Shown piece by piece: positions 1 through 64,000 of a DNA stretch of 64,000 bases (position 1 is the stretch's first letter; each line of letters begins with the position of its first letter). The position numbers were made by a program, and so were the translations under genes. The DNA comes from Centroscyllium fabricii. Lineage: Eukaryota. The notes under the pieces were generated by a model. The model made no database searches. It had not been told where the DNA came from and saw only the letters and a program-made list of their open reading frames with translations. The DNA lies in NCBI GenBank assembly GCA_051313645.2, contig JBNRSN020000010.1, positions 9,548,001 through 9,612,000 on the forward strand. Reading direction: 5' to 3'.

Positions 1-583
1 AATCCCTTGTTACCTCTACACTTGTCCAATCCAGCGGACTCTGCCTTTCTCCCACGTTCTACTTTTCGTTAGCTTCAGGTCGTCCAAAATGCTGCTGCCC
101 GTGCACTAATTGGCTCTAAGCCGCGTTCACACCATATCCAGTGCTCGCTGACCAAAAGTGGCTCCTGGTTAAGAAACGCCTCAATTTTTAAAATGTCATC
201 CTTGTTATAAATCGCTATATGGCCTAGCATCTCGCTGTCTCTGTAGTCTGTACAAGCATCGCAACCGCAATACATATCTGCGCTTATTCAAATGCAGCTT
301 CTTGACCTTCGCTGGTTTTAAACGCTCAAACATTGTCGCCCTTGCATTACAGCTGCCAGAGCAGGAAGCGCTGGAAATCACTCACTGAACCACGCAGCCT
401 TTCTACTTTTGTTTTCTCCTTTAAGTCGCTAATGAAATCCTGCCTCATTGATCAATATTTTGATTGCCAGAAGTAATACTTCCCTTTGCGAATTGATGTC
501 AATAATTGTTGTATAACGCTCATGTGAATCGCGTAGTGTTTTACTGCATTAAAAGCAGTATAAAAATCAACTTGCTATTGTTA
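1..583 (+). mobile_element. L2-type LINE 3' fragment, degenerate
   Basis: Decayed ORF2 C-terminal motifs (LQVVQNAAARAL..., then HWL/FKIL-like) followed by an L2-like terminus (gtgaatcgc...ttactgcattaaaagcagtataaaaatcaacttgctattgtt). Confidence 0.7.
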
Positions 584-589
584 TGTGTG

Positions 590-3545
590 AGCTTACCACG
601 TGGACCGTAGATTCACCATCATCGCTAGTGTAAGTGAAAGGAACCACGAGTATAGGATGCGCACATTTAGCACCAGTGTAGGTGTATGCATAACACGTGA
701 ACCAGAAGTGTGAATCAGTGTATGTGTAGGGCACCACAGCTAGTGAACGAGCACGGCCACTACCAAAGTAAATGTAGGAGTACCACTCGTCCCGAGGAGC
801 ACTGTTATCTCTAGTGTAATGTAGGGGCACCACTAATACAAGCGCAAATTACTGACACCTATTGGAAGTGTAGCGGTACTAATTCAAGCAGAGGAAAATG
901 GATAACTCTCCTCTACGTTTAGGATTACAAAAAGTGTAAGAGGAGCAGGGTCACATCTAGTGTAGGAGGAGGACTGTCGCCAGTAGTGTAGGAGCAGCAC
1001 GATTAACTCTACTGTAGGAGTAGAACGGTCAGCAATAGTGTAGAAGGACAACGGTGATCACTAGTGTAGGAGGAGCACGGCCAGCATATTGTGCAGGATG
1101 AGCATGGTGAGCATTGGTAGGAGGAGGACGGCCAGCACTAGTGTAGAAGCAGGACCGCCAACGAAATGTTAATGTATGTGTTCCTGTAGTGTAGGTGGAG
1201 CACGGTGAATACTAGTATTGTGTAGGGGTTCCACTAGCGTAGATGGAGAACGGTCAAAAGTAGTGATAGCGTTGGAGTTCCATTGGTGTAAGAGGAGCAT
1301 AGTCAACATTACCGTTAGTGTAGGTGTGCTCCTAGTGTAGGATGAGCACGGGAAGCATAAGTCATAGAGTAGCGGCTACAGTGGTGTGTATAGAGCACGG
1401 TAAACACGAGCATTGTTGTACTGGTTGCACTCGTGTAGTAGGAACAGGGTCAACACTTGTGCTAGTGTAGAAATTCCACTAGTGTAGGAGGAGCCCGATC
1501 AAAATAATTGATAGTGTAGCGGATAAACTTCTACAGGAAGATCATATGCACCTCTAGTTTTAGAGGAGGTGTTACACTTCTGGGGTGGAGCACGGTCAAC
1601 ACGTGTGGTAGTGCAATCTTTCCACTAGTGAAGGAGGAGCACCGTCAACACTAGTGTTAGTGCAGAGTTAAACATAATGTAGGTGGAGCACGGTCAACAC
1701 TATTGTTAGTGCAGGTGTTCCACTACGGTAGGAGGAGCACGGTCAACACTAGTGTTAGTGTAGGGATTACAATAATGTTTGTGGAGCCCGGTCAACACAA
1801 GTGCTAGATTAGTGGTTCCACTAGTGTAGGTGGAGCATATTGAACACTAGTCTAGGAGGAGCACGACTAGCACTAGTGTTTGTGTAGGGGAGGAGGAGCA
1901 CGTCAAATGTGGTGTTAGTGTAGGGCTAGCATAGTGTAGGCGGAGCCCGGTCAACACAAGTGCTAGTGTAGTGGGTCCACGAGTTTGGGAGTAGCATGGT
2001 CAGCACCAGTGTTACTGTACGGATACCACTAGTGTAGGAGGAGCCCTGTCAACAAAAGTTTTATTGTATGTGTTCCACGAGTGTAGGAGGAGCATGGTCA
2101 GCACGAGTGATAGTGCATATGTAACACGAGTGTAGGAGCAGCACGGTAAACTATCGTGTTAATGTATTGCTTCCACTAGTGTACGATGAGCAGGATCAAC
2201 ACTAGTGTTACTGTAGGGGCAGCAGTAATAAAGGAGGAGAGCCCGGTCAAAACTCGTGGAAGTGGCTGGGGAAAACTTGTGTAGAGGGGTCACGGACACT
2301 TCTAGTGATAGATTAGTGATTGCACTACTGCAGGAAACATAGAAACATAGAACCATAGAAGATAAGAGCAGGAGTAGGCCATTCGGTCCTTCGAGCCTGC
2401 TCCCCCAATCAATGAGATCAGGGATGATCGTCGAAACTCAGCACCTTGTCGCTGCCTTCTCCCCATATCACTTGAATTCTGAGGAGCCTGCACCGAAACA
2501 TATCCAACCAGATCCCCGACAACCCTGTATTCTATCTAACACTAATGTCAATTTATCCTGGCCAATCAACGTAACACACATATCTTTGGAGCACTGGCAA
2601 CACCAGTGTTAATGTAGATCTTGCAGTATCATAGGAGAACCCGGTTCAAAATTAGTGTTGGTGTAGGAGTTCTACTGGTGTAGGAGTTGACCGGTCACAT
2701 GCAGTGTTAATGTAGGCTTTCCATTAGTGTAAGAGGAGTGCGCTCAACACTATTGTTAGTGTCGGAGTTCTACTGATATAGCAGGAACACCGTCAAAACT
2801 GTTGTAACTGTGGGGGTAGCACGAATGTAGGAGGAGCACCCTCAACATTAGTGTTGGTGCAGTGTTTGGACGAGAGCAGGAGGAGCACGGAAACACTAGT
2901 GTTAGTGTACTAGTAACGGAATTGTAGGAGGAGAAGTGTCAACACTAGTGTTAGTGTAGGGTTGACAGAAGTGTAGGAGGAGCACGGTCAACACTCGTGT
3001 TAGTGTATGGGTTCCGCTAGTGAAGGAAGGGCCGGGTCAGCACTAGTGTAATTATCGGAGTTCCACTACTTTAGGAGGAGCAAGTTCAGCACTAGTGTAG
3101 GATCAACATGGTCAACACTCGTGTTAGTGTAGGTGTTCCACTAGTGACGGAGGATCACTGTCAACTCTAGTGTTAGTGTAGGTGTTCCGCTTATACAGGA
3201 AGTGCACTGTCAAGCTAATGTCAGTGGAAGGGTTCCAGTAGTGAAGGATGGCACAGTCAGCACTAGTTTTGTTGTAGGATTTCCACGAGTGTAGGGTAGG
3301 CAGGGTCAGCACTAGTGTAGGATGAGCATGGTTAGCAATAGTAATATTGTAGGGTTTCCCCTAGTTAAGGAGGAGCACGGTCAACACTATTTGCTGGAGG
3401 AGCACGGTCAAAACTTGTGTTAGTGTATGTGTGCCAGTAGTGTAGGAGTAGCACTGACAGCTCTAGTTTCGGAGGAGCAAACTCAAAACTAGTGTTAAAG
3501 TATGGTTACAACTTGTGTAGGTGGAGAACTGTTAACCGTCGTGTA
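590..3545. repeat. Degenerate 49-bp satellite, variant A (ccactagtgtaggaggagcacggtcaacactagtgttagtgtaggtgtt)
   Basis: The ggagca motif recurs at 1685, 1734, 1783 and 1832 (49-bp spacing). ~26-bp half-units occur at 960-1150. The unit contains the palindrome aacactagtgtt. Confidence 0.85.
2334..2597 (-). mobile_element. HE1 SINE, 5'-truncated
   Basis: (catagaaa)n tail, HER1-type 3' end (ggagtaggccattcggtccttcgagcctgc) and end of the V-domain (aatttatcctggccaatcaac...tctttggag). Confidence 0.8.
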
Positions 3546-3762
3546 TCTCTACACAGTTGCGGCTGGCCCTGCTGTGATTTCCAAAAAACATGTTTTTTAT
3601 TTCTTATTTTTGTTTTTGTTTTTCATGCATACCCCAGCATGTGCAACATTTGAACCCTTATGAAACCACCTCAGTGTTCTCTGATGGCAGTGATTTCTGA
3701 CTGTCCTGTGTGGACACCATTCACACCGTTGATTGCTGTGATTATCACCCTGCCGAGGTGTG

Positions 3763-4452
3763 ATACAATACAATACAATACAATTCAATTTATTTTCATT
3801 GTAAAGCGAACACAATACAATGAAATGCAAACATGCAAACTCCCAAAGAAACAATAGATGTTAAAATGTCCTCTCCTGTAAGTCCCAGCCTGGTCCATAA
3901 TGCCCCCCTGACGGTCCCGATGCTCAGGCCCCGACGCTCCAGCCCCGATGCACAGGCCACGCAGGCTCCGATGCTCCTGGCCCTGATGCTCCGGCCACGA
4001 CGGCCCCGACGCTCCAGCCCCGGTGCACAGGCCACGCAGGCTCCGATGCTCCTGGCCCTGATGCTCCGGCCATGACGGACCCGATGCTCCAGCCCCGACG
4101 CTCAGGCCACGCAGGCCCCGAAGCTCCTAGCGCCCGGCCACGACGGCCCCGATGCTCCAGCCCCGATGCTCGGGCCACGCAGGCTCCAGCCCCGATGCTC
4201 GGGCCACGCAGGCTCCAGCCCCGATGCTCGGGCCACGCAGGCTCCAGACCCGATGCTCGGGCCACGCAGGCTCCAGCCCCGATCATCGGGCCACGCAGGC
4301 TCCAGCCCCGATGCTCGGGCCACGCAGGCTCCAGCCACGACGGCCTCGATGTTACCGGCGCCTGGCCACGCTCAGAACCAGTACGGGGACCAGCGGACAT
4401 CATTTCCCTGGGAGACGCAAAGCCGCTGCGTCTATGCGCGCCGCCATCTTGG
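3763..4452 (-). mobile_element. Non-autonomous retroposon with internal GC-rich VNTR (Rex1/L2-like termini)
   Basis: Minus strand begins ccaagatggcggcgcg and ends aataaattgaattgtattgtattg, a (TATTG)n tail. The interior is tandem repeat with no RT/EN. Confidence 0.55.
3905..4370. repeat. GC/CpG-rich VNTR, 29-bp core cccgatgctcgggccacgcaggctccagc
   Basis: Six near-perfect copies at 4162-4335, plus a ~75-bp higher-order duplicate at 3931/4006. Confidence 0.95.
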
Positions 4453-4489
4453 TAAAGGGCAGTTACTAAAAAAAACTTTAAATATCTAG

Positions 4490-4625
4490 GACTGTTTTCT
4501 GCCTATATATGCTGTACCTATATGCATCGCTTCACGTCAAGTGACGAAGGCACAGCGCTCCAGTAGGTTATGATTTCAAATAAATCTGTTGCCCTATAAC
4601 CTGGTGTTGTGTAAAATCTTACAAC
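4490..4625 (+). mobile_element. Penelope-like terminal remnant (decayed hammerhead motif)
   Basis: gtgacgaaggcacagcgctcc...caaataaatctgttgccctataacctggtgttgtgt; homologous to 10188-10305. Confidence 0.55.
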
Positions 4626-4687
4626 AGTGGATAAGAAGGAGCACGGTCAAAACTATTGTTATTGTAGGGTTTCAGCAAGTGCAGGAT

Positions 4688-4860
4688 TTAGAAACATAGA
4701 AACATAGAAACTAGGAGCAGGAGTAGGCCATTCGGCCCTTCGAGCCTGCTCCGCCATTCAATGAGATCATGGCTGATCATCCAAACCAAGTACCCAGCCC
4801 CTGCCCTCTCCCCATATCCCTATCGAGCCTGCATCGACACACATCTCTCCCCATCCCCAC
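4688..4860 (-). mobile_element. HE1/HER1 3' tail fragment
   Basis: tagaaacatagaaacatagaaactaggagcaggagtaggccattcggcccttcgagcctgctccgcc. Confidence 0.85.
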
Positions 4861-6134
4861 TGTTACGTCCAATGTTACTATAAGAGTCCCACTTGTGTAG
4901 TAGAATCACGGTCACCTCCAATTTTATTGTAGGTGTTCCATAATGTAAGATGAACGCGGTCACCTCTGGTATATCTGCAGGAGTAATACGAGTGTAGGAG
5001 ATGCAAGGTAACCACGAGTGTAATTGTATTGATACGAGTATTTCAGGAGCAGCATGCAACAATCTAGTCTAAATGTAGGTTACCTCTAGGGTAAGTGCAG
5101 ATTACCACATGCACCAGATGACCACTCTCACCTCTAGTGTAACTGTAGGCTTGCCACTAGTACAGTAGGTGAATGATCATTCCTAGTATTCGTGTATGCA
5201 CAATAAGTACAAGGGGATCAAAATGACGTATAGTGTTAGTGTTGGTTACCTGAATAACCTGATCGCACATAATGCAAGCGGCAAAATTTCAGACGCCTTT
5301 TCAAATCAAGTGTAGGCATAGTGGGCCACATGTTCGAGAGGAGCACGGTTGCATCTGGTGAAAGTTTAGGAATCCCACGAGAACCGAAGGAGCATTGTCA
5401 ATCCTGAGATAATGGTAGTGGTACCACTGTCACTGGAGGGGCACTGCAGCTCTAGTATAATTACATTTTTACAAACAGTACCAGAAGAGCAGGATCACCT
5501 TACATGCAAATATAGGTTAGCATTATTGCCGGTGACAGCATGTACAATCTAGTTTATGTTTGGGGTCCTACTGGCTCCTGAGTGCAAAGGTCATAATTGG
5601 TGTAAATTTAGTGATACCACTTATAATGCAGTCGCTTGCATAAATCTAACGTAAGTGTATTGGTAACACTGGGACAGGAGTGGCATGTTCACATCTCGTG
5701 TCAGTGTAGGGGTAAAATTGGGGCAGGAGGGGCAGAGCTACATCTAGTGTCAGTCTTAACGAAAACGCTGGTGATGGAGGGGTAAGGTCACATCATTGCA
5801 ACGTAGGAATAACGCTGGGACGGGGCGGCACTGTCGCTTCAATGTAATTTAGGGGTAGCACTGGGACAAGAGGGGCACGGTCACATCTACTGTCAGTGTA
5901 AGCGTAACACTGGCACAGGAGCGGAACGTTAGATCAATGTAATTGCAGGAATAACGCTGTCACAGGAGTGGCTCATTCACATCAATGTAATGTAGGGTTA
6001 GATCTGGGACAAGAAATGCAACGTCACACCATTGGAATTGTAGGAGTAACACTGATAGGAGCGTCAAATTCACATATTGTATCAGGTTAGGGGTAGCATT
6101 GACACAGGCGGGATGTCGTAAAACACGACTTCAG

Positions 6135-6712
6135 AAGTACCCTGTACAGGGCTTTGTTGACACCGCATCTCGAGTATTGTGTGCCGTTTTGGTCGACTTA
6201 ACTAACTTAAGATGTCATTGCCATGCAAGTAGTGCAGCAAAGATTCACCTCGCTGATACGTGACATGTTCAGGAATGATGTATGAGCAGGGATTGTGTCC
6301 CACTGGAGCTTAGAAGAATGAGAGGGATATCTTTGAAACAAAGAACATTCAAACAGGACTTGACAGACTAGATGTAGATTGGAAGTGCCCGATGGCCGGG
6401 GGTCCAGAACCAGGTCTTCTATTCTAAGGATAAGGGGTAAGCCAATTTGGACTGAGATGAGGAGACATTTTTTCACCCAGAGAGTGGTGAACCTGTGGAA
6501 TTCTCTGCCACAGAGGGCGGTGGAGGCCAGTTCATTAAATATATTCAAGAACGTGTTAGATCTATCCCTTCAGGTTAAAGAGATCAAGGGATATGGGGAG
6601 AAGGCAGGGACAGTGCACTGAATTTGGATGACCAGCCATTATCTAATTGAATGTCATGGTAGTCTCGAGGGTCTTAATGGCCTACTCCTGATCCTATATT
6701 CTATGTTTCCTT
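6135..6712 (+). mobile_element. HER1 (CR1) LINE 3' fragment
   Basis: PHLEYCV-like motif, then LRIRGKPIWTEMRRHFFTQRVVNLWNSLPQ and tail ggcctactcctgatcctatattctatgtttc. Confidence 0.85.
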
Positions 6713-9000
6713 TTAAGTTAGTAAAAGGTACTGGTCGGCCTCCTGAGGGCTCCGACGTGGGAGTATATATACTCGCGCAATGGCGCAACTTTGGCAGAGA
6801 CAATCTGAAACCAGGAAGCCAGTGACTTTTAATTAGCTCTCTTAGGTTGTGTTATAAGAACAGTAAAGCCTTGCTTGATAGTCAGCCAATAGCATAGAAA
6901 TTATTTATTACCTCCAGCGGCACGGATATATAAATGGAATTGTAGGAATAACGCTGGGACAGGAGGGGCACTGGCACATTAATGTAATGTTGTGGTGACA
7001 CTGGGACAGGGGGGGACACGGCGAAATCAATGCAATTGAACGGGTAACATTGGTACGGGAGGGACACGGTCATATCAATGGATGTGTCGGGTTACACTGG
7101 GACGGAAGTGGCCCTGTCACATTTATTGTCAGTGTAGGCGTAGCACTGGCACAGCAGGGCGCGGTCACATCCAGTGTTATTGAAGGTGTATAACTGGGAC
7201 AGGTTGGATAAAGTCACATTAAATGGAATTTTATGAGTAACGCTTGGACTGAAGAGTCACAGTCACATTTTGTTACAGTGTAGCGTTAACAGAGGTACAG
7301 TAGGGGGACGGCCACATCTAGTGCCAATGTAGGGGGTAACACGGGGAAAAGAATGGCATGGTCACAGGAAATGGAATTGTTGAGGAAGCACTGGGACAGG
7401 TCTGGTACGGTAACATATATTGCCTGTGTAGCTGTAGCACTGGGATCGGATTCGCACGGTCACGCCTAATGTCAGTGCAGAGGGAAAAACTTGGACAAGA
7501 GGGGCACAAACATACCAAGGGTGAGTGCAAGGGTAACACTGGAATAGTACGGGCACGGTCATATCAATGTCATTCCAGGTGTATGGCTGGGAAAGGAGGG
7601 GCACGGTCACAATAAGTATAAGTGTACGGTTAAAATTGGGACTGGGGGGACACGGGCACATTTAGTGTCACAGAAAGGGTAACACAGGGCAGGCGGGGCA
7701 GAGTCACAACTAGTGTCATTGTAGGGGTAACACTGGCACACGAGAGATGCGTTTACATCTGATATCAGTTTAAGGGTAATACTGATACAGGAGCGGCACG
7801 GCCACATAAGCATGTAAGTGTAGGGCTAACACTTCTGGACCGTGGGATGTGGTAACATCTAATGTCAGTTAAGGTGAAGCACTTGGACACGAGGGGGCAC
7901 AGTCACATCTAGTGTCATTGTAGGGCTAAAACTGGGTGAGGAGCGGCACGGTCGCATCTAGTGTTGTTGGGCTATCAATGGGACCTGTGATTCACGGTCA
8001 CATCTAGTTTCAGTGCCGGGTAAACAATTGGACACGAGGGGCACTGTCATATCTAGACTAAGTATCGGCGAATCAGTGGGTTAGGAGGGGCTCGGTAAAT
8101 TCTTCTGACTGTTTACCAGTAACAATTGCACAGGAGGCGCCCGGTCACAACAAATAAACTGTAGGGGAGCACTGAGAAAGCAGGAACAAGGTCACATCAA
8201 TGTCAGTTTAGGTGTAACACTGGGACAGGAGGGGCAGGGTCACATCTATTGTCAGTGTAGATGTAACTCTGGGAGATGAGTGGTACGGCCACATCTAATG
8301 TCAGTTTGGGGTAACAATGGGACAGGAGTGGTACGGTTACATCTAGTGTCAGTTTAGGGATAACACCGGGACATGAGGAGCAGGTTCACATCAATGTATG
8401 TGTAGTGCGAACAATGGGACATGAGTTGCACCGTCACATCAAGTGTGAAAGTAGGGGTTACTCTGGAAAAGGGGTGGCACGATCACAACTCGTGTCTTTT
8501 TAGCAGCAACACTGTACAGGAGAGGCAAGGTACATCTAGTGTCATTGTAGATTTAACCCGGGGAAATGACCGCCATGGTAACATTAAGGTAATTTCAATA
8601 GTAGTACTGGTACAGGTTGAACACAGTCATATCTGGTGTCAGTGCAGGTGTAGCACTGGGACAGGAGGGGCACGGTCACATCTATTGTCAGTGTAGGAAT
8701 AAAACTGCCACAGTGGTGACACGTTCACATCTAGTGTCAGATCAAGGGTAACACTGGGACAGGACGGTCACATTTAGTTTCAGTGTAGGTGTAGCATTGG
8801 GACTGCAGAGGTACGAGCACATCCGGCTTCAGCGTATGGGGAGCACCAGGACAGACGGGAAATGGTCACCTCAAAATTAGTTTAGTGGTAACACTGGGAC
8901 AGGCGGGCCAGGGTCACATCTAGTGTCAGTGTAGTTAAAACAATTCGCTAGGAGTGGCATGGTCCCATCGCTATATGTGTACGGGTAGCACTGGGAGATG

Positions 9001-9417
9001 GGGGACACGGTGGCACAGTGGTTAGCACTGCTGTCTCACAGCACTGGAGAGCCGGGTTCAAATCTAGGCTCGGGTACTATCTGTGTTGAGTTTGAACATT
9101 CTCCCCGTGTCTGCGTGGGTTTCCTCCGGGTGCTCCGGTTTCCTCCCACACTCCAAAGATGTGCGGGTTAGGTTGATTGGCCAGGATAAATTGACCCTTA
9201 GTGTTAGGGCGATTGAATGTGTGTGGTTACGGGGATAGGGTGGGATATTTGGATATTTGTCGATGCAGGCTCGATAGCGATCGAGGGATATGGGGAGAGG
9301 GCAGGGGCGGAGTACTGGGTTTAGATGATCAGCCATGATCTCATTGAATGGCGGAGCAGGCTCGAAGGGCCGAATGGCCTACTCCTGCTCCTAGTTTCTA
9401 TATTTCTACGTTTCTAT
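9001..9417 (+). mobile_element. Full-length HE1 V-SINE
   Basis: tRNA-derived head (A box tggcacagtgg, B box ggttcaaatc), V-domain (ttctccccgtgtctgcgtgggtttcctccgggtgctccggtttcctcccaca) and HER1-type 3' tail. Confidence 0.9.
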
Positions 9418-10145
9418 TGTCAGTGTAGGGGTAAAAGTGGTACAGGAGCGGCATTGCCACAGTTAGTGACAGAGCAGGGGTAACACTGGGAGAGCAGGGG
9501 CACGGTCAAACTTAGTGTCAGTGTAGGGGTAACACTGGGAAAGGAGGGGCACCTTTCACATCTAGTGTAACTGTAGGGTTAGCAGTGAGATACGAGGGAA
9601 AGGGTCACATCTAGTTTTAGTGTAGGGGTAATATTGGGACAGGACGTTCATTGTCACTTCTACTGTCAGTGCAGCGGTAACACTGGGACATGAGGGAAAC
9701 AGTCTCATCTAGTGTCAGTGTAGTGATAGCACTGGGACGGAAGTGCCACAGTGAAATCTAGTGTCAATATCGGGGAAATACTCGGACAGGATGGACACTG
9801 TTAGATCTAGTGTCAGAGTTTTCGAAACAATGGGACACGTGTGACACAGTCACATCAAGGTAAGTGTCATGGTAGCAATAGGACAGGAGTGGCACGGTCA
9901 AGTCTATTGTAAGTTTAGGGGTCCCACTAGCACAGGAGAGCCACCGTCAATCTAATGTCAGTTTACGTTAAATTCTGGCACATGTGGGACCGGGTCACCC
10001 CTAGCGTCAGTGTAGGTTTAACACCGAGAGAGGAGGGACACAGCCACATCTAGTGTAAATGTACTATAGCACCGGGTGACTAGGGGCACGATCACATCAG
10101 GTGTAACTGTAGGAGTAACACTCCGAGAGGACGGACACGGTCACT

Positions 10146-10305
10146 TACATAGAAACATAGAAGATAGGAGCAGGAGTAGGCCATTCGGCGAAGGGGCAGC
10201 GCTCCGAAAGTTTATGAGATCAAATAAAACTGTTGGACTATAACCGAGCGTTGTGTGACTTCTTACATTTGTCCAAAACCAGTCCCACTCCGGCACCTCC
10301 ACATC
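10146..10305. mobile_element. Minus-strand HE1/HER1 tail (10146-10187) fused to plus-strand Penelope-like terminus (10188-10305)
   Basis: acatagaaacatagaagataggagcagg... followed by gaaggggcagcgctccgaaag...aataaaactgttggactataacc...ccagtcccactccggcacctccacatc. Confidence 0.65.
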
Positions 10306-10791
10306 AACTCTAGTAATTTACTAGGACACGAGGAGCATGGACACACCTTGCGTAAGTGTATAGTGCCAATAATACAGGAGGAGAACTGTCACAAATAATC
10401 TAACTGGAGTGTCGCTGTAGTACAGGAAGATCACTGTCACCTCTAATCTAAAATCTGTATAGGGTACCATTAGTTCACTAGAAGCGCTGTCCCTCTATTT
10501 TAAATGTAGGTTGCCACTAGTACGGGAAGAGCACTGTCATAACTAATGCTGCCAGACTGGATTCATCATAAGTCTTTCAGAATTTCTTTACCAACTGCTC
10601 TGAAGGAGTTGTTAGACCAAAAAAAATTAAATGGCAGGGTCATGACGAATATTGCCTCCAGAATTGCATTCACCAGAATAGTACCTGCACTGGCACTGGG
10701 AGATTGCACTTCCTACTCGTAAACAACATTTTACTTGAGCATATTTTAAAATTTTCCAATAATATTTTCACAATTTTTTCTTATGCAGTCT

Positions 10792-10902
10792 CGATAGGGA
10801 TAGAGGGATATGGGGACAAGACAAGGGCAGTTACTGGGTTTGGATGATGAGCCATGATCTCATTGAATTCCCGACTCCTGCTCCTATCTTCTTTATTTCT
10901 AT
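10792..10902 (+). mobile_element. HE1/HER1 3' tail fragment
   Basis: gagggatatggggacaag...gagccatgatctcattgaat...ctcctgctcctatcttctttatttctatg. Confidence 0.75.
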
Positions 10903-10925
10903 GGTTAAGATTTATTAGGATTTAA

Positions 10926-11043
10926 TCTGATTGATTGGCTGGAGAACTGATTTGTGGATAAATATAAATATCCTTCCAGTGACTCAGTCTTGCGCCAGTC
11001 AAAGTATTTCATCTAATAGAGAATTCATCCATTCTGACAGAAA
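10926..11043 (+). promoter_or_regulatory. Putative core promoter/5'UTR of GPCR pseudogene
   Basis: ctgattg (CCAAT-like) and gtggataaatata (10954-10966, ending 78 nt before the ATG). The 13-mer and its spacing are identical upstream of the intact paralog. Confidence 0.6.
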
Positions 11044-14000
11044 ATGGGCAATCAAATATTAGGTTGATCAAAGAGATTTTTTTGCCGTTTCTCGCGGCCG
11101 CCGCTGTCTCCGGTGAGCCTTTGTAAGCTGCGTTTTGTTAATCGGTTTTAACTCTATCCATGTACATACAAGCTCTTTGATAAACTAACGGGCTTTTCCA
11201 GATGGCAGCATTACACAGCCGGTAATGACTGGAAAGAAATCTTGAACCACTTGCCCACACCTACCGCATTCACCTTAATCGGTAACCTCTCTGATGTCAT
11301 ACTGACCTTTGAAGCTACAACACAAGGAATTTCAGCGGATTTCCGAATCGTCTTGTGCAGAGTTAGCGCTGCAGGAGTTCATTAAAGTTTATGGGCGGAT
11401 TCCCAGATTATTGGTCCAACATTAATCCTGTTCTGACTGCTCCGTATTGATACTCACACTGACTGAGTAAAATGCTCTCAACAGGTATCTCCGTATATAT
11501 TTCATCAGACGCTGAACATTATTCCTCTCCTCTCGCTCTCTTACAGAGAATTTGTGACAATTGTGATGCTCCCGGGGAAAAGGTGGCATTTCCAAGTGTA
11601 TTTCTTTCTCCATGGTTGCCATGGCTAAAGCAGATCTGCTGGTCATGATCTTCAATTTAATAGTCTATAACATTTTCAGTAATCACTTTTCACTGTTGCT
11701 CCTGTGCCACACTCCCGTGTCTAATTTATTTTTCGACGTGGCTGTTGTCACCATCGATTACAATGCTTGGCTCACCGTCTTCTTCACATGTTCCCGATGT
11801 GTTGTTATCTGCTGCCAGAGGTTTAATACAAAGTATTGCACCGAGAGAAATGCGGCCGTGATTACGACAACTTTCACTGTCCTAGTCGTTTTAAGGTGCA
11901 TCTCCATGTTGTTTGTTTTGAAGCTGGACAAATATTTAACAAGGTGCAGTGGGGTTGCGGGAACAGTATTGCTTTTGTTGACTCATCTCTTGGCGTTGCC
12001 TACCTCTGGTTTCACTGCGCCTGGTCATTTATGTTATGGCAAGCAGAGACCACAGGGGGCTCCGCGGACATACGATTCAAAATCAGAGAGAGCCAGAGAT
12101 TCAGAACTGAAAAAAAGTCAACAACTTCACTGTCCATCAGTAACGGGCAGTATTATATTGCTATGGCTGACAACTGCCATGAGTTTGTCAACTACCAGAC
12201 TGACAAAGCCCACTCGTTACCGAGTTGACTGCACATAACCTGCAGTCAACCGGAAGCGAAGAGGACTGCCTTCCATATTAAAAGTGAGTTATCAGGTGAC
12301 TGACGAGTTCAATGCCGGATCTGCAGTCTCTGTCATAGGTTCGGGCAGACGTTGGTTGAAGGGGTGGTTGGTGGGCAGGTTGATTTAACGGGCGCTCGAT
12401 TCGCTGTTTGTACTATGCTTCTGCTCGCTCCCGGCGAAGAGACGCGAGGTGTTCAGCACCTTCATAGAAACATAGAAGATAGGAGCAGGAGTTGGCCATT
12501 CGGCCCTTCGAGCCTGCTCCGCCATTCAATTAGATCATGGCTGGTCTTTCAGATTCAGTACCATCTCCTAGCCTTCTCCCCATATCCCTTGATCCCTGCA
12601 GCCTGAAGAAATATATCCAACTGTTCCTTGAATATATTTAATGAACCGGCGGCCGCCCCCCGCCCCCCCACCCTTGCTGGCATAGAATTCCACAGGTTCA
12701 CCACTCTCTGTCTGAAGAGATTCCCAATCATCTCAGTCCCAAATGGCTTTCCACATATCCTTAGACTATGGCCACTGGTTCTGGAGTCCCCTTTCATCGG
12801 TTACATCCTTCCTGCATCCAGTCTGTCCAGGACTGACAGGATTTTATAGGTTTAGATGAGATCACCTCTTAATCGTCTGAATTCCACCGAGTGTACGCCC
12901 AATCGAATTAATCTCTCCTCATACGTCATTCGTGCCATCCCAGGTATCAGTCTGGTGAATCTACCCTGCTCTCTGAATTTCAATGGCAAGAACCTCTTTC
13001 CTCAGATGAGGCGACAAACACTGCACACAATACCCCAGGTGTGGCCTCCCCAATGTCCCGTAGAGCTGCAGCAAGATATCCTTGTCCTTGTAGTTGAAAC
13101 CTCTTGCTACGAGGTTCAACATACCATTTGCCTTCTTAACCGCCTGTTGCACCTACATGCTTAACTGCAGTGACTGGAGCACAAGAACAACCAGGTCTCT
13201 TTGCACTTCCCCATCTGCCAATATATTGCAATTCAAATAATAAACTGCCCTCCTGTTTTTGCAACCAAAGTTGATAAACTCTCATTCCTCCACATTATAG
13301 TGCATTTGCTATGTGTCTGCCCATAACCTGAGGAACAACGTTAGTCTCCACTTCGAGAGGCAACGATTAATAAAGGTTAGTCAGCATGGTTTCATCAAGG
13401 GAATATCGTGTCTGAATAACTTGATTTAATTTTTTGAAGTGGTGACCAGGTGTGTGGAAGGGGGTAGTGCAGTGGACGTGGTATACATGGATTTTACTAA
13501 TGCGTTTGATAAAATCCCGCATAGGGGTCTGGTAAAGCAGGTAAGAGCCCATGGGATCCAGGGCACCTTGGCAAAGTTGATCCAAAACTGGCTTAGTGAC
13601 AGGAGGCAGAGTGTGTTGTTCGAAGGTTGTATTTGTGACTAGAAGCTTGTGGCCTGTGCGGTACCGCAGGGATCGGTGTTGGGTCCCTTCCTGTTTGTAG
13701 TCTATATTAACGATTTAGATATTAATGTAAAAGGCATGGTCAGTAAGTTTGCAGATGACACAAAATTTGAGAGGTTGGTAAATATTTAGGAGGAAATCCG
13801 CAACATGCAGGACGAAATAGATGGGTTGGTCAGATGGGCGGAACAGTGGCAAATGGAATTTAATCTTGAAAAGTGTGAGGTGATGCATTTCGGTAGGTCT
13901 AACATGGCAAGGGAATAAACCATGAATGGTAGGTCGCTGGAGAAGGCAGAGGATCAGAGGAAACTTGGAGTGCAGGTACATAGGTAACTGAAGGCAGCAG

Positions 14001-16098
14001 AGCATGTGGACAAGGTGGTTAAAAAGGCATATGGGATACTTGCCTTCATGGTGGCACAGAATATAAGAGCAGGGAATATATGATGGAGCTGTACAAAACG
14101 CTGGTAAGACCAGAGCTGGAGTACTGTCTGCAGTTCTGGTTGCCACACTATAGGAAGGATGTAATAACTTTGGAGGTGGTGCAGCGAGGATTCACCAGGA
14201 CGCTGCCTGTGCTGGGGAGCGTCAGCTGTGAAGAGTGAGTGGAAAGGCTATGGTTGTTTCCCGTGGAGCAAAGGAGGCTGAGTGGGGACCTGATTGATGT
14301 TTACAAAATCATGAGGGGAATAGATAATTTGGGTGAGTGGAACTTTATCCCTTCTTTGAGGGGTCAATAACTAGGGGGCATAATTTTAGCGTAAAGGGCA
14401 GGAGGTATCGCGGGGAAGTGAGGAATTACTTTTTCGCCAGAGGGTGTGTGGAATCTGGAACTCACTGCCTGAGAGGGTGCTAGAGGCGGCACCCCTCACA
14501 GCACACAAAAAGCATTTGGATGAGCACCTGAAATGCCACAGCATACAAGGCTACGGAGCAAATGCGGGAAAATGGGATTAGTATAGACTGGGATTGATGG
14601 GCGGCATGGACGCGATAGGCCGAAGAGCCTCTTTCTAGAACATAAGAACATAAGAAATAGGAGCAGGAGTAGGCCAATCGGCCCATCGAGCCTGCTCCGC
14701 CATTCAACAAGATCATGGCTGATCTGATCCTGCCATCAATTTTATTTTTACTCTCCACCCCGCCCAGACCAATGTGATCACCTGGGAGAGGTGAAAAACC
14801 AGATTTTAAAAAAAAGTAGCCAATTTTGGAGAAAATAAATAAATCAGGAAAATTCCTCTCCGACCCATCTAGGCGATCGAAAACTGGTCCAGGTGATCAC
14901 ATGGCCGATCTGAACCTAGCCTCAAGTCCACTTACCAGCCCGTTCAGCATAACCCCTAATTCCCATTAATTCCAGGAAACTGTCTATCTCAGTTTTAAAT
15001 TTATTCAACGTAGTAGCTTCTACAGCTCTCTGGGGCAGCAAATTCCACAGCCGCATCACGCTCTGAGTAAACAAGTTCCCCCTCATCTCAGTTTTGAAAT
15101 GGGAGCCCCTTATTTTAAGATTATGCCCCCTAGTCCTAGTCTCACCCACCATTGGGAACATCCTCACCGCATCCACCCGATCAAGCCCTCTCACAATCTT
15201 ATATATTTCAATAAGATCGCCTCTCATTCTTCTGACCACCAATGAGTAGAGGCCCAATCCACTCAACCTCTCGTCATATGTTAGCCCCCTCATCCCCGGA
15301 ATTAACCTAGTGAATCTTCTCTGCACTGCCTCGAGAGCAAGTATCTCCTTTCTTAAATAGGGACACCAGAACTGCACGCAGTATTCCAGGTGTGGTCTCA
15401 CCAATACCTTGTACAACTGCAGCAAGACCTCCCTGCTTTTATACTCAAACCCCTAGCAATAAAAGCCAACATTCCGTTGGCCTTCCATACCCCCTGCTGC
15501 ATCTGCATATTAACTTTCTGTGTCCCCTGCACCAGGACCCCCAGATCCCTTTGCACTGAAGTACTTTCCAGTTCCTTTCCATTTAGATAATAACTCGCTC
15601 TATTATTTTTCCTGCCGAAGAGCATAACTTCACATTTTCCAGTATTATACTCCATCTGCCAATTCTCTGCCCACTCACTTAGCCTATCTATGTCCTTTTG
15701 CAGGTTTTTAATGTCCTCCTCATTCATCACCCTCCCTCCCATTTTGTGTCATCCGCAAACTTTGATATGTTGCACTTGGTCACTTCTTCCAAATCGTTAA
15801 TATAGATTGTAAAGATTTGAGGTCCCAGCACCGACCCTTGCGGAACACCACTAGTGACTGACTGCCAGTCTGAGAACGAGCCATTTATCCAAACTATCTG
15901 TTTTCTGTTCGAAAGCCAATCCTCCACCCATGCCAGAATATTACCCCCAACCCCGTGATTATTTATCAGGAGTAATAATCTTCTGTGGGGCACCTTGTCA
16001 AAAGCCTTTTGGAAGTCCAAATACACCACATCCACTGATTCCCCTTTAGCCACCCTATATGTTATGTCCTCAAAGAACTCTAGCAAATTTGTCAAACA

Positions 16099-16293
16099 CA
16101 GTTCATTAAACATATTCAAGAGGGAATTGGATGTATTTCTTCAAGCTAAAGGGATTAAGGGTTATGGAGAAAAGGCGGGGACGGGGTACTAGCTTGCTAA
16201 AGATCAGCCATGATCTCATTGAATGGCGGAGCAGGCTCGAAGGGCTGAATGGCCTACTCCTGCTCCTATCTTCTATGATTCTATGATTCTATG
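16099..16293 (+). mobile_element. HER1 3' fragment nested in the CR1 RT region
   Basis: Interrupts gtcaaaca|tgacttccc and ends in (attctatg)n with atga microhomology. Confidence 0.9.
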
Positions 16294-19200
16294 ACTTCCC
16301 CTTTGTAAAACCATGCTGACTTTGTCCTATTAAATGTTGTTTATTCAAATGCCCTGTTACTGTTTCCTTAATAATAGATTCTAACATTTTGCCAACCACA
16401 GATGTTAGGCTAACTGGTCTATAATTTCCAGCCTTCTGTCTATTACCCTTTTTAAATATGGGCGTTACGTTAGCAGTTTTCCAATCTGACGGAACCTTTG
16501 CCGAGTCCAGTTAGTTTTGAAAAATGATTACCAACGCATCCACAATCCCTACCGCCACTTCCTTCAAGACCCTATGATGTAAGCCATCAGGTCCAGGGGA
16601 TTTATCCTCCTTAAGTCCCATAATTTTCCCAAGTACCACCTCCTTAGTGAGTTTAAACGTAAGTAGCTCCTCCCCCCCAAGAGCCACCTGTTTATCCAAT
16701 GATGGGATATTTTGAGTGTCCTCTACTGTAAAGACGGATACAAAATATTTGTTCAGCGCTTTTGCCATCTCCATGTCTCCTACCATTAATTTCCCGGTCT
16801 CATCCTCTAAAGGACCAACATTTACTTTAGCCACCCTTTTTCTTTTTATGTAACTATAGAAACTCTTGCTATCTGTTTTTATATTTTTTGCTAACTTACT
16901 TTCATTATCTATCTTCCCTTTCCTAATCAATCTTGTTGTTATCTTTTGCTGACATTTAAAAAGCTTCCCTATCTTCTATCTTCCCACTAGATTTAGCTAC
17001 CTTATATAACCTTGTTTTTAGTCGGATACTCTCCTTTATTACTTTACTTAGCCACGGATAGTTGTTTTTAATTTTACACCCCTTTTTCCTCAGTGGAATA
17101 TATTTATCTTGAAAGTTATAAAATAACTCCTTGAATACACACCATTGATCATGTACCGTCTTACTCTTTAATCTGTTTCCCCAGTCCACCTTAATCAATT
17201 CTGCTCTCATACCATCATAGTCTCCTTTATTTAAGCTCAGTACCTTTGTTTGAGATCCGACCCTCTCACCCTCTAATTGAATTTGGAATTCGACCATGTT
17301 ATGGTCACTCTTTCCAAGGGGTTCCTTTACTAGGACATTTTTAATTAATCATGTCTCATTACATAGGACCAGATCTAAGATTGCTTGCTCCCTGGTCGGT
17401 TCAGTTACGTGCTGTTCAAGGAACCCATCCCTAATACACTCAATGAACTCTTCCTCAAGGCTGCCCTGTCCAACTTGATTAGTCCAGTCAATATGAAAGT
17501 TAAAATCTCCCATAATTATAGCTGTTCCCTTATTACAAGCCCCAATGATTTCCTGATTTATACTCCGACCAACTGTGTTACAACTGTCTGGAGGCCTATA
17601 GACTAAGCCCACTAGTGTTCTTTTCCCTTTATTATTTATTTTTTCCACCCAAACTGTTTCACCATCTTGATGCTCTGAACCAATATCATTCCGCTGTATT
17701 GCCGTGATACCTTGCCTTACTAACATAGCCAAATCACCTCCCCTTCCTTCCCGCCTGTCCCTCCTAATCGTTAAATACCCTTGTATGTTTAATTCCCAGT
17801 CCTGGTCACCCTGTAGCCATGTCTCCGTAATTGCCACAAGATCATACCCATATGTAACTATTTGTGCCGTCAGCTCGTCCATTTTATTACGAATACTACG
17901 TGCATTCAAATAGAGGACTTTCAAATATGTCTGACTCTTCATTCCTGCTTTTTCCCTTTTTTCAACTTTAGCATTATCTCCATACATTCTTTCCTTTCCT
18001 GACACACTCTGTCTTTTAATTGCCCCGTTGTTACCTATGTCCATTACCTTCTCCAGTGTCATTTTATTTATTTGCTCTCTAGAAACCTCCCTGCCACTAA
18101 TTAGATTTAAAGCCCTCTCTACAGCCCTAGTTATACGATTCTCCAGGACACTGGTCCCAGCCCGGTTCAGGTGAAGCCTGTCCCGCCGAAACAGTTCTCC
18201 CCTGTCCCAGTACTGCTGCCAGTGTCCCAAGAAGCAAAACCCAATTCTCCCACATCAGTCTTTGAGCCACGCATTTAACTACCTAATTTTGTTTACCCTA
18301 GCCAAATTCGCTCGTGGCTCAGTTAGTAACCCAGAGATTATTACACTTGAGGTTCTGTTTTTTAGTTTGACCGCTAGCTGCTCATACTCCTGTAACAGAA
18401 CCTTCTTCCTTGTCTTATCTATGTCGTTGGTACCAACATGTACCAGGACAAGTTGTTCCTCCCCTTCCCACTGCAAGTTTCACTCCAGTCCAGAAGAGAT
18501 GTCCTTAACCCTTGCACCAGGCAGGCAACACAGCCTTCGGGACTCCCGCTCTCGGTTGCAGAGAACCCTATCTATCCCCTTGATGATACTGTACCCTACC
18601 ACTACAACATTTCTATTAACTCCCCCCTCTTGAATGGCCCTCTGCTCCACGGTGATGTGGCCAGGTTGCTCATCCTCTCCACAGTCCCCGCTCCCGCCCT
18701 CACAGGGAGTAAGAGCCTCAAACCTGTTGGACAAGAGCAAGGTCTGCGGCTCCTCCAACACTGCCTCCTTGATTCCCGTACTTGCCTCATTTATAGTCAC
18801 ACCATCCTGTCCCTGGCCATGATCTACATTTAACTTAATTAATCTATTTGGTGTGGCTGTTTCCTGCAACATAAAGTCCAGGTATTTCTCCCCTTCCCTG
18901 ATGTGTCGCAGTGTTTGAAGCTCAGAATGTAGCTCATCAACACGAAGCCGGAATTCCTAGAGCAACAAACACTTGCTGCAAATGTAGTCACCGCGAGCAT
19001 CAATGGTGTCCACGGACTCCCACATCTCACAGCAGTAACACATCACCTGCACACCCATTCTATATATTTAATTATACTTATTAATTATACCCAATATACT
19101 AAATATCACGCTAATAAAGAGCACTTTCAACCTATGAGGTATAAAGAGTAAAAGGGAAGCAACAGTACTTACCAACAAGCTGATTTACCAACCTTCTTCT

Positions 19201-20015
19201 GATTTACCCTCCGATATTTTTCCCCGGCGCCAGCCGAACCTAATAGTTTGGACAGAAGCAAAGACAGAGAAGCACCTCCCTCACCTCCCACTTGCCCGAA
19301 CTCTCGCACTAACCAAACTCTCGTTAGCACTCGATGCCCTCCGCACACTGTGCACGCCGCACTAAGCCCCGCCCCTTGTATAATCGTGCTTCAACTTCCT
19401 GTTTTGATTCAAAATACCTTCCACTGATTAAATTTATGATATTTTAACTTACCCTATTAAATAAATAAAATAGTTAAATTAAATAAACTTTTGTAAGCCT
19501 TTCACCAATTCACCACTTTCAAATCTCAGCTCAAATAACAAAGCACTTTTCAAATAAGCCCCGCCCCTTTTATAATCGTGCTTCAACTTCCGGTTTTGAT
19601 TCAAAATACCTTCCACTGATTAAATTTATTATATTTTTCACTTACTCTCTTAAATAAATAAAATAATTAAATTAAATATACTTTTGTAAGCCTTTCACCA
19701 ATTCACCACTTTCAAATCTCAGCTTAAAAAACAAAGCACATTTCAAATAAGCCCCGCCCCTTTTATAATCGCGCTTCAACTTCCGGTTTTGATTCAAAAT
19801 ACCTTCCACTGATTAAATTTATTATATTTTTAACTTACTCTCTTAAATAAATAAAATAATTAAATTAAATATACTTTTGTAAGCCTTTCACCAATTCACC
19901 ACTTTCAAATCTCAGCTCAAAAAACAAAGCACTTTTCAAAAAAGCCCCGCCCCTTTTATAATCGTGCTTCAACTTCCGGTTTTGATTCAAAATACCTTCC
20001 ACTGGTTAAATTTAT

Positions 20016-23000
20016 TGTGGCGGCACGCCCACTGGGACATCAAATCCACCATGGGGACTCCGCGGAACAAAGCTCCGCTCATCCGGGTGACGCAACAACG
20101 TCACCACGTCGGCCGACGCGATGACGTCACCACCTGCGCGACCGTTTAAATATGCCTGTCTCGAGTGGTTCACACTATTTCTTGTTTTGTACTAGTTGAT
20201 TAAAGCTGTGTATTCTCTAGCTCTGGCTCACGTGTGGTTCGTAGGCCTGCCGACGCTACAGTGGTGAATCCAAACTGGAACGACTTCGAGAGAAGAAAAG
20301 CTGCCGCAGGATCTGGGACCACCAGCCAAAGACTTTAATCAGAAAACATGGTAAACCCAAGAAACCAAGCTGCACGAACGCAGGGAGCTGGACAGAACGC
20401 CGGACGTGGACTAACTCTACCCGAGTTCTGGGAGCACCGGCCAGCGGCCTGGTTTGTCTGCCTTGAGGCCAGCTGCTGCACACATGGCATCCAAGGGGGC
20501 GAGCGCTACGACCTCGTGTTCTCAGCCCTAACACAGACGACGATTGATCGGATGTGGTCAAAAATACAGCGCGTGCCCGTCGCAGGCAGGTATGAAACGC
20601 TTAAGGCCACGTTTATCAAAAGATTTACCCCCTCCCAATTTGAGCGCGACTGCCAGCTCCTCGACCTCCCTGAACTCGGGGACGCAGACCCATCAGAACT
20701 CTTAGGTCAGATGCAAGCGCTCACACCCAACTCGGCCTCCCTTTTCCGCACCGTCTTCCTCCTCAAACTGTCCCACGCCATCAGACCGGCCTTGGCGGCC
20801 CTTGGCCACCGGAGTGATGAGGAGCTCGGAGAGGAGGCCGACAGGCTCATGGAGGCGCAGCGCACCCGCTCAACCATGTCCGACTCTAACTCCGCATCGG
20901 TAGCGCGCAGCCAATCACCCCCCAGGCACAACTTTACACCTGAACCTAGGGCCCCGTGCCCGCCCAGACAACCGCGTCCCTCTAGCACCGGCTGGTGCTA
21001 CTACCACACGCGGTTCGAACACAAAGCACACCGCTGTGTCCAGCCATGCGCGTTTAAGCCACGGCCCAACTCAGCCCCCACCATTTCTGTAGGCAACACA
21101 GGAGCACTGCTCTTCGCCACAGACAGCGGCACAGGCCTCAGGTTCCTCTGCGACACAGGCGCACAGCACAGCATTGTGCCAGCCTCCCCCGCAGAAACCA
21201 AACAAGGCACTCGGGGCCCGCCACTAGCGGCAGCCAACGGCTCTAATATAAAAATGTACGGCACCCGCAAGCTAAATATAACCCTTGCTAGCCACGCGTA
21301 CACCTGGGATTTTGTAACGGCCCAGGTCACTTCACCCCTCCATGGGGCAGACTTCCTCTGCGCCTGCGGCCTACTGGTCGATGTAACTCGGCGCCGCTTG
21401 GTAAATTTAAATACCATGACGACCATCCCATGCTCCACAGGGCCCGCACTCCTGGCCCACGCGGCAGCCCAATGCCGCTCCAGGGGCTCCGATGCCTACG
21501 GCACGCTCCTGGCATAGTTCCCCGCCCTAACCAAGGCCAAACACGGGGTGGAACATTTTATTACTACCACAGGCCCGCCCGTCCATGCCCACGCCCGTAG
21601 GCTCGACCCGGCCAAGCAGGAGATCGCGTGCACCGAGTTCCGCATCATGGAGCAACTCGGTATAATCCGCCACTCCAGCAGCCCCTGGTCGTCTCCGCTC
21701 CATATAGCCCCAAGCCCGACGGAGGCTGGCACCCCTGCGGCGACTACCGCCGCCTTAATAACGCCACTTCCCCGGATAGGTACCCCGTAACCCACATCCA
21801 GGATTTTTCCGCCAGATTAGCGGGTTGTACGATCTTTTCTAAGATCGACCTGGTGCGTGGCTACCACCAGGTTCCGGTGCACCCGGCGGACATTCCCAAA
21901 ACGGCTGTAATTACCCCCTTCGGACTCTTTGAGTTCCTGAGGATGCCCTTCGGCCTTAAAAACGCGGCCCAGGCCCTCAAGCGCCTCATGGACGCGGTCC
22001 TAAGGGACTTGAAGTTAATCTTCGTCTGCTTAGACGACATCCTCGTGGCCAGCACCTCCCCCCAGGAACACCTCCTGCACCTCAGGACTCTGTTCCTGTG
22101 CCTTACCGAACACGGCCTTATCTTAAGCCCCTCCAAATGCAAATTCGGCTACGAGACCATCGACTTCCTCGGCCACCGCATTTCCCAAAAAGGGGCCATA
22201 CCCCTGCCCTCTAAGTTGCAGGCGGTACAATAATTCCCCCGCCCGCACTACATTAAAGGGCCGCAGGAATTTTTAGGGATGGTTAATTTTTATAACCGCT
22301 TTGTCCCAGGAGCAGCCGCTCTCATGGCTCCCTTATACCAGGCCACCCACGGGCAGTCCAATAAGGCTGCAGTCGAGTGGAAGGCCGACGCCGCCACCGC
22401 CTTTACCGCAACCAAAACCGCCCTGGCAAAAGCCACCCTCCAAGCCCACCCTAGGCCCAACGCCAGAGTAGCCCTCACCACCGACACCTCCGACCACGCG
22501 GTCGGGCCGTATTTGAGCAGTGGACCGGCAACTCGTGGCAGCCCCTGGCCTTTTTTAGCCGGCAACTCCGGCCCCCAGAGGTTAAATACAGTGCTTTTGA
22601 TAGGGAGCTACTCGCTCTCCATCTGGCGGTGCGACATTTTAATTTCCTCTTGGAGGGCCGCCACTTCACAGCCTTCAGTGACCACAAGCCACTCACGTTC
22701 GTGATGGCTTATGTCGCTGAACCCTGGTCGGCCAGACAGCAGCGCGAACTCGCGGCCGTGTCGGAATTTACAACCGACATCCAGCACATTTCCGGCCGCG
22801 ACAACGTGGTCGCTGACTGCCTCTCACGCCCCACCAATAACACCACCGAAATGGCGGTTGATTTCGCCCAGCTGGCCGCTGACCAGCTGGCCGACCCTGA
22901 CCTACTCAACGCAGCAAATAAACTCCCCGGCCTCCACTTGGCCAATATCGTGCACGGCCCCGCTGCCACCGGCGTCTGCTGCGATGTATCCTTACCGCAA

Positions 23001-24439
23001 CCCAGGCCGGTCGTGCCCCACGCTTGGAGGCAACACATATTTAGGACCCTGCATGACCTGTCCCACCCCGGTGCCCGCGCATCCATTAAGTTAATATCGG
23101 CCCGTTTCATATGGCGCGGCCTGCGCAAGGACGTCCATGCCTGGGCCAGCTCCTGCATAGCCTGCCAGCGCTCCAAAGTGCATAAGCACATCAGGGCACC
23201 GCTGGAAAACTTTAAAGTACCGACCAGGCGTTTTGACCATGTACAATTCGATCTCGTCAGGCCACTACTGCCATCCCGGGGCCACACGCACCTAATGACC
23301 ATGGTCGACCGCAACACTCGCTGGCCAGAAGCAGTCCCCCTCACCGCCACCAGCACCACGAACTTGGCCAGGGCGTTCATCGCCAACTGGGTAGCCCGCT
23401 TCGGCGTGCCCACAGACATCACCTCCGACAGAGGACCCCAGTTAACTACGGCATTATGGGCGGCCATCGCACGCGACCTCGGGGCAACACTACAATGAAC
23501 CACTGCATACCACCCACAGGCGAATGGCCTATGCGAACGGTTCCACCGCTCGATGAAGGCATCACTACGGGCCACACTAAAAGACGCATCGTGGACTGAC
23601 CGCCTTCCATGGGTCATCCTCGGGCTGCGCTCGGCAGTCAAAGAAGACCTTAATGCCTCGGCAGCGGAGCTCATCTACGGCCAAACTTCAACGCTGCCGG
23701 GTGAGATACTGGCTGAGCCCAACGCTCCCAGGTCAGCCGACCAGTATTTAAAAGACTTTGCTAACCCGGCACGAGCTTTCAAAGCACTACCAGTGTCCCG
23801 GCACGGAGAGCCGGCAGCTCGGGTGCCGGACAACATTAAAAATGCGAAATTCGTGTTCGTCCGGCGCGACAGGCACCGATCCCCACTACAGCCACCTTAC
23901 GATGGCCCCAACAGAGTGCTCCGGGCGGGAGCAAAAGCTTTCGAATTGCAGATGGGCAACAGGACTGACACTGTACCAATAGTCCGGCTCAAGCCGGCAC
24001 ACGTCATAGCGGGCGAGACTACGGTCCCCGCACAACCACCACAACGCGGTCACCCTCCCGCAACAAAACCCGCCCACACTCCACCGCAGAACCAGAGGCT
24101 ACAAGTGACAAGGTCCGGCCGCATCATCCGGCCACCCCAACGGCACACATAGACACTGTCACTATTCCTCCCGGACGGATTCTGGGGGGAGCTGTGTGGA
24201 GGCACGCCCACTGGGACATCAAATCCGCCACGGGGACTCCGCGGAGCAAAGCTCCGCTCATCCGGTTGACGCGATGACGTCACCACGTCGGCCGACGCGA
24301 TGACATCACCAACCGTGGGACCGTTTAAATATGCCTGTCTCGAGTGGTTCACTCTCTTTCTTGTTTTGTACTAGTTGATTAAAGCTGTGTTTTCTCTAGC
24401 TCTGGCTCACGTGTGGTTCCTAGGCCTGCCGGCGCTACA
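20016..24439 (+). mobile_element. Ty3/Gypsy LTR retrotransposon (CsRn1-like), full-length
   Basis: 245-bp LTRs at 20016-20260 and 24195-24439 (TG...CA), TTAT target-site duplication, PBS-like tggtga at 20262 and PPT gggggga before the 3' LTR. Confidence 0.95.
20348..24152 (+). pseudogene. Gypsy gag-pol (gag, protease, RT, RNase H, integrase) with stops and frameshifts
   Basis: FWEHRPAAWF; CYYH..F...A..C..PC knuckle; FLCDTGA; [13 protein letters not shown]; FSDHKPL; HHCC Zn-finger; ITSDRG; QPPYDGP. Confidence 0.92.
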
Positions 24440-27400
24440 TTATTATATTTTTAACTTACTCTCTTAAATATATAAAATAATTACATTAAATATACTTTTG
24501 TAAGCCTTTCACCAATTCACCACTTTCAAATCTCAGCTCAAAAAACAAAGTTATTTTCAAATAAGCCCCGCCCCTTTTATAATCGTGCTTCAACTTCCTG
24601 TTTTGATTCAAAATACCTTCCACTGATTAAATTTATTATATTTTTTACTTACTCTCTTAAATAAATAAAATAATTAAATTAAATATACTTTTGTAAGCCT
24701 TTAACCAATTCACCACTTTCAAATCTCAGCTCAAAAAACGAAGCACTTTTCAAATAAGCCCCGCCCCTTTTATAATCGTGCTTCAACTTCCAGTTTTGAT
24801 TCAGAATACCTTCCACTGATTAAATATATTATATTTTTAACTTACTCTCTTAAATAAATAAAATAATTAAATTAAATATACTTTTGTAAGCTTTTCACCA
24901 ATTCACCACTTTCAAATCTCAGCTCAAAAAACTGTGCTGTGTTACTCTATGACTCTATGACTCTATCCCCTACCTTTCAAAATCACATTGGAATTTTTTG
25001 ACATCCGCCACACAGCATACCCTGGATTATTCTCCTCTAACTTTTGCGGTCTTGTACCAGAGATTTCGAGGGGTCGGTGGGGATGCTGCAATTCATCAAA
25101 AAGGCTTTGCGGGTGTCTTGGAAGTATTTCCTCTGCCGATTTGGGGCTCTCTTGCCACGGCGGAGCTCAGAGTAGTGCGATTGTTTTGGTAATCTCTAAT
25201 TGGGCATGTCGATGATGAGATCAGTTTATCAGAGCCAACAGGGCCTGATCAAATTTTCGATGCTGGTGATGTTAGCCTGAGAGAGTGTCTGTCCTGCTAA
25301 TGGATTTGCAGGATCTCGCGGAGGCAGCGTTGCTGGTACCTATCCATTGATTTGAGGTGCCTGCTCCACCTGGTCAATGACTCTGAGGCATACAGGAGGG
25401 CTGGTTGTACTACTCTACTGTACACCATGGTCTTGGTGCTGGATTTGCGACCCTGGTCTTCAAGCACTGTCTTCGGTAGGTGACCGATTGCTGCACGGGC
25501 ACACTTTGGGCGCTGATGAATATCGTCCTCGGTGACTTCCCTTGTTGACAGTTGTCTCCCAATTAATGCAATGTGGTCCACGTTGCTGAATGTCTTGACA
25601 TGGATTTTGATAATCGTGCGGTAGTTCTATGTTGCAGTGGCAGGTTGGTTGAAGCAGGTTAATGTAATGCACGTGCTCTCGTACTTTTTGGGGAAGAGTG
25701 TCAAATGCCTTTGTGATGTCAAAGAAAGCCAAGTGCAGTGTTTGGTGCTGTTCCCTGCATTTTCCCTGTAATTGCTGCGTGGTGACTATAATGTACATTG
25801 TGTCTCTTAGTGGGCAGCATACGCATTTCGACTCTGGGAGCAGTTCTTCAGGCACTGGGAGAAGCCGATTGAGGAGGAATCTAGTGATGACACTCTCTGT
25901 GCCAGACAGCAGGAAAAATCTTTCGTAATGGCAGCAATCGGATTTGTCACGTTTCTTGAAAATGTTCACAATAACAGCATCTCTTAGTTCTTTGGCATGC
26001 TCTTCTCTTCGCAGATAAGAGCATGCTGAGGAATGGAATGGATAACACTGGCATCGAAGACATATTTTTGGTTAAAGAGATCTTTGAAGTCATCCTTCCT
26101 GCGGGCACTAACTACATCTCTGACGTTGTTGTGTAGCTCTCCGTACTTTGCATACGGTTGGGTAGGATCCTGGTCCATTAGAGCGTAGGGAAGCTTTGAC
26201 AGCAGTAAAGTATCCACGCAAGTCTTGGTTGTTGGCATGTTGCTGGACCCCTGCAATTTCGCCACCCACCACCTGTTCTTCAGTTCGCGATACTTTTGTT
26301 GGAAATCGGCCTTCAGGAGTCTGCAGAGCTGCTTTCTTGCTCTGCAGTTGTGTTGCTTTTTTTCCAGATCAGGAATGCCTTGCACTTGCAACTTATTAGC
26401 TCTTGGATCACCTGATCATTCTCCTCGAACCATTCTTGATGTTTCCTGCTCGACTGTGCGACGGTCGCTTCACAAATGTTGATTATTGAGCCCTTGAGTG
26501 AATCACAGGCGCTGTGGACGCTTTTTATCGGCATCACTGGGAGTGATCAGTTTTTTTTGTGAGGTGCAGACTGCATAGAGCTTTCTTAATGGGATCCTGT
26601 TGTGCTCCAGCGTTGATGTTCCTTCGGCATTGTTTCTGCTGCCGCCACTATTTGGGGCTGCATTGATCGAGATGAGAGCGCAGATTAGGCGGTGCTCTGT
26701 CCAGCAATCATCAGCTCCTGTCATGGTACCGATGAAGCGTAGGTCCTTGCAGTCACTCGCATTGCTGATGAAATATTCCATCAAATACCAGTGCATAGAG
26801 CAAAGGTGAAGCCATGAATCATTTTACGTGACTAACTGCCAGAACAGGTCTGCTAAGATTTGTCCTTCCCTAACTTCTCTCTGCCAGTCTCACCTCCCCA
26901 GACGTCTCTGTTCTTTCCAATTCTGTCACTAAAGTCGCCAAGGGGGATTAGTTTGTCGCCCGTTAGTACTCGGGACCGGGACTGTTCGAGGCTGGAGTAG
27001 AACTGCTCTTTGGACTCAGCTGTCGCTTGCAATGTTTGGGGCATTCGCACCGATGACCGTCGTATGCCAATTCCGGGCTAGCTTGAGCTGAATAGTTATG
27101 AGGCGATCGTTTCTACCACTAGCGGAACCTCGTATATGCCCAACTTGTTCATTTATTATGGCAGAGACTACCCCATTGATGCAGTGTTCTTCTTCAGATT
27201 TGGCTTTCCAGAATAAGGTTTACAAACTGCCTTGCTCCTTGAGCTGGCCTTCCCCTGCCTGCCTAGTCTTGCTTAGTGCGACCATGTCAATTTCGGAACA
27301 TCCGAGATCCCAGGCAGCGATAGCGGCACGGCATTCCAATATGTCACGATTGGGGTTGGCCATGAGGGTCCTGACGTTCCAGGTCCCTAACTCTATTTTA

Positions 27401-28599
27401 AAGGGACGAAAATGCCTGTGCGTGCTTTATTTTAATGTGGGGTAACCGTTGCACACCAGCTAACACGGGCTTGACAGAGCAAACGCTTGCTCAAATGGCA
27501 AGGGGATCCAAGCCGATTGGACACCAGGATCAGAAACAACGGTCTAGCACACAGAAACACATAGGACGACTGTCCTCCTCCCTCCTTTCCGGGACGGATG
27601 GAAGACCCTATATATTCTACCACTGAAACCGGAACAATGCTTTTAAATTGCTTTCAAAACGATTGCATTTAAGCAGCGAAGAAAATAAAATTCAGCGAAG
27701 AGCTGAATAAGTTAGCAAAATCGCCCTGGACACTCATTCTGAGATTAGTTAGGAAATGTGATAATTAATCAATCAAACGAAAGTTTCGTCATAACTAAAG
27801 GTCAAACTAAGCTCAGTTTCCACCGTAGAAAGTCATTCTTCCTTATAATGTGAGTCATGTGAGAGTTTTTGTGTGAACATTTCTTATATTTTGCAGCATG
27901 CATTTGATGGCTCCAGTTCTTAAATTTTCATGCTCACATCATTGAGTACATATAACCCGTCATTAAAAAATTATCATTTTTCAAATTCAGGGATCAAAGA
28001 TAATATAGATGAGCTTCAGCAGCGGACATGTGCTCAACAGAAGAATGCACCTAACACTGTATATTCTGTGATGGGGAACGGCAGTTTTAAATCATCAGTA
28101 AAGTTTAATTTGCTGCCAACCAATCAAAATTCTTGCGACCACCTATATTGGTAACTTTCCTCTAAGTGTCTTGTGCACGGTCTCTCTATGGGACTCCATT
28201 CCTCATTACCAATTGGAGCCATCTCTTCTCCCATGATTTGTGATCGAATGGAGGAAACTGTCGGAATTTGATTCATCGATATGACCTTTTACCTGTTACC
28301 TCCCAGATAGATTCTTTAAAGATCGATTATACTCTGACTGTTGTCTCTCATTCAACACAAAGTTGGAGTCAGCTCTTATTTTCTGCTGTCGATCAAAGTA
28401 AAATGATTAATATTATTATTATTCTGTTCTCAATCAGTCTTTCAAACGAAGGTGTGAAGGAATATAAAATGAATGACTTCTCATAAAGATATTCATTATT
28501 ACAATTGTTGCAAATGACCTGTTAAATCACTGCCAGTTTAAGCAATTTACAGCCTTCCGGACTCAATATCGATTTCAAAATTTCAGAACTAAAACTCGG

Positions 28600-28970
28600 T
28601 CACCATTATATTTGTACTTATTTTTATCCACACATTTGTTTCGGCTCCATTTTTTCTCTCTCGCACATGACCGCTGTCTCCCATTCTGTCAGTATATTTC
28701 ACAACAAATCTAGAGCCGTCTTCTTTTTCCAATAGACCTATCACCATATCGTCTCGTTTTGAATACCTCTCAATGACTTTTCTCTTCTCTTTTGTTTTCT
28801 CTTCTCATTTCTTCTCTCCCATCCCCCTTTTGGCCTTCTACTCTACTTCAGTTATTTGCTTCTTCACTTTTGACAAAGGGTCCCGACCTGAAACTTTGAC
28901 TCTATGTCTCTCTTCACGGATATTGGCTGACCTGCTGAGTTATTCCTGCATATTCCTTTGTTATTTCAGT
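28600..28970 (+). mobile_element. Penelope-like terminal remnant with decayed hammerhead motif (28869-28894)
   Basis: tttgacaaagggtcccgacctgaaac...ggctgacctgctgagttattcctgcatattcctttgttatttcag. Confidence 0.6.
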
Positions 28971-29179
28971 ATTCTGTGTTTGGATGAACATTTGCAGACG
29001 GTCAGAAATAATTGCTTTTAAGGACAATATTATTATGCAGTTGTGGATTGTTCAAAATAACAATTGGAAAATAGCAGCAACATTGCACCAGTTAGATATT
29101 TTCATCGGTGATCTCGCCTAACTGTGGGAGAACTGCCAAGGAATGGAAGCAGAAACTCAATGGAAAGGAGCTGTAGGGT

Positions 29180-30045
29180 GTGGATGGACAGCGAACAACA
29201 GAAATCCAAATATTAAATTCCTGTTTATGAGCAAACCAACATGAATTACTGTATTATAGACAGGGACATTAATCACAATAATATACAAGTGTTAATTACT
29301 CTTTACAAAATGTTGGTGAGGCCACATTTTTTAACACAAGGTACAGCTTCGGTCCCTCATTGCGAAAAGGTCATTAAATGCACTGAGAGTGGGCAGTGTA
29401 GATACACCAGGATGGTGCAGTCGATCACGAATGTGCTGGTCAATATATTGGGGCTATTTGCACTGGAGCTACGTCAGCTAAGAGGAGATGTTATAGAGAT
29501 TTAAAACGTTTTCAACAGTTTCGTCAGTGAGTATTGAGAGATTATTCCATCTACTGTGGGATTTCGTCTTAAATTGTCAGAAATGGAATGAGAAGTGAGG
29601 TTGGAAGAAATATATTTATGCAAAGTATGATAGAGCCCGGAAATATGTACCTCAGTATATTTTGAGGAACGTTAAGTGAATATTTGAAAGGGAGAACATA
29701 TGTGGAGAGAGAGGAAGCGTCTGCCGACAGTTTTTCATCGCTCTCTCAAAGAACCCAGTAAAGAATTAAAAAATATAATACAAAGAAGAATCCAGTATAG
29801 ATAGAATAGGTCAAAATATTAACTCCCGCCCAGTAAATTTCAATGATTTTACAGTTTTATCTCTTTTGGTATGATGTTCATTTTTTAAGATACACTCATC
29901 CCTTTTGAACTAATATTGTAAAAAAATATGAAAACATAAACTGACACCAAGTAACATCCCAGCGGTACAAAAGTTGTGTGTCTTTCACAGTTTCCCATAT
30001 GTCTATAACCCAATTTCATTGTGTCATTAGCTCTGTGTGCAGTGC
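29180..30045 (+). repeat. Block A (ancient CR1 fragment plus flank), duplicated as A' at 34177-35051
   Basis: Colinear similarity, e.g. caaaccaacatgaattactg / caaaccaacaggaattactg and ataacccaatttcatt. Confidence 0.85.
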
Positions 30046-30049
30046 CAGA

Positions 30050-30600
30050 TCTCCCAACCGACCCATGATCCCTCAGCCTTTATAGATGTGGAAACGTGTC
30101 TGCTGCTTTTTTACATTCTGACTGTATGATTGTAACTGCATTTCCCACGCCATACAGGCCACTGATGTGTTTTGAACAGTCCAGCAGGTTAGGTAAAGTT
30201 GAGACATCGTTCCTTAATCCAATAGCATTTTCTTTTACTTTCCTCCTTTCCAATGGGCGCACCCACTGAATGGCTCCTCTTCTTACTAAAACACTGAATT
30301 ATTTCAATCGTTGTTGGATCGTTATGGATCGTCTTTTTTGAGCAAATGTTTTCCAGTGTCAGTAAACCTTCACTCCGGTCAGTCCACATTCCTTTATCTC
30401 CCAGTATCTGCGTCCTTCGATTCGAGATTACCATTTTAGAAGTTTGAACAATATTTCAAAACCGTTGCTGTCTGTCGTTCATACTAGCCCTCCTTCATTG
30501 ATTCTCTTGTATTCTACATCGAATATTTACCAAACAGACATGACGAAACCTTAATACCTAATTGCTAGATTTCTGATAGTTAAATATCTTTTAATTTATC
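30050..30600 (-). mobile_element. Ancient CR1 RT fragment
   Basis: NLLD...GNAVTIIQSECKKAADTFPH is a decayed GNAVDIIYLDFKKAFDTVPH. Confidence 0.55.
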
Positions 30601-30825
30601 CTCAGCATTGCTCCCTACATAATTACTTCAAAACACTGTGCCTACTATTTCATTTCAATTTATAAATACATTGTAATTTCACACTCAATAACACGTTCTT
30701 TCCTAATTTTCGCTTGTCTACACCAGCGCTGGGACATCCCATAACTGCACAACGGCCGGAGTCGCACACGCAGAGCGGGCGGATTATTGGATAATTATGG
30801 TAGAGCTTCCAAACTTTCAATCGTA

Positions 30826-33590
30826 AGAACAATAGGACATTTGAAATATGAGCAGGGGTAGGATATTTGGCACTTCGATCGTTCACCGTCATTCAATAAA
30901 GTTATGGCTGATCTTGTACCTCCTCTCCACATTCCTGAACTATCTCCATCGCCCTCGATTCTCTTAATATTCAACAATCCAACGAATTACGTCTTGAATA
31001 TACTCAACGACTCAGACTCCACAGCCCTTTTGGGGAGTGAATTCCAAAGATTCACCGCCCTCACTGTGAAGCAATGTCTCGTCATCTCAGTTCTAAATGG
31101 AAGACGATTTATTCTGAAACTGTGACCACTGGTTCTCCAGTCTCCAGCCAGGGGAAAGCTCCTCCAGGCATTTACCCTGTAACGCCCTGCAAGAATTGTG
31201 TACGATTCAAGGAGATCAACAAACACTCTTCGAATCTCGAGAAAAAAGTGTCCTAGTCTACTCAATCTGTCCTCATAGGACAATCTCCCGATCCGAGGAA
31301 CAGGTCATGTGCACCTTCGTTGCACTCCCTCTATGGCAAATATATCCTTCCTTAGGAAAGGTGATCACAACTTTACACAATACTCCAGCGGTGGTCGCAA
31401 CAGGCCCCTGTAAAATTGAAGGATGACGTCTTGATTCTTGTACAAAAATCCTCTTGTAAAAAGGCCATCATACCTATTCCTTTCCTAATTGATTTCTGCA
31501 CTGCATGTTAAATGTCAGTGATTCGTGCATAAGTTTTCCCATCTCCCTCTGTGCTGTATCATTACTCAATCTCGCACCATTTACAAAGTACTCCGCTTTT
31601 CTGTTTTCCATACCAAAGTGAAAAACTTCACATTGCACGGCATTATATTCTATTTGCCATCTTCGTGCCCACTCACCTAACCTATCTGTAAGCCCACGAC
31701 TCCACTTTCCATCCTCCTCACAATTACATTCGCACCTCGCTTATTATCATCAGTAAATTTGGGTTACATTTGGTCCTCTCATCCAAATAATTCGTGCAGA
31801 TTGTGAATAGCTGCGGCCAAAGATTTAATCATTGCGGTACTCGTTTAGTGACAGGCCACCAACACAAAATATACAGCTAATTCCTACTCTATGTTTTCAG
31901 TCATTTATACAATGCTCACTCCATGCTAGAATATTACCCCCAAACCCAAGTGCTCTCATTTGGTTGTTTAATATATTGTGTGGCACCTTATCGAATGCCT
32001 TATGAAATCACAAATACACCACAACCACTGGTGTACCCTTATCTATTCTGCTAGTTACAATCTGAAAAACTCATACAGATTTGTCTAAGGAGTTTTCTTT
32101 TTGATAAATCAATGTTGACTCTGCCGTCTTCTAATAGCATATTCGAAGCGCCCTATTCCCACGTCCTTAATAATACATGATAGCATTTCAACTGCCTCTG
32201 CTGTTAGTCGATCTGATATGTAGTTCCCCGCTTGCAGTCTCCCTCGTTTCTTAACGTTATATTTGCTACCTTCCAATCAGTGTAACCATTCCTGCAAAGC
32301 ATCGTCTAACTCTATAGCGAACTGCTTTGAAAACGGAGGATCTCGGCCTGCCGATCCAGGGGACTTTTCCAGTAGTACGTGTTTGCTAAACTAATTTCAT
32401 TGCGCTCTTCATTCTCGCTCGATCCTTGGGTGTCCATGATTTCAGCGAAGTTGTTTTGCATCTTCTCCTGTGAAGAAAGACACAAGGTATTTGTTTACTT
32501 TATCTGCCAAAGGAACAGCATTTACTTTCGATATGCTTTGCCTTTCTACATATCTATTGAGGCTTTAACAGACTGTTTTATACCTCTCCCTAGTTTACTC
32601 TTATATTCTATTTACCCTTTCTTCATAACGTTCCCGGTCCTGATTTGCTGAACTCTAAATTCCTGCCAATCCTCAGGCTTACTACTGCTTTCGGCAGCAT
32701 TTAGTGCCTTTTCCTTTGACATAATACTGTCTTTAGCCACGAGTGGACCACTTATCCTACGGGGTTTTTGTACCTTAAAGGAATGTATATGTGTTCTAAG
32801 TTATGTATTTATTATTTAAATGTTAGCCATTACTCGTCCACTGTCATAACTTTTAATGTGTCTGCTTTAGCCAACTCAACTCTCATACATATGTAGTTTG
32901 TTTTGTTCTGATTTAAGACCCTAGTTTCGGATTTAATTTTGTCAATGTTAAACTCAATATAAAATTCTGTTATATTATCCTCATTCTTCCCTATGTGCCC
33001 CTTTACATCAAGTTTACAAATTGAACCATTATCGTTGCACATTAGAAGTTATAAGTTCCTGTACACTAGTTGGTTCCTCAACATACTGATGTAGAAAACG
33101 ATCTTGCATACAGCCCCTTGCTGTTCGAAGCTCCAACCAAACTAATTCTACTTGGATATTTTCAGAGCTAAGAACCATTATCTCCGCTCCCTATCATTTC
33201 ATTAATTGTCAGGCCTATCACTAACCCTTTTTCATTGTGCCTATACATTCTAAATATTATCTAGCCTGCAATATTTTTTCCCAACTTTGTCCAATTTGCA
33301 TCCATGTCTCCATTATGGCTAGTCCATCAGACCTGTTAACCTCTATCTGCACTATTCATTCATCTATTTTGCTGTGAATGCTTCGTGAATTCAGTTATAC
33401 TGCATTTGGCGTTGACTTATTTCTCTGTTTTCCCTGTTCACCTCAGTCACTGGTGGCTTTTTACCTTTGTTATTCTCTCTGTACTTCCTGCCAACACTTT
33501 CGTTGTTTACTCAAAATTATACTCTGCACTAGTGCCTTGAAATTTCACTGCTTTTAAATGTGCTCTTTCCTGAATCGTCCCCATCTCCTT
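30826..33590 (-). mobile_element. CR1/HER1-like LINE, degenerate ORF2
   Basis: Tail at ~30826, TVRAVNLWNSLP, KAFDKVP-like and EN remnants. Confidence 0.8.
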
Positions 33591-34175
33591 CATGGATTTA
33601 ATTTATTTGCCATTAATGGTGGGCAACGCAAGTGGCATTGGATCGTAGAATTAGAGAGCACACAAGGAGAGCATGCGGAGCGGACCTGGTTGTGTCCTGA
33701 GCGATGAAGCAACAGCGGAGGCTTCATAAAGAGAGGAGACAGCGAGGCCCTGACCAAAGCGTCGGACCTTGCTGAGAGGGAGCAGCGAGGCGAGACCAAT
33801 TCAGCAGCAGGTAGAGAAGGAAAAGCTAATCGAAACATGACGTCATCAGGAAGCAGGTATGTGATTGGTTCGTGAGTATTTACTTTCCAATTATTGTAAA
33901 CTTATTTTTTTTGTTTCTATGCACTCTGTTGTTTTGCGGGGACTAGTGCTAAACAAGGGTCTTTGAATATAGCATTTCATTGAAGTGAATTTGGTGGGAT
34001 TCATATATTTTTTATTAATAATTAAAGAGAAAGTCATGGCAGGACCGCCCAGCCTCGTAGTGCTCACCTCCTGCTCTATGTGGGGAATAAGGCACACTCC
34101 CGGTGTCCCTGACGGCTATGTGCGCGGGAAGTGTGTCCATCTGCAACAACTGATATAATTCATTGCGGTGCTGGA
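33307..34175. repeat. Block C (head-to-head CR1 junction), duplicated as C' at 35052-~35930
   Basis: tctccattatggctagt... occurs at 33307 and 35052, colinear through the CR1 ORF1 Zn-finger. Confidence 0.85.
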
Positions 34176-35419
34176 CCTGACAGCGAGCGATAGGAATCGA
34201 AATATTCAATTCCTAGAAAGTTTATGTGCAAACCAACAGGAATTACTGTTTTATAGACAGGGCCATTAATCCCAATAATAACCAAGTTATGATTACACTT
34301 TACAGTATTTTGTCGAGGCCACAGTTAGAACACAAGGTTAAGCTTCGGTCCCCCATTGCGAAAAAGGCCATTAAATGCTCTGAGACTGGGCACTGTAGAT
34401 ACACCAGGATGGTGCCTTGGATCAGGACTGCACTGGTCAATACATTGGGACTATTTGCACTGGAGCAGCGACAGCTAAGAGGAGATTTTATGGAGATTTA
34501 AAACGTTATTAACAATTTCGTCAGAGTGATAAGGGAGAGATTATTCAATCTACTAAGGATTTTCGACTTAAAATGCTCAGAAAGGGAATGAGAAGTGAGG
34601 TTGGAAGAATTATATTTGTGCAAAGGATGCTGGAGCACGGAATGATGTACCTCACATTATATTCTGAGGAAAGTTAGGTGAATATTTAAAAGGGAGAAAA
34701 TAATTTTCTCTGGAGAGAGAGGAAGAGACTGCCGATAGATTTGCATCGATTTCTTAAAGAACCCATTACAGAATTAAAAATTAAAATAAAAAGAAGAACA
34801 CAGGATAGATTGAATAGTTCAACTTATTAACTCCCACATCTACATTTTCTCTGATTTTATATTTTTATCTCTGTTGGTATCATTTTCATTTTCTAAAGAT
34901 ACACTCCTCCCAGTTGAGATTATATTGAAACAAAAATAATAATAAACTGATACCAAGAAAGATCCCAGCGGTTCAGCTGTCGCATGTCTCTCACAGTTTC
35001 ATATTTGTCGATAACCCAATTTCATTTTTCAATTAGCTCTCTGTGCAGTGCTCTCCATTATGGCTAGTACATCAAACCTGGTAACCTCTATCTGCGTTAT
35101 TAATTCATCTATTTTGCTGTGAATGCTTCGTGCATTCAGTTATACTGCCTTTAGCCTTGACTTATTTCTCTTTTTCCCTGTTGTCACCACAGTCACTGGT
35201 GGTGCTTTACCTATGTTATTCTCTCTGTCTTTCCTGCCAACCTTTTCGATTTCTACTCAAAATTATACTCTGGTCTGGTGCCTTGAATTTTCACTGCTTT
35301 TAAATGCACTCTTTCCTGAATCCTCCCCATCGCCTTCATGAGTTTCATTCCATTGATATTATTGGTGGACAACGGAAGTGGCATTGCATCATAGAATCTA
35401 AAAGCAGACAATGATTTTA

Positions 35420-38400
35420 ATGGAGCGGAGCGGACCTGTGTGTCGTGAGCGATGAGGCAGCAGCGGAGCCTTCATAAGGAGAGGAGGCAGCGAGCTCCAG
35501 ACTAGAGAGTTGTAACTTGGTGAGAGAGAGCAGCGAAGCGTGACCAATTCGGCAGCAGTTAGAGTGCTAAAAAATAAACAAAGTGTGACTTCACCAGGAA
35601 GCAGCTACGTAATTGGTTCGTGAGTATTTTCTTTCCATTTTTTAAAAATTTAAATTTTGGGGGTTCTATGGTCCCTATTGTATTCTGGGGACTACTGTTA
35701 GACAAGTGCCATGGATTATAACATTTAATTGGAGAGAAATTGGTGGGATTAATTTAATCTTTATTAATAATTAAATGTTAAGTCAAGGCAGGACAGCTCA
35801 GCGCCGTAGTACGCTCCTCCTACTCTACATGGGAAATCTGGACTTCTTTCGGTGTCCCTGACGACTTTGTGTGCGGTAAGTGTATCGATGTAATGCAAGT
35901 GACAGACTGAATTGCAGCGCTGGAGCTAACGATGGATACATTTTGGAGCATTCAAGATGCTGAGGACGTTGTGGAAAGCACATTTAATGAGTTGGTCACA
36001 CTGCAGCTAAAGTGTGTTCAAGGCAGGCTGGGAATGGGTGACCGACAGGAAGACGATGCAGCCAGGTCGTGCTGGAGTACAATGTGGACATCTACCTCTC
36101 AAACAGATATACCGCTTTGGATACTGCTGGGGGGAAGGCAGCAACAGCCCACGTCGTGGCAACATAGGTCGCTCCACTGCACAGGCTGGGAGGAAGAAGT
36201 GTTGATGGGCTATAATGATAGAGGGCTCAAGTGAAAAGGGATAAGATAGGTGTTTATGTGGCTGCAAATGAGACTCCAGGATGTTATGTTCCCTCCTTGC
36301 TGCAGGGGTCAACGACGATTCTGAGCGGCTACAGAACAGTTTGTATGGTGAGCGTGAACAGCCATCTGTCCTGATGCACATAAGCACCAACGATATAGCT
36401 GAGAAACGGGATAAGGACCTAAATGCAGAATATAGGGAGTTAGGAGGTAAAATAAAGAAATATAACCACAAAGGTAGTAATCTCAGGATTGAACCCAGTG
36501 TCACGTGCTACTCAGAGTAGAAACAGGAGGGTATTTTAAATGAATATGTGACTAGACGAATGGTGAAAGGGGGAGGGAGTCAAATTCCTTGCACATTGGA
36601 ACCGGTTCTGGTGGAAGTGGGACCAGTACAATCGGGACGGTTTGGAACCGGGCAGGACAGGGACCGATGTCCTAGGGGGAGCAATTCCTAATGCTTTTTG
36701 TGTGTTTTTAAACTAAAGTATCATGGAGTTGCGCACCTCAGCAGGGAGACACAGGACGTTGGATCAAGTATTAAAAGCGAAGGGCAGGAAGAAGAAAAAA
36801 ATAAATTTGAAGGAAAAGAACTCAACGGTTTCAATCGAACATGGTCACAGTAACTAATAATTCATATAGGTTTGAGAGCGGTAAATGACAAGACTGAAGC
36901 CTTTTTGTCTTACTGCAATGAGCATTCGGAACAAGCAGCGTGAATTAGCTGTGGATATAGATGTAAACGAAAAGGATTTGGTTGTGATAACAGAAACATT
37001 GCTCCTGGGGCGGCCAAGGCTGGGAACACAAAATCAAGGGGTATCCAATATTTAGGAAAGATAGGCAGAAAGGAATGGCAGGTGGTGTAGCATTGCCGGT
37101 TAAAGAGGGGATTGACGCAATGGAAATGAAGGATATTAACACTGATGCTGCGGAATCTGTATGGTTGTAACTGAGGAATATCAAGGGGCAGAAAAGGTTA
37201 TTGGGAGTGTTATAAAGACATCCAAGTAGTAGTACAGAGGTTGGCGATGGCATACATAGGGACATTAGAGAAGCATGCAGTAAGGGCACAGCAGTCATCA
37301 TGGGCGATTTAAATTTACACATAGATTAGGCTAAACATTTTAGTAAAAATACTGTGGATGTGAAATTCCTAGAATATTTATGGGATGGTTTTCTGGAGAA
37401 ATCCGTCGATGAACCAACCAGAGATCAGACCATCTTCGACTGGCTATACTGTAATGAGAAAGGATTAACTAGCATTCCTGTTGTATGAAGCCCCTTGGGT
37501 CAGAGTGATCATAATGGGCCCTGTCTTCCTGTGCTCCAGAAGAGCTGCCTCCCCACGAAGTGGGGTCAGAAATGCTTCGTGGGGAGGCAGCTCAGGTGAT
37601 GACCAGAAAAGTGAACTTCCTGTGCTGATGGGCAAGGGGCTTCAGCTTCCAACCCAGGAAGCACTTTGAGCTGCAGACTTCCTGTAGTCAGCTGCTCAAT
37701 ATACAGGTGTACAACGTGGTGAAGCCTCCATTTTTCTGCCCATGTAAAAAGCAGTCTTAACAGGGTGCAGGCAGGTTTGAAAAGTGAAAAAAACAGGTTT
37801 AAATTTTTTTTTTAAATTGTTCCTTTGGAGATATTTCTTTGTGTTCTTACAGCTTGTAAATGTGAAGGTTTATATATATATTGGCGATAGTTAAAAAAAT
37901 CGGTAATTTGAACACGATCTCAGCGTTGAAATCTCCGATTTGTTTCACTATCACAAAAAATATCTAAAGCTTCACATTTACAACTTGTAAATGTTAAGCT
38001 TTATATATTTTTTGCTGATAGTCCAAAAAATCGGCGATTTCAACGAGATCTCAGCCACTCACAGCTCTCAGCTGCTGGCATCGCGTTGAAATCGCCGATT
38101 TTTTGAACTCTCAGCAAAAAATATATAAAGCTTAACATTTACAAGTTGTAAGACCATGTTTGTGGTCTTACAGCATGTAAATGTGAAGGTGTATATATAT
38201 ATTTTGGTGATAGTTAAAAAAATCGGGAATTTGTACGCACAAATTCCCGATTTTTTTAACTATCACCAAAAAATATATAAACCATCAGATTTACAAGCTG
38301 TAAGACCAGCTTCTTACAAACTTAAAAAAAACAAAGAAAAAGTTCTTCCTTACCTGATCTTTTCTTTATTTGAACACTTGATTTTCTTTGATCTGTGCGT

Positions 38401-40897
38401 TCTGTGGGGGCGTGGTCTCAAAAAGCCGACCTCAGGGGCCGTGTGTAGCTCCCGACCAATGCACAAAGCACAATGCAGGAAAAAAAAACAGACCCCTCCC
38501 AACGAAAAAAAATCGACATTTCACACAGGAAGTCCAGCAGATAAAAAATAAAAAAATCTCGTACGGGTGCAAATCTGCACGCACCCACAGCAATCGGGCC
38601 ACAGGAAGACAGGGCCCATCATGAAATAATTCTTCATTAGGATGGGGACTGATATAGATCACAGGGAGAATAGCATCTTAATTTGAGTAAAATATTTTAC
38701 GATGGTATGAGGTGCGAATTGGGTACGATTAATTGGGGGATGTCTCTCGGAGGGATTCCTGTGAATAGGCAATGGCAAACTTTCAACCACCACATGGATG
38801 TACTACAGAATTTGTTCATCGCAAATTTGGAATAAGAATAAAACAACAAGGAAAACACAATCTTTAGTAATAAGGGATATTTGGGGATGTCGTAAGATCC
38901 AAAAAGAGAGCAGATAATTCGGCCAGAAAAAGCGGTAACCCTGCGGATCGGCAGCAGTTTAGAATTCAACAAAGGAGGACAAAGGGATTATTTAAGAAGG
39001 GGAAAATAGAATATGAAAGTAAGTTGCACGGACTATATAAACTGAATGTAAGAGTTTTTATAGATATGTGAAGAGAAAAAGGTCAGGGAAATCAAATGTA
39101 GGTTTTTTGCAGTCAGAAGCAAGGGAGTTTTAATGGGGAACAAAGGAATGGCAGATCAATTAAATGCATATATTTGTTCCGGTTCCACAAAGGAGGATGC
39201 AAATAACCTCCCAGAGCTGTTCAGAACATAGGGACTGATGAAAGGGAGGTACTGAAATAAATCAGTATTTTAAGGGATATGGTGTTAGGGAATTTGACGG
39301 GATAGAAGGCCGATAAAACATCAGGGCCTGACAATCTACATCCTAGGGTACATAAGGAAGTGGCCGTAGGAATAGAAGATGAGTTGCTGATCATCTTCCA
39401 ACATTCGCTGGAAACTGGAACCGTACCTATGGATTCGAGGGTAGCTAATGTTACCCCGCTATTCAGAATGGGTGGTAGAGTTAATGCAGTGCATTTCAGT
39501 CTGGTAATCCTGACATCGGTAGTGGGGATCATGCTAGAGTCCATTATAAAGGATATAATAGCTCAGCACTTGTAAAGCAGTGACAGTATCGGACAAAGTC
39601 AACAAGGATTCACAAAATGTGAAACGTGCTTGCCTAATCTACTGGAATGTTTGAGCATGTAACTTGGAAATTGATAAGGGAAAACAGTAGGTGTGGTGTA
39701 ATTTGGAATTGCAAAAGGCTTTGAATACGGCCCGCATTAGAGACTGGCGTTTAATGTTAGGGCACTTGGAATTGAGGGGGAAGGTTATTGACTTGGGTAG
39801 ATAACTGGTTTGCGGACAGAACGCAGAGAGGAGCAATTAACGGGTTCTCTTCCGAGGGGCAAGGCAGTGACTGGTGGAGTACGCAGCTTCCGTCCTTGGA
39901 CACCAGCTACGGACAAAAAAATAAAATGATCTAGATAAGGGAAGTATATGTAATATCTCCAGTTTGCAGAGGGAACAACGCCCGGTGTGCCTATGTGCAG
40001 CGAGGAGGATACTGAGAATCTCCAGGATGATTTCGACAGGTTAGGTGATTGGGCAGAAGCGTGACAGATGCAATTTAAAGTGGATAAATGCGAGATTATC
40101 CACTTTGGGGTCCAATGCAGAAAGGCAGACTATTCCCCGAATGGAAATAGATTGGGAGAATGATAAGTGCAACGAGACATGGGTGTTCCTGTGCACCAGT
40201 CGCTGAAGGTATGCATGCCTTTGCAGCAGGTGGTGAAGATGGCACCTGGTATGTTTGCCTTCGTATCGAAATGGTTTGAGTACAGGAACAAGTATGTTCT
40301 GCAGCAGTTGTACCAAGCCTTGAGGAGACCACACCTTGAGTACTGTGTGCAGTTCTGGTCGCCTTATCTGAGGAAGGATGTTCTTGCCATGGAAGGAGTC
40401 AGCGAATATACACAAGGCTGATAGCTGGGATGGCAGGAATAAAGTACGAGGAGAGTTTGTGTCGATTGCGCTTATGCTTGCTGGAGTTTAGTAGTATGAA
40501 AGCGCATCTCATTTGAAATTATAAATTCTGACATGACTGGACAAATCAGATGCAGGAAGAATGTTCACGATGGTCGGAGAGTCCAGAACCTGGGGTCATA
40601 GTCTAAGCCTAAGGGGTAAGCCATTTAGTACAGATATGAGGAATACTTTCTTCACCCAGAGAGTGGTGAACCTGTGGACTTCTCTACCACAGAATGTAGT
40701 GGAGGTCAAGTCATTAAATATAATCAAGCAGGATTTAGATACATTTCTTGGAGCTAAAGGTATCAAACGATATCGGGAGAAGGCCGGTACGGGGTAATGA
40801 GTTTGTATGATCAGCAATGATCTCCTCGAATAGCGGCGCATGCCCGAGTGGCCGAATGGCCTACTCCTGTTCCTATTTTCTATGTTCCTATGTTTCT
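35420..40897 (+). mobile_element. Near full-length degenerate HER1/CR1 LINE (ORF1 Zn-finger/esterase, ORF2), interrupted by a TIR element
   Basis: VPDDFVCGKC, HISTNDI, MGDLN, RVANVTPLF, RPHLEYCVQFWSP and tail ctatgttcctatgtttc. Confidence 0.85.
37516..38617. mobile_element. Non-autonomous DNA transposon (perfect 18-bp TIR gggccctgtcttcctgtg, AT flanks; PIF/Harbinger-ISL2EU-like, tentative)
   Basis: TIRs at 37516-37533 and 38600-38617. Cleanly interrupts CR1 gatcataat|at...aattcttcatt. No transposase. Confidence 0.85.
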
Positions 40898-41034
40898 GTG
40901 CCGCCTCCGGCTCTTTGATGGATATCCAATTAGTCCAACTCCACTACTCTTTCCCCAAACTCCAGCAAGTCTTGAATTTTCAACCAAATATATAGTTCTA
41001 TTTTAAAGTTACATGTACAATATTTATAAAGATG

Positions 41035-41455
41035 TCAGCAGTGTCTCTCGCCTATGAGTCAGATAGAAATGGGCTAAAGACCTTCTACAGACACCTGAAC
41101 ATAAGCTCTAGGTTGACAATCCAATGCAGTGCTGAGGGAATACTGCACTTCGGAGGTGCCATCATTCAGATGGGACATTATACTAAGACATGACGTTCTC
41201 TGTCAGGAGGACGTAAAATATCCCACAGCAGTGATTGAAAGAAGAGAAATGGAGGTTTCCACATAGTCCTGACAATATTCATCCCTCAACAACATCCCTG
41301 ATCATCATCGCATCGTTATTTCTGAGACTTGGCTGCGTATAATGCGCTGTCCCGACTTCTGCAATGACAACACTGTCAACACATCAAAAGTACGTCATTG
41401 GCTTTAAAGCGCTTTTGTATATCTTGGATTTGAAATGGGTTGCATACCTGTAGTA
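41035..41455 (+). mobile_element. DeuSINE (SacSINE1-like), degenerate
   Basis: tRNA-like head, then gtgctgagggaatactgcacttcggaggtgcc, ggacgtaaaatatccca, caatattcatccctcaac and aaaagtacgtcattggctttaaagcgcttt. Confidence 0.75.
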
Positions 41456-42089
41456 TTGATTTTATATTATTGCATTCGCTTCCATGTACCTTCAGCCAAT
41501 TGATTCCGAATTATAAATGTTATCTACGAAAAATTAAATCTCGTCGTCTCCTCTCTGGATTATTATCCACTTGACTTAAATACAGGCCAGCTGATTACTT
41601 ACCCTCATTCCAGAGGAAACAATATTTCCTTATTTACTCAAAACACCTCATACATTTGAAGATCCTGTCAAATCGCCTGAACATTCTCTGCTCTATGTAG
41701 AACTGCCCTAGCATTTGGCCATACCGGCAGATTTCAAGCCTTTCACCAGCTGTGCGCGCCCCCCATCAGACCTCAAATCCAGGTATTCCTAGTCTTACCT
41801 GTATCTCTATTTACTGAGATTAGACGAATATTCCTCATTTTTTCCGTATAATAAACAAGTTAATAATCAGCAAAGCACAATTTAATTATGTTAACAAACC
41901 TCCTTTTGGAAAGGATCCAAATTCTTCATTTAACGCTTTGATCGAATCCCTCTTCATTTCATTAAACTGACCGGTATTTAAAAGCTGCAAACTAAATATA
42001 ATTGATATTTTATTAAAGCAAAGTGATGCTCTCACCGCCTATTGATTTGGACGAGTCTTCCCGCACTCCATTTCATTTTGTTCCCGCTC

Positions 42090-42470
42090 ACCTGGTTCCC
42101 TTTCTTTCTGTTGGAACCCGCACTCTGATAGATCCGAGTGCAACGGGTTCTCACTCTCTGCCAGTTCCCATTCCCACGGGTAACGGCACTCTGCCAGATC
42201 CCATTCCCGCGGGGTACCGTACAGTGCCAGATTCTAGTCCCATGGTACGCCACCATCTGCCATATCCTAGTCCCAAGAGAACCAACACTCTGCCAATTCC
42301 CAGTTCCAAGCGGTGCCAAACTGTGCCAGATTCCAATTACATGGTTTCACGCACTCAGCCAGACACCATTTCACGGTTACCCGAAATCTGTCAGTTTCCA
42401 GTCCCACGTTATCCCCCATTCTCCAGTTTCCAGTCCCACGGGTACCTGCCCTCTGCCAGTTTCCGATCTT
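42090..42470. repeat. Degenerate 33-bp minisatellite, ~11 copies (cactctgccagatcccattcccacgggtaacgg)
   Basis: The ctgcca-type motif recurs at 42125, 42158, 42191, 42224, 42257, 42290, 42323 and 42356. Confidence 0.85.
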
Positions 42471-42744
42471 CCTTTGTTCAAGAATGGCCCCATGAATATC
42501 AGAGGAATAGAGTTCGACTGAAATCTATTATTGTTGTCACAAAAGTGTTGGGTTTACCTCGTTTGTGCTCTGTGGGCAGATCTGGTAAGCTAATCATTGA
42601 AGGTATATTTCTGCAATTTATAGATGACACTGCTCTGTACCAGAGATTCCAGGGATCACAATTGCATTTATGTGTAAATTATACAAAATTATGCTTTCTA
42701 TCTTTATTACAGACGACATCTCCACCTGATCTAATATTTGGGAT

Positions 42745-43093
42745 ATACAGAAGATAAGAGCATTAGTAGGCCATTCCGCCCTTCGCGTCTGCTCCGCAAT
42801 GTTTGATGAGGTCATGGCTGATCATCGAATCCCAGCACACCCAGCCTACCCTCTCCGCATATCCTAAATCTCTATCTCACAGACATACTCATGGGATGTT
42901 CTTACTACCTCCAGTGCACATAACCTGCCTATATTTGGGTGGTGCGAGGACATCGGTGTACCCATAAGAAATCCAAACGAACATGGGGAGAACATGCAAA
43001 CTCCATGCAGAGGTCACGGGCCAAGAAGGTTTCGAACCCAGGAGCTGCTTATTACGAAGCAGCAGTGCTAACCACTGCGCGACCGTGTCGTCC
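42745..43093 (-). mobile_element. HE1 V-SINE, degenerate
   Basis: HER1 tail at 42745, gggagaacatgcaaactcca and head gcagcagtgctaaccactgcgcgaccgtg. Confidence 0.8.
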
Positions 43094-44281
43094 TTTTAGT
43101 GTAACGAGGAGAAACACAAATTACTCAAATTCTTCACTATAGCAAGGAGTTCAAATACCAAAATCTAGAAGATAAAAATCTGAAATTTGGAATGAGAAGG
43201 GGCACTGAGCGGCACATTTCAGCTCACTAGGTAACTGTGATCGGTGTGTTATTTACTGAATTAGCAGTAGTTTCATTTGCCAAAACGTTATTAACCTGAT
43301 TCTGAAGTTGACAACTATATTATCTAACGTGTCTTACATGACAAACATAAACTTCGGTAAATGAACTTCAACATGCATGTGCTTCTGTCACAGGCAAATG
43401 TACACTGATGAATTTTTAATCAGAGACGTTTAACAATCAAAATATACAACGAAGAATGCAAGAAAATTATCTTTAAAGGTGGGAAATTATCAAAATGTAT
43501 GCCTTTAAATGAATATTCCTGTCAATACATATACTGAAGTTTTGGAATCAATAGCAGGAACGTTATATTATTAATTTGCTGATTTATCATAATCATCGTC
43601 CCAGTTGTTAATGAGATAGTCTGCCGTGCCTATACCTACAACAGCAAATAAAAAGCTAACAACCCAGTTATATGCACGCTATTGAATTAGAAACAGAGGA
43701 TTTATGTTGTGTTATGCTGAAGGGGCCCGACACAGCATCAAATGTATGGAATCTCCTGGTTGCGAATTCAAATATTTTCTCAACTCGTGAGATCTCATCG
43801 TTGAAAAACTGGATTGAATGATCCTGAAAGAAAGATGCTGAGTTAGCAGAAGAATCTTCATTCATTCATATTCCTCTTGACCAACGAATTGAATTAATGA
43901 GGAGCAGGGGTGGATTATGCAACTTGGCAGAATTGATAGTTGAAAGGACTGACGTCCACTGCGACGCTGCTGGATTTTGAGAATTGTGCTCCAGCCGTGA
44001 CAGAGACTCAAACTGAACTGGGGCATTATTGGAGAGCTGTATTGGGCTGAGCTTCTTGATTCTGTAATGTTAGCAAAATAAAAAGATCCGGCTCCAGAAA
44101 GACATGCAAGCCTCGGGTGAATCTATAGACGGCATTTCTCACAAATAACTGCTGATGAACTCCTCGTTCAATTCCAAATTCAAATGATTATTATAAATGT
44201 ATACCCTGTACTAATTATTTGAAATGTTTTGATACAGTGCACGATGCGCTTCAGTGGAACCACTAGCAATAATATAACAGT

Positions 44282-45117
44282 GGGCCTGAATTTCGTCTGT
44301 GCAGGTTGGTGCGTGCGCTAGGACCCTGCGGACACCTATCGCACGCACCATCATTGCACAGAAGTTGCTCCCTGACTTTCCTCCCCGTTCCTGCACTGCG
44401 TGGCAGTCCAGCCACGCTAGGTGCGCAGTGTATGCCCCGCCCACAGATCCCAAATTAAAGTTAAAAACGCCCCCAGATCCCTAAATTAAATTAATAAATG
44501 CGCACAGATCCCGAGTCGGACCTCTGTGAGAGCAGGAACGTGCGGAGCTGCACTCACAGACTCGGCTGGGAGCAGCGCGGGCACAGCAGCTTCTCAGAGG
44601 AAGAAACGCTAGGTAAGTCTGCCATTTTTTATCTTTGATTTTTTATTACATCTAGACAGTTAAAAATGTCAGAAATTTAACTTTAAAAATTAGCGATTTG
44701 AAACAGGTAAATTAACTTAAAATCGTATTTGTAATTTTTTTTAAAAAACTTTAACTTAAAAATTTAATGCTACCGATCTGGCCACATTACTCCCAAAAAC
44801 TGTAAAAAAATAAAATTAAAGTTAAAAAATTAACTTACCTGCTTTAGTAACTAAATCTTGTCCCTCACGCACGAGTTTACTACTGTTTTTCCCGGGTGCA
44901 GCTTGTGGGCCAGTTGCACACAGAGCACTCTCCAAAAATCACCCTTTTGGATTGCAAATTCTGGGTGCAACTCACTCCTGCGTTTGATGCTGAGGGCTGT
45001 TCTCCCTCAGCATTGGAAATCTCCGTTCCGTGGGCATCACGCACGGGGCATTTTGGACCCATTTTGGACCCCCTCCGTGCGTGTGCAGCTCCTCTGGGCC
45101 ACAGGAAATTCTGGCCC
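44282..45117. mobile_element. Non-autonomous TIR element related to 37516-38617
   Basis: TIR gggcctgaatttc / gaaattctggccc (12/13). The right end gggccacaggaa is shared with the first element. Confidence 0.7.
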
Positions 45118-47274
45118 AATATCTGTAGTTTTCTGATTGACTCCAATTTAACTTAAAGGAAATTAAAACAGCTTTCAAATTACTTAAATGTTAGTGCCAA
45201 TTGGTGAGAAAATTGTCGCCGCGTGTTCACGTGAAACTTGTGTCTTTCGCTACAGTCAAGGCTCTTCAATGTGAAGCCATATCTCCCAAATATACGTCAA
45301 GGTCCCGCATCCGCTTTCCACAATCAATCTCTCTTCTTTCTTAGTGCAGCATTTTGTAAATTTGCAACCTACACTGCGGCTTACTACGAACAATGGCAAG
45401 GGGATCATAGGATGATATAATCCTGGAATTTTAGAGTACAGAGGGACGCCAATAGGCCCATTCTGCGTGTGCCAACACTTTGAAAGTGAGAATAAATTAG
45501 TCGCACACCACTGCTACCTACTGTGTTTCGTTCATTTTAACCTCAGTTAAGGGTTTTGTGCCAATTCCCTTAAACCTGTTTCCTGTGGTTTCCGCAAACC
45601 TGCCACTTGGAAACAATTTCATCGACTTTCCACGTCAAAACCCTGCCCTATTTGTATTCAGCTTGTTGCTCCACTGAATCATTTGCCTAACAGTTATTTT
45701 AAGCGTGCTTTTTTTCTGTTATCAATTTTCAATTTAATTTTGGCTGCAATTTTGCTACAGGTCTATCATGTTATAATATTCCAAACGCCTTTTGAAAATC
45801 CGTATACCCAAAATTTACTCCACCATCGTTATCAACTCTCTCAGTTACTTCATGAAAGGACTCGAGTAATTTAGTAAAACATGATTCCCCATTAAAATAT
45901 CCGTGCTGTCTTTCTTTGATTAACCGACATTTTCCAAGTGCCAATTCTGTTGGAGCTTTGCCTTTATATGTTTCTGCACGAATTTAAGCTGACTGGCCTG
46001 TAGTTGCCAGGTTAATCGCTTTCCCCTATTTTGAACGGGAAATTGTGTTTGTGATCCACCACTAGCCGGGCAGCACTCTGATATTTAAGGAGGATTGGAA
46101 TATTTTTTTGACGCCAGGGTTTCTGCAATTTCAACCTTTACTTCCCTCAGCCTCCTAGGATACCGCCTGTTACAGAATTAATCTATGCCTGAACGGACCA
46201 AGCGTGAAGCAAGGTCGATTTATACCCAACCTAATTCATATAGTTAATGACTTCCACTCAGACACCGGATATTAGAGAAGAGCTGCTGTTTAATAATTAA
46301 CTGAGCTCTGGGAGAAGTGCTCAACATCTTAACGATGCTTTCGAAATGCTTCTCAAAATAGTTGCTGTAACAAGTCATTTTTATACACAAATCTTCCACG
46401 CACATTTTAACAAAAAAATCACATGATCATAAGTAGTTCACTTAAATTATTTAAAGTAAAAATGAATTAGTTGCACACAGAACTGAGAACAGCACAAAAT
46501 ATACATTGATAACGGGGTGTATCCCTGTTATCTGGGAAGTTAAGTTAATTTAATTAAATGGAGGCACTCTAACGGGTCAATCGACGAGGTCATAGGCCGT
46601 AACACTGTTAGTTGTATCTTTCTGCAAGCTGGCTTGATTAACTGTTGATCTTGGACTTTCCTGTTCTGTCTTTATGAAACTAAAAACCAGTATATATTAT
46701 TTGCAAGTATGAGTAATTTCGTATGTCAAGCAATTGCTCGTATTCTACAAGCAATGACAATTAGTTAAGCATTTTTGTATCTTCTCTTTCCCAAGGTCGT
46801 CCATTAAATTGTACAATCTATTTGTTTCAAGCTGTCCATGGGTTGTTGCACGACAGGTCTGCCTTTTTCTGCGCAACACCCATTCCCTTCACCTACAAGG
46901 GAATTCCAATTCCAATTCAGCAGAAGAGTTAACCTTTCAAACTGAAACCTTTCAATCACTCCAGTCTGTCCCCTTCCACATTTAAATTTTGGTTAAGGTT
47001 ACCGAATTATTTTCCTAATTTACCATCCCCGGGAAAATATATCTGTATTGATGCTTGAATCGCTCCCCAAACTCTATCCTTGGTCTCGTGTTATGGTGGC
47101 CTCCACGAAATACAAAAGAGTTTTTACATAAATATTTCCATCTCATCTAGTCCATATACTGCAGCAGCTGTTCGCTGCCTAATTCCGTATTGACTACAGG
47201 AACGGGGATCGTTCTGGCCACAGGGGCCATACAATGCTGAACCTTCCGTGCCCCTCACACTTTGATTCTCCCGG

Positions 47275-49978
47275 TGATTAAGGAGTCAATCACAGCCATT
47301 AGGCGGGTCGACCTAATGGACGATTCCTCAAACGAGGCACTATGTGTGGAGGTAAAAAATAAAAAGGGGGTTGCACCTTACTGGGAGTTTATTATAGACC
47401 ACCAAACAGTAAAGGGGAGGTAGAGGATAAGATATGTGAACAAATCACGAAGATAAGTGAAAATAATAAAATAACAATATTAGGGGACTTTAATTTCCCC
47501 AATATCAACTGGGAGAATCAAAGTGTGAGGGGCACGGAAGGTTCAGCATTCTTACAATGCAGCCAAGAAATTTTTTTGAAACAATATGTTGGGTCACCTA
47601 CAAGGGGGTGGGGGGGCGGTACTAGACCTAATACTTGGGAACGAGGACGGGCAGATAGAGGAGGTAACAGTGGGGGAGCACTTCGGGGATAGCGACCACA
47701 ATTCAGTTAGTTTCAAAATTGTAATGGAGAAAGATAAAAATGGACCAGGGGTAAAAATACTAAACTGGGGGAAGGCGGATTTCAATAAAATTAGGAACGA
47801 TGTAACCGCAGTAGATTGGGGCCATCTCCTCAGAGGAAGATCTGCATCAGAGCAGTGGGAGGCCTTCAGAGGGGAAGTCGGGAAGATACAGGAGGAACAT
47901 GTTCCTGCAAAAATTAAGGGTGGGGGAGACAAACAAAGGGAACCTTGGATGTCTAGGGATATATGTAAATTAATGAAGAAAAAAAGGGGGGCTTTTAATG
48001 AATATAAACGGCTAAAAACTGAGGAGGCATTAGGGGAGTATAAGAAATATAGGGGTGATTTAAAGAAGGAGATAAGAAAAGCCAAGAGAGGTCATGAGAT
48101 TACAATGGCCGGTAAAATCAAGGATAACCCTAAGGCATTTTATAGTTATATAAGAAACAAAAGGATCACGAGGGAAAGAGTGGGGCCCATTAAGGACGAT
48201 AGCGGAAAGCTGTGCGTCGAGCCTGAGGAGGTGGGGGAGGTACTAAATGAATTCTTCTCTTCAGTATTCACAAGAGAGAGGGACGATACCGACATCGAAA
48301 TCGGACAGAGTGTAGGGGGGGGGGGGGGGGTAATTGAGGATATTACCATTACAAGGGAAGAAGTTCTAGAAATCTTGGGAGGCTTAAAGGTGGACAAATC
48401 ACCAGGGCCGGACGCGATGTTCCCCAGGCTGCTGTTCGAGGCCAGGGAGGAGCTTGCGGGCCCCCTGTCTCAAATCTTCAGGACCTCTCTCGCGTCAGGG
48501 GATGTACCTGATGACTGGAGAACGGCTAATGTGGTACCCCTGTTTAAAAAGGGTAGTAGGGACAAACCGGGTAACTATAGGCCAATTAGTCTTACATCTG
48601 TGGTAGGGAAAGTAATGGAAAAAATTCTGAGGGACAAAATCAGTTCGCATTTGGACAAACAAGGTCTAATAAGAGACAGTCAGCATGGCTTCGTCAAAGG
48701 TAAGTCGTGCCTGACTAATCTGTTGGAATTCTTTGAGGAGGTAACAAAGAGGGTGGATGAAGGGAGTACTGTGGACGTAGTGTATATGGACTTTAGCAAA
48801 GCTTTTGATAAAGTCCCACATAGGAGACTAATAACAAAGGTTAGAGCGCACGGGAGACAGGGCAACTTGGCACAGTGGATCGAAAATTGGCTGGGGGATA
48901 GGAGACAAAGTGTAACGGTAGAGGGCTGCTTCTGTGACTGGAAACCAGTAACCAGTGGTGTCCCCCAAGGATCGGTTTTGGGACCCTTACTGTTTCTAGT
49001 ATACATCAACGATTTGGATATGGGAGTAGGGGGTATGATCAGCAAATTCGCTGATGATACGAAAATCGGAAGGGTGGTAAACAACGATGAAGATAGTAAG
49101 GGGCTTCAGGAGGATATAGATATAATGGTTAATTGGGCAGAAAAATGGCAAATGGAGTTCAACCCAGAGAAATGCGAGGTCATTCAATTCGGTAGACCAA
49201 ATGTGGTAAGGGAATATACCATGAACAACAAAACGTTAAGTAGGACCGAGGAACAGAGGGACCTGGGGGTACAGGTGCACAGCTCCCTGAAGGTTGCTGG
49301 ACACGTTAACAAGGTGGTTAAGAAGGCATACGGAATTCTCGCCTTTATTAACCAGGGCATAGTATACAAAAGTAGGGAGGTAATGTTAAACTTGTATAAC
49401 ACACTGGTGAGACCTCAGCTGGAGTACTGTGTGCAGTTCTGGTCACCGCACTTCAGGAAGGATGTGGTTGCCCTGGAAAGGGTGCAGAGAAGGTTTACCA
49501 GGATGATACCTGGTCTGGGGGACTTATGCTACGAAGAAAGGCTGGACAGGCTGGGGTTGTTTGCCTTGGAGAAGAGAAGGTGGAGGGATGACATGATTGA
49601 GGTGTACAAGATCATGAGGGGACATGATAGGGTAGACAAAGGGGCATTGTTTCCCCTGGTGGGAGAGTCAAGTACTAGGGGACATAGATTCAAGATCAGG
49701 GGGGGGAGGTTTAGGGGGGAGGTAAGGAGAAATGTCTTTACCCAGAGGGTGGTGGAAGTCTGGAACTCCCTGCCTGTGAGGGTGGTGGAGGCAGGAACCA
49801 TCACAACATTTAAAAAATACTTGGACCAGCACATGAAGGACCATAACATACAGGGTTATGGGCCAGGTGCGGGCAATTGGGGTTAGTACAATGAGGAGTT
49901 TTTCTGGGCCGGTGCGGACTGGATGGGCCGAATGGCCCTTATCCGCACTGTAAAATTTCTATGATTCTATGATTCTAT
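47275..49978 (+). mobile_element. Young 5'-truncated CR1 LINE inserted in the LTR element
   Basis: Starts mid-endonuclease (IKESITAIRR, LGVYYRPP, GDFN) and ends in (attctatg)n. Confidence 0.95.
47586..49886 (+). CDS. CR1 ORF2 (EN C-terminus + reverse transcriptase), 766-aa uninterrupted frame
   Basis: [58 protein letters not shown]. Confidence 0.9.
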   Translation: MLGHLQGGGGAVLDLILGNEDGQIEEVTVGEHFGDSDHNSVSFKIVMEKDKNGPGVKILNWGKADFNKIRNDVTAVDWGHLLRGRSASEQWEAFRGEVGKIQEEHVPAKIKGGGDKQREPWMSRDICKLMKKKRGAFNEYKRLKTEEALGEYKKYRGDLKKEIRKAKRGHEITMAGKIKDNPKAFYSYIRNKRITRERVGPIKDDSGKLCVEPEEVGEVLNEFFSSVFTRERDDTDIEIGQSVGGGGGVIEDITITREEVLEILGGLKVDKSPGPDAMFPRLLFEAREELAGPLSQIFRTSLASGDVPDDWRTANVVPLFKKGSRDKPGNYRPISLTSVVGKVMEKILRDKISSHLDKQGLIRDSQHGFVKGKSCLTNLLEFFEEVTKRVDEGSTVDVVYMDFSKAFDKVPHRRLITKVRAHGRQGNLAQWIENWLGDRRQSVTVEGCFCDWKPVTSGVPQGSVLGPLLFLVYINDLDMGVGGMISKFADDTKIGRVVNNDEDSKGLQEDIDIMVNWAEKWQMEFNPEKCEVIQFGRPNVVREYTMNNKTLSRTEEQRDLGVQVHSSLKVAGHVNKVVKKAYGILAFINQGIVYKSREVMLNLYNTLVRPQLEYCVQFWSPHFRKDVVALERVQRRFTRMIPGLGDLCYEERLDRLGLFALEKRRWRDDMIEVYKIMRGHDRVDKGALFPLVGESSTRGHRFKIRGGRFRGEVRRNVFTQRVVEVWNSLPVRVVEAGTITTFKKYLDQHMKDHNIQGYGPGAGNWG

Positions 49979-50059
49979 GAACATGTGCCCCCTGCTGGTA
50001 CGAAGAGGTACAGGGGACATCCTCACCAAGGCTCTGATCGACTGCCTTGCCAAACTCCC

Positions 50060-51440
50060 CATCTATTGCCCACGACAATTGTTACAGGCCATTCAAATCA
50101 AGAAGCACAGTACCACAAACAAAATCACAAGCAATACATGGGAAAGTATTGTAATCCAAGGATGGATCTGTACATTTAGTCCCCAATATCAAAGGTCAAT
50201 GTCATGTGTAATGTTAAAATGTGTAATGTTCTTATTGTTCTGTTGTAGGTAATAACTAACCTTCTGGTAGAGGCTTATCTCCTTCCCCAATGCTCGCAAG
50301 TGCTCAGGGAATGGGATATCGGATACACAAATGTATTCTATTAGCCCTTTAAGTCCGTTTTAACATTTTCAGAAACTTGCAATGTTCATTCCTCTTACAC
50401 GATCCGCACCAGGCTTTCAGGAGTGAAGCAGAACTCTAAACTTCGATTATCAAAATTTAGTTTGGCATATTTAATACTTTTCAAATTAATTTCAACACAA
50501 TATTCTCCCTTCCAAGCAGTTCAAAGATGTGCAGGTTAGGTTGATTGGCCATGATAAATTGACCCTTAGTTTAAGGGGGATCGAATAAGTGGGGTTACGG
50601 AATTAGTGTGGGATATGTGTCGGTGCAGGCCTGATCGGGATCGAGGGATATGGGGACAAAGCAGGAACAGGGTACTGGTTTTGGATTCTGCCATAATCTC
50701 ATTGAATGGCGGAGCAGCCTCGAAGGGCCGAATGGCCTACTCCTGCTCCTATCTTCTACGTTTCTATGTTTCTATATTTCATATGAGACCTGAGTGAGTT
50801 TTAAATACGCCTCTAGGTCCTCCATGGTACAGTTAATATCCTGATTGGTACCGGGGGTGTTAAACCCACACTGTGCTTTTTACCTGTCTCCAGTATTGTG
50901 CGGACACACATTGATAGCATTTCTAGTAACACATCCCTCGAATTTCGTCCCAACCAAATTTTCTTCAATACTACATGTTGTGATGTGATACGTGCACTCA
51001 GTCCTTCACTACCCCAATATTCTGGATTCGGTACACCTCTTGTCTTTCGGCTTCGGGTGTAATCACCGGTATTACCAATACCAACCCTAGGAGCCTTCCT
51101 CCATCAGGTTTACATTCGACTTGTGTGGGGTGCACCCGAACCATGGCTCTCAACTGCCAAGCCGTCAGATTCGCATCTGCTAATGTCCGTTTAGACGCAC
51201 TATTCCCCCTGTGCCCACCGGTAAGGCTCATCATTTTTTTGTTAATTGGTTATCCATAAGGGTACTTCCCCTGCTGGTATCTGGGCCAGATTTGCTCTGC
51301 TATGTTCCACAATACAGTTACCATACGTGCTACATGTGTCAATAGCTGCCACCTGCTGAGATGCATTGCACTCTTTCTTCTTCAATTTATTAATTGGTTG
51401 GGCATGTGTTTCTGGCACTGTAGCTATCTTTTTACAATTG
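50060..51440 (-). pseudogene. Envelope/fusion (F-like class I) glycoprotein remnant of the LTR element, split by HE1 at 50518-50778
   Basis: Manual minus-strand translation: heptad-like segment, DTCSTYGNC..IPAGEVPLW, LLGLVLVIPVI..VYRIQNIG, GCVTRNAINVCP..QCGF..NCTME, GEYCV..EFCFTP, heptad LRALGKEISLYQKVSYYLQQN, TM WITILSHVLLVILFVVLCFLI. Confidence 0.6.
50518..50778 (+). mobile_element. HE1 SINE, 5'-truncated
   Basis: caaagatgtgcaggttaggttgattggccatgataaattgacccttag followed by the HER1 tail. Confidence 0.9.
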
Positions 51441-53282
51441 TTTAGTCAACATTTGATGCTCAGGTAATTATTAATCCGCATTTTCAATTGTCTTTGTATT
51501 ACACCTTTAATGCGAGGACATAATTCTTTCACCTTCTAATCAAGTGTCGTCAAATCAATAGTATTAACAACTGATTTTCCGATATTGAGGCATTTGCTGC
51601 CTCATTTATGAAATACCTTTTTCGTTTCATATGTGTTTATTTCTTTTAATGCGGCCACACCCACTCCATGTTGCACCTTGATTTAAAACCTTGTTTTGGA
51701 GGTGTTGATATAATTGTTGCTTTTTCTTAAAAGTTCATTAAAGGCAGGGACACGCAAGTTTCCAAAAGAAAGCTATCAATTTACTATTTTTAACTACACA
51801 TTACTGGCTTTCACTACAACATTTGGAAATTCCCATTCAGCAGTATATCTCTCCTGTTTCTATATACACCCTCAATCACCTTCCGTTAATTACCATTCAT
51901 ATCTCATTCATGAATGTTGGAGAAACTTTACTGTCCAGTACAATATTTAAGATTGAAAATATAATCAAACATTCTCACTTGTTCCAAGTTATTATCACTG
52001 ATTTATCATTAATTTGGAGGAACTTTATTGTCTCTAATGTCATCAAATATACAGTGCCCGAGTCCATTTTGTTATTACAAAATTATCCCGGAATCCAAAG
52101 AGCAGTACAGTTGAACTGAAAGTTTTTGTCAGTGTTTAATTTCATTTCTATCAATTTGTCAAACAACTTCGATTGCAGAAACAAGTGAGTCCGAGGCTAG
52201 GTAACTTGCACAGTCTTTTAGCATATTAACTTAACGTTAAGGAACTTAAATTTAATGATGACTAATACCTTTAAATATCAGGCTAAAGTTGTTGCTCGTT
52301 GAAGTTAGACAGCTGTCTGTGAAAAGGATTACATTCTCTGCAGATTTTTAAAAAGGTGGTGCTAAACATCCATGACACATTCAACGCATAACTTCATTTT
52401 AAAAAAAAACATTCCCTATCGAAAAAAAGAGTTAGATTTTCACACTTTAACTAAAACAAACAGAATAAAATGAAATAGCACATTCTTGCACCGTTAATTA
52501 TGTAATTTCTTCAGATGCCTTTCCAAAATACTGTAATAAACATAGAATATGACTGGACTAATTATTTTTCACATTTAAGCAAATCAAATCGAACTGCTTT
52601 GGACGATTTCACCATAGCAACCGCGTCTTCCAAGGTTAAGTCTTAGACAGATACTTAATCTTTTGTGAAACACACTTTTGTTGTTCTTCTCATTTTTAAA
52701 CAGCAGCTTAGCTTAAACTAGATCAACGTTTTTTTTCTCTCTCTGGGCAGGAACTTACTAGCACATTCTTAAAACTTCCAAAATCCAGACAAGACAAAAA
52801 GGTTAAAGGCATTTAACTCAAAGTGGGAGGAGCTAAAACAAACATAACAGAATCTTTCCTTTGAAGACAGACTTTTCAGACAAAAGAAAGACCAACTTCA
52901 TCAACATTCACATTTTAACACATATCTTAATACAAAATTGAAATTTCAGCATTTATTATTTTTTTAACTTCCTTTCATTCAGCAAATCTTGTGTTTGATT
53001 GTCTCGGACGAACAATAATAACTTTCATGTCGGTAAAACATTAAATTTATCTTTCGTTTCTCTTTTTAGATCTCTAACTCAGCAGCTTTTTCCTGGCTTT
53101 CCAAATCCGCTGTTTTCTATTTCCTTTGCTCAGTTTTCAGATTAATTGGCCTGACAATTAAATCGTTTTACTTCTGTCTCTCTTTTCCCTACATTTTATG
53201 CTTAACCACTTGGCTATGTTTCTCTCTTAACAAGTTGTGTTTAATTTCCTTCAACTGCTTGCTTAATTCAATAATATGCCGG

Positions 53283-55835
53283 CGAAGCTTGTTTATACCA
53301 GTTTGGAATAAAAATAAACCAAAAAAGGTGACTCAACCGTGGAAAACAAGGGAAATTAGGGGTAAATTAAAAACCAAAGAAAGGGCATATCAACTGGCCA
53401 AAAAAGCAGCAAACCTGAAGATTGGGAACAATTCAGGATACAGCAAAGGAGGACAAAGGTATTAATTAAGAAGGGGAAAATAGATTACGAAAGAAGGCTT
53501 GCGGCAAACATAAAAACTGACTGCAAAACCTTTTACAGATACATTAAAAGGAAGAGACTGGTGAAATCCACAGTCGGGCCCCTGCAGTCCGAATCAGGAG
53601 ATTATACAATGGGGAACAAGGAAATGGCGGACCAATTAAATTCATATTTTGGTTCTGTCTTCACAGAGGAGGACACAAATAGCCTCCCGGAGATGTCGGG
53701 AAACATAGGGACTAATGAGAGGGAGGAAATGAAAGAAATCAAATCTCTAAGGATATGGTGTCGGGGAATTTGAAAGGATTAAAGGCCGACAAATCCCCAG
53801 GGCCTGATAATCTGCATCCTAGGGTGCTTAAGGAAGTGGCCCTGGAGATATCAGATGCTTTGAGGATCATTTTCCAGAACTCAATAGACTCTGGAATGGT
53901 GCCCAGGGATTGGAGGGTAGCTAACGTTACCCCACTATTCAAAAAGGGGGGTAGAGAGAAGGCGGGGAATTATAGACCGGTAAGCCTTACATCGGTTGTG
54001 GGCAAAATGCTAGAGTCCATTATTAAGGACGTAATAGCAGATCATGAGGAGAGATTGTGTAGTCTGGGATAATACTCGCTGGAGTTTAGAAGTTTAAGTG
54101 GGGATCTCATCGAGACTTATAAAATTCTGTCAGGCGTGGACAGTTTAGATGCAGAAAGGATGTTTCCGATGGCCGGGGAGTCGAGAACCAGGGGGCATAG
54201 TCTAAGGATAAGGGGTAAGCCTTGTAGGACTGAGATGAGGAGGAACTTCTTCACACAGAGAGTGGTGAACCTGTGGAATTCCTTGCCACAGAGGGCGGTG
54301 GAGGCCGGTTCATTGAATATATTCAAGAGGGAACTAGATATATTTCTTCAGGCTAAAGGGATTAAGGGATATGGGGAGAAGGCAGGGACTGGGTACTGAA
54401 CGTGTAAGATCAGCCATGATTTCGTTGAATGGCGGAGCAGGCTCGAAGGGCCGAATGGCCTACTCCTGCTCCTATCTTCTATGATTCTATGATTCTATGA
54501 TCACTTGACTAAGAGTGACGGGATCGGACACAGTCAACATGGATTTACAAAAGGTAAATCGTGCTTGACTAATCTATTGGAATTCTTCGAGGATGTATCG
54601 AAAAATTGATAGGGGAGAGCCAGTAGATGTGGTTTATCTGGACTTCGAGAAAGCCTTTGACAAGGTCCCTCATAGGTGATTGGCAGGCAAAATTAAGGCT
54701 CATGGGATTGGGGGCAAGGTATTGGCATGTATAGAGATCTGGTTGGCAGATAGAAAACAGAGTGTTGTGATAAACGGGTTGTTTTCTGATTGGCGGGCAG
54801 TGACTAGTGGGGTACCACAGGGGTCGGTACTGGGACCCCAGCTGTTCACAATATATATTAATGACCTGGATGAGGGAATTGGATGTAACGTCTCCAAATT
54901 CGCAGATGACACTAAGCTTGGAGGGGGTGTAAGCTCTGAGGAGGATGTCGGGAAGCTCCAGAGCAACCTGGACAGATTGGGGGATTGGGCGAACACATGG
55001 CAAATGCACTATAATGTGGATAAATGTGAGGTTATCCACTTTGGTAGCAAAAACAGAAAGGCAGAGTATTATTTGAACGGCAATAGATTGGGAGATGGGG
55101 AAGTGCAAAGAGATCTGGGTGTTCTTGTGCACCAGTCACTGAAGGTGAGCATGCAGGTGCAGCAGGCAGTTAAAAAGGCAAATGGTATGTTGGCCTTTAT
55201 ATCAAGAGGGTTTGAGTATAGTAATAGGGATGTCTTGCTGCAGCTGTACAGGGTCTTGTTGAGGCCACACCTTGAGTATTGTGTGCAGTTTTGGTCGCCG
55301 CATCTGAGGAAGGATGTTCTTGCCATGGAGGGAGTACAGCGACGATTCACCAGGCTGATACCTGAGAAGGCAGGAATGACTTATGAGGAGAGATTGTGTA
55401 GTCTGGGCTTATACTCGCTGGAGTTTAGAAGATTAAGAGGGGATCTCATCGAGACTTATAAAATTCAGTCAGGCGTGGACAGGTTAGATGCAGAAAGGAT
55501 GTTTCCGATGGCCGGGGAGTCGAGAACCAGGGGGCATAGTCTAAGGATAAGGGGTAAGCCTTGTAGGACTGAGATGAGGAGGAAATTCTTCGCACAGAGT
55601 GTGGTGAACCTGTGGAATTCCTTGCCACAGAGGGCAGTGGAGGCTGGTTCATTGAATATATTCAAGAGGGAACTATATATATTTCTTCAGGCTAAAGGGA
55701 TTAAGGGATATGGGGAGAAGGCAGGGACTGGGTACTGAACGTGTAAGATCAGCCATGATCTCGTTGAATGGCGGAGCAGGCTCGAAGGGCCGAATGGCCT
55801 ACTCCTGCTCCTATCTTCTATGATTCTATGATTCT
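53283..55835 (+). mobile_element. HER1 (CR1) LINE, 5'-truncated, fairly young
   Basis: ORF2 pieces at 53561-54043 and 54500-55738 ([12 protein letters not shown], 352-aa ORF) and an (attctatg)n tail. Confidence 0.95.
54045..54498 (+). mobile_element. HER1 3' end inserted into a same-subfamily HER1
   Basis: Near-identical to 55384-55835 and flanked by GATCA (54040-54044 / 54499-54503). Confidence 0.9.
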
Positions 55836-56325
55836 AAGCCTGTCCTGCACATGTCCTCGCTCCTGTCCTGTTCGGTTTCCCTCCTGTTGAGGGATCTCGA
55901 TCTTCAGATGGGCTTTTATGTTTATTACTGCCGCTCGTGTGGGAGCCTTTGCAGCTTCCAAAGGGGCTTCTATTCGTTGTTGATGTCTGATGTGACCCAC
56001 TCCCGCAATGACTAATCATCGTCTTCCCCAAGTTGTCAGTTCCATGTATTCTATCAAAGTTTCTAATTCTGCTATTTTATTTTCTTGTTCTTCAATCTTA
56101 AACTTTTTTTGTTTATTCATATAAACGGCTGTGTTAAAATCACTCCTGCTTTTTTATAGTTTTCTCTCGTTTTTGTGTGACCCACCGCTCCCGTTGCTTT
56201 ATTGGTTTTCCTAATGGATCCCAGCCATCTTTCTTCATCTTCTCAAACAGACCCTTTTGGTCAATGGCATAAAGCCGACTCATCGCTCCTGCCGTCCCCC
56301 AAATAATGCCACAGGCTTGTCCCAT
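55836..56325 (-). pseudogene. Putative gag N-terminal remnant of the LTR element
   Basis: MGQ start (myristoylation-like) ~1.3 kb downstream of the PBS, then basic and coiled-coil-like sequence (KIEEQENKIAELETL). No capsid motif recognised. Confidence 0.4.
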
Positions 56326-59300
56326 AATGTATTTTATTGTCAGTAGCTTAGCGCGTTCCGGCCCATCCTACCTACTCATTCTCAGAGGTTGAACCGCTTT
56401 AATCCACCACAGTGTGATGGCAGTCACAACTTGTAACCCTAACTGTCAGACGTGAGGCTTAATTAACACACTTGCAGCCATAATACATTCGGCCAGTATG
56501 TCACTTAACTAAGTTGCTGTCAGAGGTGAGGCTTTATTAACTCACTTGCAGCGTTAAAACAGCATGCAGTACCACAGATCCCGCAACGCAACACAGAAAT
56601 AAACTTTTAGTCTGTCTCGGATTCCCAGCTAACTCTGGCCTTCACGTGGGGCCCAGTTACCCTTTTAATTCCATCTCACCATGGGTCCTCGAGTAATTTA
56701 CATTCCTAAACAATCCATCAGGTTTCAATTTGCTTAATCACTATAAAACGTCTGGTTAACCTTATTATTTCAATCTTACGAACACATGATGCGCCGCCTA
56801 CGTCTTAATAAATTGTTTCTTACCCGTCACAGACACCAGATTCGTTTCGTTTGATACTGCATCGCTATCACACCTCCCTTCCGAGTGACCCAATTTCTGG
56901 GGGGTGAAAGGATGGACTACTCAGCCCGCTCACTGGAAGAGGCAGTATTTCAGTTTTGGAGCATCAATCATGGCGACGACGCCAAATTGTACCTTTAGGT
57001 TCTTCTTTTTTTCATTCTTAGTTTTCATGTTGTCCTTTATTTTACCTACTTCCTCAAGGAGTCCGCTTAACTGGTGTACTAGTAATGACCCTGCCTTTTT
57101 AGTTTTGTATTTGGTCTGAAAGTTCCACCAGACAATCTGACATTCAAATGACTTGGTGGTCTTCCACCCTCCTTTCAGCATGCTTTTAATTATGTGTTTC
57201 CTCTCTGTCATAAAAGCCTGTACTGGAGTCCCCAGAGGGCCTTTCTTAACTTTCTTACCTTCCATGGACTTTCGGCAATTGTTTTCTTCACAAGACTTCA
57301 GTCCTTTACCGGTCCCTGACAGGATCGGAGGATTTACAATATAATCACGGCCACGGAAAAACAGTCTGAACCCCAGACGAGTCACGTTTTCTCACCACCG
57401 CAGTTCTGCCTGTTGCTAGACCGGATCAGAATTCTACCTCAACCGGTGAGACCGAGTCCCATATCTAATAAGTAAAAGTATTACACCCCCGTCACCCCGT
57501 CCCCCCCCCACCCCCAGGCTCAGAGTAAGTAAAATTCAATCATAGTGTGCGAGTTGTTCTCTGCTCCCATTCCGCTTTTATGCAGATTATTGGGATACAT
57601 TATTGATCGTTCAGAGCAAACCGTCGTGTATTTCTAAAGATTTTCTCGTATTCTGTTCGTGACTCCAATTAGGTAGAGAATTAATCGTAGCCTGAACGGA
57701 CCAAACATGAAGCAATATCGACGTATAACCAACTTAATGTATATAGACTATGACTTCCATTCAGACACCTGATAGTAGAGAAGAACTGTTGTTTATTAAT
57801 TAACAGAGCTCTGGGATAAGTGCGCAAAACCTTATGTATGCTTTCGCCAGGCTTGCCAAAATAGTTGCTGTAACCAGTCATTGTGTACACAAGTCAACCA
57901 ATCACATTGTAACAAAAAACTATATTATCATAAGTAGTTCACTTCCATAATTTATACTAAAATAATTAGTTACACACAAAACTGAGAAAATCACAAAAGT
58001 CACATTAATGAAGGTTCCTCCCATTTATTTTTGGAAGATAAGCAAATTTAATTAACTAGAGGCACTCTGAAGCGTCATTGCACGAGGACATAGGACTCAT
58101 CTCTGTTAGTTGTATCTTTCTGCAAACTGTCTTGATTAACTGTTGACCTTTGACTTTCCTGTTCTGTCTATACGAAACTAAAAACTACTGTATATTATCT
58201 GCAATCAATGAGTAATTTCGCATGTCAATCAATTACTTGTATTTACACGCAATGCCAATTAGTGAAGCATTTTTGTATCTTCTGTTTCCCATGGTCGTCC
58301 ATTAAATTGTGCTATATATTTGTTTCAAACTGCCCTTGGGTTGTTGCCCGCCAGCTCCGTCTTTTTGTGCGCAACCCCCACTCCCTTCACCTACAAGAGA
58401 ATTTAAATTCCTATTTATCAGAAGAGCTTAGCTTTCAAAATGAACCCATTCACCCCCCATTTGGAACATGTGCCTTTTGTACTTTGAGCGCTACTGAAGT
58501 TTCAATTACCGCATTTCAATTTATGTTTTGCCTATCCAATTTCTCAACGATCGCCAATTTAACTGTAACATTGGAAGCATTGTTTTATTTGGTGAAGACA
58601 CATGCAATGTCTTCAGTTATTAACTAAGCCATGCCTCTGCCTGCACAAGGAGATCTCCTTTTTGTCAGTAATCGGCCGCATCATTGAGATTACCACGTTC
58701 CAGAACAGTCGCAGCACGACATGCCCCTTCGCACGCTTTCGATGGTGACTATCTTACTAACTTCCTGACACACTGTGGCTGCGGGGTGAATGCATCTTAA
58801 ATATGTGGTCGAGCAAATCATAGCCCTGCAGTGACTCCAGCCGCTCCTCAAGCTCAGAAACTCAGATTAATTTCGAGCAGATGGAGGCATTTCATGGACA
58901 CATAATTAGCATGGACAGGTGAAGCCCCCTGGAGTTACAGCATGTCACAGGGATATCCATTGTTGTTATCAATGTAAGTTGCAGCATCTAAATACCACAG
59001 TGAGATAAAGCACGATGGAAGCTTAAAGAGATTTTGAAAATAAAATTCCAATAATTAAAATTATACGAATGTTCATTAACATTTCAAATTAACATGAAAT
59101 TTGAAATATTCGTAACGAAAATATATTACATTATTTAGGATACATTAAATCTATTTTATTATATTGCACCTTAGGCATAACAGAATGTCTATCTTATTTG
59201 CCTTGCCCAGTGATATGTGCTGAAATTCTCCTATATCATTTGCTTGTAGAGTTGAAGAATCATCTGGCATTCTGGGACTGACGGCTTGTTGTTCGATTTT

Positions 59301-61815
59301 ATTCCACTAACTTTTTGGTTCCGCGGAATTCTGGCACTGGGGAAAATGACATTGGTCAGTGAAGAAGTCCATCCCTTCTGACACTATCACTGATCGGCGG
59401 AATCATTGCCTATTTTAAGGCAATCAGTCTGTGACCTCACTTCCTGCAGACCATCGTGAAGACCGACAATGTCTAGAGTAGGGGGCTCCTGCTGACGTGG
59501 CGAGTACTTCAAAAGTGGGCCTGGTTCGTCATATGTCTGTCAGTAAGAGCCAAAGTGTTCAACGTTCATCCGATTCTGTGACGTGTCAGCAATTATATGT
59601 AGGATCTCCTGCATCTTTCTCTCTTTCCAGTTTTTTTGTTCAGCAGTATTTTATAAATCTTTTTAAGTTCAAAGAAAATAAATCAATCACTACTGTTTGT
59701 GCCTAATGTATTTTCAGGATTATTAGAATTGTGAACATCAGCTCTTGGCAATGACTTTCTTAACATTTATATAAATAAAGATGTATTTAATTCTGGCTGA
59801 GATAAAGATCTCTTTACTGTTTTCTATCAATGAGTGGAAGAAAAAGCAATTTCTGATATTAAGGGCAGCCCTCAGACTCAGGACGGTCATCTGTTGTGCT
59901 CCACGAACAAGGTAAAACCACATAACCATCTGCACACGCGATCATCTTGTAGATACGTGATGGAGAACCCCGACATAATTGCATCCCAAATATTTAAGTT
60001 TGTTTCTCGATCAGATTTTGCAATACATTTTAAAAACTTTAAAATCTGTTGCTGAGTTTAAAAGTTTATGAGAGAATAGTTGTCATTTAAAGCACTAACA
60101 TTTGACCCGCAATCCAAACACTGACATTGTCCAACTGGCTCTGACATTAAAGGGTCTTGAAACAGTTGCTTGTGGCTTCAAAAATGTCGGTATTTTACAA
60201 ATTATGATTCAGAAATAGGATAAACGTCGATAAATCCGTGATTTGACTATACTTTCCATCGCTTTAGTGAATGTTGTCGATTGGCAGCCGCGTATTTTGT
60301 ACCCAACGATTTTTATATTTCATTATAGTCAATGAAAAAGGGAATTTCGACTTGGCATGTGACAGGCGGACAGTCCAGTTCTGCCATTTTTACGCCCAGG
60401 CCGAAATAAAAAAAGAAATTATTTTCAGAATGTTCAGGTTCTACTAATTTCAAATGTATTTATAACTGCAGAAATACATTGGATGGTAGGCACCGCGATA
60501 AAAATACAATCCAACGGATAGAACAAAAACATGCATGCAAGCCAACCAGTTTAAAATTAATATAAACCAACAGAACAATGAATATCTACAGCGCCCATCA
60601 ATCACTGAAGATGGAGAAAGGTCGAGCTGACACAGCGCTGGATGTTTACATGTGTAACCCTGGATATTGAATAGAACTGCGGAAGCGGTCAGAAACAGTC
60701 CTCTGACTTGCTTACACATCTTACAGTGTGAACTGTGGATTTACCGAGTTCGGGGGGCAGACTCTCTTCGACATCATCCAAACTGCAACAACTACGCTGC
60801 AGAATAATTTGGAAAACAGTTTCAATCGAGGTAATGAAATTAGCGGGAGTACACAATGCTTGTTAATTGTCTGGAGTACTCATCTGAAGCCGTTACATCG
60901 AGAACTGCTCTCAAACCCAGGTCACCTGTGGTGTCTGACGGCGCTCGCAATAAACCGCCTTGTCCTGGGGATAGTCGTTCAACAGCGATTGACAAAAAGG
61001 TTGGGGATATTCAATTATTCTGTTGGTGCATCAACACACATCGCAGATTATGCCATGTAAATATCTGAGAGTCTTGATTACTGATCCTTGACTGAAATGC
61101 ACCGGTTGCAAATTGTTATTTCTGACACTGTTACCAGGGTACAGGGCCGATTTTTCGCGTTAATAAAAGGCAAATTCACTGTCAGAGATTTAGTAACAGC
61201 ATGGAAAAATGTATTTATTCTGCTAGGCAGCCTCCAACTAATTATCAATAATCGAGACGTCAGAAAGAAAAAGGTAAAACGAGGCAACTCCAGTAAACAT
61301 TCAAAAAACATGGTGAAACATCCCTCGACTCTGAAGGGGATATCGGCACCAATACATATTCACAGGAGAAGGGGTGACACGTCGCTGGCAGCTGCAATTA
61401 GTCGAAGCAACACTTTCACCAAACTTCTGAGATGAAATTAAGTGGACCGAGAGTTGTAAACGATAATTTGTTCACTTAAAATTAGCGATTGATCGGATCA
61501 AGAAAGTGTAGAATTGATTACAGTCCTCGCAGAATCAAATATTAAACCAATTAATCAACGATTGTATTGCATTAATAAATTACACTTCGTCACTGACAGG
61601 TTTAATACGTAAGGGATAATGTCCTATTTGGGATGTGACACTTGGCCAAAGAACTGTGGAAACCCATAGTCATTGTTGGCGTTAAATGCTACAAAATTCT
61701 CCCAATATAATCGCGTATCTGTGAGTTTTTACAACAATCCTTAGGTTAGCAGAGAGCATTTCAATCAAAGCTGGAACCGAAGCTGGAACGGAATTCCAAA
61801 CGCCCAAACGAAGCT

Positions 61816-63222
61816 CTAGTTTGGCTTTGTTTTATGTTTAAACAATCTCAGAATCAATGTCCAGGGAGATTTCAGCACCTTCTTCAGCTCTTCTCTGAAT
61901 TTTCTCTGAGTCGCTGCATAAATACACGTGTTCGGACATGAACTTAAAAGCTTTAACAGATCTCCGGTTTCAGTGGCGATGTAGGCTGGGTTTGTGCGGT
62001 CGCCTCGGTAGTAAGTGGTGTTCGACATTCTGGTAGTTACAAAATTAACGGCAGCTGTCAGCCACAGCAATATAAAACTGCCCGATACAGTGAATAGCAA
62101 AATTATGGATTTCCTTCGGTTTTCCATCTCTGGATCGCAGTGGTTCTCATTGTTATGACCCCGGAGTCCCCTGCGGGCTCTGCTGGCCACTAAAATACGT
62201 CTGACGGTAACACAATTAAAAAAGGCCATTAGCGTAAAGGGAAGCCAAACGCGCCATACGGTGTGAAACCAGAGATACGCTATACCTTCAACTGAGGAAA
62301 AAAAATCCACACTTGACATACAGCCCCACTGAACGTTGTTAATTATTTGCTCCGATTCAAATGCAAAAAAAACGACAATGCATTTAAAAAAAGTTAGGAC
62401 CGAGAACGTTGTTATAACCGTGGCCGCCGTTCTCTCTGTGCAATACTTTACTTTAAACTTCTGGCAGCAGATAACTATAAATCGGTCAAATGTGAAGGAG
62501 ACAGTGAACCAAACAGACAAATCGAAGGTGACAGCATTCATGTATAGATTAAACTTACACACGGGAGTGTGGGACAGGAATGAAAGTGGGAAGTGATAAC
62601 TGAAAATATAATACACCATTACATTAACGATCATGACCAGTAGATCGGCTGTTGCCATGGCCACCATGTAGACAGAGATACACTTGGAAAGGCCGCAGTT
62701 TCCTCGGGAGAGAATGACGACTGTCAACAAGTTCGCTGTAAGAAAGAGGGTGGAGAGAAATAGTGTTGCAATTTCTGATCGAACTATATATCGAGATACA
62801 TGTTGGGAGCCCTTTACTGCATTCAGTGGGATTATAAACACGGAGCAGTGTGAGAATAGGATTAGTTTCGGAGCAATTACTGGAAAACCCACCCCCACAT
62901 TTTAAAGAGCTACTGCAGCGCTCACTGTGCACGGGGTGACGACGATACTGAGATCCGTCAACATAATTATGTTGGAGCGTCAAAGAGTAATATCACATTA
63001 GTAAGGTTGTCGTATTAAGGAGAACGTAGAAAGTGTGGACATGCACCACACTGCGATAAGCTGACATCTGTAAAACTGTTACCCTATCCAGTATGCGAGA
63101 CAAACAGAGACTGTAAACACGGATTAACAACAAACCGGTTACAATTGCTCACCGGGGGCACCGAACAAAGCGAGAATCGGGTAGTAAATCTCCTTTATCA
63201 GCAGTATAGCTGGTCGCCCCAT
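61816..63222 (-). CDS. GPR139/GPR142-like class A GPCR, two exons (63222-63153, 62735-61816), 329 aa
   Basis: Exon 1 MGRPAILLIKEIYYPILALFGAP+G|gtgag; a 417-bp intron ending ctttcttacag|CG; exon 2 ANLLTVVILSRGNCGLSKC..AMATADLLV, PVC, FTFDRF, FILLWLT, SSCPNTCIY. Spliced length 990 nt, in frame. Confidence 0.92.
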
Positions 63223-63340
63223 TTTCTGTGAGACCGTATGCTTTCTGTTGGAGATGAAAGACTCTCACTGGCTCACGGCTGAGGCAATGGAAGGGAATCT
63301 ATATTTATCCACACATCAATCCTCAAGGGAGTCAATCAGG
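63223..63340 (-). promoter_or_regulatory. Putative core promoter/5'UTR of the GPCR
   Basis: gtggataaatata at 63312-63300 (TATA/forkhead-like), ending 78 nt before the ATG, with ctgattg upstream. Conserved with the pseudogene. Confidence 0.6.
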
Positions 63341-63556
63341 TTCAACCTTAATTGGCATTAGTTACAGTCATTGAACAAATAGAATTAGGTAAGTTGTTTT
63401 TTTACTGATACGCCGGAAAAACTGTGAACATTATATTGCATATGTTCAAATACATGCATAATACGAATGTTATTTGGAAATGGAAACTGGAATTACCAAA
63501 TACTGGAGCAGTCCGTTTTCCAGCAGGACTGGTTGAAGCAGCTGCACTGGTAGCCA

Positions 63557-64000
63557 TCATAGAAACACAGAAATATAGAAAATAGGAGCAGCAGTAGGCC
63601 TTTCGGCCCCTCGAGCATGCTTCGCCGTTCAATAAGATCATAGCTGATCATCCAAACTCAGTACCCTGTACCTTGCTTCTCGGCATATCGCAAATACCTT
63701 TAGCTCTAAGAAAAACATCGAATTCCTTCTTGAATATAATTAATGACTTGGCTTCAATTACATTTAGTGGTAATGAATTGCACATGTCCATCTCTCTCTG
63801 GGTGATGAAATTCTTCCTCATCCCTGTCCTAAATGCCTAACCCCTTATCTTTTACTATGAACCACCCCGGTTTTGGACTCGACGACTATCGGGAACATTG
63901 TTCCTGCATGTAGTTTGACCAGTCCTGTCAGAATTGTGTACGTTTCGGTGTGATTCCCTCTAATTGTTCTAAACTCCAGCGAGTATAAGCGCAATCGACC
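63557..64000 (-). mobile_element. HER1 (CR1) 3' fragment running off the window
   Basis: catagaaacacagaaatatagaaaataggagcagcagtaggcc...ctctctgggtgatgaaattcttcctcatc. Confidence 0.85.

Follow-up and report, generated by a model that had tools for sequence, protein, structure and literature searches.

The gene at 63222-61816 (minus strand) of the window, i.e., the whole 64,000-nucleotide stretch of Centroscyllium fabricii DNA analyzed here, is an intact two-exon G protein-coupled receptor (GPCR) gene of class A that encodes 329 aa, and it belongs to a chondrichthyan-wide receptor expansion whose members are automatically named “probable GPR139” in databases. A ligand pocket that evolves slowly in single-copy relatives and fast in the shark family is the signature of a ligand-diversified repertoire, and we consider the chances about even that this repertoire is chemosensory.

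Exon 1 of the gene (63222-63153; 70 nt, with the ATG at 63222) encodes a short N terminus and the first half of TM1. It is followed by a phase-1 GT..AG intron of 417 nt with a polypyrimidine tract (63152-62736) and by exon 2 (62735-61816; 920 nt), which runs from TM1b through TM7 and helix 8 to the stop and encodes a C83-C162 disulfide pair, DRF (residues 107 to 109), W6.48, and NTCIY (residues 292 to 296). The coding sequence is unbroken over its 990 nt, and 7tm_1 is the sole Pfam match of the 329-aa protein (E = 1e-16), confirming the compact 7TM gene with DRF at TM3 and NTCIY described in an earlier note on this DNA. The AlphaFold2 model of exon 2 (pLDDT 90.5) forms a 7TM bundle that matched class A GPCRs in a fold search, where GPR139 came third among near-equal scores that do not discriminate between class A receptors. 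The class A hallmarks found were 7tm_1, the seven-helix fold, N1.50, D2.50, D/ERx, W6.48, and N7.49/Y7.53, and the activation core is intact. Exactly 24 residues stand ahead of N1.50 in 84 of 108 scored shark homologs, and this shared N terminus supports the start and splice sites of the gene. In addition, a 620-base contig identical to positions 62690-63309 was present in two public runs (possibly including the assembly's own sample), and an artefactual open reading frame (ORF) or an assembly error was rejected as an explanation of the intact gene. The short N terminus and the departure from NPxxY, to which the earlier note had drawn attention, are present but shared more widely: 24 to 27 residues precede 1.50 in single-copy relatives, and human GPR139 carries NFFLY at the NPxxY site. 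Both are ancestral traits and were rejected as signs of a sensory role.

A convergently oriented paralog on the plus strand proved to be dead, as had been claimed, through frameshifts, deletions, and stops. Its 5′ part (10914-12250; 68% nucleotide identity over 1,402 columns including upstream DNA, E = 7e-150) comprises an upstream block (10914-11043), exon 1 (11044-11112), the intron (11113-11546), and an exon 2 that reaches about codon 273, with 1- and 2-nt frameshifts, 34- and 18-nt deletions, and a stop at codon 230. The two copies were said to keep the same 70-nt exon 1 and an intron of about 420 to 430 bp; these parts are indeed homologous, but exon 1 of the paralog is 69 nt long (a 1-nt deletion) and its intron is 434 nt long and 76% identical to that of the intact gene. 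At conserved columns where the gene and the pseudogene differ, the family consensus residue is found 58 times in the gene, 4 times in the pseudogene, and 6 times in neither, which indicates that the intact copy is under constraint. The remainder of the paralog, previously unnoticed along with the split itself, lies at 27595-27777 (plus strand; profile match E = 4.5e-11), where a 3′ part spanning TM7 to the C terminus resumes at the point where the 5′ part breaks off and carries a stop at the Y7.53 codon. The two parts are separated by an insertion of about 15.3 kb (12251-27594) made of LINE fragments, a 193-bp tandem array, and an LTR retrotransposon, and no target-site duplication was identified for it. 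The retrotransposon (20016-24439) has 245-bp terminal repeats that are 92.7% alike, with DUF7041, reverse transcriptase (RT), RNase H, and integrase broken over four frames, and it is flanked by the 193-bp array (19363-20016 and 24440-24932). Since the intron is kept, we rejected the paralog as a retrocopy, and since the fragment at 27.6 kb complements the missing end of the paralog, we likewise rejected it as a third gene.

The DNA upstream of the intact gene also belongs to the duplicated unit. A block comprising the 5′ UTR and the presumed promoter (63223-63442, minus strand), common to many paralogs, contains a TATA-like ATAAATATA at 63308-63300 (minus strand). Summed contig depth in run X1 was 1,205 at 63309-63375, compared to 31 to 100 across the intron. 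In run contigs the block is multi-copy (29 to 39 times) and the intron close to single-copy, suggesting that a promoter or 5′ UTR is conserved across paralogs. The two copies in the window had been described as sharing the same promoter. Their upstream blocks are homologous, with 75% identity over 130 ungapped bp, but this is no better than the intron (76%) or the coding sequence (72 to 76%), and with all three equally diverged the shared promoter signifies only co-duplication within the window.

To estimate the size of the family, exon 2 was used as a query and returned 2,141 clusters at E ≤ 1e-3 among 3,364 candidates. The best 120 of these 2,141 clusters all came from 11 shark species, at 62 to 77% identity. 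Hand tallies of the same best 120 of 2,141 clusters, which cover one subfamily only and possibly include isoforms or haplotype duplicates, gave at least 32 clusters (73 sequences) for the sawshark Pristiophorus, at least 30 (61 sequences) for the horn shark Heterodontus, and at least 25 (95 sequences) for the sevengill Heptranchias. Ten clusters, picked mostly by size, were opened: nine contained a single species, mostly on shared scaffolds and with near-consecutive RefSeq numbers where these were given, and the tenth contained two catsharks. A full-library search yielded 105 clusters at 50% identity and E ≤ 1e-30, a few of which are bony-vertebrate relatives; nine of the ten that were looked up bear chondrichthyan protein names, with stingray, skate, and Callorhinchus among their sources, and one is unnamed. 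In the two runs that best cover the window, a 2-kb stretch was matched by 663 and 605 contigs at ≥85% identity (mostly below 95%), and the summed depth of the most conserved bins was 229 to 283 times that of the gene-identical contig. Depth is not a copy number, yet this value hints at hundreds of genes and pseudogenes, in the range of 200 to 300 copies. Amplification has been very recent in some clades, with 12 to 13 copies at >90% identity. The cluster counts and run contigs therefore speak directly against a family of only one or two copies, and the birth-and-death multigene family that had been proposed is supported in cartilaginous fishes more strongly than the sequence of the window alone could show.

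Database annotation of these receptors is uneven. Several family members (P0002, P0020, P0034, P0094, P0128, P0171, and P0496) carry unrelated automatic names, such as allatostatin-A, FMRFamide, ghrelin, vasopressin V2, capa, or P2Y receptor-like, so that counts based on names will miss family members, and many family models have spurious long N termini where exon 1 was missed. A metagenome scan of 599 candidate stretches found two distant 7TM loci (L001:3001-3834 and L002:2337-2627) at 24 to 29% identity.

Two lineages related to the shark family were recovered from bony vertebrates. Lineage A comprises 20 amphibian clusters, with a different species name each, and sturgeon (P0221, P0294-P0313), and its nearest shark matches are members of the family at 32 to 33%. 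Lineage B comprises coelacanth, teleosts, amphibians, reptiles, and one gene in each of three sharks (P0218, P0229, P0318-P0433), with no mammal or bird in the best 120 of 154 rows. Both lineages are apparently single-copy, which a word-based search cannot prove. A careful tree of 28 rows recovered the shark family as one clade (93/92) joined to lineage A at 100/99, and grouping A with B was rejected (p-AU 0.021) by a test picked after the first tree; a quick tree of 69 rows agreed. The tree rows represent the family and lineages A and B, and the relationship to human GPR139 was assessed by profile scores. Among solved structures, human GPR139 scored best with the family profile (83.8 bits, compared to 64.7 for the next), and it was the best solved-structure match for the gene (E = 7e-6), for the family profile (E = 9e-23), and for both single-copy lineages. 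Membership of the family in the wider GPR139/142/210 clade is supported on this basis, judged against solved structures only. However, median family-profile scores of 234 bits for lineage A and 200 bits for lineage B are 2 to 3 times that of human GPR139, and even unnamed, presumably invertebrate proteins score up to 154, above human GPR139. With an E value of only 7e-6 to human GPR139 and higher scores for lineages A and B, the gene was rejected as a GPR139/142 ortholog, and one-to-one orthology failed in this indirect test. The designation “GPR139/142-like” from the earlier note consequently holds in that GPR139 is the closest solved structure, but the gene comes from a different paralog lineage.

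Rinne et al. (2019, PMC6504862) placed the orphan subtypes GPR210A and GPR210B next to GPR139/142 in coelacanth, gar, and fishes. Lineages A and B probably overlap them, being orphans of the same neighborhood, with a coelacanth member in B. In contrast to the expansion seen here, PMC6504862 reports few genes, and its main text is without sharks or cartilaginous fish. The pocket of lineage A is invariantly basic (R2.61, K6.51, K6.55, R6.59, and R7.35 in 23/23), which suggests an anionic ligand. This lineage is the best handle on the ancestral ligand of the family, and the single-copy sister in Xenopus and axolotl offers a tractable route to it. The lineage B pocket carries E2.61, R3.28, D3.29, R6.51, and D7.36. 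One model from zebra shark and one from tree frog bear TMEM183A isoform names, a hint that the lineage B gene has a conserved neighbor.

To determine how the ligand pocket has evolved, site rates were estimated under LG+G8 and scaled to the average over 206 TM positions for 120 near-subfamily, 42 broad-family, 23 lineage A, and 94 lineage B sequences, after dropping P0002 (internal duplication in the model) and lineage B sequences outside 300 to 380 aa (94 of 118 kept). The 39 pocket positions correspond to a generic class A list that was fixed before the rates were computed and after column variability was known. The relative rate of the pocket was 1.34 in the near subfamily and 1.56 in the broad family, compared to 0.43 in lineage A and 0.67 in lineage B, while the G-protein face stayed at 0.26 to 0.52 in all four sets. 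Expressed as the log2 ratio of family to single-copy rates, the shift reached 1.3 to 1.9 in the pocket and 0.1 to 0.4 at other extracellular-half positions, and in each of four comparisons at most 1 of 20,000 permutations was as extreme. A list-free count pointed in the same direction: 12 of 21 extracellular-half positions that are slow in both A and B are fast in the broad family, compared to none of 22 intracellular positions. These site rates support the proposal that the pocket has diversified as in sensory or immune repertoires. Within the family, however, the pocket did not significantly outpace the rest of the extracellular half (p = 0.6 and 0.22), and relaxed constraint therefore accounts for the rates no less well than positive selection.

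The family is distinct from the known chemoreceptor families of vertebrates. All 64 members scanned match 7tm_1, and none of the 64 matches the Pfam models of OR, TAAR, V1R/ORA, V2R/OlfC, T1R, or T2R. It resembles these families in its clustered birth-and-death evolution, pseudogenes, compact gene, variable pocket, and conserved signaling face, but its ancestry is separate. With a large clustered family, turnover, pseudogenes, and a variable pocket on a conserved signaling face, it has the makings of a chemosensory repertoire. FPR and MRGPR receptors are likewise lineage-specific class A expansions with short N termini and diversified pockets, serving immune, nociceptive, and vomeronasal sensing; they form an unrelated class A branch, and their likeness to the shark family may be functional only. 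Among invertebrate receptors, GPR139/142 cluster with protostome MIP, FMRFamide, and myosuppressin receptors (PMC8514136, PMC11004728), and a snail study found an expansion of srw-type GPCRs and a “probable GPR139” among the genes enriched in the osphradium (PMC10638732). The nematode srw and mollusc expansions within this MIP/FMRFamide/myosuppressin receptor clade are independent of the shark family; nematode Srw (PF10324) matched 0 of 64 members and Srx matched 3 of 64, weakly, while atlas neighbors included Srw/Srx/Srsx for a minority to a majority of members.

The comparison with GPR139 bears on what these receptors may bind. GPR139 is a receptor of brain and pituitary (PMC6443882), coupled to Gq and solved with Gi, and its activation by Trp/Phe and agonists needs F109, H187, W241, and N271 (PMC5430874). 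Human GPR139 was numbered from the profile alignment and checked against the residues named in PMC12775434. In the gene, these four residues and R244 correspond to A91, H181, W248, D282, and A251, so that two of the five positions of the Trp/Phe site (F3.33, H5.42, W6.48, and N7.39, plus R6.51) and two of the four activation residues are kept. The intact gene thus lacks F3.33, N7.39, and R6.51, as well as E3.32 and D2.61. Other features are shared with human GPR139, i.e., the start of TM1 (YY..L...G.PAN.LT.I.LS), a TM3 stretch (S.W.TV..T.DR), a degenerate NPxxY (NFFLY and NTCIY, respectively), H5.42, W6.48, and an acid at 7.36, whereas the agonist contacts D84, E108, F109, W166, R244, and N271 are not kept. 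The family further differs by a C3.25-ECL2 disulfide and a longer ECL2, both absent from GPR139, by T for P at 6.50, and by a DPEMENRRKS motif in ICL3. The idea that the paralogs are chemoreceptors for free L-amino acids (Trp/Phe-like) in the GPR139 binding mode can draw on GPR139 as the best solved-structure match of gene, family, and both single-copy lineages, on the two retained residues, H181 and W248, and on the acid at 7.36, nearly invariant in the near subfamily (E in 117 of 119). It is nonetheless improbable, given that A91 and D282 replace two of the four activation residues in columns that are among the most variable, that the basic residue at 6.51 (K in 23/23 of lineage A, R in 94/94 of lineage B) has given way mostly to A/T/S/V in the near subfamily, and that disulfide and ECL2 are unlike those of GPR139. 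The argument for an amino-acid (Trp/Phe) ligand made in the earlier note is thus not supported, because the gene belongs to another paralog lineage and lacks key residues, and the ligands are probably not Trp/Phe in the GPR139 mode.

In the explanation that we prefer, the gene is one working copy in a repertoire numbering tens to hundreds of class A receptors in each genome, built up in cartilaginous fishes through rounds of tandem duplication and loss that began with a GPR139-related orphan, apparently still single-copy in amphibians and sturgeon. Under the chemosensory reading of this repertoire, each paralog may have a ligand of its own in the helical pocket, be it a small waterborne or dietary molecule or a short peptide, and all would signal by one G-protein route, which would be Gq/11 or Gi/o if GPR139 is a guide. 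The expressing cells would be environment-facing, i.e., microvillous olfactory neurons, taste buds, or solitary chemosensory cells in skin, gill, or gut; if olfactory, they would be microvillous Go/TRPC2 neurons. In its fuller form, this reading posits a further, independently evolved chemoreceptor family, several times larger than the OR, TAAR, V1R, and V2R genes of cartilaginous fishes combined, that came from the GPR139/MIP-receptor branch in parallel to the nematode and mollusc families and is sparsely expressed in olfactory, taste, or solitary cells; we propose this tentatively, as somewhat short of an even chance. Immune and nociceptive GPCR families, FPR and MRGPR among them, show clustered expansion and pocket variation just as typically. 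A role in immune or mucosal surveillance, in which leukocytes, mast-like cells, or barrier nociceptors would sense microbial or parasite peptides and metabolites in the manner of these receptors, is the most serious competitor, albeit an unlikely one. The same signature of fast turnover, species-specific tandem groups, a released pocket, and a fixed G-protein face would fit it, the 12 to 13 copies at >90% identity in some clades suggest an arms race, and chemokine receptors are among the next PDB matches, though at the generic class A level only. Conversely, with 24 residues before 1.50 the receptors are without a long acidic N terminus for a protein ligand, the wider clade consists of neuropeptide and amino-acid receptors (PMC8514136, PMC11004728), and the window contains no immune gene, as the Pfam matches of its 15 other scanned ORFs are mobile-element domains only. 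The chemosensory reading is itself weakened by the catshark olfactory organ, in which microvillous Go/TRPC2 neurons expressing V2R/OlfC receptors are reported as the only type found (PMC10116579).

The expansion might also be largely non-adaptive, with retroelement-rich DNA duplicating a compact 1.5-kb gene into mostly redundant, drifting copies whose constraint is limited to the fold and the G-protein face. The surroundings of the gene, nearly all LINE, LTR, and minisatellite, would agree with this, as would the death of one of the two copies in the window and a pocket rate no higher than that of the rest of the extracellular half. Yet many deep subfamilies persist across sharks, rays, and chimaera, and the strong constraint seen in the consensus residues (58 versus 4) and at intracellular positions would be hard to keep without distinct functions, leaving this explanation with only a small probability. 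We consider least probable a role in reproductive or social recognition, in which sperm, the oviducal gland, or pheromone-sensing cells would carry receptors for conspecific peptides. Species-specific amplification is compatible with it, and MIP/sex-peptide receptors are among the relatives that GPR139/142 have in protostomes (PMC8514136), but nothing points to the gonads and the sex-peptide receptor link is very distant.

The reported total of olfactory receptor genes in cartilaginous fishes is 20 to 62, although their olfactory organs are large (PMC10869828), and they are also credited with generally few GPCRs (PMC8455134). One subfamily of the present expansion alone matches or exceeds this olfactory receptor count in three sharks, under an automatic name. 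A description of the expansion was not found in the literature covered, which took in few subscription papers and some of the supplements: the main text of the catshark genome paper does not mention it, and GPR139/142 are absent from the supplements of PMC7677710 (3 files), PMC10620051 (1 file), and PMC8455134 (12 of 24 files). The expansion is thus apparently undescribed as such, though its proteins are already in RefSeq and earlier notice is possible. If the family is sensory, it would add a vertebrate chemoreceptor family and reopen the sensitivity-versus-discrimination account of shark olfaction, and the view of a tiny repertoire for shark smell would stem from searching four bony-vertebrate families only. 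If immune, it would represent an unrecorded innate sensing repertoire in the oldest jawed lineage.

In the presumed promoter of the intact gene, a homeodomain-like TAATTG (63349-63354) and an O/E-like TCCCNNGRG (63322-63330), both patterns picked after the fact, sit 100 to 130 bp upstream of the gene and no more than 30 bp apart, an arrangement of homeodomain and O/E sites described for OR promoters (PMC3247230). Neither is enriched in the window and the dead paralog is without both; the motifs, not above chance in the window, are a weak lead at most and are given no weight as evidence. Rfam gave no match in the 64 kb. Besides the insertion in the paralog, the window contains a LINE copy at 47580-49886 and LINE fragments at 12.5-18.9, 30.8-32.1, 38.8-40.9, 53.3-55.8, and 63.55-64.0 kb; one LINE copy has a 768-aa open frame with an RT domain, and a LINE 3′ end adjoins the upstream region of the intact gene at about 63556. 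Long, degenerate arrays of a 49-bp minisatellite with strong GC skew lie directly upstream of the paralog (900-3500 and 5640-10150). Finally, three direct repeat pairs of 780 to 880 bp with 79 to 82% identity were found at 29187-30045/34179-35051, 33307-34181/35052-35930, and 46171-46954/57674-58452.
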